The position numbers and the translations under genes were made by a program. A DNA stretch of 64,000 bases, taken from positions 19,271 to 83,270 of the IMG/VR virus record IMGVR_UViG_3300021400_000491; one strand, 5' to 3'. This document shows, in pieces, positions 1 to 64,000 of this stretch. This stretch comes from a virus (lineage: Duplodnaviria; Caudoviricetes). Position 1 is the first letter of the stretch. Every line of letters begins with the position of its first letter. The notes below the pieces were generated by a model. The model did no database searches and was not told where the DNA came from. It was given only the letters and a program-made list of their open reading frames with translations.

Positions 1-250
1 TAAACAATGCAAATACTGAAATTGCGCCTAAAATGCTTCCTACAATTATGCCCCAAGTTCCAGCATTTCTTTTATTATTATAATCAATATCTAAGGCGCA
101 TTTTGCACAAACACATCTCATGCCGTAATGTGCTGTTGTAGAAGTATGTACATTTCCTCTTGTACTTACACCGATTCTGTTAGAATTGCCTGTATATACA
201 GACCGCCTATATTCTGCATGAGATTTCCCACAAATATAACAAGTTGCCAT
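1..250 (-). CDS. Hypothetical membrane protein with CxxC motifs (runs off window edge)
   Basis: Manual translation MATCYICGKSH...CVCAKC...GTWGIIVGSILGAISVFALF; not in ORF track. Confidence 0.6.
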   Translation of the reverse strand, partial: MATCYICGKSHAEYRRSVYTGNSNRIGVSTRGNVHTSTTAHYGMRCVCAKCALDIDYNNKRNAGTWGIIVGSILGAISVFALF

Positions 251-335
251 TTTTTACCCTATGTATGATTATAATACAAATTTGTGCAAATTCGCAAATA
301 AAAAAGGTGTTTACTACAGATTGTAATAAAAAATG

Positions 336-632
336 TCAATCGTTTTTCACTTTTTCGATAAACCTTTCAATATCTGCAAGAAGCGTATCATACTTCTTTT
401 TATAGATGTTCTTTTCTTTGCCTGTAGCAAGATATTCAACGGAAGTTTCAAGCCGTTCTGCAATTTTACAAGCATCAAATACATCTGGGGCAACATTTTT
501 GGAAATCCTACCTCGGTGCGATTGCAAGTTTATTCTGCATGATTCGCAAAGTTCTATCTGTGAGATTTCTTTTTCCTTGCACTTCGCCTTAACTCGCTCA
601 TAAAAGGCTTTGATTTCATCTTCTGTACTCAT
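336..632 (-). CDS. XRE-family HTH transcriptional regulator
   Basis: ISQIELCESCRINLQS...PDVFDACKIAERLETSVEYLATG. Confidence 0.85.
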   Translation of the reverse strand: MSTEDEIKAFYERVKAKCKEKEISQIELCESCRINLQSHRGRISKNVAPDVFDACKIAERLETSVEYLATGKEKNIYKKKYDTLLADIERFIEKVKND

Positions 633-844
633 ATTCGTATTACATTGCTATTATCGTATTTTTTAGAAAAAAAGACAAGTGAAAAATAGTCAAAAAGAAA
701 TTATTTTGAAAGAAAATATTGACAAAGATTTCTAAATGGAATAATAATAATAATATAAAATAGCCGTATGGCAATTTTAATAAAACAAGTGATTTTAGGT
801 GTTCAAGTCTGCAAACCTACTGCCTAAAATCACAAGGAGCTTTT

Positions 845-1696
845 ATGCAAAACCCAATTAGTTTATCGGCTGAAAATGCCGTTGGTTTAGCACGGAATGA
901 TGTAATGACATTCAACAGTGCTGAATTTGGAAATGTGCGGACGGTCGTAATTAACGGCGAGCCGTGGTTTGTTGGAAAAGATGTTGCGGTGTCTTTGGGA
1001 TATAAGGAAACTGCAAAAGCCGTCAGAGAACACATTGATAATGATGATAAAGGGGTGTCCGTTTTAGACACCCCCGGCGGAAAGCAAAATGTAACAATCA
1101 TCAACGAAAGCGGCTTGTATTCGCTCATTCTTGGCTCAAAGCTGGAATCCGCAAAGAAATTCAAGCATTGGGTAACAAGTGAAGTCTTGCCGTCAATCAG
1201 AAAGACAGGCGGCTACAATGTACCGAAAACTTATGCGGAAGCCTTGCAGATTGCGGCAAATCAAGCAAAGCAGATTGAGGAAAAGAACAGGCAGATAGCG
1301 CAGATGAAGCCGTCCGCTGATTCTTGGGAAACTTACGCCGGGGATATGAAGCAGCGAAGCAAGGAAAAATCTTTCCGTGATGTTGCGAAGCTCTTGGGGC
1401 TTACGCCGCAGAAAGCACTTATCAAATGGTTCTTTGATAACGGCTATATCATGCGTGGCGGTGACGGTTGGACTGCAACCCAGAGGGGAATAGAAAGCGG
1501 AATGTTGGTAAATCGCATTATCACGGCGCAGAACGGACACGCCGGGGAACAATGCAAGGTTACGACATTTGGCATGATGAAGCTCTCCTACTTGAAGGGG
1601 GAGGGAACTTTTGACAACTGCATAGCGCAGGAAAGGACTTTCGGCGAGCGCAGAAAGCCGAGGAATTACCGCAACAAGTCCACTCTGACGGACTAA
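845..1696 (+). CDS. BRO-N phage antirepressor with KilAC/ANT-like C-terminus
   Basis: FGNVRTVVINGEPWFVGKDVA...INESGLYSLILGSKLESAKKFKHWVTSEVLPSIRKTGGY. Confidence 0.92.
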   Translation: MQNPISLSAENAVGLARNDVMTFNSAEFGNVRTVVINGEPWFVGKDVAVSLGYKETAKAVREHIDNDDKGVSVLDTPGGKQNVTIINESGLYSLILGSKLESAKKFKHWVTSEVLPSIRKTGGYNVPKTYAEALQIAANQAKQIEEKNRQIAQMKPSADSWETYAGDMKQRSKEKSFRDVAKLLGLTPQKALIKWFFDNGYIMRGGDGWTATQRGIESGMLVNRIITAQNGHAGEQCKVTTFGMMKLSYLKGEGTFDNCIAQERTFGERRKPRNYRNKSTLTD

Positions 1697-1737
1697 AAGA
1701 ACAACCCAACGATACATTTTTAAGAGGAGATAACGAT

Positions 1738-2010
1738 ATGACTATAGGCGAAATTTACGGAACGGCACTAAAAGTGCAGAATCTTTCCAACGAAGAATGG
1801 GATGCGTTCAATTCATTTTTTGACGAGCGCGATGTAATCAACAACGACATGAAGAAGGAAAACCCGGCTTTGTTCAATGCCCTTTGCCGAATGAAGGAGA
1901 ATCAAGCGAAGATTGAAACGATTGACGCTCTTTTCTGCTCGTGTGACGGCAAATTTGAGGACATGACGGTTTCAACAAGCCGGGAACTTGCGATAGCAAG
2001 CAATTTTTAA
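1738..2010 (+). CDS. Hypothetical protein
   Basis: GAGGAG RBS, 90 aa. Confidence 0.7.
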   Translation: MTIGEIYGTALKVQNLSNEEWDAFNSFFDERDVINNDMKKENPALFNALCRMKENQAKIETIDALFCSCDGKFEDMTVSTSRELAIASNF

Positions 2011-2040
2011 ACTTTGTAAAAGAGAAGAGGTCGTGAGAAA

Positions 2041-2307
2041 TCACGACTTCTTTTTTTTCTCAAAGAATTCCTGTACTCTTACCGTTGCGTTTTCGTGAAT
2101 TTTGTTCATTGCTTCAAGAGCGTCTTTCTTTGAAGTTTTGCCGAAAACGCCGATTATAAGTCGGGCGTAAATATCGGTGAATAGAAAGGCAATGCTTCCA
2201 GCTGTACCTTTAGCGAAGTTCTTTTCAATTTTTCCGCCTTTTACTTTGATTTCAATTTCGGTTTCCTGTACACGGTTGATAAAGTCTTTTACATCAGTCT
2301 GTTTCAT
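2041..2307 (-). CDS. Hypothetical protein
   Basis: 88 aa, coupled to upstream gene in leftward operon. Confidence 0.7.
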   Translation of the reverse strand: MKQTDVKDFINRVQETEIEIKVKGGKIEKNFAKGTAGSIAFLFTDIYARLIIGVFGKTSKKDALEAMNKIHENATVRVQEFFEKKKKS

Positions 2308-2695
2308 TTTTCTGTTTCTCCTGTTCTTCTGGTATTTTGTGGTTGTAATCTATGATGTTCCCAAAGGTAAAAAGTGCAAAATCATTCGCACATGATTCAC
2401 AAAGGCTCATGTTGCAGTTAGAAGCACCTCTTATATCAAGATTCAAGAACAGTGTGGAATTCTGTTTTATTTCCTTTTTGCAACGGCTGCAATGTTTTTT
2501 CGGCTTTACTTTCATATATCGTGTGTCTACCTGCATTTTCCCGGTATCATACAGATACATCATGTAAATATAGGTCGGCACGAGAAGAAGCGATACAGTG
2601 CCTAAGAAAGCCCATTTTTTATTGAAGCGTTTGGCAATTTTCCAGACATTGGGAATTTCCTTAAATTGTGCTATATAATACTGTCCGAATGTCAT
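2294..2695 (-). CDS. Hypothetical protein with hydrophobic segment and CxxC...CxxC
   Basis: Starts 2 nt after MTase stop; CSRC/CESC. Confidence 0.6.
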   Translation of the reverse strand: MTFGQYYIAQFKEIPNVWKIAKRFNKKWAFLGTVSLLLVPTYIYMMYLYDTGKMQVDTRYMKVKPKKHCSRCKKEIKQNSTLFLNLDIRGASNCNMSLCESCANDFALFTFGNIIDYNHKIPEEQEKQKNETD

Positions 2696-2697
2696 TT

Positions 2698-3444
2698 CTA
2701 TTCTGCCTCCTCAAAAAGTGATTGCATTTTAATATGTTTGTTTTCATCGATAAGTTCTGATTCATCGAAAAGAGAAGGACAAAAACCGCCCTCGCTTTTA
2801 AGCCGTTCAATGGCTGGAATAAAGTATTTTCCCCGAAGCTCACAGCCTAAGAAATGCCTGCTTTCATTTCCCGCAACTAAAAGCGTTGAGCCACTTCCGG
2901 CACATGGGTCAAAGACTGTCTGATTAGGTCGTGAATTTTCTATGATAAGCTGCCTTAATAAATCGTGATTCTTTTCTGTCGGGTGTAGTTTTCCTGTTCC
3001 TTGCGGATATGTAAGCACGGAAGGAATACAGAAGCCGCCGAAATATGCGCCGGGCTTTTTAGTCCATACGGCGTTTTCTACTGAATTAAGGTATTCTTTT
3101 TCGCCGTTCATTACGCTTGGATTTGTCTTAGCCCACACTAAATGTCGGGTAGGGTATTTTTTTTTCTTAAAGTATGTGAAGATTTGCGCAAGCTGTTCTA
3201 TTCCGCAGAATATGACGATTGAGCCTTTTGTCACTTTATCTACGAGTGGCAAAAACTCTGACAGCTCGAATGTCTTAGTGTCTGCATCGCCTTTATCCAG
3301 ATTCCTTCTATCCATGCCGTTATGTCCGATATTGGTATTAACTTCGCAATACGGTATGTCGGTAAGTGTGAGGTCAACGGAATTCTTAGGCATATTCTTC
3401 ATGTATTCTATGCAGTCGCAATGTATGAGCGTGTCAAAGTCCAT
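2698..3444 (-). CDS. N4C/N6A DNA methyltransferase (beta class)
   Basis: Motif IV DIPY precedes motif I FDPCAGSGS; HPTEK. Confidence 0.9.
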   Translation of the reverse strand: MDFDTLIHCDCIEYMKNMPKNSVDLTLTDIPYCEVNTNIGHNGMDRRNLDKGDADTKTFELSEFLPLVDKVTKGSIVIFCGIEQLAQIFTYFKKKKYPTRHLVWAKTNPSVMNGEKEYLNSVENAVWTKKPGAYFGGFCIPSVLTYPQGTGKLHPTEKNHDLLRQLIIENSRPNQTVFDPCAGSGSTLLVAGNESRHFLGCELRGKYFIPAIERLKSEGGFCPSLFDESELIDENKHIKMQSLFEEAE

Positions 3445-3470
3445 TTTGTTTTAGTTCCTCTTTATATAAT

Positions 3471-4706
3471 CTATTTAGTCATTTCTTTTAGAATCTGACT
3501 GAACATTGCTTTTGCAAAACATGGCGGTACGGCATTTCCGATTTGTTTAACAATCTCAACTTTCGTACCTGTAAACTTATAATCAGCCGGAAAACCTGTA
3601 GCGGCTGCAAGTTCATTCGGCTGCAACATTCTGAATCCTAGTTCTATTCCGTATGCGCCGGAAACAATGTCAAAATTGTCTTTTACAAATTCGTTTGGAA
3701 TAGGTACGCCGATTTGATAGTTTTTGCCTTTTCGGTTTATGAGCGGTTCGACAACTCCGTAACGGTTGCTTGTGTCTAGTGTCGGTACAGGTTCAGAAAT
3801 TGCGTGAACACGGTTATTGCCGCCGTTATATCTTGCGAGAAATGGACGGATTAACATATGATGTGCGCCGCTGCAAGAGATAGTTGAAAGCGGCATTTCT
3901 AAGCTCTCTGCATTTGATTGTCCGTAAAGCCTAGCAATAAATGGCTCTGCATTATCTCCCCAAAATTCTCGGATTCCGTATTCAATCCTTCTTAATGTCG
4001 CGTCTGCAAGAGGCTTCTTTCTTTTGCTGATAAGCTGGCAAGGAATAGACCAATCTATAATTTCGCTCGCAGCTCTCCATTTCGGAAGGAATAAGTCGCC
4101 GTTCTTAGTGTTTGTCTGGTCAGCCCAAACAATCCTTTTTCCGCAATCTTTTCTAACGGCTTGAATAAACAATCTTCTTCGTGTTGTTGGTGCGCCATAA
4201 TCAGCAGCACAAAGAACTTTATAAGAAACCGTGTAATTAAGAGATTGAAGAGAGCGAATATAAGCCTTGAATGTTTTTCCTTTTTCAGACGGAATCGGTT
4301 TTCCTTCTGGTGTCAAAGCTCCCCATGACTGAAATTCTGGTACATTCTCAATAATTACTCTTTTTGGGTGAAGTGTTTCGACAAACCGAAGCACTTCCCA
4401 AGCTGGGGCGCGTTGCTGTTCATTTCGCGGTTTTCCGCCACGAGCTACGCTGAAATGTTGACAACCGGGGCTTGCCCATAGTAAATCGGTATTCACCGCA
4501 GCTTTTAGTGATTCTGGATTTATTGTCTGTACATCTTCTATTCTGTGTTCAGCAAACGGATAATTCGCCGCGTGAGTTTCAATCGCTCTTTCCCAATGAT
4601 TTATTGCTGAAATGTTAACATTGAAGCCGTATTCTTCGGCGGCGTTTATCAATCCTGTAGATTCGCCACCGCCACCGCAGAACATATCTATTATGTTCAG
4701 ATTCAT
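3471..4706 (-). CDS. C5-cytosine DNA methyltransferase
   Basis: DMFCGGGG, SPGCQHFS, IENVPEF, RRRLF, QIGNAV. Confidence 0.95.
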   Translation of the reverse strand: MNLNIIDMFCGGGGESTGLINAAEEYGFNVNISAINHWERAIETHAANYPFAEHRIEDVQTINPESLKAAVNTDLLWASPGCQHFSVARGGKPRNEQQRAPAWEVLRFVETLHPKRVIIENVPEFQSWGALTPEGKPIPSEKGKTFKAYIRSLQSLNYTVSYKVLCAADYGAPTTRRRLFIQAVRKDCGKRIVWADQTNTKNGDLFLPKWRAASEIIDWSIPCQLISKRKKPLADATLRRIEYGIREFWGDNAEPFIARLYGQSNAESLEMPLSTISCSGAHHMLIRPFLARYNGGNNRVHAISEPVPTLDTSNRYGVVEPLINRKGKNYQIGVPIPNEFVKDNFDIVSGAYGIELGFRMLQPNELAAATGFPADYKFTGTKVEIVKQIGNAVPPCFAKAMFSQILKEMTK

Positions 4707-4708
4707 TG

Positions 4709-5830
4709 TTATTTACTTCCTTTCACATGAACATCAAGAAGCAGATAGCCCTTGTATGATGATTTTTCGTAAACAAAGCCGTTTGATTCCATTGCAGAAC
4801 GGAAATCTTTCATCTGCTGCATTGTGGCTCTCATAAGTATAGGCTCTGATTCAATTCCACACTGTTTAGCGAGTGTTGCAATAGGCATTGTCACATAGAA
4901 GTCAAAGAGTTTTTCTATCGGCTGTTTTGGCTGTTCCGGCTGAACTTCTGTCACTTCGTGTGTGCTGAAATCAACATTGTATGTCGGCTGTTCCGTACTC
5001 TCTGTTGTTTCTACTGTCTGTGGCTGTTCCGGCTCGTTTGCCCTCTGCATTAAGGCTGCCTGTCTTTCGGCTTCAAGCTGGGCTTTGCGTTCTTCTTCTT
5101 CCTGCAGGCGTTTTCTGTTCTCCCGGAGTTCAGCACCACGGCGCAAGGTTGCCTGTAAATCAAGTGTGGTAAGATACAATTCTTTGAGTGTCGCGGTGTC
5201 CTCTCCGAACTGTTCAATGCTCTGTAAGTCACCTGTGATACGGTCAATGATATGTGCAATATCATCATGAATCTGTTTTGTTTTGTATGATTTGTTAAGC
5301 CATTTTTCGTTGAAGATTTTTTCAAGCGGAACAAGATTGAAGTCGTACACTTTCCAGATGTCGGCAATTTCGGCGCGTTTTGCTTCCTTCTCTCTTCGCT
5401 CTTCTTCCTTAACAACGCCGTCAAGCTGAATTGTGCAGCTTTTGACAAGGTTTACTGATTCGCTTACAAGGTCTTTGAATCCGTTGAAAGGTTGCATCCA
5501 TTCCTTTTCATAGGCGATACGAGCGTCATTCATCTGTTTTGCGAGTGTGTTTAATTTTGCCTTGCGGTCGGCGGCTTTTTTCGGGTTTCCGATGTATTCT
5601 TCGATTGAGAAGTTATCTGTAAGGGCTTTGATTGAATCCCTAATAACCCTTGCGTTTGTTGTCAGAGTTCCGATTTTCATGTCGGCAACGAAATTCAATG
5701 ATTCAATCGGCAAGATTGCGATTTCGTTCTTTGGCTCTTCTGCCGTAAGTTCCGGCTGAACTACAGCTTCTTTTTCCTGTTCTGTCTGATTCTCTGGAAC
5801 AAGAACATTCTTTTTTGTTGTTCTAGGCAT
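4709..5830 (-). CDS. DUF1351-like phage protein
   Basis: DRKAKLNTLAKQMNDARIAYEKEWMQPF...EKIFNEKWLNKS; start reset to MPRTTKK (GAGGAG RBS). Confidence 0.75.
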   Translation of the reverse strand: MPRTTKKNVLVPENQTEQEKEAVVQPELTAEEPKNEIAILPIESLNFVADMKIGTLTTNARVIRDSIKALTDNFSIEEYIGNPKKAADRKAKLNTLAKQMNDARIAYEKEWMQPFNGFKDLVSESVNLVKSCTIQLDGVVKEEERREKEAKRAEIADIWKVYDFNLVPLEKIFNEKWLNKSYKTKQIHDDIAHIIDRITGDLQSIEQFGEDTATLKELYLTTLDLQATLRRGAELRENRKRLQEEEERKAQLEAERQAALMQRANEPEQPQTVETTESTEQPTYNVDFSTHEVTEVQPEQPKQPIEKLFDFYVTMPIATLAKQCGIESEPILMRATMQQMKDFRSAMESNGFVYEKSSYKGYLLLDVHVKGSK

Positions 5831-5846
5831 TGTGTTTTTCTCCTCT

Positions 5847-5926
5847 AAAAAAAAGAAAGCCGTCTGTATTCTTGCCTCTACAGACGGCTTAAAATGTCGT
5901 TTGCACGACACACCGCATAAAGCGGT
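5847..5926 (-). terminator. Leader with GNRA hairpin (GTCGT-GCAA-ACGAC) and intrinsic terminator before the leftward operon
   Basis: AAGCCGTCTGTA/TACAGACGGCTT stem followed by TCTTTTTTT on - strand. Confidence 0.7.
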
Positions 5927-5966
5927 TTAGAAAAGGCAAGATATTTTCTAAACCGTTCTATTTTAG

Positions 5967-6024
5967 AATTGCTTTATTAAGCAACTCTAAAATAATCTTA
6001 TTGCTAAATAGCGTAATTTGTCAA
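5967..6024 (-). promoter_or_regulatory. Sigma70-type promoter (TTGACA-18-TAAGAT) with palindromic operator TTGCTT-N4-AAGCAA
   Basis: Same layout as the promoter at 15078-15133; 18-bp exact match. Confidence 0.7.
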
Positions 6025-6141
6025 TAAGAAAATTATGTAATTAAGCAGGAATTTGAGTAAATTTGTTAAAATTTTTGAAATAATTATGTAATTAAGTAAT
6101 TTTTCATTGAATTTCTGAATAAAAGTGTTTAAAATGGAGTT

Positions 6142-6720
6142 ATGGAATTAGACGAATCAAACACCGTTCTATTAAGTCCTTCGTTTTGTAAATTACACGG
6201 AATTATTTATTTCTTATTACTTGATAAAGAAGTAGTTTATGTAGGGCAATCAAAAAATGGACTTTCAAGGGCATTAAGCCATCCAGATATAAAACATGAC
6301 AGCATTGCTATATATGAATGTGAAATTCCAGAGTTAGATTATTTTGAAGATTTCTTCATTGCAAAATATCAGCCTGTCTGCAACAAAAAATTTAACGGAG
6401 CTTTGTATAAAAAATGCAAGAAAGGGGCTAGGTATAAAGAAACTGTGACGCTAAACGATAATATGTATTATAAATCTCGCAGGGTTACTTATAACTTAGA
6501 GGACAATTCTTTTTATAAAATGATTCAGCAGATATTAACCCACAGGCAAAAGGACTTTAGATTTATTGCAAATAAACTTTCACTAGAAAAAAAAGATTTT
6601 TTAAAAAGAATCGCAGAGCAAAAATTAAAGATTTCAGATTTAGAAATGCTTGCAGATGTATTAGACATAGATATAAAAATTTCATTTATTGACCGGGAAA
6701 CAGGAAAGGCGATTATATGA
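6142..6720 (+). CDS. GIY-YIG-like nuclease domain plus C-terminal HTH
   Basis: GIIYFLLLDKEVVYVGQSKNGLSR; LKISDLEMLADVLDIDI; AT-rich, own TTGAAT-17-TAAAAT promoter. Confidence 0.7.
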   Translation: MELDESNTVLLSPSFCKLHGIIYFLLLDKEVVYVGQSKNGLSRALSHPDIKHDSIAIYECEIPELDYFEDFFIAKYQPVCNKKFNGALYKKCKKGARYKETVTLNDNMYYKSRRVTYNLEDNSFYKMIQQILTHRQKDFRFIANKLSLEKKDFLKRIAEQKLKISDLEMLADVLDIDIKISFIDRETGKAII

Positions 6721-6995
6721 GCGATTTTGATTTCAGTAAGGTTACTTGTGACAATATAAAGTTTATTCCTCAAAAATCACAGGCAGTAAAAGACCTTGAA
6801 AAAGAGTACGAAAAGCAGAGTAAATACATCTTAGATAAGATAAATGAAAAATACTCCGGCTCTATTATGTCTGACAGAATCAAGCTGCAAAGGCGACAGG
6901 AACTTATGGGGTTAAAAAGAATGTTTCTTGACCCGATTTCGGAAAAAATCACGGAGCTTGCATTGCTTGAAGCAAATCAGCAGGAATACTTCTAA
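6717..6995 (+). CDS. Hypothetical protein
   Basis: ATGA overlap with upstream gene. Confidence 0.7.
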   Translation: MSDFDFSKVTCDNIKFIPQKSQAVKDLEKEYEKQSKYILDKINEKYSGSIMSDRIKLQRRQELMGLKRMFLDPISEKITELALLEANQQEYF

Positions 6996-7133
6996 AGCCC
7001 TGTTGTTTATATTCATCTGTACAAATTCAATGGCAAAACAACCGAATATATAACCGACTGTGAACTTTTTAATTTTCATGCGTCACGCTCCCTTTCTTCC
7101 CGGCATTACGCCGGGAGATTTCAAGATATGAGT

Positions 7134-7910
7134 TTACTCGCTATCAGCGGTAAACTCGAAAGCGGGCGCAACGCCGCCATCACTATTACTTGCACCGCTG
7201 CCGCTGCTATTACCATAGTCGTTGACACGGCAAAAGTAGGAAGCGTTCGACGCATAAGGCGTACCGAGCCACCACCACCAAGTATCGTTTTCAAAAGCAA
7301 GAACTTTTATTCTGTTTTTAATTGCCTTGAAATACGGCATAAAATCCTTACTGTCCTCATTGAAAACATTGTCTTTTGAGAGCAGGGAAACATTGACTTT
7401 TCCTGTGTATTCTTTGAGGGCTTCTGCAAAGTGTTTGGCAAGGTAGACACCAAGTGGAGTTTCATCAAACGGCATGCCGGATTCTTCATAATCAACATCA
7501 TGTCTGAAAAGAATATCCTCAAAGTTAAAAACTACACGGTGTGGCTCTACATGAACCACTGTAATCACGACATTTTCAAGGTCGATTTTGTCAAATTCTT
7601 CACCTTCGCAATCTTTGACGGCTGGAACTTTGAAATGTGGTATAAGAATCTGCTGACCGGGCTTAATATTCGCATCCGCTACACCTTCATTGCAGCATTT
7701 TTTGATTGTTGAAAAAACATCAGTTGTAAAAATATCCGCAGGTGGAATAGTTTTTACTTCTGGGTGTTCAATCTTTGCAGGATTTGCCGAAGCAGGTTCT
7801 GCAATATCAATCTGATAGACATTTCCGCCACCAAAGGCGTTTTTCTTTGTGATATTGAGAATTTCAGCTCCCAAATCCTCAATCGACTGTGCAAGTAATG
7901 CAACTTTCAT
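7134..7910 (-). CDS. DUF6273-type (CLec-fold-like) protein
   Basis: C-terminal WWWWLGTPYASNASYFCRVNDYGN...GGVAPAF. Confidence 0.75.
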   Translation of the reverse strand: MKVALLAQSIEDLGAEILNITKKNAFGGGNVYQIDIAEPASANPAKIEHPEVKTIPPADIFTTDVFSTIKKCCNEGVADANIKPGQQILIPHFKVPAVKDCEGEEFDKIDLENVVITVVHVEPHRVVFNFEDILFRHDVDYEESGMPFDETPLGVYLAKHFAEALKEYTGKVNVSLLSKDNVFNEDSKDFMPYFKAIKNRIKVLAFENDTWWWWLGTPYASNASYFCRVNDYGNSSGSGASNSDGGVAPAFEFTADSE

Positions 7911-7911
7911 A

Positions 7912-8382
7912 TTATTTTCCTCCTTCATATAGGATATATTTGTTTTCAATCAGTTCTTTCATGTCGTCTGCCTGCAGAATTACAGGCGTTCTACCGTAAG
8001 GAATTGAAACGAACAGGTAGAAATGATGTGTGTAGGCTGCAGCTCCTTCTTTCGTAAAAGGGGCGTGTTCCCAGACAAGATTTGTTTTCGGAAAAAATGT
8101 CTTGATAATTTTTGCTGCTTTTTTGTGGTCGAACGGCTGAATATAACTTTTGCCGTTTTTCGTAATACCGCAGAAAGTCAAAGACAGGTAATAGCAACTG
8201 TTAAGCAAGCGGTTCTTGAAGCCGGATTTATCCAGCAAGTTGAAAGTACAGATTACTTTTTCTTCTTGAAAGATAAATGTTGAGCTGTCAGAATTCTGAA
8301 TGCCGTCAGTGCAGATGTTTTTATTTGCGTGTTCAATAATCTTTCCAACTGATTTTGAATCACATTTTGGAAATGTTTTCAT
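7912..8382 (-). CDS. Hypothetical protein
   Basis: 156 aa, GAGGTG RBS. Confidence 0.7.
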   Translation of the reverse strand: MKTFPKCDSKSVGKIIEHANKNICTDGIQNSDSSTFIFQEEKVICTFNLLDKSGFKNRLLNSCYYLSLTFCGITKNGKSYIQPFDHKKAAKIIKTFFPKTNLVWEHAPFTKEGAAAYTHHFYLFVSIPYGRTPVILQADDMKELIENKYILYEGGK

Positions 8383-8520
8383 GGAAACACCTCACCAAAA
8401 AAGAAGGGCTTTGAAACCGTTTCGTATTCTGGCAATACTACGCGGCACAAAGCCCTAAGTCTGCATAAAGCAGTTTTGGAAAAGCCAGATAATTCCAAAA
8501 ATGCCTTATCGTTTTTCTTC

Positions 8521-8560
8521 AAAAAAGAAACCCCTTGCAAGCTCTGACCCAAGCAAGGGG
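8521..8560 (-). terminator. Intrinsic terminator in leader of leftward operon
   Basis: CCCCTTGC...GCAAGGGG followed by TTTCTTTTTT on - strand. Confidence 0.65.
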
Positions 8561-8786
8561 CAGAAGAAAAACCCAACGATAACCTCTAAGAGGCTTGTTG
8601 ATATTTAGTATAATAATACTTGTAATCGTATTATGTCAATGATAAATCGTATTGAAATCGTTATAAAATACTATAAAGTGTAAATAGTCCGAAAAACAGA
8701 ATAAAAGGACTATAATTTACTGTTTTATACTTAATTTTGGTCGAAATATTGAATATTTGCGTAAAATTGACGATAATAGTAGCAGA

Positions 8787-9218
8787 ATGGAAAACTTCAA
8801 CGATAGATTTGAACGCCTTATAGCCGAAAAAGGCAAGAATAAGGCTGACATTGCCGATGCCGTTGGTATATCTCGTACAGGTATGTCGTCATGGAAAGAC
8901 AACGACAGAATACCACGCGCCGATGTCGCTGTAAAAATTGCAAAGATTCTTGATGTTCCTGTGGACTATCTTGTATTGGGTGAAGATGTCGGATTGAAAC
9001 CCGGAAACGAAAAATTACCCGGAAGATTGCAGGAACTTTCGCAGGCTCAACAAGCCGTTGTAAACTCCCTTGTAGATTTATTGAGAGCGCAAACACTCAC
9101 GCCGGAAGGTGCTTCTGTTGGTACAAGGTGGCAGATGTTGCCGCCGAACAAACAGCAGATTATCCTTGATATGATGAGCGATATGGAAGCAGCACAAAAG
9201 GGAATAGAAAGGGAATAA
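8787..9218 (+). CDS. XRE-family HTH repressor
   Basis: NKADIADAVGISRTGMSSWKDNDRIPRADVAVKIAKILDVPVDYLVLG. Confidence 0.9.
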   Translation: MENFNDRFERLIAEKGKNKADIADAVGISRTGMSSWKDNDRIPRADVAVKIAKILDVPVDYLVLGEDVGLKPGNEKLPGRLQELSQAQQAVVNSLVDLLRAQTLTPEGASVGTRWQMLPPNKQQIILDMMSDMEAAQKGIERE

Positions 9219-9442
9219 AACAAATTATCTATAATTGATTTTACTACAGAATTTTGTAAAATATTAGAAAAAAGAAGATTAAAATTGCTACAAATTGACG
9301 GAAATTAAAGGGGAAAGACGGAGACTTCCCCTCTACGGCAATTTTAGCACATTTTGTTTAATCTATGCAATATAACAAATTAGACAATTTTTAATTCTGT
9401 AGAAAAATCACTTTTTGCCGAAAAGAGAATAAAAAGGGAATA
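9197..9442. other. Putative attP: tandem arm-type repeats flanking a core inverted repeat
   Basis: AAAGGGAATA at 9197, 9208, 9433 and AAAGAGAATA at 9422; IR CTACAGAATT 9244 / AATTCTGTAG 9393; core AGGGGAA 9309 / TTCCCCT 9326. Confidence 0.65.
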
Positions 9443-9479
9443 GATTTTTTATTTTTTTTGAATTACGCTAGAGGTGGTT

Positions 9480-10721
9480 ATGAAAAAAGAAAGGCACTTG
9501 TTCAAAAGGACTGAAACAAAGAACGGTAGGAAAGAAACACGGTGGTATTATTGGTTCTATGACGAGAACGGAAAGCAAGTTAAAAAATCATGTGGTCAGC
9601 ATGGGAAACCCTGTTATCTGAAAAAAGAAGCGGAAGCCTATTTAGCACTTCTGGAAGAGCAGGACAGAAGGGGAGAAGAAGAGTACAGACTAGCCCGGCA
9701 AATCCGGCTCTATGATGTCGGCTCTACTTTGTATGACGATGATTCGCTTTTTATGAAGCTGAAAGCGGCTCACGGAAAAGCATTGCAGCCGCAAACGATA
9801 ACACAGAAAAAACGGCTGATGAAAATTATTCTTGCTGAATTCGGCGAGAGAATCCCGGAAACAATCGAAGAGGGCGAGATTGAGAATTTCTTGATTTCGC
9901 TTGAATATAAAAACTCTTACAAGAATACGATTCTAGGTGTTTTGCGTGATTTGTTCGGAGAGTGTAAAAGATTACAGCTCGTAAAACATCGGCTTGATGT
10001 TGACGGCTTTATCAGAAGTGACAGACAGAAAAAAGACATTCTGACTATGGAGCAGCTTTCTTTATTGTTCCCGGACGATGTAGAAAAACTTACGGAAAAT
10101 TGGAGCGTAAAGGGAACTGATAAATACATCGGTATTGACGGAAAACCTCACGCTTACGGCTTTATGTTCGGTGTAATGTTCCGGCTTATGGCAAGTACAG
10201 GATTAAGACCGGGAGAAACAAGAGCAATCTGCATAGACCAGATACAGGACGGTGGACTTTTCATAAACCGTATGATTGACAGTTACGATGTGGAGCAGCC
10301 TTACTTGAAAAAGGGAAGCATAGAGAATCCGAAGCAAAGAACTGTATTGTTACCGTCAAAAATGGCTGAATTGCTGAATGATTATCTTGAAGTAAGACCG
10401 CAATGTAAGAAAAACTACATCTTTTCAAAAGACGGCGAATTTATCTTGCAGGGGTTGCTTGATACACGATTCAAATATTGCATTAAGAAGCTGGGAATTT
10501 ATGACGCTTCAAAGGTCATAACACCACACTCATTGAGATTCACATACAACACTTACACGGTGAATTCTAACCTCATTCCGGCGGAAGTTTTGCGGAAAAT
10601 GATAGGTCATAACTCGCAGATTATGACGGATTACTACACAAGACCAGACCTTGAGGCACAGTTGCAGGGCTTGCAGCCGTACCAAAAAAATGTTGATGAA
10701 ATCTGGAACAAAGTAAAATAA
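9480..10721 (+). CDS. int: Tyrosine recombinase / phage integrase
   Basis: TGLRPGE (R), HSLR (HxxR), IGH...MTDYY (H, Y). Confidence 0.95.
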   Translation: MKKERHLFKRTETKNGRKETRWYYWFYDENGKQVKKSCGQHGKPCYLKKEAEAYLALLEEQDRRGEEEYRLARQIRLYDVGSTLYDDDSLFMKLKAAHGKALQPQTITQKKRLMKIILAEFGERIPETIEEGEIENFLISLEYKNSYKNTILGVLRDLFGECKRLQLVKHRLDVDGFIRSDRQKKDILTMEQLSLLFPDDVEKLTENWSVKGTDKYIGIDGKPHAYGFMFGVMFRLMASTGLRPGETRAICIDQIQDGGLFINRMIDSYDVEQPYLKKGSIENPKQRTVLLPSKMAELLNDYLEVRPQCKKNYIFSKDGEFILQGLLDTRFKYCIKKLGIYDASKVITPHSLRFTYNTYTVNSNLIPAEVLRKMIGHNSQIMTDYYTRPDLEAQLQGLQPYQKNVDEIWNKVK

Positions 10722-10768
10722 AGACCGCTACTATTTTACTTTTTAGCTTGAATGTAAAATAACGCTTG

Positions 10769-10799
10769 AAAGCTCTCTTTTTGGAAGAGGGCTTTTTTT
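10769..10799 (+). terminator. Intrinsic terminator after integrase
   Basis: AAAGCTCTCTT...GAAGAGGGCTTTTTTT. Confidence 0.75.
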
Positions 10800-10861
10800 A
10801 TTGTCAAAAGCAATTATGATGTTTCTATAATGTAGTCACGATTTCAGCAAGTAAAATCAAG

Positions 10862-11050
10862 ATGTTACTAGATTTAATCAGCGGTCAGTCATTAGTTATT
10901 ATTGATTTCGTCAGCACTCTATCAATGGCTAGTCAAGATTTATCATGACAAAATCATGATACTATCATGCAAGATAAGAATAGATTAGATAAGATTAGAC
11001 TAGAAGAGATAAGAGAAGATGAGATAAATTTAAAATACTTACCGCCGTAA
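10862..11050 (+). pseudogene. Possible relic of a replication-initiator linker (NHDTIMQDKNRLDKIRLEEIRED) with internal stop
   Basis: Manual translation; ATCATG x3 and AGATAAG/AGATTAG repeats. Confidence 0.35.
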
Positions 11051-11067
11051 TTTTTTTCCGGCAAAAA

Positions 11068-11706
11068 TCAGTCGATGTGTTTCAAGACATAGTGAACTCT
11101 TCCGACAATTCCTAAACACTGTGAATCCTGTGGTTCTTCTTTGGTCGGATAAAGCGGATTGTCTGACTTGATGATGAACTTCCCGGAATCTTTATAAACT
11201 CGTTTTACATAACCGTCACCGTCACGCATTATTGCGTAAAGCCCTTCGCCGCTATAACCGCATGAATCGCAAAGCACCAAGTCACCGCGCCTTAAAGTGG
11301 GTTCCATGCTGTCACCGTCCACATAAAGCAAAGCTAAGTTTTCGCCGAATTGTTTTAAGTATCGCGGCACTTCCATGTAGCCGATTACTTGCGGCTCTTC
11401 CTGTAGGTACTGACCGTACCCGGCTGAAAGTTTTTGATTAAGTACAGGCACAAAGAATTTATCTGTGTCGGAATTTCTGACAACTCGCCTTTCGTTTTCT
11501 TCCAGACCGTCAATCAAAAAATCAAAAGATACACCGAAGATTTCAGATAGTTTTTTCAGTTCCGCAATGTTTGGCAGGCTGTTTCTCTGAATTTTGATTT
11601 CAAGATTACGCGCTCCATAGCCCAATTTTTCAGACAATTCTCTTTGAGTGATACCGTTGCTTTTGCAGAGATTTTGTATTCTTTCCCAGAATGAAGTTAT
11701 TTCCAT
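11068..11706 (-). CDS. cI: CI/LexA-like repressor (HTH plus S24 peptidase)
   Basis: ITQRELSEKLG HTH; VDGDSMEPTL (Ser), YVKRV (Lys). Confidence 0.93.
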   Translation of the reverse strand: MEITSFWERIQNLCKSNGITQRELSEKLGYGARNLEIKIQRNSLPNIAELKKLSEIFGVSFDFLIDGLEENERRVVRNSDTDKFFVPVLNQKLSAGYGQYLQEEPQVIGYMEVPRYLKQFGENLALLYVDGDSMEPTLRRGDLVLCDSCGYSGEGLYAIMRDGDGYVKRVYKDSGKFIIKSDNPLYPTKEEPQDSQCLGIVGRVHYVLKHID

Positions 11707-11791
11707 GCTCAAATTTTCGGCAGAAAACATCAAAAAAAGCACTGTTTTTTAAGAAATGTTGTGAAAAAGCACAAAATGGTGTAAAAACTTA

Positions 11792-11820
11792 TTGACTTTA
11801 AAATCAAACAGGTGTAAAAA
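11792..11820 (+). promoter_or_regulatory. Rightward early promoter divergent from cI, with repeated GGTGTAAAAAC
   Basis: TTGACT-17-TAAAAA; GGTGTAAAAAC at 11778 and 11811. Confidence 0.55.
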
Positions 11821-11883
11821 CAGAATCAAGACAACATCAAAACGATGTAACGACAGAGCCATTAACATTACAGCGCGTTGTTA

Positions 11884-11951
11884 ATTGCTTTGGCAATTTG
11901 GGGAAACCCGGAAAGCCTGTTGGTTTGCGCTGAAACTGACAGGCTTTTTTT
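11884..11951 (+). terminator. Leader: ATTGCTTTGGCA + GGG-GAAA-CCC hairpin + intrinsic terminator
   Basis: AAGCCTGT...ACAGGCTTTTTTT; parallels 15176-15253. Confidence 0.7.
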
Positions 11952-11971
11952 GTTGCAGGGGGATTGAAGGT

Positions 11972-12184
11972 ATGACAGACGCTAGAAAAGATGCGGTGTT
12001 GGCACTGACCGAGCAGATTTTGCGTGAAGCTGATGACGAGTTTAAGGGCATGGCTATTCATAAGGTCGGGGATATGTACGACAGCGTAGATATTTTCAAG
12101 GGCGTGGGCAAGATAAATGTCCGTATTGCCGGAGATAGCCCTCTTGCAATCTTCAAGGATATAGCAAGGGCGATACCTTGTTAA
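11972..12184 (+). CDS. Hypothetical protein
   Basis: Start reset to MTDARK after GAAGG RBS. Confidence 0.7.
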   Translation: MTDARKDAVLALTEQILREADDEFKGMAIHKVGDMYDSVDIFKGVGKINVRIAGDSPLAIFKDIARAIPC

Positions 12185-12191
12185 AAATATG

Positions 12192-12288
12192 GCGCGTGTA
12201 AGCCGCTAAAGGTTAAGCGGTGTATGTTCTTTTTTCAAAAGTTTTTCCGAAAGTAAATAACTTGCAGGTTCAAATCCTGTCACGCGCA
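12192..12288 (+). tRNA. Degenerate tRNA-like element (possible TTC anticodon, weak anticodon stem)
   Basis: GCGCGTG/CACGCGC acceptor, D-like CCGCT/AGCGG stem, GCAGG-TTCAAAT-CCTGT T arm; no CCA. Confidence 0.4.
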
Positions 12289-12556
12289 AGAGGAGTTGCT
12301 GGAAACAGGGCGCAAAGAGTACGCAGAGGGTGTGAGTAGAGTATGCGAAGGGTATGCGAAAAGAATAACAAAGGGGCTGTAGAGTTGCTCAAAGGCTACA
12401 GTGAGTATGTTATCCCGGACAAGCGAGGAAAAAATCTAATCCTTGCCACGCGCTCGCAGCGGAGTTTTCGGTGTAGGTAGTGTTTTGTCTGTTCAAGAGA
12501 TGTAGAGTGCCAGACCGCAGCAATGCGTTAATTGCAAAAAAAACAGGAGAAGAAGA

Positions 12557-13357
12557 ATGACCAACGAGAACATTTTAGAGAACTTGAAAAAACTGTATCA
12601 GTGCAAGACCGAATTCACGGTAACGCAGACAGGAAAGCAGAGCAAAAAAGTAAACGGATTTTATAAGCCGCTGACACATGAAATATTCTTGCATAACAAA
12701 AACTTCAAATCCGACAACGCCTTAATGTTCACGGCGATTCACGAGCTTACGCACCATATCCAGAATGAAAACGGCGTGAAAGCCGCAAGAGCGCACAACA
12801 ACGCTTTTTGGAGTACATTCTACAACCTTCTTGATGAAGCTGAAAGAATCGGCATTTATTCACGCGAACGAAGCGAAAGCGTAGCGGCAAAAGCAAAAGA
12901 ACTTACAGACATTCAAAAACAGATTATCGAATTGCAGAAAAAACAGGGAAAACTTCTTGCCGAACTTCACAGGGAATGTGAAGAGCAAGGCGACAGATAC
13001 GAAGATGTGCTTGAACATGATTTGCAGATTTCCAGAAACAAGGCAAAAGAATTACAGAAACAGGCTTATTTGACATCTGATGTTTCTGATGAAATGTCAA
13101 AGGCAATCAATTCAGCAAAAGACGCAATGATGAAAAACGCAGCAATACAGGCGGCTGACAGCGGGGCAACCGTTGAGCAGGTAAAGGCGATTGCAAAAGA
13201 CACGGCGAAAAAAACTAAGCCTGCAGACGATGGACTTGATTCACCTTCAAGCCTTATGCGCGAAAAGAAGCGTATTGAAAAAACAATCGAGCAGTTACAA
13301 GACAGACTTGTAAACATTGACGAACAGCTTATAAGCATGGGGGTAGATGATGATTGA
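12557..13357 (+). CDS. HExxH metalloprotease-like (SprT-type) protein with coiled-coil tail
   Basis: TAIHELTHHIQ...AHNNAFW. Confidence 0.7.
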   Translation: MTNENILENLKKLYQCKTEFTVTQTGKQSKKVNGFYKPLTHEIFLHNKNFKSDNALMFTAIHELTHHIQNENGVKAARAHNNAFWSTFYNLLDEAERIGIYSRERSESVAAKAKELTDIQKQIIELQKKQGKLLAELHRECEEQGDRYEDVLEHDLQISRNKAKELQKQAYLTSDVSDEMSKAINSAKDAMMKNAAIQAADSGATVEQVKAIAKDTAKKTKPADDGLDSPSSLMREKKRIEKTIEQLQDRLVNIDEQLISMGVDDD

Positions 13358-13583
13358 CGGTAACGAAATCAAGCTGAATACCACCCAGCAGAGAGTTTTT
13401 AATTACATCATGGATTTTGGGTCAATCACGACACTTGAAGCGTGTGTGGATTTAGGCGAAACAAGGCTTTCAGCACGGATTTTTGAGCTGAAAAGCAAGG
13501 GTGTGAATATTTCAAGTGATTGGATTGAAGTCCAGAACAGGTACAAGGAAAAACGCCATGTAAAGCGATATTACATCGGCTAA
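13347..13583 (+). CDS. Winged-HTH DNA-binding protein
   Basis: GSITTLEACVDLGETRLSARIFELKSKG. Confidence 0.8.
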   Translation: MMIDGNEIKLNTTQQRVFNYIMDFGSITTLEACVDLGETRLSARIFELKSKGVNISSDWIEVQNRYKEKRHVKRYYIG

Positions 13584-13607
13584 AAATAAACAAAAAGGAG
13601 TTCTGAA

Positions 13608-14525
13608 ATGGAATTGTTCGGAAAAGAAATCAAGAAGAAGCACATTATCACATCAATCGTGATTTTGCTTGCTCTTGTAGTAGGTATCAACTCATGCTCA
13701 ACCGTAAAACAGCGTGAGCGCGGAGTTGAATATGTTTTCGGTAAAGTAAAAGGCGATGTTATCAAGCCGGGCTTGAAATTCCATGCGCCATTTATCGCAA
13801 ATGTAACAAAGTATTCAATCGCGCCAAAAACTTTTGAAGCTACTTTTGCAGTCGGAAATGACGGAGCAATTACCCGCGATATGCAGACGGTCGGAACGAC
13901 TGTAAATGTCAAATATGCTTATGACGAATCGCGCATTATGGATATTGCCACAAGATACGGCGATAGTGTGATTGAATCTGCAATGAAATCAAATATTATC
14001 GCAAGCGTTAAGGAAGTCGTAGGCTGCTATTCGATTTATGAACTTGTAGAAAAACAGCCGGAAGTTACAAGCCGTGTTTCTGAATCCATTTTAGCAAGAA
14101 TGGTCGATTATCCTATCACAATTTCACAGACAACTATCACAAATTGGGATTGGTCAGATGATTTTGACCGCCAGATTAAAGAAACGGCAAATCGTACACA
14201 GCAGGTAAAACAGGCGGAGCAGGAAGCAAATATTGCCGCCGCAAACGCGCAGAAACTTGTCAAAGAAGCCGAAGCAAAAAAACAGGCTATTCAGCTTGAA
14301 GCAGAAGCCGCATTGATTAAGGCACAGAATGAAGCCAAAGCAAAACAGGCTGAGGCTGACGGTATCGCATATTATAACGCAAAAATTGCACAGAACATGA
14401 CTATTCAACAGCAGCAATGGAAACATGAGGAACAAATGGCATATTACGACAAGTGGAACGGAATCCTTGTATCGCAGTACATACCTCTTACGGCTGCAGG
14501 CGGAATTGTCAATCTCTCTAAATAA
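13608..14525 (+). CDS. SPFH/prohibitin (band 7) family membrane protein
   Basis: N-terminal TM, ERGVEYVFGKV...PGLKFHAPF, AxA coiled coil. Confidence 0.9.
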   Translation: MELFGKEIKKKHIITSIVILLALVVGINSCSTVKQRERGVEYVFGKVKGDVIKPGLKFHAPFIANVTKYSIAPKTFEATFAVGNDGAITRDMQTVGTTVNVKYAYDESRIMDIATRYGDSVIESAMKSNIIASVKEVVGCYSIYELVEKQPEVTSRVSESILARMVDYPITISQTTITNWDWSDDFDRQIKETANRTQQVKQAEQEANIAAANAQKLVKEAEAKKQAIQLEAEAALIKAQNEAKAKQAEADGIAYYNAKIAQNMTIQQQQWKHEEQMAYYDKWNGILVSQYIPLTAAGGIVNLSK

Positions 14526-14552
14526 CTATCGGGCAAAAAGTGAGGTGGGAAA

Positions 14553-14696
14553 ATGGGAAGGAGAATCTATGTAGAACAGTACACACCGAAGATGTACACA
14601 ATGCACAAAAACGGCGTACAGACTAGGCGCATTAGCTTTATCCGTTACCTGTTTTTGAAGCTTTGCGGTAGCAAGGATATAAAAGTCCTTCGCTAA
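14553..14696 (+). CDS. Small hypothetical protein (47 aa)
   Basis: GAGGTGGG RBS; manual translation MGRRIYVEQY... Confidence 0.5.
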   Translation: MGRRIYVEQYTPKMYTMHKNGVQTRRISFIRYLFLKLCGSKDIKVLR

Positions 14697-15034
14697 AAAT
14701 CCTGCTGCTTTTCAGATTGCTTTTTGAACAAGTCAATCTGGAATTGCAGCGAGGACATGAGGAATGATTTTTGATTTTCATTCAGCGTGTCTAGTTCTGC
14801 AAAAAGAAGCCGTATTTCTTGCGGAAAATCACATTTCTCTTGACCTGTAATCAGAAAATCAAGGGAAACTTTGAAATGCTTTGCGATTGCTACTAAATCC
14901 GGGAGAGCCGGGAAGCGTTTAGCCTGTTGGCTGGAATAGTAAGACGATTGCACGATTCCGTTTTTTTCAAGCATTTCTTTCAGCGAGATACCTTCTTTTT
15001 TGCAGAGTTCTTTAATCCGTTCGTAAATATCCAT
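14693..15034 (-). CDS. XRE-family HTH repressor
   Basis: YERIKELCKKEGISLKEML...PALPDLVAIAKHFKVSLDFLITG. Confidence 0.9.
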   Translation of the reverse strand: MDIYERIKELCKKEGISLKEMLEKNGIVQSSYYSSQQAKRFPALPDLVAIAKHFKVSLDFLITGQEKCDFPQEIRLLFAELDTLNENQKSFLMSSLQFQIDLFKKQSEKQQDF

Positions 15035-15077
15035 GCTTTTATGTTCGGAATAATTGCTTAAAAACATAATTATTATC

Positions 15078-15133
15078 TTGACAGATTACGCGAAAAAGCA
15101 ATAATATAAAAGTGTAATTGCTTTATTAAGCAA
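15078..15133 (+). promoter_or_regulatory. Promoter TTGACA-18-TAATAT plus operator AATTGCTTTATTAAGCAA
   Basis: Mirrors 5967-6024. Confidence 0.7.
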
Positions 15134-15175
15134 TTTTATAACAGAGCAATGGAAAAAGAACCGTGACCTTTTTTG

Positions 15176-15253
15176 ATTGCTTTGGCAGTCACTCCCGAAA
15201 GGGGAATGAAAGCCGTAGGTTTTTGTCACGGAAAGCCTGCGGCTTTTCTTTTT
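15176..15253 (+). terminator. Leader: ATTGCTTTGGCA + TCCC-GAAA-GGGG hairpin + intrinsic terminator
   Basis: AAGCCGTAGG...CCTGCGGCTTTTCTTTTT. Confidence 0.7.
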
Positions 15254-15267
15254 GGGGGATAAAGAAA

Positions 15268-15885
15268 ATGAATGAGATTGCTACAGAAAAAACAGTTACA
15301 ACAAAAGAATTGGCTGAAATGTTGGGTGTAGATGTAGATACAGTAAACAATACCGTAAACCGATTAGGCTTTTCCGATGTACTTCGGAAAAGTACAGGTG
15401 GTAGACCTACAAGAGTTTTCAACGAAAAGCAAGCAACACTCATTAAACAAGCAATTCAAAGGCATCACAATCTTGCGACAAGACAAATTGATAATATTTC
15501 TACAGACCTAGAGGGTGAATTGCTTGTACAGAAAGCAATGGCTTATCAACAAATGAAAATAAATCAGCTACAGGCAAAAGTAAAAGAAATGCAACCTAAA
15601 GCCATTATTTATGATGAATTTGTAAGTCGTGATAGATTCTGCAATTTCCGGGACGGTGCTAATTATCTCCACATTTCACAATCTGACTTAATGAATCTTC
15701 TGAAAACTCGCTACATCTACAAAAATAATGTAGGTGAATATCGCTGCTATGGTGAATACTCGCAGTATTTCACTTTAAGACCATTTACTTTGGGCGACAA
15801 AACAAAACAGCAACTAATGTTCACGATTAAGGGTTTAGAGTTCTTCAAAAATAAAATCAATTCAACAAAAAGGGTGGAAGCATGA
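15268..15885 (+). CDS. Phage antirepressor (KilAC-type C-terminus)
   Basis: MQPKAIIYDEFV...NFRDGANYLHI...QQLMFTIKGLEFF. Confidence 0.85.
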   Translation: MNEIATEKTVTTKELAEMLGVDVDTVNNTVNRLGFSDVLRKSTGGRPTRVFNEKQATLIKQAIQRHHNLATRQIDNISTDLEGELLVQKAMAYQQMKINQLQAKVKEMQPKAIIYDEFVSRDRFCNFRDGANYLHISQSDLMNLLKTRYIYKNNVGEYRCYGEYSQYFTLRPFTLGDKTKQQLMFTIKGLEFFKNKINSTKRVEA

Positions 15886-16232
15886 CCTTACAGATTGATG
15901 ATGAAGGGGAACTTGGAAAACTTCTTCAACTTCTCCCGGAAGCGATAAACACATTCAAACAGGCTGCAAGCGTACAAAACAATCAGCTTACGGCGCAATG
16001 GTACGACTTGGAAGCCTGTTACAACTTGCGCGGCGTGGGTGCTTTTTCGACCTTCAAAAATAACAGGTGGTATCAGCCGAAGGGCGGAATCCCGGACGGC
16101 ATCGTACAGGGGCGGCACGCTTGGAGCAGGGAAACGGTGGCGGAATGGCTGACTTATACGGACAAAACGCTTCCAGAATACCACAAGAAATATTGCACAG
16201 GTGCAAGGAATCCGAAGGGGGCGCAGAAATGA
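15882..16232 (+). CDS. Hypothetical, possibly excisionase-like DNA-binding protein
   Basis: RHAWSRETVAEWL resembles AlpA/Xis C-termini. Confidence 0.5.
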   Translation: MTLQIDDEGELGKLLQLLPEAINTFKQAASVQNNQLTAQWYDLEACYNLRGVGAFSTFKNNRWYQPKGGIPDGIVQGRHAWSRETVAEWLTYTDKTLPEYHKKYCTGARNPKGAQK

Positions 16233-16426
16233 TGTTGAAATGCACTACAACGAAGTTTAACGGTAAGGATATAAAACTTTACGAATCTTCCTACAAGGGC
16301 AAAAAGCAGACCTTCGGAAGCGTGAGAGAAGCACTTTTATACAGCATGGGTTACGGTTCTGACCAAGCGGCAGAATTGCGCTACATGATGAAAAAAAAGA
16401 TAGACGAGAAATCCAACGAAGCATAA
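16229..16426 (+). CDS. Hypothetical protein
   Basis: ATGA overlap. Confidence 0.65.
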   Translation: MMLKCTTTKFNGKDIKLYESSYKGKKQTFGSVREALLYSMGYGSDQAAELRYMMKKKIDEKSNEA

Positions 16427-16437
16427 GGAGGCAAAAA

Positions 16438-17490
16438 ATGCTTTATGAAGAAATCTTGAAAAACGGATTCTGTACGGCTGAAAGTACGGAAGGTATGAGC
16501 GAAGATGTGTGGCTTGATAAACGCCGTGAGGGTATCGGCGGCAGTGATTCCGGGGCAATCCTTAACATGAATCGCTTTGCTACACCGTTGAGCGTTTACA
16601 TCGCAAAGAAAAACCTTCTTGATTCTGATTTGAATAAAAACAATCAGTCTATCAAGTGGGGAAAAATGGCGGAAGCTGCAATCAGAAAAGGGCTTGCAGA
16701 CGATTTGAATTTGCAGATTGAAACCGCTCCTGTAATGTTCAAGAGCGTTAAAAATCCGTTCATGCTTGCTGATTTGGACGGCGTGATTTTTGTGCCGGAA
16801 GCAAGAGAAATCAACGGAAAGACCGTTAAGGGAATCGGCGGGCTTGAAATCAAAACCGCAACTTCACGCAATACGGAATTTGGAAGTGATGAAATTCCAG
16901 ACAGCTATTATTGCCAAGTCCAGCATTACATGGCTGTAACCGGGCTTGATTGGTTCGTTCTTTGTGTGCTTATTGACAAGGCAGACGGCAGAATCTACAC
17001 AGTGCCTAGAAATGACGACTTTATCAACAACACTCTTATTCCGGCTGAAAAATCATTCTGGAATGACTATGTACTTGCAGAAGTAATGCCAGCTCCAACA
17101 GGCAATGAATACGAATCAAAGATTGTTGACGGCGTTTATAAAGAGTGTGCCGCCGAGGTTGAACTTCCCGAAGAGGTTTCTTTGCTCTGTGATGAATACA
17201 ATCTTGCAGCACAGGAAGAAAAAGCCGCCGGAGAGAAAAAAGAAATCATCAAGGAAAAAATCAAGATTGCCATTATGAAAGCCTCGCCGACCGCTGATGT
17301 CGAGAAGCAGAAAATCATCGCAAAGGCGGGCGGTGCAAAAATATCTTGGAACAAGCAGGTTCGCAAGATTGCCGACACAGACAAGCTCAAAAAATCCGGG
17401 CTTTTTGATGAATATTGCAAGGAATCAGCAAGCCTTGTAATGAGAATCACGGCAGAGAAAAAAGCAGCGGGGGCGGCTGATGTATTCTGA
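16438..17490 (+). CDS. YqaJ-like viral recombinase exonuclease
   Basis: WLDKRREGIGGSD...MLADLDG...LEIKT...YYCQVQHYM. Confidence 0.93.
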   Translation: MLYEEILKNGFCTAESTEGMSEDVWLDKRREGIGGSDSGAILNMNRFATPLSVYIAKKNLLDSDLNKNNQSIKWGKMAEAAIRKGLADDLNLQIETAPVMFKSVKNPFMLADLDGVIFVPEAREINGKTVKGIGGLEIKTATSRNTEFGSDEIPDSYYCQVQHYMAVTGLDWFVLCVLIDKADGRIYTVPRNDDFINNTLIPAEKSFWNDYVLAEVMPAPTGNEYESKIVDGVYKECAAEVELPEEVSLLCDEYNLAAQEEKAAGEKKEIIKEKIKIAIMKASPTADVEKQKIIAKAGGAKISWNKQVRKIADTDKLKKSGLFDEYCKESASLVMRITAEKKAAGAADVF

Positions 17491-17677
17491 TGATGAAGAT
17501 TTGAGAGTGGATAGGTGCTGTTGTGGCGGAAATCCGCAGGTAGAAAGTAAGTACGGCTCTTTCTTTGTCATTTGTAAAGAGTGTGGTTGCTCTGGTTCTT
17601 CATATCCAACACAGAAACAGGCAATCCGCTCTTGGAACAAGAAAAACAGACGAATTAAGGGGGAATCTGAAAAATGA
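17480..17677 (+). CDS. Lar-family restriction alleviation-like Zn-ribbon protein
   Basis: CCCGGNP...FFVICKECGCSG...AIRSWN. Confidence 0.7.
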   Translation: MYSDDEDLRVDRCCCGGNPQVESKYGSFFVICKECGCSGSSYPTQKQAIRSWNKKNRRIKGESEK

Positions 17678-18273
17678 AAGTTCTTTGGTGTGACACAGAA
17701 ACAACAGGTTTAAAGCCGGAAAACAGCGGAGCTTTTCAAGTCGCAATGCTTTTTAAGCACGGCATGGATAAAACAAAAGTGTGGCAGCGGCTTTTCTTTC
17801 TGAATCCGCTGGACGAAGAAAAGGGCATTTTATACCACGAAGAAGCATACGAAACCCACGGCGTAAAGAAAGAAACGATTGAAGGGTACGCAAAGGCGGC
17901 GGAAGTAATGCCGAGAATCGCTTCTTTCTTTCTGGAATACGGCAAAGGTTTCAATGACGATGGGAAGTTTGAAAAGATGTACTTTGCAGGATATAACCCG
18001 TTTTTCGATTGGCAACATCTGGACGAACTTTTCAAGCGTTACACCGAATACAAGATGTCAGATTTCTTTGAGCCGAAATTGCTTGATGTTCTGGAACAGG
18101 TAAAGCGGGCAACGGCAATGGGGAAACTGAATACCGTAAACAAGAAACTTACAACGGTTTGCAAATCGCTTGAAATTCCGCTTGTAAACGCGCATGACGC
18201 TATGGGCGACATCGAAGCAACAAGAGAATTGGCGGTAAGACTTCAAAGAATTGGTGTACCTTTGGTTTTGTAA
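17674..18273 (+). CDS. DEDDh 3'-5' exonuclease (DnaQ-like)
   Basis: CDTETTG, GYNPFFD, AHDAMGDI. Confidence 0.92.
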   Translation: MKVLWCDTETTGLKPENSGAFQVAMLFKHGMDKTKVWQRLFFLNPLDEEKGILYHEEAYETHGVKKETIEGYAKAAEVMPRIASFFLEYGKGFNDDGKFEKMYFAGYNPFFDWQHLDELFKRYTEYKMSDFFEPKLLDVLEQVKRATAMGKLNTVNKKLTTVCKSLEIPLVNAHDAMGDIEATRELAVRLQRIGVPLVL

Positions 18274-18343
18274 ATTTGTGCAAATTTGCACAAATTCGTA
18301 TTGACTGATACGATAAATAGATTTACAATCGTATTAGATACGA
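18273..18343 (+). promoter_or_regulatory. 24-bp perfect palindrome, promoter TTGACT-17-TACAAT and ATCGTATT operators
   Basis: AATTTGTGCAAATTTGCACAAATT 18273-18296; -35 at 18301, -10 at 18324. Confidence 0.75.
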
Positions 18344-18389
18344 GAAAAAGTATCTAACCCAACGATATATAGACATGGAGGCATTTTTT

Positions 18390-19394
18390 ATGAAAACAGA
18401 CGGCTCTGACGCACAGAACAGACAAGTTGCGACACAGACACAGCAGAAGCAGGGAACTTTGAGGGATTGGCTGGAAGTTCAGCAAAAAAGGGTTGCTTCA
18501 TCAATTCCAGCTGGAACGGTAAGCCTTGAAAGGTTTATGGAGAGCGTGAAATTCGCTATCTTAGACCCTAAAAATCCGCTCTTGCGTACTTGTGACAAGG
18601 AAAGTTTGCAGCGTTCTATTGCACAGGCAGCAAATTACGGTTTGGAACCGGGCGGAGTTTTAGGACAGGCTTATTTTATCCCATACAATGAATCTGTCAA
18701 GTTGCCAAACGGACAGTGGCAGAAAGTTATGACCTGCCATTTTCAGATTGGTTATAAGGGATTGGTTGAACTTGCCAGACGCTCAAAGACAATCAAGACT
18801 ATCGCCGCAGAACCTGTATATGCCAATGATGAATTCGAGTGTGAATTGGCAAGCGGACGGAGCATACACCATAAAATCAACATCTTCAAAGACCGAGGCG
18901 AAGTTGTAGCTTATTACTGTCTTGTTGAACTTACAAACGGCGGTGAGCAATTCGCAATCCTTACAAAATCAGACGCAGAGAAATTCCGCGATAAGTATTC
19001 AAAATCTTATGTCATGGCAAAGAACAGCGGCAAAGGGCTTGAAGAAAATAATTGGGTGAAGAACTTTGACGCAATGGCTTTGAAAACTTGCGTTATTAAA
19101 GCTCTTAAACTCTGTCCTATCAGCATTGAAACATTGCGGGCAGTCCAGACAGAAGAAAGCGGAGATTACAACGATACAGCCGTTGAAGTTAATCCAGAAG
19201 CTGAAACTGTTACCTATTCGGTAAGTGAAGAGCCTAGTCAGATTGCAGCTCCTGCACAGACAGAAGAGCCTGCACCTAGCGATTTGGCACAGGAAGCACT
19301 TGAAAGTGGAATGTCCGTTGAAGATGAAGCTGCAATGAACGCCGCTTTTGATTCAATGCCACCACAGGCACAAGACCCTAGTGAGATATTCTAA
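18390..19394 (+). CDS. recT: RecT-family single-strand annealing protein
   Basis: GLEPGGVLGQAYFIPY, FQIGYKGLVELARRS, MALKTCV. Confidence 0.93.
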   Translation: MKTDGSDAQNRQVATQTQQKQGTLRDWLEVQQKRVASSIPAGTVSLERFMESVKFAILDPKNPLLRTCDKESLQRSIAQAANYGLEPGGVLGQAYFIPYNESVKLPNGQWQKVMTCHFQIGYKGLVELARRSKTIKTIAAEPVYANDEFECELASGRSIHHKINIFKDRGEVVAYYCLVELTNGGEQFAILTKSDAEKFRDKYSKSYVMAKNSGKGLEENNWVKNFDAMALKTCVIKALKLCPISIETLRAVQTEESGDYNDTAVEVNPEAETVTYSVSEEPSQIAAPAQTEEPAPSDLAQEALESGMSVEDEAAMNAAFDSMPPQAQDPSEIF

Positions 19395-19405
19395 GGCGGT
19401 AGGGA

Positions 19406-20200
19406 ATGAAAGTCACAGGCTATTTTCACGGCATACTTTTCAAAGATAACTCAATTATTTTAAGACCGAGTGATAGCCGTGACTTAATCCCTATTAGAAA
19501 GGTTTTCAAAAGCAAGAAAGACCGGGAAGAAAGAAGCGGACTTGAAATCCTTTTGAGGTGTGAAATTGACGCACCTTTACAGAAACGGAGCATAAAAGAA
19601 TTAAACACGGCTTGGAAGCTGATTTCAATTATTTATGAATCAATGGAAGGTCGGCGCGGAACGGACGAAGAACTTTATAGCTTGTATGAAGATTTGCTGA
19701 CCGAATACGCCGAAAAGACACCTTGCACACTGTACCCGAACAGATTACGCCCGGTACGGTTGAGCGAAGCAAACACGGTACAAGCTGCAACTTTCATTGA
19801 CGGCTTGATTTATCACCTGTGTATGCTTTGCGACTTGAAGCAGGATTTACAGGCTGATGTACGAATGGTTATTTACGAATTCGAGGAATGGCGGGGAAAG
19901 CAGAAAGAAGATTTTACCGCCACAATGACAGAATCGAAGTGGAGAGAAAGGGCGGTTTATTCCGAAGCGAGCGGAATAGGAACAGATATAGACCTTCATC
20001 ACATGATGGGAAAGGGAGCGCACGAGATTTTACGGAATGACCCGGAAAATTGGATTGCGTTAAACCGTGTGGAGCATGACGAATTCCACAACGAAGGGGA
20101 AGAAAAGTTTTTGCAGAAATACCCGCACTTAAAGGGGCGTTTCGAGCATATACATAAAAAGGCGGCGAGCCTTTACGAAGATAAAAGAAATTTGGGGTGA
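19406..20200 (+). CDS. Hypothetical protein with C-terminal HNH-like motif
   Basis: DLHHMMGKGA...NWIALNRVEHDEFH. Confidence 0.6.
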   Translation: MKVTGYFHGILFKDNSIILRPSDSRDLIPIRKVFKSKKDREERSGLEILLRCEIDAPLQKRSIKELNTAWKLISIIYESMEGRRGTDEELYSLYEDLLTEYAEKTPCTLYPNRLRPVRLSEANTVQAATFIDGLIYHLCMLCDLKQDLQADVRMVIYEFEEWRGKQKEDFTATMTESKWRERAVYSEASGIGTDIDLHHMMGKGAHEILRNDPENWIALNRVEHDEFHNEGEEKFLQKYPHLKGRFEHIHKKAASLYEDKRNLG

Positions 20201-20209
20201 CAGGTAAAA

Positions 20210-20851
20210 ATGACAAGAGAGATACCATTGAGCCGGATTCTTTACGGCACGAATGTCAGAAGCGAGCGTGACGAAGATATTATCGAGCTTGCAAAGAGCA
20301 TTGAAGCACATGATATTTTACAGCCTTTAGTTGTAAGACCAAAGGGCAATAAGTATGAAGTTATTTGCGGACACAGACGGCTTAAAGCCTTGCAGCTTGT
20401 CGGCGGTGATATTTCTGTACCTTGCATTATCCGTGAGGATATTCCAGATTCAGAAGTTATCAAAGTTCAGCTTGAAGAGAATATTCAGCGTAAGCAAATG
20501 AGCGCGATTGAACTTGTAGAAGCGTTTGACAAGATTAAGGCACAAAGCCGGTTAAAAGTTACGAATGAACGGCTTGCCACAATGCTGAACAAAAGCGTTA
20601 GTTGGGTTTTGAATCAGTATTATGCGGTAAAGAACATTGAAAAAGTATATGGCGACAACGGCAAGGAGTATGTGAGAAAAAATCACATCGCTGCTGGAAA
20701 GATTATCGGTGACTTGCAGAAAAAGAATCGGGAAGGCACAAAGATTCAGAAAAACGGTTTTACCATTGAACATAACGGAAAGACTATCACAGTCAAATGT
20801 GAGAGCGTTGATGTGGTGAATTATGTTGTCGCAGAACTTAAAAAAATCTAA
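20210..20851 (+). CDS. ParB/Spo0J N-terminal domain protein
   Basis: ILQPLVVR...YEVICGHRRLKA, LEENIQR. Confidence 0.9.
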   Translation: MTREIPLSRILYGTNVRSERDEDIIELAKSIEAHDILQPLVVRPKGNKYEVICGHRRLKALQLVGGDISVPCIIREDIPDSEVIKVQLEENIQRKQMSAIELVEAFDKIKAQSRLKVTNERLATMLNKSVSWVLNQYYAVKNIEKVYGDNGKEYVRKNHIAAGKIIGDLQKKNREGTKIQKNGFTIEHNGKTITVKCESVDVVNYVVAELKKI

Positions 20852-20862
20852 GGGGAATTGAT

Positions 20863-21480
20863 ATGTCAGAAGAAAAGCCGATTGAGAAGCCTAGAGCCGT
20901 AAAGCTCGTTTACAATCTGAATGATGATTACAGGACACCGCGCTATCTTGTTTCGTGCCTTGATACATTCATCTTTGATTTTATGCAGCGTCATAACATC
21001 AACCGTAAATTGGTTGTGTACTGTCCTTTTGACACCGAAGAAAGCGAGTATGTACGCTACTTCAAAGAAAACGGCGCGGAAGTAATTCATGGGGATATAA
21101 AGACAGGGCAGGATTTCTTTGAGAATCCTATCCCAGAATGTGATTTAGTTATTTCAAATCCGCCTTTTTCACGAAAGCGAGAGGTTTTTTCTAAATTGTT
21201 TGCGGCTGGTATTCCGTTTGCTTTGTTAATGAATCTACAGGCAATGCAGTATCAAGAAATGGGGCAGTTGTTCTTTGAGGAACAGCAGAGAACGGAAGCA
21301 ATTCAGTTTATTATCCCGGATAAGAAAGTGTCTTTTGACGGTCATACATCGGCTTTTTGCAGCGGTTATTATTGCTGGAAGTTCGTTGAGAAAACATCAT
21401 TCGTACACCTTCCACATAACAATAGCGGGAAGTTTTATGTTCCGGCTTATTCACTTACAAAACAGGGAGATGTGCAATAA
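20863..21480 (+). CDS. Phage N6-adenine DNA methyltransferase
   Basis: YRTP, VYCPFDT, ISNPPFS. Confidence 0.85.
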   Translation: MSEEKPIEKPRAVKLVYNLNDDYRTPRYLVSCLDTFIFDFMQRHNINRKLVVYCPFDTEESEYVRYFKENGAEVIHGDIKTGQDFFENPIPECDLVISNPPFSRKREVFSKLFAAGIPFALLMNLQAMQYQEMGQLFFEEQQRTEAIQFIIPDKKVSFDGHTSAFCSGYYCWKFVEKTSFVHLPHNNSGKFYVPAYSLTKQGDVQ

Positions 21481-22340
21481 TGAAATGGTTTAAGCATGAT
21501 TCAGACGCAATGACAGACAGCAAAATCAGAAAGTTAATCTTGAAGCATGGGGCGGTAGGTTACGCCGTTTATTTTCACTGTTTGGAGCTGATAGCAAGCA
21601 GCGTCAGCGAAACAAACATCAATTTTGAGTTGGAGCATGACGCGGAAATCATAGCCGATGATTTGAAAATCAACGGAAGTGGAACGGAAAGCGGAGCGCA
21701 GATTGTTGAGAACATCATGCGCACCATTATTGACCTTAAACTTTTCGAGGAATCAGACGGTCACATCTTTTGCTTGAAGCTCTTGAAAAGGCTTGATACT
21801 TCCATGACTTCAAACAAATATTTCCGTACTTTGATTGCGGAAGCAAAAAGCGCAAGAACACCACAGGCACAAATTCCGGCTCTTGAAGCGACACAGACAG
21901 AAGAGCCGCAGCAGGAAGAAATACCTTACGAAGTCCAGACACCGGGCGAAGAACAGTTTTCTTATGCTCAGAAAGAATACGCAAAGAAAATCTTTGACTT
22001 ATGGAATGGAGCAGGGCTTCCTTGTCCTAAATCCGGCTACATTACATTTATGCTCTCTGATTTCAGACTGGCAGTAGCAGAGTTGCAGAAAGAAAAGCTG
22101 CACAGCAGTTCAGTTATTGCCGCCGTTGAGAACTACATCAAGGTTATGGAGCTGAAAAAAGCAGGTAAAACTTGGTGGAATGTCAAATACAGTTTTGATA
22201 ACTTTGCAAAGTTCAAGAACATAAAAAGATTCTTGCCGGACTATTTCGACATAACAGAATATCAAGACATGAAGAAAAAGAACGGTTCAGCGGTCGCACA
22301 ATCGGGAGCAGATTCTAGCGGCGAGGGGGTAGATTTCTAA
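21480..22340 (+). CDS. Replisome organizer / replication initiator (Lin1244-like N-terminus)
   Basis: MKWFKHDSDAMTDSKIRKLILKHGAVGYAVYFHCLE; upstream of DnaC-like gene. Confidence 0.8.
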   Translation: MKWFKHDSDAMTDSKIRKLILKHGAVGYAVYFHCLELIASSVSETNINFELEHDAEIIADDLKINGSGTESGAQIVENIMRTIIDLKLFEESDGHIFCLKLLKRLDTSMTSNKYFRTLIAEAKSARTPQAQIPALEATQTEEPQQEEIPYEVQTPGEEQFSYAQKEYAKKIFDLWNGAGLPCPKSGYITFMLSDFRLAVAELQKEKLHSSSVIAAVENYIKVMELKKAGKTWWNVKYSFDNFAKFKNIKRFLPDYFDITEYQDMKKKNGSAVAQSGADSSGEGVDF

Positions 22341-23107
22341 TGAGCGAAGAAGAAAAGAAAAACAAAGACCCTATAAAAACCGTGCCGGAAGTTATGAAGA
22401 ATGTTTTTGCGGGTATTACCGTTGCTTCTGATGAAGATATTGCGAAGCGTGAAGAAGAAATTCGCAAGTATGAAGAAGAGCAGAGAAAAGCAAGCCGGGA
22501 GCGCAATTTCTTGAACAGCGGAATAGCAGAGAAATTCGAAAATGTAGAACTTTCTGACATTCTGGAGGCAGGAATTGCAGAAATGAAAGACAAAGACGGA
22601 AACATCATCACAGATATAAATGTCTTTGAGAAGTTCATTTCTGACATTGCGGAAGGAAAGCCTAGAGGCTTGTGGCTTTGCGGAAAATATGGAACAGGAA
22701 AAAGCGTTTTTGCAATCGCTCTTATGCACGAGCTTTGCCGTCGTGGTGTTTCCTGTTCATACTTCAAAACACATGAAGTCATGCAGCGGCTTGATGATGT
22801 GAAATGGCATTTAAGCCATGAAACAAGAGCGGGAATTGTGAAAGAGCTTTGCAGCTCTGATTTTCGTATCTTTGATGAAATCGGGCGTTATCCAGATTCA
22901 AAGTGGGAGCAGTTTATCTTGTTTGATGTAACAAATAAATGTTACGAAAGCTATAAATCAATGCTCTTTATCTCAAATCTGACAAGAAACGAATTAGGCG
23001 AGTTTTTGGGCGGAGCTGCTACTGACAGATTCAAGGGTTTAGGAATGACTATTGAATTCAGCGGCAAATCGTTCAGAGGTTCGGAAAAAGAATTGTACAC
23101 AAAGTAG
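22340..23107 (+). CDS. DnaC/IstB-like helicase loader ATPase
   Basis: GKYGTGKS Walker A, IFDEIG Walker B, FISNL. Confidence 0.9.
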   Translation: MSEEEKKNKDPIKTVPEVMKNVFAGITVASDEDIAKREEEIRKYEEEQRKASRERNFLNSGIAEKFENVELSDILEAGIAEMKDKDGNIITDINVFEKFISDIAEGKPRGLWLCGKYGTGKSVFAIALMHELCRRGVSCSYFKTHEVMQRLDDVKWHLSHETRAGIVKELCSSDFRIFDEIGRYPDSKWEQFILFDVTNKCYESYKSMLFISNLTRNELGEFLGGAATDRFKGLGMTIEFSGKSFRGSEKELYTK

Positions 23108-23119
23108 GAGAATGAATAT

Positions 23120-23593
23120 ATGACAGACTTAAATCATGTTGTTTTGATTGGACGGCTTACTCGCGATTTAGGAAGCGATGAAAGAGATTTCGGCTATTTG
23201 CCTAACGGACAGGCAAGGGCAAATGTAAGTATTGCCGTAAACAGAAGCAAAAAACAGGGTGATGAATGGATTGATGAAGTTTCATACTTTGAAGTTGCAA
23301 TTTTCGGAAAGACCGCCGAAAACTTGAAGCCGTATCTTTTGAAGGGTAAACAAATCTGTGTAGACGGACACCTTAAGCAAGACCGCTGGAAAGACCAGCA
23401 GGGCAATAACAAAAGCAAAATCAGCATTGTTGCGGAAAATGTTCAGCTTTTGGGCGGCAAGAGTGAAGATACAACACAGAACGCGGGCGGAAATTATCAG
23501 CAGCAGTCTTTCACGCCGAAAGCAAACACACAGTATCAGACACCACCTGCACCACCAAGCGATGATGAATTCCCGGAAGATATTCCCTTCTGA
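23120..23593 (+). CDS. ssb: Single-stranded DNA-binding protein
   Basis: LNHVVLIGRLTRD...EDIPF tail. Confidence 0.96.
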   Translation: MTDLNHVVLIGRLTRDLGSDERDFGYLPNGQARANVSIAVNRSKKQGDEWIDEVSYFEVAIFGKTAENLKPYLLKGKQICVDGHLKQDRWKDQQGNNKSKISIVAENVQLLGGKSEDTTQNAGGNYQQQSFTPKANTQYQTPPAPPSDDEFPEDIPF

Positions 23594-23607
23594 TGTGAGG
23601 TTGGAGC

Positions 23608-23781
23608 ATGAAACTTGTTGAGCTTACAGGAAGATTACAGGCACTTTGTCATAACGGTTATTCACTTTCAGAAGTGAAGTTCAAAATCAACGGCGTGGAA
23701 TATACGCCGGAAGATGTGAAGCTGGTTTTTCCTTCCGAAGTCGTAAAGGGCGGAGAAATTACCGTAAAAATTGAGGGCTGA
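23608..23781 (+). CDS. Small hypothetical protein (57 aa)
   Basis: GAGG/GGAG RBS; manual translation MKLVELTGRLQ... Confidence 0.65.
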   Translation: MKLVELTGRLQALCHNGYSLSEVKFKINGVEYTPEDVKLVFPSEVVKGGEITVKIEG

Positions 23782-23785
23782 AATT

Positions 23786-23971
23786 ATGGAGATTCAGACA
23801 GACAGAAAAACATACAAGACTTTCAAGACGCTTCCATGCTGCTATAACTGTAAACACTCTTATTTCAGAATGGGTATTGCGCTTTATTGCAATAACCGCT
23901 CGGAGTGGATTAAAGAAGCGAGCGTAGAGCCGATAGGAACTTGTGACAGTTTCGAGGAAAAGAATGTTTGA
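23786..23971 (+). CDS. Small Cys-rich hypothetical protein
   Basis: CCYNCKH...C...C. Confidence 0.6.
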   Translation: MEIQTDRKTYKTFKTLPCCYNCKHSYFRMGIALYCNNRSEWIKEASVEPIGTCDSFEEKNV

Positions 23972-24167
23972 CAAGAAAATAAAAGAGCATTGCGGAAACT
24001 GTGTTTCTTTTCTGACTGATGAAGATGATAAAGGCAATGTTACGGAATTTCACCATGACAGGAATAAAGATTGCGGATTTTGTGCCATGCGGGATTTGTT
24101 CTACACGGTGCAAAATGATTCAGAGCCTTGCGATAGCTGGGTGCATGACGGAGAAAAAGAGGAATGA
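23964..24167 (+). CDS. Small Cys-rich hypothetical protein
   Basis: CGNC...C...PCDSW. Confidence 0.6.
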   Translation: MFDKKIKEHCGNCVSFLTDEDDKGNVTEFHHDRNKDCGFCAMRDLFYTVQNDSEPCDSWVHDGEKEE

Positions 24168-24547
24168 ACAAAAACGAATTCGTAAAAGAGATAAAGAAAC
24201 TTGATAAATCATGCTTTTATCTTGTGACTGTAGATGAAAGTTATGATTTTCAGACAATGGCAAATATCGCAGATATACTTGATAAACAGGGTATAAAATC
24301 TGTTGTCATGCCTAAAAACATCAACTTCAAAGAATTGCCTGCAGAAAGCAAAGATGAACTTCTTGAATACATTAAGCGTGAAATCGGAATCAAAGACGGC
24401 TTCGATGTTGCGCTTACTCCAGAACAAGAGCGTTGTAGAAACTGTTTGAATTGGGGCGGCAGGGAATGTACAGCAAAAGGAATTTGCGTAAAAGGCAGCG
24501 AGTATGTACAGAGAATCAAATTCAAAAAGGCGGTTCAGCATGAATAG
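24164..24547 (+). CDS. Hypothetical protein
   Basis: ATGA overlap; C-terminal CRNC..C..C. Confidence 0.7.
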   Translation: MNKNEFVKEIKKLDKSCFYLVTVDESYDFQTMANIADILDKQGIKSVVMPKNINFKELPAESKDELLEYIKREIGIKDGFDVALTPEQERCRNCLNWGGRECTAKGICVKGSEYVQRIKFKKAVQHE

Positions 24548-24932
24548 CAGATTTGGAAGAGGCTTTTACAAAGGATATGTAAATCTTGATGCATTTCCCT
24601 TTAAGAAAAATAAATACGGTAACAGAAAAACAACGGTTGAAGGAATTACCTTCGATTCTGCAAAAGAAGCGAATCGTTACCGCGAGCTTAAAATGCTTGA
24701 AATTTCGGGGCTGATTTCTGACTTGAAGATTCAGCAGCGTTTTGAGATTGTACCGAAAGCGGGCGGGAATAAAAGAGCAAGGTTTTATGTCGCTGATTTC
24801 ACATATCTGGAAGGTGGAAAGAAAATCATTGAAGATGTGAAGTCCGAAATAACAAGAAAAAACCCTGTTTATACACTTAAAAAAGCGTTAGTGCTTTGGC
24901 AATATCCAGATTGGATATTTCGGGAATCTTAG
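24540..24932 (+). CDS. DUF1064-family putative PD-(D/E)xK nuclease
   Basis: NKYGNRKTTVEGITFDSAKEANRY...YVADF...EDVKS. Confidence 0.88.
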   Translation: MNSRFGRGFYKGYVNLDAFPFKKNKYGNRKTTVEGITFDSAKEANRYRELKMLEISGLISDLKIQQRFEIVPKAGGNKRARFYVADFTYLEGGKKIIEDVKSEITRKNPVYTLKKALVLWQYPDWIFRES

Positions 24933-24961
24933 TCATATTTTAGGTGGAAAGTATGAAAAAT

Positions 24962-24990
24962 TTGCAAACTTTGACATAATAGGTTATAAA
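24962..24990 (+). promoter_or_regulatory. Promoter at start of late/packaging operon
   Basis: TTGCAA-17-TATAAA. Confidence 0.6.
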
Positions 24991-25056
24991 ATAAAAAAGA
25001 AAAACCCAACGAAGAAAACATAACGGTGATTCTGACCTAGCCGTATGGGGTGGATT

Positions 25057-25368
25057 ATGTCATATTCGTTGGATAAACTTGTAAAATCTCTTGAAAACCG
25101 CATACAGAAAATTGACAGCGGTTATATAAAACTCGGATTTGAAAGCGGAAAACTTGTAGCCGCTGCACAATACAACAATCCCACAGAAGAAGAAAGAAAA
25201 TACCCTGTTGTCAAAGAGGGCTTTTCACTTGCGGAAGAACTGAAAGAAGCAAGCGTAAGCACTTTTTACGGCACTTTGGGCTTTGTCTTTTCTGGAAAGA
25301 AAATCACAAATTGCTATAAATCTCAATCATGGAAAGGCTCAACTTTGGAGCTTTTTATCGGGGGCTGA
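25057..25368 (+). CDS. Hypothetical protein with internal tandem repeat (DUF2292/YezD-like)
   Basis: GYIKLGFESGKLV and GTLGFVFSGKKIT. Confidence 0.6.
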   Translation: MSYSLDKLVKSLENRIQKIDSGYIKLGFESGKLVAAAQYNNPTEEERKYPVVKEGFSLAEELKEASVSTFYGTLGFVFSGKKITNCYKSQSWKGSTLELFIGG

Positions 25369-25370
25369 TT

Positions 25371-25556
25371 ATGCAATTATGCCCGAAATGCAGAAAAGAA
25401 ATCAGATATATTCCTGTCAATTTTGATGAAGTTGTTATGTGTGAAGCTGATGTAACAACAATCTACACAGAGCGTGGGCGGTGTGTGGAAGGGTATCAAC
25501 CGCATAAATGCAAGGAGCTGAACAATGCCAAGAGCGAAGAAAACAACAACGGCTGA
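25371..25556 (+). CDS. Small Zn-ribbon hypothetical protein
   Basis: CPKC...C...HKC. Confidence 0.6.
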   Translation: MQLCPKCRKEIRYIPVNFDEVVMCEADVTTIYTERGRCVEGYQPHKCKELNNAKSEENNNG

Positions 25557-26292
25557 AAAAGAACAGAAAGAAAAAAAGCCTCGCAAACCGACAAAGAAAA
25601 CAATTCCGGCAGAAGGTGAGCCGACAAACTTAGACATTGATTTGAACTCTTTTGATTGGGGCGAAGATTGCAAGCTGAACGACAGACAGAAGTATTTTGT
25701 TATCTGGTTCACATATCCAGGAAGGACATATCACAACGCTATGCAATCTGCAATAAAAGCAGGATATACCAAAAAGACGGCTAATGTTTTGTCGCCCGCC
25801 ATACGAAGAAACCCGGAAATTTCCGCACTCATTAAAAAGTTTGATGATATGTATGTCAGAGAATCGCTTGATGATTTCTACCACCGGGCAATAACTGACA
25901 AGATTGCAAGAGCGACTTTTGATGTAAACGATTTTCACGAAGTCAAGAAATACACGGACAAGGACGGCAACGAAAGGGAGTATTTAAGCATTAAAGACCC
26001 TTCGACACTTACGCCGGAGCAGAGAAAGTGTATTGACGGTGTAAAGTTCAACAATAACGGAACGCCAAGCTATGAATTCGCAAACAGAACGCACGAAATG
26101 GAAGTTTTGATGAAGCTGCACGAAATGGCAAGCGGCGAGAAGAAAAACACAGAGAGCGAAATGGAATTGACCATTGAGCAGATAAAAGACAAAGTGACCG
26201 CAAAGCTGAAAGTCATTCAGAAAAAGGACGAAGAAGAAGAGCTTGCGGGTAAATACATTGACGAGCCGGACAATTTGCTAGAGGAAGCGTAA
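25525..26292 (+). CDS. terS: Terminase small subunit
   Basis: LNDRQKYFV...SAIKAGY; directly upstream of terL. Confidence 0.8.
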   Translation: MPRAKKTTTAEKEQKEKKPRKPTKKTIPAEGEPTNLDIDLNSFDWGEDCKLNDRQKYFVIWFTYPGRTYHNAMQSAIKAGYTKKTANVLSPAIRRNPEISALIKKFDDMYVRESLDDFYHRAITDKIARATFDVNDFHEVKKYTDKDGNEREYLSIKDPSTLTPEQRKCIDGVKFNNNGTPSYEFANRTHEMEVLMKLHEMASGEKKNTESEMELTIEQIKDKVTAKLKVIQKKDEEEELAGKYIDEPDNLLEEA

Positions 26293-27945
26293 ATGTTTAC
26301 ACCCGATGAAAGATTGCGGTTTTGTTACACCTTTATGAAGTTCAATGAGCGTGATATTGATTTAGACTTCTGGCAAAACCGCTATATCCGCAGTATGTCA
26401 AGATTCTCTATTCTGGTAAAATCACGCCGTACAGGTTTTTCTTTTGTGACTTCCATGAAGGGAGTTGTCAAAGCGATAGACCCGGATAGAGTAGCATATA
26501 CAAAGCAGTTTGTTTCTTACAACGAATCGGACGCGGTAGAAAAAATAAACTATGCCGCGCAATTCTATGAATCTCTTCCGGGAAATGTACGGAAAGTATG
26601 CAAGACAAACAACAAGACAGAACTTGATTTTCTTGACAAAAACGGAAAGACAATAAGCCGTCTTATCTCTATTCCTTGTCGCCCGCCTCGCGGAAAGGGA
26701 GGCGATATTGCCCTTGATGAATATGCGATTTATTTACCGAAAATGTCAGACGCAGTTTATACGGCTGCATTACCTGTAATTTCTCGTGGTGGTTGTATCG
26801 AAATGGGAAGCTCACCACTCGGAAAAATCGGCAAGTTTTATGAAATCTATTCTGACAAAGAAACATATAAGAGTTACGAACGCTATAACATTCCGTGGTG
26901 GTTCTCTTCTGGCTTGTGTGTTGATGTTCCAATGGCGGTAAAGATTGCGCCGGAAATGACAACAGAAGAGCGTGTTTTCACTTTTGGTACTGACATCATC
27001 AAAGAGATTTACAACTCTATGGAGCTGGAAAAGTTTCAGCAGGAATATGAATGTCGGTTCATTGATGAAGCTGCAAGTTATATCCCGCTTGAATTGATTT
27101 ATGAAAACACTCCCGGACGCGATAACGAAGAAAAACTTATCGAAATGAGTAAAGATGAATCAATCACCGATGAAGAGTATTGGGAATACAACAGGGGCGT
27201 TGATTTTCAAGCGTACACTTCGGAAGATGAAGCGATTCTGCAATACAACAAAGAAATGCACGGTTCACCTTTATTTCTGGGCTTCGATGTTGCAAAACAT
27301 CGGGATGCTATGTCTATTTATTTAATCGGTATGAAGGGCGACAAAAAAAGAAGTTTTGCCCGGATTGAAAGAAAAGGCATGAGCTATGAGCAGCAGGGAG
27401 ATATTGCCGAAAAGCTCTTTAGAGAATTACCGATTTACCGTGGCGCAATCGACCGAACAGGTAGCGGCGATGGCGTTTATGAGCGGCTCTACAAGAAATT
27501 CGGGGATAAAATAGATGGTGTATATTTCACTCCACAAATGAAAGAACAGCTTGCAATCGAAGCAAAAAGGGGATTGGAACAACACGAATTCGCACTTGAA
27601 AACAACAAAGATTTTCACTCACAGATTCACAGTATTAAGCGCATGGACGCTGTAGGAAAGTATTTCAGATATGACGCAGAGCGAAACGAGAAAGGTCATG
27701 CAGATAGTTTCTGGGCATGGGCTTTAGCGAACTTTGCGAGCATGGACGCTAAAAAAATATCGTTCTACAAACAATATGCTAGTCAAAAAAGCAATACTGT
27801 GGTACAATCGGTAGTAGATTCTACGATAAATCGCACAGAAAACGAAGTAAAACCCATCGAAAAACGCGCCGAAGCTCTGACCCATAAGCGCGGAAAATCG
27901 CTTGATAGCGTTATGCGGGGTTTTACAAATGCTTGGAATAAATAA
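26293..27945 (+). CDS. terL: Terminase large subunit
   Basis: KSRRTGFS, ALDEYA, SSPLGK, FQQEYECRF, GFDVAK, HADSFWA. Confidence 0.95.
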   Translation: MFTPDERLRFCYTFMKFNERDIDLDFWQNRYIRSMSRFSILVKSRRTGFSFVTSMKGVVKAIDPDRVAYTKQFVSYNESDAVEKINYAAQFYESLPGNVRKVCKTNNKTELDFLDKNGKTISRLISIPCRPPRGKGGDIALDEYAIYLPKMSDAVYTAALPVISRGGCIEMGSSPLGKIGKFYEIYSDKETYKSYERYNIPWWFSSGLCVDVPMAVKIAPEMTTEERVFTFGTDIIKEIYNSMELEKFQQEYECRFIDEAASYIPLELIYENTPGRDNEEKLIEMSKDESITDEEYWEYNRGVDFQAYTSEDEAILQYNKEMHGSPLFLGFDVAKHRDAMSIYLIGMKGDKKRSFARIERKGMSYEQQGDIAEKLFRELPIYRGAIDRTGSGDGVYERLYKKFGDKIDGVYFTPQMKEQLAIEAKRGLEQHEFALENNKDFHSQIHSIKRMDAVGKYFRYDAERNEKGHADSFWAWALANFASMDAKKISFYKQYASQKSNTVVQSVVDSTINRTENEVKPIEKRAEALTHKRGKSLDSVMRGFTNAWNK

Positions 27946-29554
27946 ACCTACTCCCATAAACATTAAGAAAGAAGTTGCAAGGCGAGCCGAATTTGACAAA
28001 ATGGGGCTGGGGCTGGGCGAAGGTTCTTTCTTCAATGACAACGGCAGACTACACGGCGCAAGTTCTTCATTCTTTGACCCATTCACAGTATCAGACACTT
28101 CAATCGCAGGATTACGATGTGTAAGCCGGGCAATGAACGGCTCTGTAAGTGCAAGCGTTTTACGCAGAATTGCAGATAAAGCATGGGTTATAAACATCTG
28201 TATCAACAACATTCAGAAAAAAGTTAAACCGTTTTTGAAACCTTCTACCGACCGCAACATTCGCGGTTTCGTAATCCTCAAAAAAGGCGAGGAACTCGGA
28301 AAAGCCGCCGGACAGAAAAGCGCAAAGCGAAAAGAAATCGAAGATTTCATAGTTCATACAGGAAACTACAAAGATACCGACCGTGACACTCTTACAGTGT
28401 TTTCAGAAAAGATTATCCGGGATTGGCTGACGATTGCACAGGCAAGTACAGAAATGCAGTACAATGTGGCAGGACAGCCGATAGCATTTTTTGCCGTGGA
28501 TTCCGGCACAATCGAGCGTGTTTTGCCGAATTCGGAACACCCGGAATTCAAATATGCGCAGGTAATACACGGTATGGCGCGGGTAGCATACACTGACAAG
28601 GAAATGATTGTTCAGATTGCAAATCCGCAGACTGATATTTACCGCTCATTCTATGGACACTCACCAATCGAACAGGCAATAGACCTTATTGCAAGCGAAA
28701 TCAACACAATCACATATAATGCCGGAGCATTTACAGAAAACAAATTGCCGCGCGGTATGCTTCTTGTTGACGGTGATTTGGATTATGAATCAACGGAAGA
28801 AATGGTTGATTATGTTTCTGAAATTATGAACGGAAGCCCGGCTAATCAGTGGCGAGTGCCTATCATTCCTTCTGGTGGCGGAAAAGAGGGCGGAAACAAT
28901 TCTATCAAGTGGGTACAGCTTGGCGGAAATAACCGCGATATGGAATTCTCAAATTGGCTCGACTTCCTTGTTTCAAATGTCGTAGCCCTTTTTGGTTGCA
29001 GCATGGAAGAGCTGGGGCTTCATTCGCAGAAGTCACAGGCAATGTTTGAGCGTGAAGGAAAGACACGAATTGAGCAGGCAAAATCTACAATTCTTGGCGA
29101 TACTCTCTCTTTCTTGCAAGATTACATCAACCGTATTCTTGATATTGCATACCCAGATTATGAGCTTGAATTCGTAGGGTACGAAAAAGACGACCCTAAA
29201 GCAATCGTTGACATTGATAAATCAGAAGTCGAAGCATACAAGACTTTGAACGAAAAGCGCGAAGAAAAGGGCATGAAAAAACTTGATGCCGAATGGGCTG
29301 ACATTCCGCTTAATCCGCAAGCCGTGCAGCTTTTCCAGAGCGCACAGGCACAACAGCAGCAGGGCGGAGATATGGGCGGCTCTGATGATGATTCATGGGG
29401 CGATTATCAAGGCGCAATTATGGGTGACGATGCCGAAGCTGGCGACTTTGGAAGTGAAGGAAATGCAGAAGAGCCTGCAGAAGAAAACGGCGGGGAAGAA
29501 ATGCAGAAGTCACTTCTTGAAAGAACAAGGGAACTTGTGAGAATCCGAATATGA
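27929..29554 (+). CDS. Portal protein
   Basis: FYGHSPIEQAI, FTENKLPRGML, LFGCSMEELG; position after terL. Confidence 0.9.
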   Translation: MLGINKPTPINIKKEVARRAEFDKMGLGLGEGSFFNDNGRLHGASSSFFDPFTVSDTSIAGLRCVSRAMNGSVSASVLRRIADKAWVINICINNIQKKVKPFLKPSTDRNIRGFVILKKGEELGKAAGQKSAKRKEIEDFIVHTGNYKDTDRDTLTVFSEKIIRDWLTIAQASTEMQYNVAGQPIAFFAVDSGTIERVLPNSEHPEFKYAQVIHGMARVAYTDKEMIVQIANPQTDIYRSFYGHSPIEQAIDLIASEINTITYNAGAFTENKLPRGMLLVDGDLDYESTEEMVDYVSEIMNGSPANQWRVPIIPSGGGKEGGNNSIKWVQLGGNNRDMEFSNWLDFLVSNVVALFGCSMEELGLHSQKSQAMFEREGKTRIEQAKSTILGDTLSFLQDYINRILDIAYPDYELEFVGYEKDDPKAIVDIDKSEVEAYKTLNEKREEKGMKKLDAEWADIPLNPQAVQLFQSAQAQQQQGGDMGGSDDDSWGDYQGAIMGDDAEAGDFGSEGNAEEPAEENGGEEMQKSLLERTRELVRIRI

Positions 29555-31230
29555 ACAAAACCGTAGTATTGGAATTCACAAACATTACACCTCAAAATTG
29601 CCGCTACAAGTTTGAAAAGGCGATTCACGCAGTTTCTAAACAACTCGGAATTCCTGTTTCTGTCGAAAAGCAGAATACAGAACATACAGGAGAGGCTTTT
29701 GCTTTTTCTTCGCAGGAGCAATTAACCTATAAGTGGTATGACTATTTCAATAACGCAATCAAAGAAGTTTATTATTTTGTCGCTGATTATTTTGATTTAC
29801 CGATTCAGAATGTACTTCAAAAAGCCGGGGAACTTATTCACAGAGGGCAGATTCTTTACTCACCCGAAACAGGAAAGCCGATTAAAAAGGCTGATTGGGA
29901 TAGATTTGTAAAGGCTCTTGAAAAGATTCTCAATCAGAAATTCAACGGCAGCGGAGAAAAGATTGTACTTGAAAGCAAGGCGTTAGGAAAACTTCTTGAC
30001 CGTATGCTTAAATACAATAAGTTGCCGGAAGTAAAAGACATCAGCCTTTCAGACATAAGATATTCAAACAAAACTTTTGACTACATCGCCGAAAGCACAA
30101 AGACCGCTGAAAAAGTTTTCGGGGCAATGGATAATACCCGGATAGAGCTTATTCAGCAGAGCGCGGCAGAAAGAATATCGGGAATGACTGACGAACTCAA
30201 AACCGAAGTAAAGCAGACCCTTATTGACGGCATAAAGTCACGCAAGGGAAAGCAGCAGATTTCACAAGACCTGTTCAACAGACTTTCCGGCACAAACAGA
30301 GATTTCCGAAAAATTGCCGACACAGAGATTCAGAACAACATAAACAATTCATTCATTGAAGAAGAAGTGTCTAACGCCGAGGCGGGGGAAAAAGTCTACT
30401 TTCAGCGCATGGAGATTGTAGACGGCGCAACTTGTCCTTTCTGCAAGAAGATGAACGGAGTAATTGCCGTATGGAGCGAAACACCACTTTCAAACGACAA
30501 GGTAGACGGCGACCCATACGCAACAGTAGCACTCTGGGAAGGTAAGGATTGGAACGGACAAAAGAACTATGTCGCAAACGGAGCTTTTCACCCTTATTGC
30601 CGGGGAATCTGGACTAGGTGGAATTCACGCATTAACGCATATTCCGCAATGCTCAAAAAGCGTAGTGAGGATTACAACAAGGCAATAGACAAAGCCCGCG
30701 AGGAATGGAAAGCAAAGGGAATCGAAAACCCGAACGACAAAACACCGGGATATATCGACCGTATCAATGAATTGTACAACGGCACTATTCAGAAATCACT
30801 CACTTGGAGCGGTCACGAATTGCAGGACAGATACAATTTTGCGGGGCTGAAAATCTCGGTAGAGAACAAGAAGGGAAGCACCCGAAGCGGAAAAGACAAA
30901 GACGGTCATGAGTGGCACACATTCATGCACTATGACTATGGCTATATACGAGGTACGGAAGGAACTGACGGCGACCATGTAGATTGCTATATAGGCGATA
31001 ACGAGGACGCAAAGAATGTTTACATCATTCATCAGAACGACCCTGTAACAAACAAGTATGATGAAGATAAATGTATGCTTGGTTTTGATTCTCTTGAATC
31101 TGCAAAGGCTGCATACCTCAAACAGTATGACAGACCGGGATTTTTAGGAAGCATTACCACAATGAGCATTGACGAATTCAAAGATTATGTACTTGCAAAA
31201 GAAAATCACGGAGAGCGAATTCAACCTTGA
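29551..31230 (+). CDS. Head morphogenesis protein (Mu gpF/SPP1 gp7-like) fused to inorganic pyrophosphatase-like domain
   Basis: RKIADTE, CPFC, HPYCRG; C-terminal ISVENKKGSTRSG...YGYIRGTEGTDGDHVDCY. Confidence 0.8.
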   Translation: MNKTVVLEFTNITPQNCRYKFEKAIHAVSKQLGIPVSVEKQNTEHTGEAFAFSSQEQLTYKWYDYFNNAIKEVYYFVADYFDLPIQNVLQKAGELIHRGQILYSPETGKPIKKADWDRFVKALEKILNQKFNGSGEKIVLESKALGKLLDRMLKYNKLPEVKDISLSDIRYSNKTFDYIAESTKTAEKVFGAMDNTRIELIQQSAAERISGMTDELKTEVKQTLIDGIKSRKGKQQISQDLFNRLSGTNRDFRKIADTEIQNNINNSFIEEEVSNAEAGEKVYFQRMEIVDGATCPFCKKMNGVIAVWSETPLSNDKVDGDPYATVALWEGKDWNGQKNYVANGAFHPYCRGIWTRWNSRINAYSAMLKKRSEDYNKAIDKAREEWKAKGIENPNDKTPGYIDRINELYNGTIQKSLTWSGHELQDRYNFAGLKISVENKKGSTRSGKDKDGHEWHTFMHYDYGYIRGTEGTDGDHVDCYIGDNEDAKNVYIIHQNDPVTNKYDEDKCMLGFDSLESAKAAYLKQYDRPGFLGSITTMSIDEFKDYVLAKENHGERIQP

Positions 31231-31299
31231 TTTTTTAGGTTGATTTAGGAAAAAACACCGAATTTGAGCAAATTTGCACAAACATTAAGGAGATATAAA

Positions 31300-34200
31300 A
31301 TGCTGATAATCAACAAAGAAAAGTTTGCAGAGATTCTTAAATCTGCTCTTGGTTCACAGAAAGGCGACCACGATTACATCTACCGTGTACCGATTGCAGA
31401 GAAACATAGTGGAAAGTCTGTTAGAAGGTATAAATATTTATACGCTTGGGAACAGATTAAAAAGCCTTTTGAAAAGCTGGCAGAGTTTTTCGGAATCAAC
31501 GAAAAACAGGTTGATGAAATGTATGCGAAAGAAAACATACAGAAAGATTTTAATGCCGACAAAAAGACTTTTGCGCAGCACCTTGTTGAATACTTCTCAC
31601 ATCGCAAACAGTGGGACGACCGATTTGCACCAAAAGAGAATCAGCAGAAATTCAATAAGCCTGTAAAAATGGCGACATTCAAAGAAAACGCCGATGTACT
31701 CTCAAAGGACATGGAAACACCCGCACCAGAGAATGACGAGCCGTCTTTATTCAGCGACAAGGAACTTAAAAAACTTGGGGCAAAAGATAAAGGCGAGTGG
31801 AAAGCAAACCCTTATTTAATGCGCCGTATCTGGGGAATGTTTACAGGAAAGACAATTCAGCAGCAGGAAAAACAGGAACAGGCAGCAGAAAAGAAAGTTG
31901 CTGATGAATCGGCAAAGAAAGAAGAGCAGAAGAAACTCATTGCGGAATTTGCTGAAAAGCATAACCTTGACCCAAAGAAAGTTGAAGCCGGAATGAAACA
32001 GGCTTTCAAAGAACTTGATAACATCGGGAAGAAAACCGAAAAGAAGCCGACAAAAGCGCAGCTTCTTAAAGATGTTATCAAGCCGCAGTTGTTTGATTTG
32101 GGAATTATCCCACATTCACAGATTGAAGCGACAAACACAGAGCAGATTGACAATGTACAGGCACTTCTTGAAACAATCGCAACAATGCCGAAGATGTACG
32201 AGGGCGACCATACGGCAAGGCTGCATTACTTTGTCGGCGGTATGGATTACTACATTACAGAGCTTGGCGACGATGGCGTAGGCTATGGTTATGTAGACAA
32301 CAACGGCGACCCAATGACTAGCGAATGGGGATATGTAGACCTTAAAGAGCTTGCTTCTGCAGGCGACATGAAGGGCTTGAATATTGACTATTTCTTCACT
32401 CCAAAACTTGTAGGCGACCTTATCAAAGAGAGCGGACACCGCGAACTTGCCGAAGAGTACGAAGATACTTACGGCGAAGAAGAAGCCGAAATGAAAGAAA
32501 AGGTAGAGGACAAGAAGCCTGCTGCACCTAAAAAAGTAGATTGGTATGAGGCTTTTGCTGGCTCATGGAATACTTTCTACCCAACAGGTACAGGAATGAA
32601 GCCTTATATCAACATTTCAAGAAAAGGCGCAAGAGGTGAGAAAATCGGAGAATCGAAAAGGGCAAATTCAAAAACAGATTTAAGCGGACTTTTTGACGGA
32701 GTAAACGATTTTGTTTTCAATACTGAATACATCGGGGAAAAATCAAGACAGAACTTTATCGAAAGACTTGCTGATTTGGGATTCCATGCGCAAAAAGAGT
32801 ACACGGACGAAAAAGGCAATACAAAGTATATGCTTATGATTCGTGACGGCTCAAAAGCCGGACTTGTCGAAATGATTCCGAATTCTGATTACAAGAAAAA
32901 AGAATACACCGTTATTACTCACGATGAAGCCGGAAACGAAACCGATAAGCAGGTATTCAGCGACATTGACAGCGCACAGGCTTTCATGGATAAGCAGAGA
33001 AAAGCACTTGAAGCCGGGGAAAGTGAAGCGGAGAAACACGAAAACCGCAGTAATGCAATGCTCGGAAATCAGAACGCAAAGAAATTCGGTATGCCGGAAG
33101 ATGTTTACGAAATCATGCGAAACATGGTGAGTGAACAGGTAAACGGACAGGGAATAAAAAATCGTCAAATACTGTTTGAAAAACTGTATAAAAAAGACGA
33201 TTATTTTAGAAAGAAACTTGATATGTACGGTGGTACAAGCAATGAAGAAATCACAGGCTATAAACGGTCTGATATTTTCAATGCTCTGTATGATGATGTA
33301 ACAGGAGGCGAACATGGAGAAGATAACTCTGGAATTGGACGAAATGGACTTTCCGCAGGTACTAGCGACTTACGGAGCGGAACAGGCGAAGGAAATGGCA
33401 ATAGCGATGTGTCTGAAACAGAATCAGCCATTGACGGAAACGAATTTGTACAGCAACCTCGCGAATCTGGAATCGGACTTGGAGAGCGAAGTTCTGACAA
33501 TGGACGAAACGGAGCAGGAAGCGGACGAGTAACAAAAGCGACCGCAAAACAAATCCGCGCAAAATGTCTTGAACTTCTCGCAACAAAGAAAGATTCTGAA
33601 ATGACCGCAGAAGATAAGGCACTTCTCGCACAATATGAAGGTGGCGGCGGATTAAATGAGGGCGGGCAGTCTACAAAAGCTGTACTCACTGAATTCTACA
33701 CTCCTAGAGATGTAATCTCTAAGGTGTGGGAGCTTGTAGACAAATACAATCCGAATCAGAAGAAAAAAGTCTTAGAGCCGTCTAGCGGTATTGGACGCTT
33801 TGCAGAAGGAAGAAACGAAGATTTCACGCTTTGCGAACTTGACGAAACAAGCGCACGAATTGCCGGAATTCTTCACCCGGATTCAGAAGTAAAGCAGGGG
33901 GCATTTCAAAAGCTCTTCATGCAGAATAACGCCGTAACAGGCTACAAAGGCGAACTGTACGATGTCGCAATCGGAAACCCGCCGTATGGAGCTTATAACG
34001 ACCTTTACAAAGGCATGGGAGAAGGAAAACACCACACACGCTATGAAGAATACTTTATTGACCGCTCTCTTGATACTCTCAAAGACGGTGGTATTCTTGC
34101 TTTTGTCGTTCCTTCTTCATTCTTGCGGGGCAAAAACGGCAAGGGAAAAGAAGCGATTGCAAAGAAAGGAAAGCTGCTCGAAGCGTGGCGACTTCCAAAA

Positions 34201-37200
34201 GGTACATTCAGCAGTACAGATGTTGGAACAGATATTATTGTCATTCAGAAGGGCAAGGGCGATATTGCCGACTATTGCGACAATAAATATTTTGCCGATA
34301 ATGAATCTCATGTAATCGGACACGAAACCGAAGGAAAAGACCGTTTCGGGAAGCCGACAAAGATTGTAAATCTCCCGGAAGGAAAGACAGTTGCAGAAGC
34401 AATTTCTATGATTGATACAAAAGCCGTTGAAGTCAAAGAGATTGCAAAGAATGTCGAAGTAAAGACCGTACAGGCTGATTTGTCAAAACGATTTACAGTT
34501 ATTGGCAAGTTACAGGTAGGCGCGGAACTTACACGCCCGGACGGAGCAAAAGGAAAAATCACATACATTACTGACGGCGGAATGATTGGTTACGAATTCG
34601 ACAGTAAGACCAATCCGGGCGGAAGAACAAGCCTTGAAGATTTTACCGTATTGGACGACAAGGAAACCGCCGAAGAAATCAGCCGCAAGCGTAGCGAAGC
34701 CATGAAGGGCAACGACAACGCAAAAAAGGCTTTCCACAAGCAGATTGTAAAGAAAGCTACAAAAGGCGATGTATTCACACCTTCTATCGGTAAGAATATG
34801 ACAGCGCAGGAATTCAACGCTAAATACTCAAAGGATATTCCAGAAGCTGACATGAAATTCTGGAAAGTAACCGATTGGGAAGGTAAGGTTGATGTAACAA
34901 AACTTACTGATGAAGAGCGTGAGGAACTTGGCAAAAACAAGAACTTTGTGACCGATGAAAACGGAAACTTTGTAAATGTCGCAAACTATGCAAGCGGAAA
35001 CATTGTTGAAAAACTCGCAAAACTTGAAGCCGAAAAAGACCGCATAAGCAAAGAATCTTACGAAGAAAAGAAAGCTATTCTTGAAGCCGTATTGCCTGCA
35101 AGAAAAAACATCATGCAGTTTACAATCTCGCCAAAAGAAAACTTTGCTTTGCAGTTCAAAGACGAGGACGGTATTTCTCTTAAAGACAAATTCCTTGCAT
35201 ATTGCGGATTTAATGAAAACGGAAGAATCGGCTGGAACTCTCATTGTCCTATTCCAAAGTCAGAGCTTGCGGACGGAATGACAATGCAGGATATTTGGGA
35301 TTATGTAAATCAGATTCCTGTAAGAACTGAAAGAACAAGAAACCCAGAGGACGCAGAAACCGCCAAAATGTTTGCGGAACAGAAAAAGAACGCAAGACGC
35401 GAAACAACAGAAAGACTTTTCAATAAGTGGTTGCGCGAACTCCCGGAAAGACAGCAGAACGCCATTGAAGATGAATGGAACGCAAGATTTAACTCACGCG
35501 TAAACCCAGATTATAAAAAGATTCCGCTTTTCGTTGACGGCATGAACACCCACAAGGGGAAGAAGAAATTCGACATGACCGAACAGCAGATTAAAGGCGT
35601 TTCTATGCTCTGCAATAAGGGTAATGGTATTCTTGCTTATGATGTTGGAGTAGGAAAAACTGTAACAGGTATTGTTGCGACTGTAAATCAGATTCAGACA
35701 GGAAAAGCAAAACGCCCGATTATCTGTGTACCAAAATCTGTTTACAAGAAATGGATTAAGGAAATTAAGCAGCATTTCCCAAATCAGACAATAAACGAAC
35801 TCGGAAATTTCAGCGAAAAGGACTTAGGCAGATTCAAAGATTCTGACGGTAAAGTAAACTTGCCGGAAGGTGCATTGAATGTCTGTACTTACGAAGCATT
35901 GCAGAAAGTCACTTTCAAAGAGGAAACTCTTAACGGTGATTTGCGTGATGATATGCTTGATTCACAGTCGGTATATGATTATGACGAATACGGAAATCTT
36001 GTAGAAGATACCCGAAGTGAGCGCGAAAAGGCACAGGCAGAAGAAAAACTGATGAAAATGCTCGGTATTGCAGCAGAAGCAAAGCCGGGAGCGGTTTATT
36101 GGGAAGATTTGGGAATTGACCATATCACAGTAGACGAGCTGCACAACTTCAAAAATGTTTTCTCAATTCCACGCACTTTTGGTAAATCTGTACGAAGTAC
36201 GAACGAAAAGAAAACCGATTATTGGGGAAGAAAGATTAAGGCAGACGACGACCCCGGACAGCTCTCAAACGAATACAGCGGTATGCAGGGAGCGACATCT
36301 GGACGCGCTATGAAACTCTTTGCAATTTCACAGTTGATTCAGAGAGAAACAAACGGAAGGGGATTCTTCGGACTTTCAGCAACGCCTTTCAATAACTCGC
36401 CTGTAGAGATTTACAACATTCTTTCTATGGTGGCAAGAAACCGCCTCAAAGATTTGGAAATCTACAATTTGCAGGACTTTATGAAGCAGTTTGCAGAAAT
36501 GAAGCCGGATTGGAAGGTACAGGCAAACGGTGATGTAGTATCAGCACAGGTTATGAAGAACTTCAAAAACCTTAACGCATTGCAGAATCTTATTACTGAA
36601 TTCATCGACAAGGTAGACGGTGAAGAAGCCGGAGTAGTAAGACCATACAAGAGAGTACACAAGCCGGAGCTTGATTTGACACCATTGCAGAAAGCAATCA
36701 TTAAGGCTGAAACTGACCGCATGGACGGCAAATTCTCAAAGCCGGGTGACGATAATAAAAACTCTGCTGACGCTCTTATTGCAATGAACAATATGCGAAT
36801 GGCTACCCTCTCACCGTGTCTGATTGACCCTAAATTCTGGGCTGATTATGAGGATTACGAGGGCTGGCACAAACCGCAGATGAAGGACATCGTAAAAGAA
36901 TCGCCTAAGCTGCAATTTGTTTGTGATATGACAAGCACACAGTACAAGGCTAGACCGTCAGAAGGACAGGTAATCTATATGCCTCGTGGTGTAGAGCAGT
37001 ATCATTATGTCAAAGATTATCTTGTTTCTAAAGGTGTTCCGGCTGACGCTATCGCCTTTATGGATTCAAGCACAAGCCTTGCAGACAAAGAGCGCATTAA
37101 GGACGACTTCAACGATGTGGACGGCAAGATTAAAATTATTATCGGTTCGGAAACAATCAAGGAAGGTGTTTCACTCAATGGAAACTCTACAACGCTTTAT

Positions 37201-38154
37201 AACACAATGCTTGGCTGGAATCCTACCGAAACAATACAGGTAGAAGGTCGTATCTGGCGACAGAATAACAAACAGGGAATTACTCATATCGTTTATCCGC
37301 TTATGAATGATTCCATTGACGCTATGATGTACCAGAAGTATGACGAAAAATCTAGCCGCCTTAACGCATTGTGGAGCTATAAGGGCGATTCTCTCAATGT
37401 TGAGGACATCAACCCGGAAGAGCTGAAATTTGAGCTTATCAAAGACCCGAAAAAGCGTGCAAGTATGAAAATCTTGCAGGAGCAGGCAGACTTGAAGAAG
37501 CAGCAGAAAATGACGGATGCGCTTTATGATACCATTGCCGAACAAATGAGCCAAAGAAAGAATCTGATAGGTAATACAGAGTATCAGACAAAGCAGATTC
37601 CAGAGTATGAAAAATCTGTTGCGAATTATACTAACCTCGTGGAAGAAACAGAAAAGAAACTGAAAGCCGCAAAGAAAGCGAAAGAAGATACTTGGAAAAT
37701 TGAGCGGGATTTGGAGAACTACAAATATTCTGTAAACTCTTACAAGTCGCAGCTTCGATTGGCAAACAAAGCCATTAAAGAAAATGGCGAATTGATTGCA
37801 GCCATTGAAAACTCTTGGAGAAAACAGGGAGTAGATAACCCGGAAAACATCGAGGAAAAACTTTCTGAAATCTCTGCAAGACGACACGAAATTTCAAACA
37901 AGCTCGGAGAAATTGAAGGTAAGTTTGATTTTTATGTGGCAGAAGCAAAGAAGCAAATTGAGGATGCACAGAGAAAACAGAAGCATTATTCTGTAGCTGA
38001 CCGCGTAGATTACTATGCAAAGGAAATCGGAAACGACTTGAAGCCTTTTGAAGAAATCAAAGACCAGATTAAGGCAGACATGGAAAAGAAGCGTAACGGT
38101 GGAATTGCAAAAGCGATTATCTATAACGGTCGCCTGCTGATTCAAAGAGCATAA
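31300..38154 (+). CDS. DarB-like polyvalent protein: DUF2958-like region, N6-adenine MTase and SNF2 helicase
   Basis: VLEPSSGIGRF, GNPPYG, DVGVGKT, VDELH, LSATP, QVEGRIWRQ; AGGAGA RBS before ATG 31300. Confidence 0.9.
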   Translation: MLIINKEKFAEILKSALGSQKGDHDYIYRVPIAEKHSGKSVRRYKYLYAWEQIKKPFEKLAEFFGINEKQVDEMYAKENIQKDFNADKKTFAQHLVEYFSHRKQWDDRFAPKENQQKFNKPVKMATFKENADVLSKDMETPAPENDEPSLFSDKELKKLGAKDKGEWKANPYLMRRIWGMFTGKTIQQQEKQEQAAEKKVADESAKKEEQKKLIAEFAEKHNLDPKKVEAGMKQAFKELDNIGKKTEKKPTKAQLLKDVIKPQLFDLGIIPHSQIEATNTEQIDNVQALLETIATMPKMYEGDHTARLHYFVGGMDYYITELGDDGVGYGYVDNNGDPMTSEWGYVDLKELASAGDMKGLNIDYFFTPKLVGDLIKESGHRELAEEYEDTYGEEEAEMKEKVEDKKPAAPKKVDWYEAFAGSWNTFYPTGTGMKPYINISRKGARGEKIGESKRANSKTDLSGLFDGVNDFVFNTEYIGEKSRQNFIERLADLGFHAQKEYTDEKGNTKYMLMIRDGSKAGLVEMIPNSDYKKKEYTVITHDEAGNETDKQVFSDIDSAQAFMDKQRKALEAGESEAEKHENRSNAMLGNQNAKKFGMPEDVYEIMRNMVSEQVNGQGIKNRQILFEKLYKKDDYFRKKLDMYGGTSNEEITGYKRSDIFNALYDDVTGGEHGEDNSGIGRNGLSAGTSDLRSGTGEGNGNSDVSETESAIDGNEFVQQPRESGIGLGERSSDNGRNGAGSGRVTKATAKQIRAKCLELLATKKDSEMTAEDKALLAQYEGGGGLNEGGQSTKAVLTEFYTPRDVISKVWELVDKYNPNQKKKVLEPSSGIGRFAEGRNEDFTLCELDETSARIAGILHPDSEVKQGAFQKLFMQNNAVTGYKGELYDVAIGNPPYGAYNDLYKGMGEGKHHTRYEEYFIDRSLDTLKDGGILAFVVPSSFLRGKNGKGKEAIAKKGKLLEAWRLPKGTFSSTDVGTDIIVIQKGKGDIADYCDNKYFADNESHVIGHETEGKDRFGKPTKIVNLPEGKTVAEAISMIDTKAVEVKEIAKNVEVKTVQADLSKRFTVIGKLQVGAELTRPDGAKGKITYITDGGMIGYEFDSKTNPGGRTSLEDFTVLDDKETAEEISRKRSEAMKGNDNAKKAFHKQIVKKATKGDVFTPSIGKNMTAQEFNAKYSKDIPEADMKFWKVTDWEGKVDVTKLTDEEREELGKNKNFVTDENGNFVNVANYASGNIVEKLAKLEAEKDRISKESYEEKKAILEAVLPARKNIMQFTISPKENFALQFKDEDGISLKDKFLAYCGFNENGRIGWNSHCPIPKSELADGMTMQDIWDYVNQIPVRTERTRNPEDAETAKMFAEQKKNARRETTERLFNKWLRELPERQQNAIEDEWNARFNSRVNPDYKKIPLFVDGMNTHKGKKKFDMTEQQIKGVSMLCNKGNGILAYDVGVGKTVTGIVATVNQIQTGKAKRPIICVPKSVYKKWIKEIKQHFPNQTINELGNFSEKDLGRFKDSDGKVNLPEGALNVCTYEALQKVTFKEETLNGDLRDDMLDSQSVYDYDEYGNLVEDTRSEREKAQAEEKLMKMLGIAAEAKPGAVYWEDLGIDHITVDELHNFKNVFSIPRTFGKSVRSTNEKKTDYWGRKIKADDDPGQLSNEYSGMQGATSGRAMKLFAISQLIQRETNGRGFFGLSATPFNNSPVEIYNILSMVARNRLKDLEIYNLQDFMKQFAEMKPDWKVQANGDVVSAQVMKNFKNLNALQNLITEFIDKVDGEEAGVVRPYKRVHKPELDLTPLQKAIIKAETDRMDGKFSKPGDDNKNSADALIAMNNMRMATLSPCLIDPKFWADYEDYEGWHKPQMKDIVKESPKLQFVCDMTSTQYKARPSEGQVIYMPRGVEQYHYVKDYLVSKGVPADAIAFMDSSTSLADKERIKDDFNDVDGKIKIIIGSETIKEGVSLNGNSTTLYNTMLGWNPTETIQVEGRIWRQNNKQGITHIVYPLMNDSIDAMMYQKYDEKSSRLNALWSYKGDSLNVEDINPEELKFELIKDPKKRASMKILQEQADLKKQQKMTDALYDTIAEQMSQRKNLIGNTEYQTKQIPEYEKSVANYTNLVEETEKKLKAAKKAKEDTWKIERDLENYKYSVNSYKSQLRLANKAIKENGELIAAIENSWRKQGVDNPENIEEKLSEISARRHEISNKLGEIEGKFDFYVAEAKKQIEDAQRKQKHYSVADRVDYYAKEIGNDLKPFEEIKDQIKADMEKKRNGGIAKAIIYNGRLLIQRA

Positions 38155-38272
38155 TTGCAAAAACGGCTGTTATGCCTTATAATGCAATTAAAATATTTAT
38201 TCTTGGTAGTTATGCAGAAGCAAACGCCGATTATTCCATGATTCAATTCTTGGGATAGTCGGCGTTTTTTTT
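38155..38272 (+). promoter_or_regulatory. Promoter TTGCAA-17-TATAAT followed by short leader and long terminator hairpin
   Basis: AAACGCCGATTATTCC...GGGATAGTCGGCGTTTTTTTT. Confidence 0.75.
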
Positions 38273-38287
38273 GTTCCGGGGGATTAT

Positions 38288-40525
38288 ATGACAAAACTTG
38301 TTTTTAATGCTGAAACACTTGCAAAGTCAATTAACAGTGAAAACGGAAACGAGATTGTTTTCGAGGAATACTTTGACATTCAGAAATCAGAAGGGGAGAA
38401 TCCGAAAGACCCGAAATTTGAGTATTTCAAAAAAAAGATTCTTGACCATTTGGCAGAATTGGAGAAGAAAGAAAATCACTCCATTGCAAAGGCAATCGAC
38501 ATTGACGAGTGGATTCAGAAAGCAAATTTCCCGGTCGGAACTGTAAGAACTTGGAACGGTCAGAAGTTCAAGAAAATCACGCCTAAAAAGTGGGCGCGAG
38601 TTTATGAAACTGAAAGCAAGGGCGCAAAACTTGCCGTTGCTGCATTGAGAAGAAAAGCCGCCGCCTGCAGAAACTCGGAAGAACTTTTACAGCTCTGTTT
38701 GGAGAACATGGAGCGATTCAGAGATAACAACGGACACCCATTGCCATTCATGCAGGAGTTTTCAGAGTATGTTTCGGGGCTGAATGACGCTCACGAAGGA
38801 AAGAAGGGTAAAACCGTTACAGAAGCAAAAGCAAAAAGTGACAGTACCGCAAATATGCAGACAGGCGAAAAAACACAGGAAGCATTTTCAAAACTTGTGG
38901 AAGAAGCCACAAAGGAATGTGAAAAGCACGAATTAAGCCGGGCAGAAATGCTCAAAAAGCCTATTTCTACAATCCAGAAACACGCCAATTCAAAAGTTGA
39001 AGATTTTGAGGGCGGTATTGATGATTTTATCGACTATATGAGAAAAGGACAGCCGAATATCTCAATGCAGGAAGTGGGAAAGGAATTTGCAAAACTCATA
39101 AATCACAATATCGCAAGAAAGATTTTTGAAGATTACGACAAAGGCTATTACACAATCGGAGCAGACGGAATACTTGAAGAAGCAAGCAAGACAAAACCGA
39201 ATGAAGAGCCAAAAAAGACAGAACCTAAGCAGGATAACGAGCCGCCGAAAACCGACAATGAGCCGAAGAAAAAAGGCATTGAATCTATCCGGGAGAAATA
39301 TCAATCTTCTTTATCCGTTGAAGGTGATGAAGATGAAATCTATGTTGGTAAGGAAGCAATACAAGGAAAGTGGAAACTTGTAGAAGCTGACGCACCTAGC
39401 GCAAGCCATGATGAAATCACTTTCCACAAGACAGAAGGATTCCCGACCGCAAAAGACGGTAGCACGGTAAACGATAGAGATTATGAGCATGACACGGCGG
39501 CACAGGAAACCGTAATTGACATTGCTTCTGATTTTGACGGCAGGGCTTTAGGCTTTGATTCTCCAATCGTTGTTACACAGGACGGCGTTGTTACATCTGG
39601 AAATAACCGCACAATGTCTAGCAAGATTGCCGCAAGAAAGGGAACTGATACAAAGTACATTGAAGCATTGAAGAAACGCGCTAAAAAGTTCGGTTTCTCT
39701 GCTGATGATGTGGCAAAGTTCAAGCACCCTCGTGTAGTTTTTGAAACAGAGCATACAGGCGACTACACAACAAGCGAATTCGCAAAATACAACGAATCGG
39801 GTAAAAAGGCTATGAATCCTGTTGAAAAAGCCGTAAAAGTTTCAAAGATGATTCAGCCGCAGACCATTGAAGATGTAGCAAGTATTATCGGCGAATTTGA
39901 CACTATGGGCGATTTGTACGCTGATAAAAAAGCAAGTCAGAGTATTTTTAATACGCTTATTCAGTCAAACATCATTCAGAAAACAGACCTTCCGCAGTAT
40001 TACAGTGACAACACAGTAACAGCATCCGGCAAGGAGTTTCTGGAAACTGTATTGATTGGTAGCGTTATCAACGAAACAAACATCAGAAACTTAAACACAG
40101 AGGGCGGACGCTCTATCAGACAGAAACTTGTAAGGGCAATTACTCCATTGATTGAAAACAAGGGAATGAAAGGTTATTCAATCAACAAGGAACTGAACGA
40201 AGCCGTAAGTATTGCCGTTGAGGTTACGCACCATAAAGACCAATTCCCGAATGTGGAAGCATTTTCTAAGCAGCAGGATATGTTTAGAAAACTTGACCCT
40301 GTTTCAATCGAACTTGCAAAAAAACTTGAAGGAACGCAGAAAGGCTTTGCGGAATTCATGCTTGATATGAACGGCGGATTAAGACCAGCCGCAAACGGTG
40401 AGGTTGATATTTTCTTGGGCGAATGTGAGAGCAAAGAAGATATTGTAAACCGTGTATTGAACATCAAGAAGACTGTAGAAAAGGCATTAAGCCGATTCTT
40501 TAGGATTTTTGGAACAACAATGTAA
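38288..40525 (+). CDS. Polyvalent protein with DdrB-like ParB domain
   Basis: WKLVEADAPSASHD...NDRDY...SPIVVTQDGVVTSGNNRTM. Confidence 0.75.
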   Translation: MTKLVFNAETLAKSINSENGNEIVFEEYFDIQKSEGENPKDPKFEYFKKKILDHLAELEKKENHSIAKAIDIDEWIQKANFPVGTVRTWNGQKFKKITPKKWARVYETESKGAKLAVAALRRKAAACRNSEELLQLCLENMERFRDNNGHPLPFMQEFSEYVSGLNDAHEGKKGKTVTEAKAKSDSTANMQTGEKTQEAFSKLVEEATKECEKHELSRAEMLKKPISTIQKHANSKVEDFEGGIDDFIDYMRKGQPNISMQEVGKEFAKLINHNIARKIFEDYDKGYYTIGADGILEEASKTKPNEEPKKTEPKQDNEPPKTDNEPKKKGIESIREKYQSSLSVEGDEDEIYVGKEAIQGKWKLVEADAPSASHDEITFHKTEGFPTAKDGSTVNDRDYEHDTAAQETVIDIASDFDGRALGFDSPIVVTQDGVVTSGNNRTMSSKIAARKGTDTKYIEALKKRAKKFGFSADDVAKFKHPRVVFETEHTGDYTTSEFAKYNESGKKAMNPVEKAVKVSKMIQPQTIEDVASIIGEFDTMGDLYADKKASQSIFNTLIQSNIIQKTDLPQYYSDNTVTASGKEFLETVLIGSVINETNIRNLNTEGGRSIRQKLVRAITPLIENKGMKGYSINKELNEAVSIAVEVTHHKDQFPNVEAFSKQQDMFRKLDPVSIELAKKLEGTQKGFAEFMLDMNGGLRPAANGEVDIFLGECESKEDIVNRVLNIKKTVEKALSRFFRIFGTTM

Positions 40526-40552
40526 TTAAGGCAAGGAAGGAGATATAGCAAT

Positions 40553-41857
40553 ATGAATCTTGTTGTAAACATGGCGAAATTGAAACAGGCGGGATTTGGT
40601 GACATTATTGAAAAGGCACAGAAAAAGAACTTTTCCGTATGGCACACAAAGAACGGAGATATACCGATGAAAAAAGTCGGTGAAAAATGGGTGCCTGCAA
40701 ATGTCGGACAGGGAAATTCTGCTGATACAGAAATCCAGAAGCGCAAGCGCGTAGCAGATATTAAGGCAATGACAAAACGCGGTGACATGATTCGCTTTGA
40801 AAGAGAGAAGAAACTTATTGACGGTATGGTTGTCGCAAAAGGTGACGATGGCGTAACAGCAAAGAAAGAAGCGTTTGCTTATCAAGTGCCTTATGAAAAC
40901 ATCAAACAGAATTTGACCAAAGAGGGAACAATAAGCCCGGAAAACTTCAACGCTGCTGATTATCGCAATAAATATCAAGATTCAAAAATTGCCGAATTGG
41001 AAAAAGCAAGTAAGGGCGCAGGTGTAAAATACTTCCTTGACAAATACCTTCCGGGAGCAGAAGGAAAGGAAATGTCAAAGAAAGCTGATGAAACCGAATT
41101 AAGGGTAAAAAATCAGATTGCAACAGACGGACAGACAATCGACAATTTCAGAATTTCCGGCGAAGGTGTAGACGCTGTTTATTCAGATGAAAGAGCCGCC
41201 TTGCATGAGAAAATAATGGACTATTATTTCTCACCAGATAAGATTGCAAAAGCAAAACCGAAGCCCGGACAGAAGCCAATGCTCGTAATGCTCGGTGGAA
41301 GAGCGGGCGCGGGTAAATCATGGTTCACAAATACAGAAGAAGGTGGCTTATACAATCCCGAAGAGTTTATTGTTTTGGACGCAGACGCAATCAAGAGCGG
41401 AGTATATGACAAGAACGGTAAAGAATTGTGTCCACCGCTTCCAGAATACGAAGGTTGGAACGCTGGAACAGTTCACGAAGAATCATCTGACTTAAACAAA
41501 AAACTCATTGATATGGCTATGAAAATGGGGCTGAATGTCATTATTGACGGCACTATGAACAGCCCTAAGAAATCCGTAAAACAGATACAGGATTTCAAGA
41601 AAGCCGGGTATTTCACAAGCTGTGATTATATGTTTACGCCAATGCAGGAATCAATGCAAAGAGCCTGCAGCAGATTCAAAACACGAAAGAATGACTATTC
41701 GGGGCGTTTTGTTCCGCTCGGTATTATGACCGAAATGACACAAAACGAGGACGCTTTTGAAGCTGTAAAAGGCTTGGTAGACAGGTATTCTTTCCGGGAT
41801 AACTTCAATCAGACAAACGGAATGGCAACATTGATTTGTCAAAAAGGAGATTATTAA
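40553..41857 (+). CDS. Zeta-toxin-family P-loop kinase with N-terminal extension
   Basis: MLGGRAGAGKS, LDADAIK, VHEESS, VIIDGTM, GRFVP. Confidence 0.85.
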   Translation: MNLVVNMAKLKQAGFGDIIEKAQKKNFSVWHTKNGDIPMKKVGEKWVPANVGQGNSADTEIQKRKRVADIKAMTKRGDMIRFEREKKLIDGMVVAKGDDGVTAKKEAFAYQVPYENIKQNLTKEGTISPENFNAADYRNKYQDSKIAELEKASKGAGVKYFLDKYLPGAEGKEMSKKADETELRVKNQIATDGQTIDNFRISGEGVDAVYSDERAALHEKIMDYYFSPDKIAKAKPKPGQKPMLVMLGGRAGAGKSWFTNTEEGGLYNPEEFIVLDADAIKSGVYDKNGKELCPPLPEYEGWNAGTVHEESSDLNKKLIDMAMKMGLNVIIDGTMNSPKKSVKQIQDFKKAGYFTSCDYMFTPMQESMQRACSRFKTRKNDYSGRFVPLGIMTEMTQNEDAFEAVKGLVDRYSFRDNFNQTNGMATLICQKGDY

Positions 41858-41879
41858 CACCAAAATTTACTACAAATTG

Positions 41880-41908
41880 TTGCAATAATGCCGATAGTGT
41901 AGTATATT
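41880..41908 (+). promoter_or_regulatory. Promoter for small moron ORF
   Basis: TTGCAA-17-TATATT. Confidence 0.65.
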
Positions 41909-41927
41909 ATAAGTGGAGGTAGAGGCT

Positions 41928-42098
41928 ATGGAAAAGAAAAACGCAAAAGAATTCATGGAAAAGAACTTCCATAATCCCGAATGGTGGGCTTCTGGCGACT
42001 ATGCTGACGACCCAAACAAAAAACCTTCTAAACAGCATACAGACCAATTAGAGCGGATTAAAAACCGCGCTAAAGAAGCTGGGGTAAAACTTTCATAA
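41928..42098 (+). CDS. Small hypothetical protein (56 aa) with own promoter and terminator
   Basis: GGAGGT/GAGG RBS. Confidence 0.7.
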   Translation: MEKKNAKEFMEKNFHNPEWWASGDYADDPNKKPSKQHTDQLERIKNRAKEAGVKLS

Positions 42099-42109
42099 AC
42101 GAGATTTTC

Positions 42110-42137
42110 AAGCCGTGCAGATAATGTACGGCTTTTA
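42110..42137 (+). terminator. Intrinsic terminator
   Basis: AAGCCGTGCA-GATAA-TGTACGGCTTTT. Confidence 0.7.
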
Positions 42138-42154
42138 TTATCTAGGGGGCTTTT

Positions 42155-42682
42155 ATGAAGATTCATAACGCTATTATCTTTGCTTCAATCAAACATCAGA
42201 ATCAGAAACGCAAGGGAACGAATCTACCGTACATTGTTCACCCTATGGAAGTTATGCAGATTCTCACGGAAAACGGCTGTAGTGAGAATGTAATTGTTGC
42301 CGGAATTCTGCATGATACACTTGAAGATACTGACACTCGCCCGGAAGAAATTGAAAAAGAATTTGGGAAAGATATTCTTGCGATAGTCCAGACTGAAAGC
42401 GAGGATAAATCAAAGACTTGGAAGGAACGAAAACAGCACACTATTGATTGTCTTAAAACAGATTCACTTGAAACAAAACTTGTTTGTTGTGCTGATAAAC
42501 TCTCAAATATCCGCAGTATGTATGTTGACTTTCAGAATTGTGGGGCTGAACTCTGGAAGCGTTTTAATGCAAGTAAAGAAGATATAGGGTGGTATTATCA
42601 TTCCATTGCAGACAATCTTTCGGGGCTTGAAGGTTATAAAATGTATGATGAATTGCAAAAATATGTAGGAATACTGTTTTAA
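42155..42682 (+). CDS. HD-domain hydrolase, MESH1/SpoT-hydrolase-like (HD_4)
   Basis: HQNQKRKGTNLPYIVHPMEV...AGILHDTLEDT...ADKLSN. Confidence 0.92.
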   Translation: MKIHNAIIFASIKHQNQKRKGTNLPYIVHPMEVMQILTENGCSENVIVAGILHDTLEDTDTRPEEIEKEFGKDILAIVQTESEDKSKTWKERKQHTIDCLKTDSLETKLVCCADKLSNIRSMYVDFQNCGAELWKRFNASKEDIGWYYHSIADNLSGLEGYKMYDELQKYVGILF

Positions 42683-42739
42683 TACTATAAAAAGTATTCA
42701 ATTCTTGACAGCGTATTATTTTACTGATAAAATAATCAT

Positions 42740-42917
42740 AATTCTTGAAGGGGGAAATCGGGCTTCATGCCCGGCGTAATGAAAGTTACCTAGCCTTTCA
42801 AAGAGTTATTAAAATTACAATATTGTGTCGCCTGTAGGGGCGTGAATAAAAACGATATTCCTTAGAAAAGGCAGTCGGAACACTAAAAAGGTATTAGTGT
42901 TTTTGGCTGCTTTTTTT
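42740..42917 (+). ncRNA. Candidate structured sRNA/leader between promoter (TTGACA-17-TAAAAT, 42705-42733) and terminator
   Basis: Three-way junction TTGAAGG/CCTTTCAA, CGGGC/GCCCG, GTAAT-GAAA-GTTAC; terminator 42866-42917. Confidence 0.5.
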
Positions 42918-42955
42918 ATTGCCTTGCGGTCAGAAGCACTAGGAGCAGGGCAAAA

Positions 42956-44491
42956 GTGGACTTTTACACTGAAAACGACATTGAAAAATCTCTCTCCAAT
43001 GTTTATGTTCCCATTATCATTAAGTCTTTCGGTGAAGAGGACGAGGACGGAAACTATATCTTTGAAACCGAAGCCTCTAATGAAAATCTTGACTTACAGA
43101 ATCAGATTATCCAGCAGAAAGCACTCACAGACAGTAAAGAATATTTCCTTTCAAACGGCGTAATTTCAGACGACCACCAGCACAAAAGATATGACGCAAG
43201 CGGCAATGTAATCAGCGATAAAACAAAGATTATCGGCGAGCCTATTTCAGTAAGAACGGAAGGAACAAGAACATTCGTAAAAGGCAAGCTCTATAGCCAT
43301 GTAGAAGCTGCAAAGCCTTTTATCGACCTTCTTAAAGCTCATTCAAGCCGTGTAAAGGCAAGCGTAGGCGGTATTAAGCCTATTGTACGCAAAAACAAGG
43401 ACGGTACGGAAACAGTAACGGCTTTTTTGTGGAATGACTTAGCCCTTACTTGTTCGCCTGTAAATTACACGGTGGGTAGTGCCGCTTTTGCTAAATCAAT
43501 GTCAAATGTCGATTTCTGTAAAGCACTTTCAGCAGGTTACGGAACAGACGCAGCGACAATGACAGGCGGAAAATGTTTGCAGAAAGAAGATTTTGAAGGT
43601 GGAGTAGCAAACAATACGCCGGAAAACATCTTGCCTAATGAGATTTCAAAAACAGAAGAAAACGACATTGACGCAATCAATGAGCTTATGGCGGCAATCG
43701 CTACAGGCGAAATCAAAACACCACAGAAAATGACTTCTTTCTTGACTGAAAGAGGATATTCAGAGGAAAAAGCGCGGGCTTCTGTCCGCGAAATAATATC
43801 ACAAGGGGGTCATGTAATTATGGCTAAATCTGTTTTGGAACAGACAAAGAATCTCCTTAAATCGCTTGCGGGTGGCTCTCCTAGCAATGCAGACGATGGC
43901 GAGGAGAAGAACAAGAAGCCGGGTGAAAATGTACCACCAGAGAATAACGGTGGCGCAGGTTCAGACAATGGCGGTGAAGGTGGTAATGGTAACGGTGAAG
44001 GTGGTGCAGAGCCTAACAACATCACTAAATCATTGCCGGAAGGTTGTGTTGACGCAACAGATGCGCTTGCTGCAATTCTTGCAGAAGTAAAGAAGAGCAA
44101 TGACGCAGTTGCAGCACTCACAAAGCGCATGGATGGCTATGAAGCACAGCAGGAAGATGTTTCAAAGTCTATTCTTGAAGTTGCCGGAAGCGTTGCGCAG
44201 ATTGCAAACACTCCACTTCCTACAAAGACAGCTACTTCTATCCAGAAGTCAGATGTCGGAAATGGTGCTTCTGCAGGCGGAAACGGCGGTTCTTTGCGCC
44301 CTACCACAGAAGATTATCAGATTGTAAAAAGCGCACTCAATGCCGCTTTCAAGGACAGAGCAAACACAGGTCTGACACTTGAAAAGTCTGAACATCTTTC
44401 TTCTGCTTTCAACAAGGCGGTTCATGGCGGAAAAATCAGCCGTGAAGATTTCAACGAAATTTCGGGTTATGTACGCAAGTACAAAGCCTAA
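42956..44491 (+). CDS. Prohead protease fused to scaffold-like C-terminus
   Basis: EASNENLDLQNQII, DDHQH, ASVGG, WNDLALTCSPVN; low-complexity G/N linker; upstream of MCP. Confidence 0.85.
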   Translation: MDFYTENDIEKSLSNVYVPIIIKSFGEEDEDGNYIFETEASNENLDLQNQIIQQKALTDSKEYFLSNGVISDDHQHKRYDASGNVISDKTKIIGEPISVRTEGTRTFVKGKLYSHVEAAKPFIDLLKAHSSRVKASVGGIKPIVRKNKDGTETVTAFLWNDLALTCSPVNYTVGSAAFAKSMSNVDFCKALSAGYGTDAATMTGGKCLQKEDFEGGVANNTPENILPNEISKTEENDIDAINELMAAIATGEIKTPQKMTSFLTERGYSEEKARASVREIISQGGHVIMAKSVLEQTKNLLKSLAGGSPSNADDGEEKNKKPGENVPPENNGGAGSDNGGEGGNGNGEGGAEPNNITKSLPEGCVDATDALAAILAEVKKSNDAVAALTKRMDGYEAQQEDVSKSILEVAGSVAQIANTPLPTKTATSIQKSDVGNGASAGGNGGSLRPTTEDYQIVKSALNAAFKDRANTGLTLEKSEHLSSAFNKAVHGGKISREDFNEISGYVRKYKA

Positions 44492-44506
44492 ACAGGGAGA
44501 ATACAA

Positions 44507-45976
44507 ATGATTTTTGACGAAGGTGTAAATGTCGAAGGTCTGTTTGACAATGAAAGTCAAGCGACACTTGAAAAAGCTCTTTCCGCCGGATATGGTACTG
44601 ATGCGTCACAGTTTACAGACGGACGCGCATTGCAGCCGGAAGATTTGGAATCGACACTTGTAAATGTGCTTGATGTTTTGCAGGACGATTGTAAGGTATT
44701 CAATTCAATCTACCGTCAGCCGTCAAAGTCTACTGTACATCAGTACAACAGACGCACAGGCGTTGGCGATGATGAATTTAACTTCATCGGCGAAGGTGAG
44801 GAAATCCGCGAAGGTGACCAAGACATCGAGCGTAAAATCCTCGAACAGAAGTACATCGGTACTATCGGACGCATTACAAAGCAGGCTGAACTCGTTGAAA
44901 GTATGGAAGATATGTACAACGCAGAAAAAGTCGCTTGTACAATGCGTGTCGTAAAATCTGCCGAGCGTGCTTTCTTCCACGGAAACAGTGCAGTTGTTCC
45001 TAAACAGTTTGACGGTTTCCAGAAAATTATCGAGGATTCGGCTTTCGACACAACAAAAGAAGCCCGCCTCCGCTCTACAGTTGCAGACCTTCGCGGTTAC
45101 GAAATCGGCGAAGAAGTTGCTTCTGGCGATGAAGCTATTCTCACAGGCGAAGATTTGTTTGATGAAGTAGCTGATACTGTTTATGAAAAGGGTGGTGACT
45201 TGAAAAAAGCATTGTTCCCTCCTGTTATCGCAAGACAGTTCCGCTCTCTCTTCAATGACAAGCTCCGCTACACACCAGAGGACGAACACACAGGTCTTAA
45301 ACGCCTGCCGGATATTGTCGCTTCTTGCGGCTCTTCTATCCGCATACAGGGCAAAGACGCTGGTACAGATAAGATGTTCCATGTAAAGGGTAAAGTCGTT
45401 GCTAAGGGTGATTCAACAAAACGCCCTAACGCTCCTTCTACAGTAACACTTACTGTAAACGCTTCTCCTACTCGTGCAGAATCACAGTTCCGCACAAGTG
45501 ACGCAGGTGATTACATCTATGCAGTTCATGCCGTAAACTCTTACGGTATTTCAGCCGCAAAAGCCGCAGCCGCAGCCGTTACAGTTGCAGCAGGTAAGAG
45601 TGTTACAATCACTATTACTCCGGATTCAAACGGCGCAAGAGCTACAGGATTTATCATCACTCGCTCTAAAGCTGACGGTTCTGAACTCATGGAAATGTGT
45701 TCAATCGGTGCAGCAGTTGAAGGAAACACAACATACGAAGATGTTAACTCAGAACTTCCGGGTACAGCTTCTATTATCCTTCTTTCTGAAATCACTCGTG
45801 ACGCTAAGGCAAACATCGCCTTTACACAGCTCATGGGTCTTTCAACATTCCCGCTTCCTACAAACGATTCTCTCGCAAAACGCTTTGCAGTTGCACTCTT
45901 CGGTGCGCTTAAAGTTGGTGCGCCGGAATTCTGTGCTGAAATCAAGAATGTTGGTTACAGAGGAGGCTTGTACTAA
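44507..45976 (+). CDS. Major capsid protein (Twort/A511-like)
   Basis: EKALSAGYGTD...GRALQPEDLE, FHGNSAVVPKQFDGF, C-terminal IKNVG. Confidence 0.9.
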   Translation: MIFDEGVNVEGLFDNESQATLEKALSAGYGTDASQFTDGRALQPEDLESTLVNVLDVLQDDCKVFNSIYRQPSKSTVHQYNRRTGVGDDEFNFIGEGEEIREGDQDIERKILEQKYIGTIGRITKQAELVESMEDMYNAEKVACTMRVVKSAERAFFHGNSAVVPKQFDGFQKIIEDSAFDTTKEARLRSTVADLRGYEIGEEVASGDEAILTGEDLFDEVADTVYEKGGDLKKALFPPVIARQFRSLFNDKLRYTPEDEHTGLKRLPDIVASCGSSIRIQGKDAGTDKMFHVKGKVVAKGDSTKRPNAPSTVTLTVNASPTRAESQFRTSDAGDYIYAVHAVNSYGISAAKAAAAAVTVAAGKSVTITITPDSNGARATGFIITRSKADGSELMEMCSIGAAVEGNTTYEDVNSELPGTASIILLSEITRDAKANIAFTQLMGLSTFPLPTNDSLAKRFAVALFGALKVGAPEFCAEIKNVGYRGGLY

Positions 45977-46407
45977 TGGCTAAAGGTAGAACAGTTAAAA
46001 CGCTGGCTAATGCTGCTTCTACCGCCGTTGATACAAAAAAAATCTTGTCTGATTTGTCAAATATGGCAGATACAGACAAGGTTACTGTTGTATCAGAAAA
46101 ACGCGCGGGGAAAACAATCATTGGTATTGGCGCAAATCCCGTAGTTTTTGACGCTGACGGAAAAGCAGAAGTAACAGCTCTTGAAGCAAAGTATTTCTTG
46201 ACAATTCCGGGCTTCAACCTCGACGGTGCAGCAGAAGCAAACGCTGACGCTGGAAAGAGCGAAAGCAAAGACGGTTCTGATTCTTCATCAGAAACAACAA
46301 CAGACACCGAGAAATCGGACGGCGGCAAGGCAGACGCAAACACAGCAGAAGCAAACGCTGACGCTGGAAAGAGCGAAAGCAAGAAAGCCGCAAAAGGCAA
46401 TAAATAA
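45976..46407 (+). CDS. Hypothetical virion protein with low-complexity tail
   Basis: Follows MCP; AEANADAGKSESK twice. Confidence 0.75.
   Translation: MAKGRTVKTLANAASTAVDTKKILSDLSNMADTDKVTVVSEKRAGKTIIGIGANPVVFDADGKAEVTALEAKYFLTIPGFNLDGAAEANADAGKSESKDGSDSSSETTTDTEKSDGGKADANTAEANADAGKSESKKAAKGNK
46229..46382 (+). repeat. Exact 40-bp direct repeat (46229-46268, 46343-46382)
   Basis: CAGCAGAAGCAAACGCTGACGCTGGAAAGAGCGAAAGCAA. Confidence 0.9.
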
Positions 46408-47556
46408 ATGATAACCGCAGAAGCGACAAGTACAAGAATTATCCTCACGCTGTCAAACAGCAACGCTGCATCTTTCAGACTTGAAAGGTCATTCTATAAG
46501 GAAAATGCTTGGTATACTTGGACTTCTGACGGTTGGATTTTAAATACTGAATCACCTGTTGTTCTTCCTATTTCAGCAGGTGATTTCATTGATTCTTCTA
46601 ATCTTGAAGATGGTTTATACGAATATCGTTTTGTAGATTCTTCTGTAGAAGTTCCTACAGGCAATATGTACGAATACTCAAAATGGGTGAAATTCGGCGA
46701 GAATGTAGATTGTATCGGTTACACATTCAACAATTACAATGCGCCGGAAGGTTCTTGGGGCGTTCCTGTAACTCCCGATGATATTAGATACACCTATCTT
46801 TGGGGAACTGATTTTAAAGCTACAAACGGACAGCAGTTTAAGGACGAGCAGACACAGTATTTTATTGACGCTGCAATAACAGAATTGGAGCGTGAATTGA
46901 ATATCTGTATCAGAAGAAAAGTTATCCGATGTAACCCGGATAAGAGAGGACTTGTAAGGACAACAAGAACAAGAAAAGGCGATTATGATTTGGAAGAGCC
47001 GCCTTATAAGTTCAGACAGGAAGAAATTGTAAGCCGTGGACGAATTACAACACGGCAAAGACCTATTATTAAGGTTACAAAATGCGAATTACTCAACGCC
47101 GCTGAAAATCCTATGGATTTGCTTCCTACTTCATATCTTGAAAAAGACAAGGGCGTTATTAACTTTATGAAAAGACCGTGGCGCAGAAGCGACACTTTCA
47201 ATAATGTTTCAAAGGTGCTTTATCCATACGGAGAGCAGACTTTAAGAAATTATTATTTCTATGCCGTTGATTACGAAGCCGGATTTGAAACAAGTGACGA
47301 TATTCCAGACGATTTAAGACAGATTATCGGCAAGGCTTGTGCTATTTCACTTCTTAACATCATCGGTGACGGCTTGATGTCGGGATTCTCTTCAAGCTCT
47401 TTGAGCATGGACGGTATTTCTGAATCGTTCAGCTCTACACAGTCGGCAACAAGTGCCTATTTCGGTGCGCGTATTGCCGTGTATCAGAAAGAAGTGCAGG
47501 AATACATCAAAAACAATAAATACAAGTTCAGACACTTTCCTATCAGAAGTATTTAA
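46408..47556 (+). CDS. Head-tail adaptor/neck protein
   Basis: YEAGFETSDDIPDDLRQIIGK...SSSSLSMDGISESFS. Confidence 0.8.
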   Translation: MITAEATSTRIILTLSNSNAASFRLERSFYKENAWYTWTSDGWILNTESPVVLPISAGDFIDSSNLEDGLYEYRFVDSSVEVPTGNMYEYSKWVKFGENVDCIGYTFNNYNAPEGSWGVPVTPDDIRYTYLWGTDFKATNGQQFKDEQTQYFIDAAITELERELNICIRRKVIRCNPDKRGLVRTTRTRKGDYDLEEPPYKFRQEEIVSRGRITTRQRPIIKVTKCELLNAAENPMDLLPTSYLEKDKGVINFMKRPWRRSDTFNNVSKVLYPYGEQTLRNYYFYAVDYEAGFETSDDIPDDLRQIIGKACAISLLNIIGDGLMSGFSSSSLSMDGISESFSSTQSATSAYFGARIAVYQKEVQEYIKNNKYKFRHFPIRSI

Positions 47557-47574
47557 TAAATTGGGGGTATCAGC

Positions 47575-48213
47575 ATGAAGCCGTGGGAACTCTACAATTA
47601 TCAGAAGGATATAGACTACAAGACAAATACTTTTGATTACGATTGGCGCGTAAAAGTTGAGCATGAGGATAAGGCAATCTATGTCTTTTCGCAGTTCTCA
47701 ACTTCAATCATTGATTGGATTGTAAACTTCCTTTTCTTCTTCATTCCGCAGGTTAGACAGTGGTATGTGTATTTTGCCTGTTTAGGCTGGCAGACTACTT
47801 TCAATTCTTGTAAGGGCTTGATGATGAATGAGGTTTTAATGGCAATGAATACCTTCCCGGATTATAAGGTGGTTTGTTGCGGTCATTCATACGGCGGGGC
47901 TGGCTCTGTATTGGTTGGAATAGAAATCTTCTTTCAGTCGGGAAGAAAGCCGGATTTAATTACTTGGGGTGCGCCTAAGCCGTTGGTTTTCTTCTTTACA
48001 AAGCTGATTTGCAGATTGTTTTTCGGTACTGTTTGGCAGTTCGCGCATTGGTGCGACATTGTGACTTATATGCCGCCATTGCTCGGATATTGGAACATTA
48101 AGGTTATCAGAATCGGCGATTTCAGCTTTAAGAAGCTGTTTAATCCTCGTGAATACCATACTTGCTATGGTGACGAATCTTTATATAAGGATATTAAAGG
48201 TTATGATTTTTGA
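47575..48213 (+). CDS. Class 3 lipase-like alpha/beta hydrolase
   Basis: VVCCGHSYGGA nucleophile elbow, ITWGAPKP, DIVTYMPP. Confidence 0.85.
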   Translation: MKPWELYNYQKDIDYKTNTFDYDWRVKVEHEDKAIYVFSQFSTSIIDWIVNFLFFFIPQVRQWYVYFACLGWQTTFNSCKGLMMNEVLMAMNTFPDYKVVCCGHSYGGAGSVLVGIEIFFQSGRKPDLITWGAPKPLVFFFTKLICRLFFGTVWQFAHWCDIVTYMPPLLGYWNIKVIRIGDFSFKKLFNPREYHTCYGDESLYKDIKGYDF

Positions 48214-49012
48214 GCAGGTGCAGAACATTCTTAACGGTGGTGTTCAGACATTACAGAAATCAGATTTCTCAAACTATGCACTTTCGGAGCAGGTGAAATG
48301 TGTGCTTAATAAGTCATACATTCCACAGAAAACTACCGTTGAAAAATCGTTACTATCCGCTGAAAGCATACAGAAAGCAAAGCCTGCGGGCAGAAATTGG
48401 GGGCAGTTAATACCTGTAAGAAAAATGAACGCAGCCGGGCGAATGGTCACATATTGGGAAAGCCCGGAAGATAGAAACGAAGGAAAAATGAAGGGTGCGC
48501 AGAATCTTTTTGACATTGACGAATTGGACGCGCCCGCTTCTGACAATGACTATTACGGTCAGTGGGATAAAGACGCGGAAGAATACCAGATTAAGCCATT
48601 GATTATGAAATTCTCTGAATACAATCCGGCTCTTGCAAAGCGTATGGAAGAGAAATACAAGGGCTATCAGTGGGATAGAGAAACAAGGGATTTGGATATA
48701 AAACTTGACTATGAAACTCTGGACTACATGAGAAGGGCAAAGAACGAGCCGGATTATGCTAAAGAGTGGCAGGAAGAGTATAATGAAAAGACAGACAGAA
48801 CTTGCAAAATGCTGAATAACCGTAAATTGGCAATGGCAAGATTGAAAGTCGGTAGCAAGGTTTCTTACAACGGAAAGCCGGGAAAAATTACAGGATTTTC
48901 AAAGCGCGGCTATCCGAATGTAGATTTCAACGGAGTTGTAAGAACTTGTTTTGTTGAAGAGATTGCGGATATTGAAGCGTTGGAGAAGAAACTTAACGCA
49001 AAGGCTGCATAA
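48203..49012 (+). CDS. Hypothetical head-associated protein with clustered K-S/K-A motifs and SH3-like C-terminus
   Basis: LQKS, LNKS, VEKS, IQKA in first 60 aa; LKVGSKVSYNGKPGKITG. Confidence 0.75.
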   Translation: MIFEQVQNILNGGVQTLQKSDFSNYALSEQVKCVLNKSYIPQKTTVEKSLLSAESIQKAKPAGRNWGQLIPVRKMNAAGRMVTYWESPEDRNEGKMKGAQNLFDIDELDAPASDNDYYGQWDKDAEEYQIKPLIMKFSEYNPALAKRMEEKYKGYQWDRETRDLDIKLDYETLDYMRRAKNEPDYAKEWQEEYNEKTDRTCKMLNNRKLAMARLKVGSKVSYNGKPGKITGFSKRGYPNVDFNGVVRTCFVEEIADIEALEKKLNAKAA

Positions 49013-49067
49013 ATAAGCGTATACAGAAATATTTCTGAATACATAAATCAATTTAGGGGGTGTTTTT

Positions 49068-49295
49068 ATGGCACTTGGTAAATTAAAGAAAGGTTGTCCT
49101 TATGGTAAGGAGATTGCAAAAGAGATTGAAGCAGGCGGAAACGAGCAGCTTAACGCAAGAGTTACAGAGCTTGAAGAAACTGTAGAATCTCTTACAACAG
49201 CCCTTGCCGCCGTTCTTGCAGCAGACAAGACAACAGACAACGGAAAGACTTTGCAGATTGATTCTAACGGCGTTGTTGCGCTTGTTACTGTGTAA
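49068..49295 (+). CDS. Hypothetical coiled-coil protein
   Basis: GGGGGTG RBS. Confidence 0.7.
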   Translation: MALGKLKKGCPYGKEIAKEIEAGGNEQLNARVTELEETVESLTTALAAVLAADKTTDNGKTLQIDSNGVVALVTV

Positions 49296-49356
49296 GTTTT
49301 CTTTTTACCCGGTCTTACTTTGCGTAATTCCGGGGCATTTATTTTGAGGTGTTTTT

Positions 49357-49989
49357 ATGCGAAGAACAGATTTAACAAATCAAACTTTTGGACGACTAAA
49401 AGTAATATCATATTCGCACACTACAAAAGACGGACGCACTATGTGGCTTTGTAATTGCTCATGCGGAAATCAAAAGATTACAAGTTCTAAAGATTTGAAG
49501 CGGGGAACAGTTCAGAGTTGTGGTTGTTTGCGTAAAGAAGTTGTTTCAAAACGACAAAAAACACATGGTTTGTCCGAATCTAGGCTTTATTATATTTGGT
49601 CTACAATGAAACGCCGTTGCGAAACGGCAAAATCAGAGAAAGCAAGAAAAGATTATCTTGAAAGAGGTATAACCGTTTGCAAAGAATGGCACGATTTTTC
49701 TATATTCCAGAAATGGGCATTAAACAATGGTTATTCTGAAAACCTTACAATAGACCGTATCAATAATAATGGTAATTATTGCCCGGAGAATTGTAGATGG
49801 GTAAATCAGAAAACGCAGCAAAACAATAAAAGAAGCAATGTAAGGCTTACCTATAACAATAAGACACAGACCATAGCACAGTGGGCTGACGAATTAGGTA
49901 TGAAATACAACACTCTTGACGAACGATTAAGAAAAGGTTGGAGTGTAGAAAGAGCTTTAACAACACCTGTAATGTGCAAGCGAGGGTAA
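49357..49989 (+). CDS. HNH homing endonuclease (free-standing)
   Basis: DLTNQTFGRL...WLCNCSCG, SCGC, TIDRINNNGNYCPENCRWV. Confidence 0.92.
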   Translation: MRRTDLTNQTFGRLKVISYSHTTKDGRTMWLCNCSCGNQKITSSKDLKRGTVQSCGCLRKEVVSKRQKTHGLSESRLYYIWSTMKRRCETAKSEKARKDYLERGITVCKEWHDFSIFQKWALNNGYSENLTIDRINNNGNYCPENCRWVNQKTQQNNKRSNVRLTYNNKTQTIAQWADELGMKYNTLDERLRKGWSVERALTTPVMCKRG

Positions 49990-49993
49990 AATC

Positions 49994-51172
49994 ATCGGAG
50001 TTGGACTTTCAGAAAATTCGCCTGTAGTTTTAAGTTTAGGGCGAGCAAATTACGAAGCTCTCATTAAGCGTCACGGTCAGTGGGTACGGTGGCGGACGGC
50101 TGCAATGTGTCCTTGTGTCGAAAAGAATACGCAACAGCCCGACCCACATTGCGAGAAGTGCGGCGGACGCGGTTATATTTACGGCAATCAGAAAGAGCAG
50201 GTTTTACAGACAACGGCAACGGTAGACCTTAACGGAATTCTTACTGTTTCAGAAGATTATACAAACGATTCTCTTGTAAAGGTTTACGACCAGAGCGGAA
50301 AGGTTTACAGCAACGCTCGAAAATACGGACAGTTTATTGCTTTGAATACAGATAGATTTGTAAGGGGGTCATATTACAATGTAGTTTTGAATCGGGAACT
50401 TGCAAAGACTATTGAAAATACGATTCTTGAAGATTGCGGCGGAAACTATTATAAAGTTCCGGGAATTGAATCTAAACGGCTAAATATTGAGGGCATTTAT
50501 TACACCGCGCCTGCAGATATTTTGAGCATTGAAAGTGTTACTGATGAAGAAGGTGAGGAATTTGAGGTTGAGCAATACCGATTAAACCTTGCATATATTC
50601 CGCCAAAGATTGTTGAAGATGAAGAAACAGGGGAAGAAACGGAAGTTTACCCGACAGGAAATTTGACGGCAAAAAACATCAAGTATATTGAGCCGTTCAC
50701 TTTTGCCGTGCTGAATCAGAATCTTAATAAGGTTGACATTGCACAAATGGAAGCTGCTCACGGTGACGCAGTTGTGACATTCCCTTATTCCTGTGATGTT
50801 TCGGAAAATGATGTTTTGACGGTTTTAGCCGGAACAATTACGCAGAAATCTATGATTGTGCGAACAAAAAAAGACTATGACACAATCCCGGCTTTTTTCA
50901 TTGAAAGCATTGTGAAGATAATCGGCAAGGATAGCGAATATGAAAACGGCGTTGATTATGTTCTTGTCGGTACGAATTCTATTAAGTGGATTTCTGAAAA
51001 TAAGCCGGATAATGGCGAAGGATATTCAATCATCTATAAGGTTTATCCGACTTATACGGTTGTAAAGAATATCCCGCAGTTAAGAAGCTCTGAAAATCAG
51101 CGATTCCCGAAGAAAGCTATCGTACAGCTTATGAGCAGTTACAGCGAAACAAGGGGAGTGAACAGGCAATGA
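49994..51172 (+). CDS. Neck/head-completion protein with CPC...CxxC motif; apparent ATC start
   Basis: Frame open upstream of ATG 50105: IGVGLSENSPVVLSLGRANYEALIKRHGQWVRWRTAAMCPC. Confidence 0.75.
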   Translation: MGVGLSENSPVVLSLGRANYEALIKRHGQWVRWRTAAMCPCVEKNTQQPDPHCEKCGGRGYIYGNQKEQVLQTTATVDLNGILTVSEDYTNDSLVKVYDQSGKVYSNARKYGQFIALNTDRFVRGSYYNVVLNRELAKTIENTILEDCGGNYYKVPGIESKRLNIEGIYYTAPADILSIESVTDEEGEEFEVEQYRLNLAYIPPKIVEDEETGEETEVYPTGNLTAKNIKYIEPFTFAVLNQNLNKVDIAQMEAAHGDAVVTFPYSCDVSENDVLTVLAGTITQKSMIVRTKKDYDTIPAFFIESIVKIIGKDSEYENGVDYVLVGTNSIKWISENKPDNGEGYSIIYKVYPTYTVVKNIPQLRSSENQRFPKKAIVQLMSSYSETRGVNRQ

Positions 51173-52032
51173 CCGAAGGTATTAAAATACAGATAAACGG
51201 ACAGGCAGGTTTAGACGCTCTTTTTGCTATGGCTCGTTACGGAAACGAGGGCTTTAACAGTACATTCCCTTTGACTAAACAAGAGTTATGGGATTGTGCA
51301 ATGACCATTGAAAACACTTGGAAAGGCTGGGCTATGGGCGGCGATATTCCGGGAATAAAGAACATTCCGAAGCCAAATTCTAAACTTGCCGCTTCTGTAA
51401 AACATAGCCCGGAAAGAAGCTGGGCTTTTGAATATACGATTTTCAGCGACCATCCTTTAATGGCTGATTATCAGCACGGCAAAGATGAAACAATCGACAT
51501 GAAAGCTGCTGATAGTCCGTGGTTAAACGGAAAGAAAAGCCGATTGAATAAAAAAGACGGTTCGCCTTATTTGATTGTTCCGTTCTCTTGGGGAACAGGT
51601 ACAGGACATTTTAGAAATGTTGTTCCAGCTGGAATACAGAAAGCATTGAGAAGCCGGGCTTTATCTTCACGCTTGCCGACAATGCACACAGAGCCAAACG
51701 CAAGGGGCGAGGACATCTTGCGACATGAATATAATTGGGGCGGCAGAGTTTCGGAAGATGAAGCGCAGCACACCGACAAAAACGGCAATTTGACAGGATA
51801 TGACGCTGGAATGGTGCGCATGGAAGATAGCGCATATAAAAACGGCAATCACGGTACTTATTTCACTTTCCGTGTCATAAGCGCAAAGTCGGCGGCTGAC
51901 AAGTGGATTCAGCATAGGCACACAGACGCTATAGATGTAGTCGGCGGATTAAAAAAGACCTTTGAAAAGGATTTTACAGAATCTGTACAGGCTGCAATAA
52001 AGGCTGATTGGGAGCGATTTCAAGGCAGTTGA
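51169..52032 (+). CDS. Virion morphogenesis / tail completion protein
   Basis: IDMK...LNGKKSR...YLIVPF...TFRVIS...WI; position in neck module. Confidence 0.7.
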   Translation: MTEGIKIQINGQAGLDALFAMARYGNEGFNSTFPLTKQELWDCAMTIENTWKGWAMGGDIPGIKNIPKPNSKLAASVKHSPERSWAFEYTIFSDHPLMADYQHGKDETIDMKAADSPWLNGKKSRLNKKDGSPYLIVPFSWGTGTGHFRNVVPAGIQKALRSRALSSRLPTMHTEPNARGEDILRHEYNWGGRVSEDEAQHTDKNGNLTGYDAGMVRMEDSAYKNGNHGTYFTFRVISAKSAADKWIQHRHTDAIDVVGGLKKTFEKDFTESVQAAIKADWERFQGS

Positions 52033-52037
52033 TTAAA

Positions 52038-52173
52038 TTGACAACAGGGGCTTTTTGCTTTAATATAGAATAAATTACAGTGCCATAATTGGTATGTTAC
52101 ATCTGTATTCCTTATGAAAGGCAGCAGGGGTAGAAGTGCGGAATTCCGTGTTTTTATCTGTGCTGCCTTTTTT
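52038..52173 (+). promoter_or_regulatory. Promoter TTGACA-17-TAATAT, short leader and long terminator hairpin
   Basis: AAAGGCAGCA...TGCTGCCTTTTTT; TATTCCTTA motif shared with 42856. Confidence 0.75.
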
Positions 52174-52201
52174 GTTGCACGAAAAAAAAGGAATAGCGGA
52201 C

Positions 52202-52987
52202 ATGGCACGGTACTATCTTAATCGCGGTATCATTCTTGAACAAGTTATAGTTTCCCTTATACATGACTATCTGGAAGCCATAGACGCAGATAATCTTTAT
52301 CAGAATTTCCACATCGAAGCAACAAACAGACACCCTTTTGCAAGCCTTTATCTGCATAACACAAAGACTGTAGCAGACAGTTTCCCTTCAATAACAGTTA
52401 CAACGGCAACGGACGACAAAACACCCGCTCTGGAAGAATTGAAAGCATGGGTAACGCCTGTTGCTTTTACTGATGAAGATATTGACGATTGGGCAAGCAA
52501 CACATACGACAGCGATTTCAAAGATTCAAACGGACATATCGTAAAAGCAGGTAAGAAGATTCCGGGATTATGTGCAGTTACTTCAAAAGATGTTATCAAG
52601 GAATTGAAGAAGGTCACAAAGAAGCAGGGCGAAGTTTACGGAAACAAGATTGAGATACGAAGGACAGACCGAATTTCCGTTGAAATCTGGGCTGACAATG
52701 AGCAGGTAAAAAACGAGGTTTACGAAGTTTTACGGCTTTTTATTGCCGGGGATTTAAGACAGATTCTTTCCGAAAGATATAACTTTTTCGACCCGCTTAT
52801 TGACGATGGAAGCGTACACGGTCAGCGAAGCAATAACTACAACATGGATTTTGACATTGCACTTTCCGGGGCAATGATTACTTTCGAGGTGAATTATCTT
52901 ATCGCGCAAGTCGTACTCGACACCGACAAGGCAAAGATAAGTCAAGATATAGAAGCGGAGGCACATAACTATGTCAAACACAACTAA
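52202..52987 (+). CDS. Putative tail terminator/neck protein
   Basis: Position before sheath; FPSITVTT, ISVEIWADN. Confidence 0.6.
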   Translation: MARYYLNRGIILEQVIVSLIHDYLEAIDADNLYQNFHIEATNRHPFASLYLHNTKTVADSFPSITVTTATDDKTPALEELKAWVTPVAFTDEDIDDWASNTYDSDFKDSNGHIVKAGKKIPGLCAVTSKDVIKELKKVTKKQGEVYGNKIEIRRTDRISVEIWADNEQVKNEVYEVLRLFIAGDLRQILSERYNFFDPLIDDGSVHGQRSNNYNMDFDIALSGAMITFEVNYLIAQVVLDTDKAKISQDIEAEAHNYVKHN

Positions 52988-53180
52988 GGCAGATAACGCC
53001 ACCAGCACGACAACAACTCCGAAAAAAGAGAAAAAAATGGGTGTTGTGCGTTTTCTGCAAAAGAATCCGCAGAAAAGCGGAATTGAGGCAATACTGAAAT
53101 GCGAATACGCAGCAGTATCGAAAACAGAAACAGAGTGGAAAGCGATTGTTGACCAGCTCTTGAGTACAAAAGTAAGGTAG
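52971..53180 (+). CDS. Small hypothetical virion protein
   Basis: GGAGG RBS. Confidence 0.65.
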   Translation: MSNTTKADNATSTTTTPKKEKKMGVVRFLQKNPQKSGIEAILKCEYAAVSKTETEWKAIVDQLLSTKVR

Positions 53181-53190
53181 GAGGCAAAAA

Positions 53191-54897
53191 ATGGGTGTAA
53201 GTCCAGCAGTATTTGAATCAGCGGGCAAAAAGACAGAACATCTTATTCCGGGCGTTTATACTCGTAGAAATACGGTTGCTGCAACTACCGGGCTTGGTAA
53301 TGACAAGCTCGTAGTAATGGGTGTTTCAAGTGCGGGTAAACCGCGGACACTTCTTAAATTCGCTACTCCAGCAGACGCAAAAAATGCTCTTCTCGGTGGT
53401 GAATTGCTCAACGGTGTTCTTCATGCGTTCAACGGCTCGAATGACTTTGTTCCGCAGTATGTTTACGGTTATATCGTAAACAGCAACACACAGGCAACAC
53501 TTGTAATGAAAAACGGCGATAATCCGATTATCAATGTTAAGTCAAGTATTTACGGTGTTCCTGCTAATCAGCTTAAACTCTGGCTGAAAAGCGGCACAAC
53601 AGGAAAGAAGCTGATGTATTCTTTCAAAGGAAACGAAGGAAGCATTGATAACATCGAACGTCCTTCTTTCTCAATCATCTATAACGGTGACGGTACATCT
53701 CCGAAGTGTACAATCACATCTACAGGAATCAAACTTGAAGCATTGGAAGAGGGCGAGGCTGTTGATGTTTTTGAATTCGCTTGGACTGATATTGAAACCG
53801 TTTCTGAACTCGTTTCAAGAATCAACGACACAGACATTTACGCTGCAACTCTTCTTGATTTAACAGAAGGTGCTGCAACAAAAGAGCTTGATGTTTGCTC
53901 TGCAACAGCTCTTTCTACAACCGCAACAAAGTTTTACAGCAATGTACAGGCTTTGATTGAGGCTCTGGAAAAAGTTCAGTACATCGGAAGCGGAAACGCA
54001 GAACTTGCAGAAAATGCAAGCCGTATCTTGCCGGACAACAATGACGGCTATGTATATTTCAGCGGTGCAACAGCAGGCACTTCTACTGTAGGCGATTGGT
54101 CAGACGCTCTTGACGCTCTTGCAAAAGAGAAGATTCAGTCTATTACCACACCGTCAACAGACAAGAAAATCCATGTTCTTATTTCTAATCACTGTGCTTC
54201 TTGCAATACAGTTGCGCAGAAGAAAGAAAGAATGTTCCTTGTTGGTATGGCTTATGGCTCAACTCTGGAACAGGGAATTGCGGAAGCTGCTGAACTTAAT
54301 TCAGAATACGGCTCACTTGTCATTAACGGCATGAAAGCAAGCAACCCGCTGACAGGTGAAAACGAATACATGAGCGGTGCATTGCTCGCTTGTAAAGCCG
54401 CAGGTATGGAAAACTCAATGGGTAGCGGTAATCCGCTGACAAATAAGGTAATCAAAGTAACCGAATTCACAGGTTCGGACGATTACGAAACAATGATTGC
54501 AAACGGTATTATGCCGTTCGGCAAGAATGATGATGATAACCTTGTTTGTATTCGTGCCATGACTACATATCAGAGTGACAACCTTGCTCTGAACGAGCGT
54601 TCTTGTGTTCGCGAAGCTCTGTTCATGGATAGAGATTTCCGCGCTGCATATTCACGCAAAATCGGTACAAATGACGCGCCGGACGAGAGCGACATTAAGG
54701 GAATCCTTATTGCTCGCGCCGAAGAGTGGTACAAGTCGGGCTTGATTACAAAGAACGACAAACAGGAAGATGTTTTCAACATCAGAGTTCGCTTTGACGC
54801 TGATAAAACTTATGTTGACTATGACAGATTCTTGCGTACTCCGAATAACTTCATCTTCGGAACAAGCAACAATCTGCTCTACAAGAGCGAGGAGTAA
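53191..54897 (+). CDS. Tail sheath protein
   Basis: HLIPGVYTR N-terminus; CIRAMTTY...NERSCVR. Confidence 0.9.
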   Translation: MGVSPAVFESAGKKTEHLIPGVYTRRNTVAATTGLGNDKLVVMGVSSAGKPRTLLKFATPADAKNALLGGELLNGVLHAFNGSNDFVPQYVYGYIVNSNTQATLVMKNGDNPIINVKSSIYGVPANQLKLWLKSGTTGKKLMYSFKGNEGSIDNIERPSFSIIYNGDGTSPKCTITSTGIKLEALEEGEAVDVFEFAWTDIETVSELVSRINDTDIYAATLLDLTEGAATKELDVCSATALSTTATKFYSNVQALIEALEKVQYIGSGNAELAENASRILPDNNDGYVYFSGATAGTSTVGDWSDALDALAKEKIQSITTPSTDKKIHVLISNHCASCNTVAQKKERMFLVGMAYGSTLEQGIAEAAELNSEYGSLVINGMKASNPLTGENEYMSGALLACKAAGMENSMGSGNPLTNKVIKVTEFTGSDDYETMIANGIMPFGKNDDDNLVCIRAMTTYQSDNLALNERSCVREALFMDRDFRAAYSRKIGTNDAPDESDIKGILIARAEEWYKSGLITKNDKQEDVFNIRVRFDADKTYVDYDRFLRTPNNFIFGTSNNLLYKSEE

Positions 54898-54900
54898 CAA

Positions 54901-55407
54901 ATGGCAAATATTACGCAGAACGGAAACCTTATCACAAAAGGTACAGACTGTTATGTATATGTTGACTTTCAAGACGATTCCGGGGCTGGGGCAGAGAAAA
55001 TCGGACTTTCTTCTGAATACAGCGCAACAAAGGACATGGAAGTTCAGAAAGCCAATGTATTGGGTGAAATCGTTCCTGTATCGGTTGATATTGTCGGTAT
55101 CAATGCCACAATTCACCTTTCTGGACTTATCCCGGCAAAGAATGTTTCAAGCGAATATTATACAGACGGAAAGAGCGTCAAAAACTTCAACCCGGATGCA
55201 AAGAAAATCATTTCCGGCGAGAACGGCGCAAAAATCCCTTATATCTGCTTGAAAGACAAGAAGAGCGGTTCAATTATCGGTTACGGTACTTGGGGCGTTC
55301 CTTCTCGCTATGCAGAGAATACACAGGGCAAAAACTATGTGCAGGTTTCTGTAGACATTCAGCTTGTGGACTACAAGAACGGTGCAGACTACGAGCAGGT
55401 ATTGTAA
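54901..55407 (+). CDS. Tail tube protein
   Basis: Directly after sheath; 168 aa; KIGL...NVLGEIVP. Confidence 0.8.
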   Translation: MANITQNGNLITKGTDCYVYVDFQDDSGAGAEKIGLSSEYSATKDMEVQKANVLGEIVPVSVDIVGINATIHLSGLIPAKNVSSEYYTDGKSVKNFNPDAKKIISGENGAKIPYICLKDKKSGSIIGYGTWGVPSRYAENTQGKNYVQVSVDIQLVDYKNGADYEQVL

Positions 55408-55471
55408 CGAATAAAAGGCGGGGCGTTGAAATATACGCCCTGTCTTAAAATCTTTTTTTGGGAGTAACTAA

Positions 55472-56014
55472 ATGGCTAAAGCAGACGAAGAAGAATTTGA
55501 AATCTCTGACGAAATCGTAGAGAAAGAAGAAGAGAGTACAGAACAGCAGAAAGATGATATTTTCTATGCTATCATCTTGGGAAAACAGATAACAAAGACT
55601 ATCCACACTTCACGCGGCGACTTTGTTGTGAAGTTCCCGAAAGAAAAAGACAGAACAGCTATTGATTTGCTGGAAGCAAGCAGAAGGGGCGGTGTACCTG
55701 TAGAAAGTTTCACTCCGGCTGCAAACAGCAGATTGAATGAGATTGCGACACTTGATATTGTCGTGATTGACGGTGCAGATTGGTATAAAGCTGCAAAACA
55801 GAGAAACAAAAACTTTTCATGGGGGGATATGCCAGATACGGAATTCGTTGATTCGCTTTTCGTTGAGGCATGGACATTTTTTCAGAAAGTGCAGTCAATG
55901 TTTTCAGACAATAAAGAATCAGAAAATACAGAAAAGGCTCACAAAAAAGACATTTCTGAAACTGTGGGCGGCGGTTTATTTTCGGGTTCTGCCACAACAG
56001 GTAAACGCGATTGA
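55472..56014 (+). CDS. Tail assembly chaperone (G)
   Basis: After tube; TIHTSRGDFVVKFP; acidic N-terminus. Confidence 0.75.
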   Translation: MAKADEEEFEISDEIVEKEEESTEQQKDDIFYAIILGKQITKTIHTSRGDFVVKFPKEKDRTAIDLLEASRRGGVPVESFTPAANSRLNEIATLDIVVIDGADWYKAAKQRNKNFSWGDMPDTEFVDSLFVEAWTFFQKVQSMFSDNKESENTEKAHKKDISETVGGGLFSGSATTGKRD

Positions 56015-56204
56015 CGAGGATTATCTGGAACTTGTATATAACTTTGCGAACACCTACACAGAAGAGGGAATTCGTGAATGGTACAGGGATATAAACAAGG
56101 AAGATTCAAATACAGAGGATTCAACGGATAATCTGCTTGATTTGGGTTATACTTGGAAAGAAATTCTTGAAATGCAGGGTACGGATAATCAAGAAAACGA
56201 ATAA
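55940..56204 (+). CDS. Putative frameshift extension (GT) of tail chaperone
   Basis: Overlapping +1/-2 frame ORF KTFLKLWAAVYFRVLP...; CAC AAA AAA GAC candidate slip site. Confidence 0.55.
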
Positions 56205-56207
56205 ATC

Positions 56208-56238
56208 AAACGGTCGGTTTTATGCTGACCGTTTTTTT
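56208..56238 (+). terminator. Terminator between convergent late and right-arm operons
   Basis: AAACGGTCGG...CTGACCGTTTTTTT. Confidence 0.8.
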
Positions 56239-56257
56239 ATCTTCTATTATAATGGTG

Positions 56258-56683
56258 CTAGTTATGTTCCCACCACCATAAAGGTTTCTTTTCCCGGATT
56301 TCTCCGTTATCAGAAATGAAAACAGGCGTTTGTATAGAGTGTATAAACGAAACTTCTTTTAGGCTTCGGACAGGAAGGGTGTTCAAAAGTTCACCTTGCC
56401 AATTTCCGCCCGCAAGAATACCACAGCCTGCAGTACGAGTGTCTTTTGGTGCAGGTATTTTGATACCCGGCAATTTTATCTTAGGCAATGTATTTAACGG
56501 AATTTCACACTTGCCGCCTGTGATAGAAACAGGAATTGCAAAGTTTGAAGATACGGTGAAGCTGATACTGATATTATTCCTTTTCAGCAGCTTCATAACA
56601 GAACAAAGGTGTTTCTTTTTCTTGGAATCGCCAAAGCAGAGGAAATAACTTTTAATCAGTTTCTTATATTGCCGTTTGTTCAT
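56258..56683 (-). CDS. Hypothetical protein
   Basis: ORF track; coupled to neighbour. Confidence 0.6.
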   Translation of the reverse strand: MNKRQYKKLIKSYFLCFGDSKKKKHLCSVMKLLKRNNISISFTVSSNFAIPVSITGGKCEIPLNTLPKIKLPGIKIPAPKDTRTAGCGILAGGNWQGELLNTLPVRSLKEVSFIHSIQTPVFISDNGEIREKKPLWWWEHN

Positions 56684-56937
56684 ACTCTATCACCTTTTAT
56701 ATATCTTGCTATTGGTATGTTGTTATCGACATTTGAATTACTTTCAGAATAAGCAACACAAATACCATCGCCCATTTGATAAAGAACTTCATGCAGATTT
56801 TCTTCTTCATCTGGATTCTTATTATTGAGCAAGGTTTCTATTTGTTCGCAGGTTTTAAGATATTTGAAAAACAAATCTTCTGCTTTGTATGCGAGTTTAT
56901 CAATTTGTTTCTTTTCTTCTGGTGTAAAATCTCTCAT
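56680..56937 (-). CDS. Hypothetical protein
   Basis: GGAG RBS. Confidence 0.7.
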   Translation of the reverse strand: MRDFTPEEKKQIDKLAYKAEDLFFKYLKTCEQIETLLNNKNPDEEENLHEVLYQMGDGICVAYSESNSNVDNNIPIARYIKGDRV

Positions 56938-56940
56938 AGC

Positions 56941-57120
56941 TTATTCTCCTTTTTTATACATCATAATCATTTTACCTTTGTAAAAGATTTTACACTCTGT
57001 ATGCTTATCCTCAAAACAGTCCAAAGCATAATGGAACACTTCTTTCTTTTTATTAAAACAAACTTCAAATATTTCTAATGCACCGCTTCTACATTTCAAT
57101 GTAATATCATAATGTCTCAT
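56941..57120 (-). CDS. Small hypothetical protein (59 aa)
   Basis: AAGGAG RBS; manual translation MRHYDITLKC... Confidence 0.65.
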   Translation of the reverse strand: MRHYDITLKCRSGALEIFEVCFNKKKEVFHYALDCFEDKHTECKIFYKGKMIMMYKKGE

Positions 57121-57122
57121 AG

Positions 57123-57296
57123 TTACTCCTTAATGATTTTATAGGATAAAACATTTTCTTTCCAAATCATCCTTCCATCAGAAGTCATAAAGCCAATTGC
57201 TGGGTCGTACTTACCTCTAAAAACTTGATTGTCTTTCAAAGTTATTACAACATCACAATTTTCAAGTGGATAACCGTATTTATCTTTCTCAAACAT
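57123..57296 (-). CDS. Small hypothetical protein
   Basis: AAGGAG RBS before MFEKDK. Confidence 0.65.
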   Translation of the reverse strand: MFEKDKYGYPLENCDVVITLKDNQVFRGKYDPAIGFMTSDGRMIWKENVLSYKIIKE

Positions 57297-57318
57297 AGTT
57301 ACTCCTTTGTTTTGTGAA

Positions 57319-57501
57319 TTACTTAAACTTCTTATCAAATTCTTCTTGCTCTCGACAAAAGAACTTTGCGTCTTTTATTCCCTTGCAATAAATCACATAC
57401 TTCTTATCTTCACGACCATTTGTACATTCAATTACATCACGCTTGATAACAAAATATGTATCACCTGTCTTAATGTGGGTAACCTTCTTAAAATCTGTCA
57501 T
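57319..57501 (-). CDS. Small hypothetical protein (DUF1653-like)
   Basis: THIKTGDTYFV...FFCREQEEFDKKF. Confidence 0.6.
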   Translation of the reverse strand: MTDFKKVTHIKTGDTYFVIKRDVIECTNGREDKKYVIYCKGIKDAKFFCREQEEFDKKFK

Positions 57502-57509
57502 TTCTCACC

Positions 57510-57806
57510 TTACTTAACCAGAATTTCCGAAATACTTAAAAATTCCTCTACTTCTGCTATTTCTTTCTGATAACCACCAGAATACATAGACAAATCATCT
57601 TTAAGTACATTTATTATTTTCCTTGCTTTAGAAAGTAGTTTTTTATATGCGTCTTTCTCTTTTTCAAGTTCTGCAATATGGCACTCTCTAGGCAATGCAG
57701 CGGCAAAAAAGAAGCCTGCCTTTTCGCCATATTTTGTTGTATATGCTGCAAAGTTTGTTTCTCGCAACTCTTTTAACAGTTTTAATCTGACTTCATTATC
57801 TACCAT
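57510..57806 (-). CDS. Hypothetical protein
   Basis: ORF track. Confidence 0.65.
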   Translation of the reverse strand: MVDNEVRLKLLKELRETNFAAYTTKYGEKAGFFFAAALPRECHIAELEKEKDAYKKLLSKARKIINVLKDDLSMYSGGYQKEIAEVEEFLSISEILVK

Positions 57807-57820
57807 TTATTTTACCACCT

Positions 57821-58003
57821 TTATCCTAAATAGGCATCTTCGCAATCTTCCATACAATCAACTAAGTCACTTAAAAACGGATATTCTTTTATCCTGTTTT
57901 CTTTTGCCATTTGTACGAAAGCCGGAAGCTCAATAAACAGGGCGTTTTTCAATCCGACACAGCGGATATAAAAGCGAAGTGATTTAAAAAAGCGTTTTAA
58001 CAT
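57821..58003 (-). CDS. Small hypothetical protein
   Basis: GGAG RBS. Confidence 0.6.
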   Translation of the reverse strand: MLKRFFKSLRFYIRCVGLKNALFIELPAFVQMAKENRIKEYPFLSDLVDCMEDCEDAYLG

Positions 58004-58015
58004 AGTTCAATCTCC

Positions 58016-58348
58016 TTACATACATTTTCTTATTGCCATTTCTTCAGAACTTGCTTCAACAAGTGTGTACTGATATTTACCCATACTATGAGAACGAACA
58101 ACATACAAACCTCTTTCAAGATAAAAAGCCTGTATTGCTTTATTGAATGTACTTCTAAACTCTAACTTTCCAAAAGCGGCAAACAGTTTATGCGAATATT
58201 TATGAATATCGCTAATTCCCAAGGTTTCGTCTGGATATGCTTTCATTTCTTTTTTAAATGCTCTATCAGCGTCAAGTGGACTGTTGCCTGCATTAGCATC
58301 TTCCTTAATTATATTTTCTTTTTCAAGCAAATCGTCAAATGTTCTCAT
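58016..58348 (-). CDS. Hypothetical protein
   Basis: GGAG RBS. Confidence 0.65.
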   Translation of the reverse strand: MRTFDDLLEKENIIKEDANAGNSPLDADRAFKKEMKAYPDETLGISDIHKYSHKLFAAFGKLEFRSTFNKAIQAFYLERGLYVVRSHSMGKYQYTLVEASSEEMAIRKCM

Positions 58349-58363
58349 TTTCTTTTATCTCCT

Positions 58364-58918
58364 TTAGAAAGCTCTTCTGAAAATGGAATCATCAGCGGGC
58401 TTCCATACTTTGTAATCTACCCATTTTCTTAGTATTATCGGGAATCTATCGGCTACTATAATTTCAACATCTATAAAACAATATAAACGATTATGAATAA
58501 GATTCTTGATTTTTCCGCTATGGTGCATAAAGTCATGAGCAAACCTGTTCCAAATATCCAAATCTTCTTTATCTTTGATTGATAATGAAACGCCATCGAC
58601 ATAATTCAGAGTTCCGTTTGCAAGAAAAAGATAACCTGCAAACTCTTTGACATTGCCATAAACTATTACATTCTCTATATTCGGATAATGTTCTTTGTAA
58701 TATTTTGCCAGAGCGTCCACATTACAGAATTCAAAAGGTTCTCCACCTGTAAGGAACAGTGTTTCACAGTTCTTTAATTCATCTTCCGTAACAAGCGGAA
58801 TATCATCTAAAGAATAACATTTATTGCAGCAATTAGGGCAATGTCTTGAACAGAGATTTGTTACCATAAGGTGTATTTTTTTTGATGTTTCTTCTGTTTT
58901 TTCGTTTAAGATACTCAT
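58364..58918 (-). CDS. Short radical SAM-like protein
   Basis: TNLCSRHCPNCC (CxxxCxxC), FLTGGEP. Confidence 0.8.
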   Translation of the reverse strand: MSILNEKTEETSKKIHLMVTNLCSRHCPNCCNKCYSLDDIPLVTEDELKNCETLFLTGGEPFEFCNVDALAKYYKEHYPNIENVIVYGNVKEFAGYLFLANGTLNYVDGVSLSIKDKEDLDIWNRFAHDFMHHSGKIKNLIHNRLYCFIDVEIIVADRFPIILRKWVDYKVWKPADDSIFRRAF

Positions 58919-59259
58919 TATTTTACCTCATTCAGAAAGGCTTGTGCTAAATCCATGCTGTCTTTAATTTGTATGTTATTTTCATAATCAACTCTGCCTT
59001 GTATTATGTAATACAAATCGCGAATAATATTTTCTGCTTTATTGAGTTTTTCCTTTACGAATGAATCAAGTTTTACAGGCTGTAGAAACTTTGTGTAAAA
59101 GAAGCCGGAAAAACCTTCAAGAAATACAACTTCTATACCAGCTTCGCATTTGAAACTGTCGGTACGGCAAGTCCAGACCTTACCTAAATTCTTTCCTTTT
59201 GATTCTAGGCAAGTGTGCATTACAACCTTGTCGCCTTTTTTCAGTTTTATTTCGCTCAT
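58918..59259 (-). CDS. Hypothetical protein
   Basis: GAGG RBS before MSEIKL. Confidence 0.65.
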   Translation of the reverse strand: MSEIKLKKGDKVVMHTCLESKGKNLGKVWTCRTDSFKCEAGIEVVFLEGFSGFFYTKFLQPVKLDSFVKEKLNKAENIIRDLYYIIQGRVDYENNIQIKDSMDLAQAFLNEVK

Positions 59260-59267
59260 ATTTCCTC

Positions 59268-59307
59268 GCTTTTTCAGTTGTAAAGGATTACTTAACAACT
59301 GACTTTT
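59268..59307. repeat. Intergenic hairpin repeat copy 1 (copy 2 at 59787-59826)
   Basis: TCAGTTGT-N13-ACAACTGA-CTTTT in both copies. Confidence 0.75.
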
Positions 59308-59770
59308 ACTTGATTGAATTAAGAAAATCCACGGTATTCTTTAGAATGTCTTTCACTTCATCTGAATAGCCGAATCTGCTTTGATTGATTTCGATTGACC
59401 TGTAGATATTGCCGTCTGCATGGCGTTCTGAACTTGCTTTCCAATCGCAGAGCATTTCCAAAAGGTCAAGCAATGTCATGTCTTTTATGCCGTTCGCGAA
59501 GTGTTCCGGGTGATGTCTGTTTTTCTTGTAGTGAATATCAAGAGCAGGTTTTAGCCCGGCAAGAAAACTTTTGTATTCCTCGCTTCCATAGGTACAATGC
59601 TTCAATTTTGGTGTGTATTCATCAAACATCGCTTTTTCGGTTTTGTCATGGATTTTGTCAAAATCATGCAGCTTTGCTTTTCTTGTAAGTTCTTTCTTGC
59701 AGATAGCAAGATAATGAGCAACGCGCTTAATATGTTTTCTTGTGTCCTTTTTACTGTCGTATTTTTTCAT
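59306..59770 (-). CDS. DUF5662-family HD-like protein
   Basis: KLHDFDKI...HYKKNRHHPEHF...EMLCDWKA. Confidence 0.8.
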   Translation of the reverse strand: MKKYDSKKDTRKHIKRVAHYLAICKKELTRKAKLHDFDKIHDKTEKAMFDEYTPKLKHCTYGSEEYKSFLAGLKPALDIHYKKNRHHPEHFANGIKDMTLLDLLEMLCDWKASSERHADGNIYRSIEINQSRFGYSDEVKDILKNTVDFLNSIK

Positions 59771-59822
59771 AATATAAAGCTCCTTTTTTTTCAGTTGTAA
59801 AGAAATGTTTGACAACTGACTT

Positions 59823-60725
59823 TTACAAAGTATCGAACAAGGTTCTTTGAAGTCGGTAATTGTTTTTCCTGTACTCTTCATAAACCTTGTGCCATATCAT
59901 TTCACATTGCTTCCTTTCTTCCGGGAAGTAAACATACATAACATCAAGCTGCACTTGCAAATCTACAGAATAGGGGCAGCCTTTACAGCCTGTACGCTTA
60001 AAGTTGTAGGGCGGATAATATAATTTGCAAAGCTCTATGTTAAAGTTCTTTACAAAGTCATTTATCCATTCATCAGATACAACTAAAAGCGGGTGAAATT
60101 TGTGTAAGTTCTTACAGTCGGCATCATAAAAAACGGTACACGATGTAAGGCTCTGTCTTAATCCACCTTCTTCTTGTCTTATGCCTGTTATTGTTATTGG
60201 TCTTTTGTTTTTCTCTGACCATAACGCCGCAGGCTCTTTCTTCAATTTGTAGCAGCACTTATCGGAAACTTTCAGTGTAAAGCATTGTGTAAAGTTGTAT
60301 TTCAGTTTATCCGGGCAAAGAAAACTTGTCTTTGTTCCATTGCCTAGATAATTGCTTACAGTCTTACACATTCCGCTATGCTGATACAAAGCCACCTTTT
60401 GACTATGCTCTTTTGATTTGAACGGATAACCGTTTTCATCAAGCATTTTCTTTATATTTTGAGAAGGTTTTATAATCTGCAAGCGTCCGTCACGCTTACC
60501 GTATTCCTTCACAAAATCCACTATTGCCCGATAATCAATCCCGGTGTTTATGTAAACTCTAGGAATCTGATTACCGGGAAGGGCTAAATCAAACAATGCA
60601 CTAAGCACCGTTGAATCTTTTCCACCGCTGAAAGAAATGTAGGCTTTATGTTCCAAGTCGTACAATTCATTCATTGATTTTATTTTCTGCAATCTGTCAG
60701 AAAGCAGAAATTCAAAGTCCGTCAC
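59823..60725 (-). CDS. PAPS reductase-family (PP-loop) protein
   Basis: ISFSGGKDSTVL, DKCCYKLKK, RTGCKGCP. Confidence 0.9.
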   Translation of the reverse strand: MTDFEFLLSDRLQKIKSMNELYDLEHKAYISFSGGKDSTVLSALFDLALPGNQIPRVYINTGIDYRAIVDFVKEYGKRDGRLQIIKPSQNIKKMLDENGYPFKSKEHSQKVALYQHSGMCKTVSNYLGNGTKTSFLCPDKLKYNFTQCFTLKVSDKCCYKLKKEPAALWSEKNKRPITITGIRQEEGGLRQSLTSCTVFYDADCKNLHKFHPLLVVSDEWINDFVKNFNIELCKLYYPPYNFKRTGCKGCPYSVDLQVQLDVMYVYFPEERKQCEMIWHKVYEEYRKNNYRLQRTLFDTL

Positions 60726-60840
60726 GCTTACCGTATACGCAGAAGTCTGTATATACGGATTTTCTACTTGCTAAAAAGCCACGGTTTACAAAATTACGCT
60801 TTTACCACAATTCGCAAAAGCAACCTTGTCTACAAGGATT

Positions 60841-61032
60841 CTAAGCGTTTTCCTCCTGTTTTGAAGTATTGTTATCAAAGAGTTTTACAAAACATTCCGT
60901 ACAGATATGTTTATGAATATGGCTACTGTTTCCTCTCAATCTGTCTGGAATGTTTTCGACAATGTGAGAAAGGTGTTTACTTGTGACGGTAAACTCGCTT
61001 TCTTCTTTTCCGCATAAATCACATGGTTTCAT
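60841..61032 (-). CDS. Small Zn-finger hypothetical protein
   Basis: CDLC...CTEC. Confidence 0.6.
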   Translation of the reverse strand: MKPCDLCGKEESEFTVTSKHLSHIVENIPDRLRGNSSHIHKHICTECFVKLFDNNTSKQEENA

Positions 61033-61379
61033 TTCTTGTCACCTCTCCCTTCGGCTCTCGCAAGATTCTTCTGAAAGCACTTTTGCAGGGCTTCTTCAAT
61101 GTCTATAGTTGGCTTGTTTGCGCAGATAATCAGAATACAGGCGATAACATCAGCAAGCTCTGATTCAAAGTGTTCCTGTAATTCGATTATGTTTCTTTCA
61201 TATTCGCAGTTATCATTGATTGCAGAATCAAGTGTATTGTAGGCTTCTGTTGCTTCTACAACTTCACTAGCACAATGTTTGAGCATTGCCATTGTATCAG
61301 TATCAACATTTGCACCATTCGTTTTCCGAACATAAGCGACATTCCGCATTTTGTAGGCTAAATCGTTCAAATCAATCAT
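61029..61379 (-). CDS. MazG-like nucleotide pyrophosphohydrolase
   Basis: HCASEVVEATEA...ESELADV. Confidence 0.75.
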   Translation of the reverse strand: MIDLNDLAYKMRNVAYVRKTNGANVDTDTMAMLKHCASEVVEATEAYNTLDSAINDNCEYERNIIELQEHFESELADVIACILIICANKPTIDIEEALQKCFQKNLARAEGRGDKK

Positions 61380-61575
61380 CTTCCATTTTCTCCCTTTTTA
61401 CATTCAGAATAAAAAGCACGACAAGCAGAATAATAACAATTCCCAAAGGAATTAAACTTGGCAAGAATACTACAAGCCAACTCCACTTTATGACCTTGCA
61501 AAGTTTCAGCACAATAAAAATAAGCTGCAATACTTCCAAAAAGGTTAGACCACCTTTTGCCTTATTATTTTCCAT
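61372..61575 (-). CDS. Small two-TM membrane protein
   Basis: GGLTFLEVLQLIFIVLKLCKVIKWSWLVVFLP. Confidence 0.75.
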   Translation of the reverse strand: MENNKAKGGLTFLEVLQLIFIVLKLCKVIKWSWLVVFLPSLIPLGIVIILLVVLFILNVKREKMEDD

Positions 61576-61577
61576 AC

Positions 61578-61982
61578 TTACAACACTCCTTGCTTTTCGC
61601 AAAATTCTGTTATCTGGTCACTTGTGCATTTTAGAAGCGGCTTCCATGCAATGACTTTCTTCTGTGTGTTTGAGTTTCTGAAATCTTCTTTTTGCAGATA
61701 CATTGAATGGTCAAAAAAGAAGAATCCGTTTTGATACTGTCCTCTGTGGTAGTTGTAGCCGCCGCATATATTGTCATTCCAGAGAATACCCATTACATCA
61801 TAGAAAAGACCGTCAGACGGCGGTAAAGCGTCTTTTACGCTTCTATAGCCTTGTTTGTTATCTTCAACAATTTGCTTTAGCTTTTTGTTTTCAAATTCAA
61901 GGTTATCAACATCGGTTGAGGTCATTTCCAATTTGAGGTATTTTCTGCCGATTTTGGCGTATAAATCACCTGTGTATTTCAT
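61578..61982 (-). CDS. Hypothetical protein (DUF551-like C-terminus)
   Basis: SVKDALPP...VIAWKPL. Confidence 0.6.
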   Translation of the reverse strand: MKYTGDLYAKIGRKYLKLEMTSTDVDNLEFENKKLKQIVEDNKQGYRSVKDALPPSDGLFYDVMGILWNDNICGGYNYHRGQYQNGFFFFDHSMYLQKEDFRNSNTQKKVIAWKPLLKCTSDQITEFCEKQGVL

Positions 61983-62320
61983 TGTATGTCCTCTCCAAAA
62001 TAGGTTTTCTGAATGTAATTGTATTCTGCCTTGCTTAACTGACGGTCTTTTACAATCGTCTTGCACTTGCAGAAAAACATATCCTGTGGGTCGTTTGCCC
62101 ATTCAATGCTCTTTACCCTTCCAAACCAATACCCGCCGTTTTTACAGCGTTTAACAACAATCGCCCCTTTTTCAAGCTGATATTTATTTATGCCCATAGC
62201 AATAGAAGAACTATACCAGCCATGAGCGGTAACTAACCTTTTCTTTTGTGAATCTACACAAAAGTCATGCCCCCAATACGGACATTGAAAGTCGATAACA
62301 TTTATTTCCTTTTCTTTCAT
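61979..62320 (-). CDS. Hypothetical protein
   Basis: GGAG RBS; overlap coupling. Confidence 0.65.
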   Translation of the reverse strand: MKEKEINVIDFQCPYWGHDFCVDSQKKRLVTAHGWYSSSIAMGINKYQLEKGAIVVKRCKNGGYWFGRVKSIEWANDPQDMFFCKCKTIVKDRQLSKAEYNYIQKTYFGEDIQ

Positions 62321-62652
62321 AAAGCAAACTCCTTTTCAAGCTCACTCTGCATTTCTTCAATCTCTTTATCTGTCTTTTCAGTTACATCATTTTGTAAATG
62401 TGGAGAATTGCGTAGCGCATTACAGAAAAGACAAGTGTTGTGAGTTACAAGTTTATGAACAATGCAATTTTCATCACATTCTTCGTTAAACTTATTTCTT
62501 GCGTCTTTGTGCATATATTCCTCACAGCAATAGTTTTCAGCTTCTTTGATAGAAATTACAAAAGCATGGTCGCAAGCTCCCGGCTCTGCTCGGCATGAAA
62601 TACGGTCGCCTAGATTTCTTGGGTGAATACAATTCAAACAGTTTTTCTTCAT
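62317..62652 (-). CDS. Cys-rich hypothetical protein
   Basis: CLNC, CLFC. Confidence 0.65.
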   Translation of the reverse strand: MKKNCLNCIHPRNLGDRISCRAEPGACDHAFVISIKEAENYCCEEYMHKDARNKFNEECDENCIVHKLVTHNTCLFCNALRNSPHLQNDVTEKTDKEIEEMQSELEKEFAL

Positions 62653-63005
62653 TTCTTAATCCTCTCAAAGTAAAATTTCTTATCCCACTTGTTTACAGTT
62701 ATCATTCCGTACCGCTCTGCAATACGAAAAATAAACAGTTTCTGCAGGCGGCTTATAACACCTGCAAGAAGCCAATTCTTGAAGTCGTACAATGTCAGCG
62801 TGTCTTTATACTTGTTGCACATTCTGCAGGCAGGGTTTGCGTTTTTGATTGAATCAGCTCCGCCTCGCTTTAATGCTACAATGTGGTCAATCTGCATTTC
62901 TTCGATTCTGATTTTGCAGCCACAATAGGCACAATGTCCTTTGTACTTCTGGTATATCCGTTTACGCTCTTCTTTAGTCCACTTTCTACGCTTCAACTTT
63001 GCCAC
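62649..63005 (-). CDS. HNH endonuclease
   Basis: CAYCG...IDHIVALKRGG...NPACRMCNKYK. Confidence 0.92.
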   Translation of the reverse strand: MAKLKRRKWTKEERKRIYQKYKGHCAYCGCKIRIEEMQIDHIVALKRGGADSIKNANPACRMCNKYKDTLTLYDFKNWLLAGVISRLQKLFIFRIAERYGMITVNKWDKKFYFERIKK

Positions 63006-63447
63006 CTTCCTTTACTTCCATTGCTATAATTTTCTTCCAATGATTTACAACAGCAGTTGCAGCGTGTTTTTCGTTCTCTGCTAATAATTTCTTTGCTTTT
63101 TCCTGTAAATGTGGAAGATTATCTTTTATCAACTTGTCAAAAGAAATTTCATCAAACCTGTATTTAAATTGCGGATAAAGCAGCAATGAATAGTTCAAAA
63201 TCTGAAAGCCATCTTCCATTTTTCTTGTCAGTTTTAGGAAGTGCAAATCAGCATAACTAGCTTGAAAACCTGTTACACCTAATTTTCTTGCCACATAGTC
63301 AAAGGCAGCGTATGCCGATAATGCCATTGCGTAAGGTGCATTATTATAAGAGTTTCCGTTTTTAATCATTTCCTGTATAAAATCTGCAAGTTCCTTTTCA
63401 TTGTCAAAAGCTGGAACTTTGTAGTTCTCAAAATCTTCTACCGTCAT
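62986..63447 (-). CDS. Hypothetical protein
   Basis: GGAG RBS, 153 aa. Confidence 0.7.
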   Translation of the reverse strand: MTVEDFENYKVPAFDNEKELADFIQEMIKNGNSYNNAPYAMALSAYAAFDYVARKLGVTGFQASYADLHFLKLTRKMEDGFQILNYSLLLYPQFKYRFDEISFDKLIKDNLPHLQEKAKKLLAENEKHAATAVVNHWKKIIAMEVKEGGKVEA

Positions 63448-63451
63448 ACTT

Positions 63452-64000
63452 TTAATTCTCCTTTTCGTTCAAACAGTCGCCACGAGTACGCCATGCAATG
63501 TGCATAGGCTGGCTGCTGCTGAAAGATTCTCTAAATACCTTATCAAAGCTATGGATTGTGAAAATCTCTACCGCTTTGAAGCCGTCTTTATATTCTCTAA
63601 CCTCGTAGATTTCTACCCATTCTTTTGTTAAAGGCAGTAATTCCAATGCTTTTTCTTTTGCTTTATCCAGATGATTGCACACATAAAAATCATCGCCATG
63701 CTGTCCGAAGGTCTGGTCAATAACAACGATGTATTTGAGACTCGGCTTTATAAACTTTCCGCCGTTGTAGTATTCATCATGTATGCGTTTAATTTCTTCC
63801 TGCAAAGACATCTTCTGTTTTACATCTGCAAGGTGGAGCGCATAGACACATTTATCTGTATGCAGGTCGGTGTTTATTCCGTCCATGTATTCAATCTTTG
63901 TAATCGTTGCAGTCAATGCGCGATTGGAATAACCGTCTTTCAGTAGACACGGTATATTGCACTTTATGCCCACTTCTAAGGCTTCTGCATTGAAAATCTC
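63452..64000 (-). CDS. Hypothetical protein (frame open to window edge, 5' end missing)
   Basis: EIFNAEALEVGIKC... in frame with ORF-track GTG at 63973. Confidence 0.65.
   Translation of the reverse strand, partial: EIFNAEALEVGIKCNIPCLLKDGYSNRALTATITKIEYMDGINTDLHTDKCVYALHLADVKQKMSLQEEIKRIHDEYYNGGKFIKPSLKYIVVIDQTFGQHGDDFYVCNHLDKAKEKALELLPLTKEWVEIYEVREYKDGFKAVEIFTIHSFDKVFRESFSSSQPMHIAWRTRGDCLNEKEN

Follow-up and report, generated by a model that had tools for sequence, protein, structure and literature searches.

A candidate cargo slot for leader-bearing enzymes in the head module of a temperate Treponema phage

We believe that a 13-kb stretch in the head module of a temperate Treponema myovirus is a cargo slot, three of whose enzymes would be targeted to the capsid by a shared N-terminal leader, trimmed by the prohead protease and injected with the DNA; we give this reading as a whole a probability of about 0.6. 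The 64,000-nucleotide stretch analysed here (the window) belongs to an 83-kb phage whose closest isolated relative is Leptospira phage LE1. The temperate lifestyle put forward in an earlier note on this DNA is borne out by an integrase gene in the genome, by near-identical copies of the phage embedded in 112-157 kb Treponema MAG contigs and by a provirus flag on one relative. The 'Twort/A511-type head' of the same note needs qualifying: the relationship is only remote, with 24-27% identity of the capsid protein to any isolated-phage capsid.

The island comprises five enzyme genes and one small ORF, all on the + strand, in a late, virion-gene context between the portal and prohead protease genes. 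Its features and borders, in window coordinates, are:

27902-29554, +, portal protein, the upstream slot border (Phage_portal 1.4e-13, phrog_12 2e-34)
29551-31230, +, MuF+InPase protein, 559 aa (MuF, SPP1 gp7-like, aa 219-316; InPase, aa 426-547)
31300-38154, +, DarB-like protein, 2,284 aa (leader, N-terminal region of ~740 aa, N6-adenine MTase, SF2/SNF2 helicase, coiled-coil tail)
38155-38183, +, promoter-like site in the gap upstream of the ddrB-ParB gene (10/12 consensus positions, consensus match only)
38288-40525, +, ddrB-ParB protein, 745 aa (PF18763 1.4e-9, 38.6 bits against a cut-off of 27.6)
40553-41857, +, Zeta/PezT/AvrRxo1-type kinase, 434 aa (Zeta_toxin PF06414 2.9e-24, 86.1 bits against a cut-off of 22.3)
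41880-42134, +, self-contained unit (promoter-like site 41880-41908, 56-aa ORF 41928-42098, terminator-like hairpin 42110-42134)
42155-42682, +, HD_4 small alarmone hydrolase of the Mesh1/SAH family (HD_4 PF13328 2.2e-17, 63.7 bits; no leader)
42705-42733, +, best promoter-like site of the region (11/12 consensus positions plus extended -10 TG)
42956-44491, +, prohead protease fused to a scaffold-like C-terminal half, the downstream slot border (phrog_1028 3.6e-26)
44507-45976, +, major capsid protein (phrog_752 3.7e-62)

The portal stop overlaps the MuF-InPase start by 4 nt, and the promoter-like site at 42705-42733 sits in a 273-nt gap preceding the protease gene. Pfam and PHROGs searches place the five genes named in the earlier note where it had them, on the + strand, with the portal before them and the prohead protease and capsid genes after; the 56-aa ORF at 41928-42098 was missing from its list. 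Profiles for N6-MTase, SNF2, ddrB-ParB, InPase, Zeta_toxin and HD_4 all matched, the catalytic motifs read as intact (NPPY, SAM loop, helicase motifs I/II/III/VI, zeta Walker A and LDAD, HD..ED), and the claim of an accessory cargo slot within the head operon, with Dar-like and polyvalent-type domains, is upheld.

Two disparate domains are joined in one polypeptide in both the 559-aa protein (MuF and InPase) and the 2,284-aa protein (MTase and SNF2 helicase). What had been called a gpF-pyrophosphatase is confirmed in its InPase part (4.5e-46); its MuF part is matched only below the curated cut-offs (Pfam, 25.1 against 29.6 bits; TIGR01641, 30.1 against 39.65; PHROG 758, 1.4e-6), with the three models agreeing on the same residues, 219-316. 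This gene lies directly downstream of the portal gene, as it does in relatives G001-G004, and follows terL in G005.

The ORF of the DarB-like protein opens at 31264; its real start is the ATG at 31300, with AAGGAG 7 nt upstream. The protein contains Eco57I-type MTase (2.4e-11), SNF2 (2e-11) and Helicase_C (8e-8) domains with the motifs NPPY, GKT, DELH, SATP and QxxGRxxR, and it matches phrog_10089, 'DarB-like antirestriction', at 6e-72. In tblastn it matches annotated DarB-like genes, with 23-33% identity to those of isolated phages, the closest being that of LE1 (NC_048892; 33% over 1,350 aa), and its N-terminal part (~740 aa) is without a match in Pfam, Atlas or fold searches. Three short elements within it matter for what follows; h-x-K↓S denotes a motif with the proposed cut at the arrow:

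31300-31341, +, leader of the DarB-like protein (aa 1-14), ending in h-x-K↓S at K14
33055-33078, +, AM-x-GN-x-NA junction motif, copy 1 (aa 586), upstream of the MTase
34699-34722, +, AM-x-GN-x-NA junction motif, copy 2 (aa 1134), between MTase and helicase

The junction motif occurs in 20 of 1,670 ORFs, and each of these 20 encodes a cargo protein. The ddrB-ParB protein has a leader (aa 1-13, with an h-x-K↓S site at K13), an N-terminal module (~aa 40-175) common to other cargo across relatives, a ParB-like domain (aa 357-481) and a C-terminal part without assignment. In the zeta kinase, a leader (aa 1-21), which agrees with the cut motif only if the latter is relaxed, is followed by a basic hairpin, a beta domain, a helical domain and a P-loop kinase (aa 243-431) with GxxGxGKS at 248 and LDAD at 275. 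When its AF2 model (pLDDT 79) was searched with Foldseek, the closest folds were the toxins zeta, PezT and AvrRxo1 (1gvn and 4z8q at 8e-9; 2p5t also at E about 1e-8).

Comparison with about 30 non-redundant relatives shows that the interval between portal and protease is a cargo slot of changing content. It spans 16-19 kb in four cleanly delimited relatives, is empty in others, where the portal is directly followed by the protease (L005-8, L050, L081, L093), and otherwise holds different sets of large proteins, with MuF, InPase, LPD and PBECR domains occupying the same slot. G005 looks rearranged, its portal match lying about 33 kb from the protease.

Within this genome, the leaders of the DarB-like, ddrB-ParB and zeta proteins are similar as a triple (p=2.5e-4), and a leader matrix trained on relatives only ranks these proteins 6th, 1st and 12th, respectively, of 110 ORFs. 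In a set of 60 large slot proteins drawn from 29 genomes, whose bodies are not homologous, the N-termini resemble one another (z=11.6; mean score 3.70, null -2.41 +/- 0.53). The leaders of the three window proteins are divergent, and a cassette HMM built without them misses them; similarity within a genome is marginally higher than between genomes (p=0.053). None of the structural, replication and tail proteins tested has the leader, whose carriers are all large proteins encoded within the head module or close to it. In the comparison of N-termini within the genome the leader was also absent from the HD_4 protein and, unlike in the other cargo, from MuF-InPase. The leader thus supports the co-packaged toolkit of the earlier note for three of its proteins; the HD and MuF-InPase proteins have no leader.

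In L003 the zeta gene keeps its first 21 codons but continues into a different body, and the small ORF has been exchanged as well. One 45-aa cassette stands in front of a zeta kinase in L078 and, in L019 and L026, in front of a protein lacking Walker A. With a profile of this cassette, 479 representative proteins were matched; the match lies for the most part at residues 1-59 and occasionally at joints inside giant proteins. The bodies behind it include zeta, InPase, ART-PolyVal, PBECR, SAM lyase and RadC, and most are without a Pfam match (a recognisable domain was found in 16 of the 77 cassette proteins scanned); no Pfam model covers the leader or cassette itself. In many relatives a basic hairpin follows the leader.

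The second line of evidence is the resemblance between the leader and the predicted cutting site of the head protease. In the capsid protein a variable N-arm is followed by L21-E22-K23-A24-L25, of which E22 is conserved in at least 90% of 18 homologues and the other four residues are invariant; the maturation cut is predicted after K23 (codons 44573-44578). The motif h-x-K↓[S/A/G] was found in the N-arm of 25/25 capsid proteins, at aa 12-32. The protease-scaffold protein of this phage carries 10 h-x-K-[SAG]-h sites, and motif density in such proteins is 19.5 per 1,000 aa against 5.15 overall, approximately 4-fold higher (P=6e-62). Within aa 5-32, the motif is present in 27/44 slot proteins and in 38/210 others (Fisher 2e-8), the latter being mostly capsid, protease, scaffold or cargo encoded elsewhere, and cargo bodies show no enrichment for it. 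MuF-InPase carries an h-x-K↓S site at K415, between its two domains. The motif is common in the lysine-rich proteome of this phage.

The start-tag of the DarB-like, ddrB-ParB and zeta proteins resembles the cutting site of the head protease, and we therefore think it probable that all three are packaged in the head and injected, a theme familiar from P1 and T4. In our model, the leader would direct these proteins to the procapsid, where the prohead protease would trim it off. MuF-InPase would instead enter through its MuF domain at the portal, like SPP1 gp7, and the protease may free the InPase by a cut at K415. The cargo enzymes would then be ejected along with the DNA. In the infected cell, the MTase-helicase would shield the incoming DNA from restriction, as does P1 DarB, the ParB-like and InPase enzymes may act on DNA or nucleotide signals, and the zeta kinase may phosphorylate a nucleotide-sugar or NAD-type substrate. 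More tentatively, and with rather less confidence than we place in the slot itself, we suggest that leader plus basic hairpin may be a widespread new capsid-loading and cutting tag, one that Lys-specific prohead proteases would recognise across a large clade of phages, those of spirochaetes among them. It would then be an address label marking hundreds of injected effectors from sequence alone.

The last two genes of the island appear to have a different role. The 56-aa ORF, which matched no family in PADLOC and profile searches, lies downstream of the zeta kinase and co-varies with the kinase body in L003; in epsilon/zeta systems the inhibitor gene is upstream of the toxin. We regard it as a candidate cognate inhibitor that would act specifically on the kinase in the producing or lysogenic cell. 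The HD_4 protein is a single-domain enzyme on the scale of about 180 aa, with HD..ED at residue 53, matches in the PDB (7qoe, 8e-30; 4yf1, 2e-29; Mesh1 5vxa, 7.5e-20) and 63-73% identity in relatives. No RelA/SpoT-type partner was found in the phage genome, and linkage between HD and zeta was not significant across 24 genomes, each occurring without the other in relatives. Judging from its sequence, the HD protein is more likely a non-packaged helper or immunity protein, and its task in the cell that makes the phage or carries it as a lysogen may be the general hydrolysis of alarmones. Together with the preceding ORF it looks like a pair of non-packaged immunity or helper genes; most likely neither product is packaged.

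Could the island encode ordinary late enzymes that remain intracellular and never enter the virion? In that case the MTase-helicase would methylate progeny DNA before packaging, zeta, ORF and HD would together make up a toxin-antitoxin or addiction module, and the N-termini would have some other use, for example in chaperone binding or translation control. Packaging has been deduced rather than directly seen, promoter-like sites and a terminator-like hairpin split the island, the order of zeta, small ORF and HD resembles that of toxin-immunity modules, and the window leaders match the family consensus weakly. However, given that only large proteins encoded within or close to the head module have the leader, that it bears the motif marking the capsid N-arm and the scaffold, that its pattern is preserved at the protein level over unrelated bodies, that the MuF family consists of head proteins, and that P1 DarB and DdrB are virion proteins, DarB having an N-terminal targeting signal (PMC9024508), we consider this explanation unlikely.

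Somewhat less likely again is that the proteins are packaged and injected but serve chiefly to harm and not to evade defences, as a MuF-type polymorphic-toxin arsenal by which non-lysogenic competitors are arrested or killed, with the 56-aa ORF and HD protecting lysogens from sibling virions. The largest components, DarB-like and ddrB-ParB, fall in anti-restriction families, the kinase is not fused to MuF, and relatives have HD without zeta and zeta without HD, all of which speak against an arsenal, whereas MuF toxin modules do have a small immunity gene and an HD hydrolase downstream (PMC12226406), the nearest folds of the kinase are toxins, and the small ORF both co-varies with the zeta body in L003 and lies between a promoter-like site and a terminator-like hairpin of its own, an arrangement to be expected of a gene expressed in the lysogen. 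Finally, a DISARM- or R-M-like defence island with MTase and SNF2 helicase, protecting the lysogen and inserted in the head operon by chance, is very improbable. In PADLOC, the large protein gave weak and partial hits to MTases (orphan and type II) and to the helicase-C of DrmD and DrmA, but these span no more than generic domains, and none of the other five proteins had a hit; moreover, a nuclease or DUF1998 partner is absent, the genes all point the same way and follow one another closely in the late operon, and the slot in relatives holds MuF, InPase, LPD and PBECR domains.

The proposed leader-targeted cargo slot invites comparison first with the Dar system of P1, whose proteins are present in the virion, the first 30 residues of DarB sufficing for capsid targeting (PMC9024508). 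Both have a very large N6-MTase and SF2 helicase protein plus a DdrB-type ParB protein, with genes beside portal and protease (in P1 the order is ulx-darB-prt-pro). The P1 system consists of DarB, DdrB, DarA, Hdf, DdrA and Ulx, whereas the island adds InPase, zeta and HD. P1 DdrB has a C-terminal MPTase that the ddrB-ParB protein lacks, and P1 Dar proteins have no consensus N-terminus, whereas three proteins here share one. Counterparts of DarA, Hdf, DdrA and Ulx did not turn up here; for DarA_N the genome gave no match, the control genomes being equally silent. As far as the matches go, the description of the island as Dar-like is apt for two components only, DarB-like and ddrB-ParB, the latter without the DdrB-type MPTase.

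In T4, the internal proteins IPI-III and Alt have a capsid targeting sequence that is cut by the prohead protease gp21. There, as here, several cargo proteins have a common short leader. In T4 the leader ends in the protease motif, which also marks capsid and scaffold; the predicted motif here would play the same part. The cut occurs after Glu in T4 and, as predicted from sequence, after Lys here (h-x-K↓S/A/G), and the cargo here consists of very large multi-domain enzymes whose leader is often followed by a basic hairpin.

Polyvalent proteins have been catalogued by Iyer, Burroughs, Anand, de Souza and Aravind (2017; PMC5512222), who describe MTase-helicase, DdrB-ParB, InPase with MuF or portal, and zeta-like kinase with MuF, and list spirochaete prophages as rich in such proteins. 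The domain repertoire and late-gene context are the same here, but the arsenal is spread over four or five genes. The MPTase, frequent though not universal in polyvalent proteins, was found in none of the island proteins; the sole match in the genome is sub-threshold (16.9 bits, window 12638-12811) and outside the island. Neither the shared N-terminal leader nor the AM-x-GN-x-NA motif was returned by term searches of that text. Where temperate phages encode MuF polymorphic toxins, the toxin gene is followed first by a small gene for specific immunity and then by one for a generic HD hydrolase, as in Apk2-IapK-Aph1 (PMC12226406). A head-associated toxin-type nucleotide enzyme, a small gene and an HD-family hydrolase recur here, but the enzyme is a zeta-type kinase unfused to MuF, whereas Apk2 is a (p)ppApp synthetase.

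The earlier note's view that this combination is uncharacterised is correct experimentally, but each domain appears in Iyer et al., 2017 and the layout is already in LE1. Among the annotated products of the LE1 stretch examined there is no zeta or HD gene, the gene for the ParB protein comes after that for the capsid, the LE1 prophage replicates as a plasmid, and the annotations read only 'restriction endonuclease subunit M' and 'ParB N-terminal domain-containing protein'. The likeness nevertheless extends from gp10 to gp26, through portal, accessory genes, a 1,972-aa MTase/helicase, protease and capsid, and in LE1, too, the MTase/helicase (gp15) and the ParB-domain protein (gp26) have one N-terminus in common.

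Every domain that the earlier note had named in the island, the ~13 kb between the portal and prohead protease genes, was recovered by Pfam- and PHROG-type searches. Scores above the Pfam cut-offs were obtained for InPase, Zeta_toxin, HD_4, ddrB-ParB, the Eco57I-type MTase, SNF2 and Helicase_C; MuF lies below cut-offs, yet the same residues were matched by three libraries. On reading the sequences, the catalytic motifs of the MTase, the helicase, the kinase and the HD enzyme are intact. The genes are arranged in the window as follows.

Head module and island genes of the window
25525-26292, + strand, small terminase (head module)
26293-27945, + strand, large terminase (head module)
27902-29554, + strand, portal (upstream border of the slot)
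29551-31230, + strand, MuF+InPase protein
ATG at 31300, + strand, DarB-like MTase/SNF2 protein of 2,284 aa, with a strong ribosome-binding site upstream
38288-40525, + strand, ddrB-ParB protein
40553-41857, + strand, zeta-type kinase
start at 41928, + strand, small ORF of 56 aa
42155-42682, + strand, HD_4 hydrolase
42956-44491, + strand, prohead protease fused to a scaffold-like half (downstream border of the slot)
44507-45976, + strand, major capsid protein (head module)
53191, tail sheath (3' of the head module)

The N-terminal 740 aa of the DarB-like protein gave only noise when sub-segments were searched against Pfam at E up to 1, and no usable ESM Atlas match; an AF2 model of aa 280-760, with 12 rows, reached a pLDDT of only 56, and the best Z of a wide VIA-align search of the N-terminal region, 5.6, was within noise. 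A suggested likeness of aa 300-390 to DUF2958 received no support from Pfam and was dropped. By sequence, no PDB relative was found for the ddrB-ParB protein or the protease. No MPTase was found in the island; outside it, a 266-aa early-region protein (12557-13357) has sub-threshold metallopeptidase matches (DUF6782, 5.7e-5; MPTase-PolyVal, 16.9 bits).

We compared this cargo slot across 35 viral contigs, 66 genome contigs and five whole records of relatives. It measures 16-19 kb in four of the five whole records. The remaining one, G005, seems to be rearranged: a stretch of ~33 kb that includes other phage genes separates its sole portal match from the protease. Since the protease directly follows the portal in the relatives L005-8, L050, L081 and L093, the island is not needed to build the head. 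In other relatives the contents of the slot vary: DarB-like, ddrB-ParB, zeta and HD genes occur in different combinations, with fusions such as the 1,521-aa ddrB-ParB+InPase protein of L021, and small leaderless genes are scattered among them. The polyvalent-protein domains LPD1, LPD3 and MuF_C are present in some slot proteins, and 12 of the 19 cargo proteins examined in relatives have no Pfam match. In L003, a 98%-identical relative, a 35%-identical variant takes the place of the zeta body and the small ORF, with the first 21 codons kept, and the central part of the ddrB-ParB gene has been exchanged as well. In a further relative, an intein with a LAGLIDADG endonuclease interrupts the InPase domain of a MuF cargo protein (L039:2115-5762; Intein_splicing 3.1e-8, LAGLIDADG_3 1.1e-4). 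Leaderless metabolic genes also lie inside the slot of some relatives; a 560-aa MTase with DUF4942 was seen in the island of G001 (L040), and a thymidylate synthase, by annotation, in the same slot of Leptospira phage LE1 (NC_048892; gp12, L043).

With start codons called objectively by Shine-Dalgarno strength, the large slot proteins begin with a common leader: three hydrophobic residues, Lys-Ser, and an amphipathic stretch whose final Lys has Ala, Ser or Gly after it. The comparison took 60 such proteins, drawn from 29 non-redundant genomes, and counted only pairs with non-homologous bodies; mean N-terminal similarity was 3.70, compared with -2.41 +/- 0.53 for other ORFs sampled at random (z=11.6), a value that was not reached in any of 2,000 random draws. 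Similarity was marginally higher within genomes than between them (6.6 vs 3.6, p=0.053). A single cassette of 45 residues, made up of the leader and a basic hairpin, stands at the start of a zeta kinase in L078 and of a Walker A-less protein in L019 and L026, and gp15 and gp26 of LE1 have one N-terminus in common. A profile of the cassette matches 479 representative proteins among 1.84 billion (94 at E<=1e-10), mostly at residues 1-59 of proteins of 66-2,258 aa, with some matches internal and repeated. Pfam matches were obtained for 16 of the 77 tagged bodies scanned: zeta in six, and InPase, ART-PolyVal, PBECR1, PBECR3, SAM lyase, RadC and others in one each.

The leaders of the window are divergent relative to this family. 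Because a cassette HMM built without the window rows did not detect them, the evidence for them rests on a weaker matrix ranking and on similarity within the genome. A matrix trained on relatives only placed the ddrB-ParB protein 1st, the DarB-like protein 6th and the zeta kinase 12th of 110 ORFs, and the N-termini of these three are far more alike than those of random triples (p=2.5e-4). The shared leader is absent from the MuF-InPase protein and from the HD hydrolase.

The end of the leader resembles a motif that recurs in the head proteins. A variable N-arm of the capsid protein is followed by Leu-Glu-Lys-Ala-Leu. Among 18 homologues with identities as low as 45%, four of these residues never vary and Glu is kept in at least 90%; h-x-K-[SAG]-h occurs at residues 12-32 in 25 of 25 non-redundant capsid proteins. 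Its density is 19.5 per 1,000 aa in protease-scaffold proteins vs 5.15 overall (Poisson 6e-62), with 10 sites in the 511 aa of the window protein. Within residues 5-32 the motif is found in 27 of 44 large slot proteins vs 38 of 210 other ORFs (Fisher 2e-8), and the latter are mostly homologues of capsid, protease, scaffold or cargo proteins whose genes lie elsewhere than in the slot. From these patterns, h-x-K|[S/A/G] is likely the cutting code of the prohead protease. Predicted sites in the window are K14|S in the DarB-like protein, K13|S in the ddrB-ParB protein and K415|S between MuF and InPase; the zeta kinase has only a relaxed site, K21|A, located exactly at the L003 recombination breakpoint.

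The protease-scaffold protein also repeats the capsid cut site and ~30 residues after it (43520-43597 vs 44573-44651; BLASTP 58-68% identity over 31 aa). Relatives have the copy too, and it may be a docking or self-cleavage mimic. A conserved junction motif, AM-x-GN-x-NA, is preceded by a Glu/Lys/His-rich stretch and lies at 33055-33078 and 34699-34722; large DarB-like and ddrB-ParB-type proteins hold 1-3 copies, and it was found in no other ORF of the 1,670 examined. It is not the Lys cut motif.

The earlier note had read the whole island as a packaged and injected Dar-like toolkit, and this reading is supported in part. As judged from sequence, it is plausible that four of the five island enzymes are capsid cargo, three by their shared leader and one by its MuF domain; the leaderless HD hydrolase falls outside that reading. 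The latter is a small alarmone hydrolase (PDB 7qoe, 8e-30; Mesh1, 7.5e-20) and the best-conserved gene of the island, at 63-73% identity in relatives. The 56-aa ORF has its own promoter-like site and a terminator-like hairpin, and co-varies with the kinase body in L003. The nearest folds of the kinase are the toxins zeta, PezT and AvrRxo1, for all three of which protein inhibitors are known. In prophages, MuF toxins are followed downstream by a small specific immunity gene and then by a generic HD hydrolase (PMC12226406), and by analogy the 56-aa ORF and the HD enzyme probably follow the same specific-plus-generic logic. A role for the HD hydrolase as a dedicated zeta antidote was rejected, as the two do not co-occur significantly across 24 genomes (7/15 vs 1/9), and so was immunity to an alarmone synthetase, as the phage genome has no RelA_SpoT domain. 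The HD hydrolase and the 56-aa ORF are more likely to be non-packaged helpers. Nor do we favour reading the island as a defence system, since PADLOC matches only generic domains.

The window covers bases 19271-83270 of the source record (83,270 bp), which is complete by CheckV. Bases 3-72 of the record match 83201-83270 (window 63931-64000) at 97% (2 mismatches), which makes a circular or terminally redundant genome probable, though the record is classed 'linear'. Megablast of the island DNA against isolated phages gave no match, and identity of the capsid protein to that of any isolated phage does not exceed 27%. About 200 capsid homologues at 45-98% identity occur in metagenomes; those in species-representative genomes are mostly in MAGs of Treponema and other spirochaetes, from ruminant, horse and deer guts. 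Contigs of 112-157 kb contain near-identical copies, the phage encodes a tyrosine integrase and one relative is flagged as a provirus; taken together, these mark it as a temperate Treponema phage.

An HNH endonuclease gene (49357-49989; phrog_374, 1.3e-72) lies in a segment (49355-50002) precisely missing from the 98%-identical L002, and resembles an insertion of a mobile homing endonuclease into the late operon. Upstream of the window, the whole record also has a reverse transcriptase (bases 12037-13056; phrog_1423, 6.8e-94). It comes immediately behind an 822-aa tail-fibre-like gene (9185-11653), and the two form a candidate diversity-generating retroelement aimed at the fibre. The non-structural regions hold two further genes, for a C-5 cytosine DNA methylase (3471-4706, - strand, 7e-44) and a PAPS-reductase-like protein (59823-60725, - strand, phrog_424, 2.4e-32).

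The leader and the Lys-type motif make packaging directly testable. If the tag loads capsids, it would provide a sequence rule for finding the injected effectors of uncultured phages, a Lys-type targeting that could be used for putting foreign proteins into phage heads, and a concrete view of how phages of the hard-to-culture gut and rumen Treponema counter restriction and nucleotide-based defences.

The model comes from T4, in which the head protease cuts a leader that several proteins share. P1 packages DarB, DdrB, DarA, Hdf, DdrA and Ulx; in its DarB, the N-terminal 30 residues are enough for capsid targeting, and there is no consensus among the Dar N-termini (PMC9024508). No recognisable DarA was seen in the island, but the DarA_N search was silent on control genomes too. 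The closest isolated relative of the DarB-like protein is in LE1 (33% identity over ~1,350 residues), where the order is the same: portal, accessory genes, a 1,972-aa MTase/helicase, protease and capsid. The virion proteomics of LE3 and LE4 concern unrelated 48-kb phages without a DarB-like gene (PMC6078989). Iyer et al., 2017 (PMC5512222) describe the MTase-helicase dyad, DdrB-ParB, the pairing of InPase with MuF or portal, and a MuF-fused zeta-like kinase, and they point to the richness of spirochaete prophages in polyvalent-type proteins. The island adds no new principle: both its domains and the concept of anti-restriction proteins packaged as cargo have been published before. The shared leader with its Lys-type cut motif is absent from Pfam, and we found no description of it in the literature compared; if it loads capsids, it would be a second, Lys-type case of the T4/P1 targeting principle.
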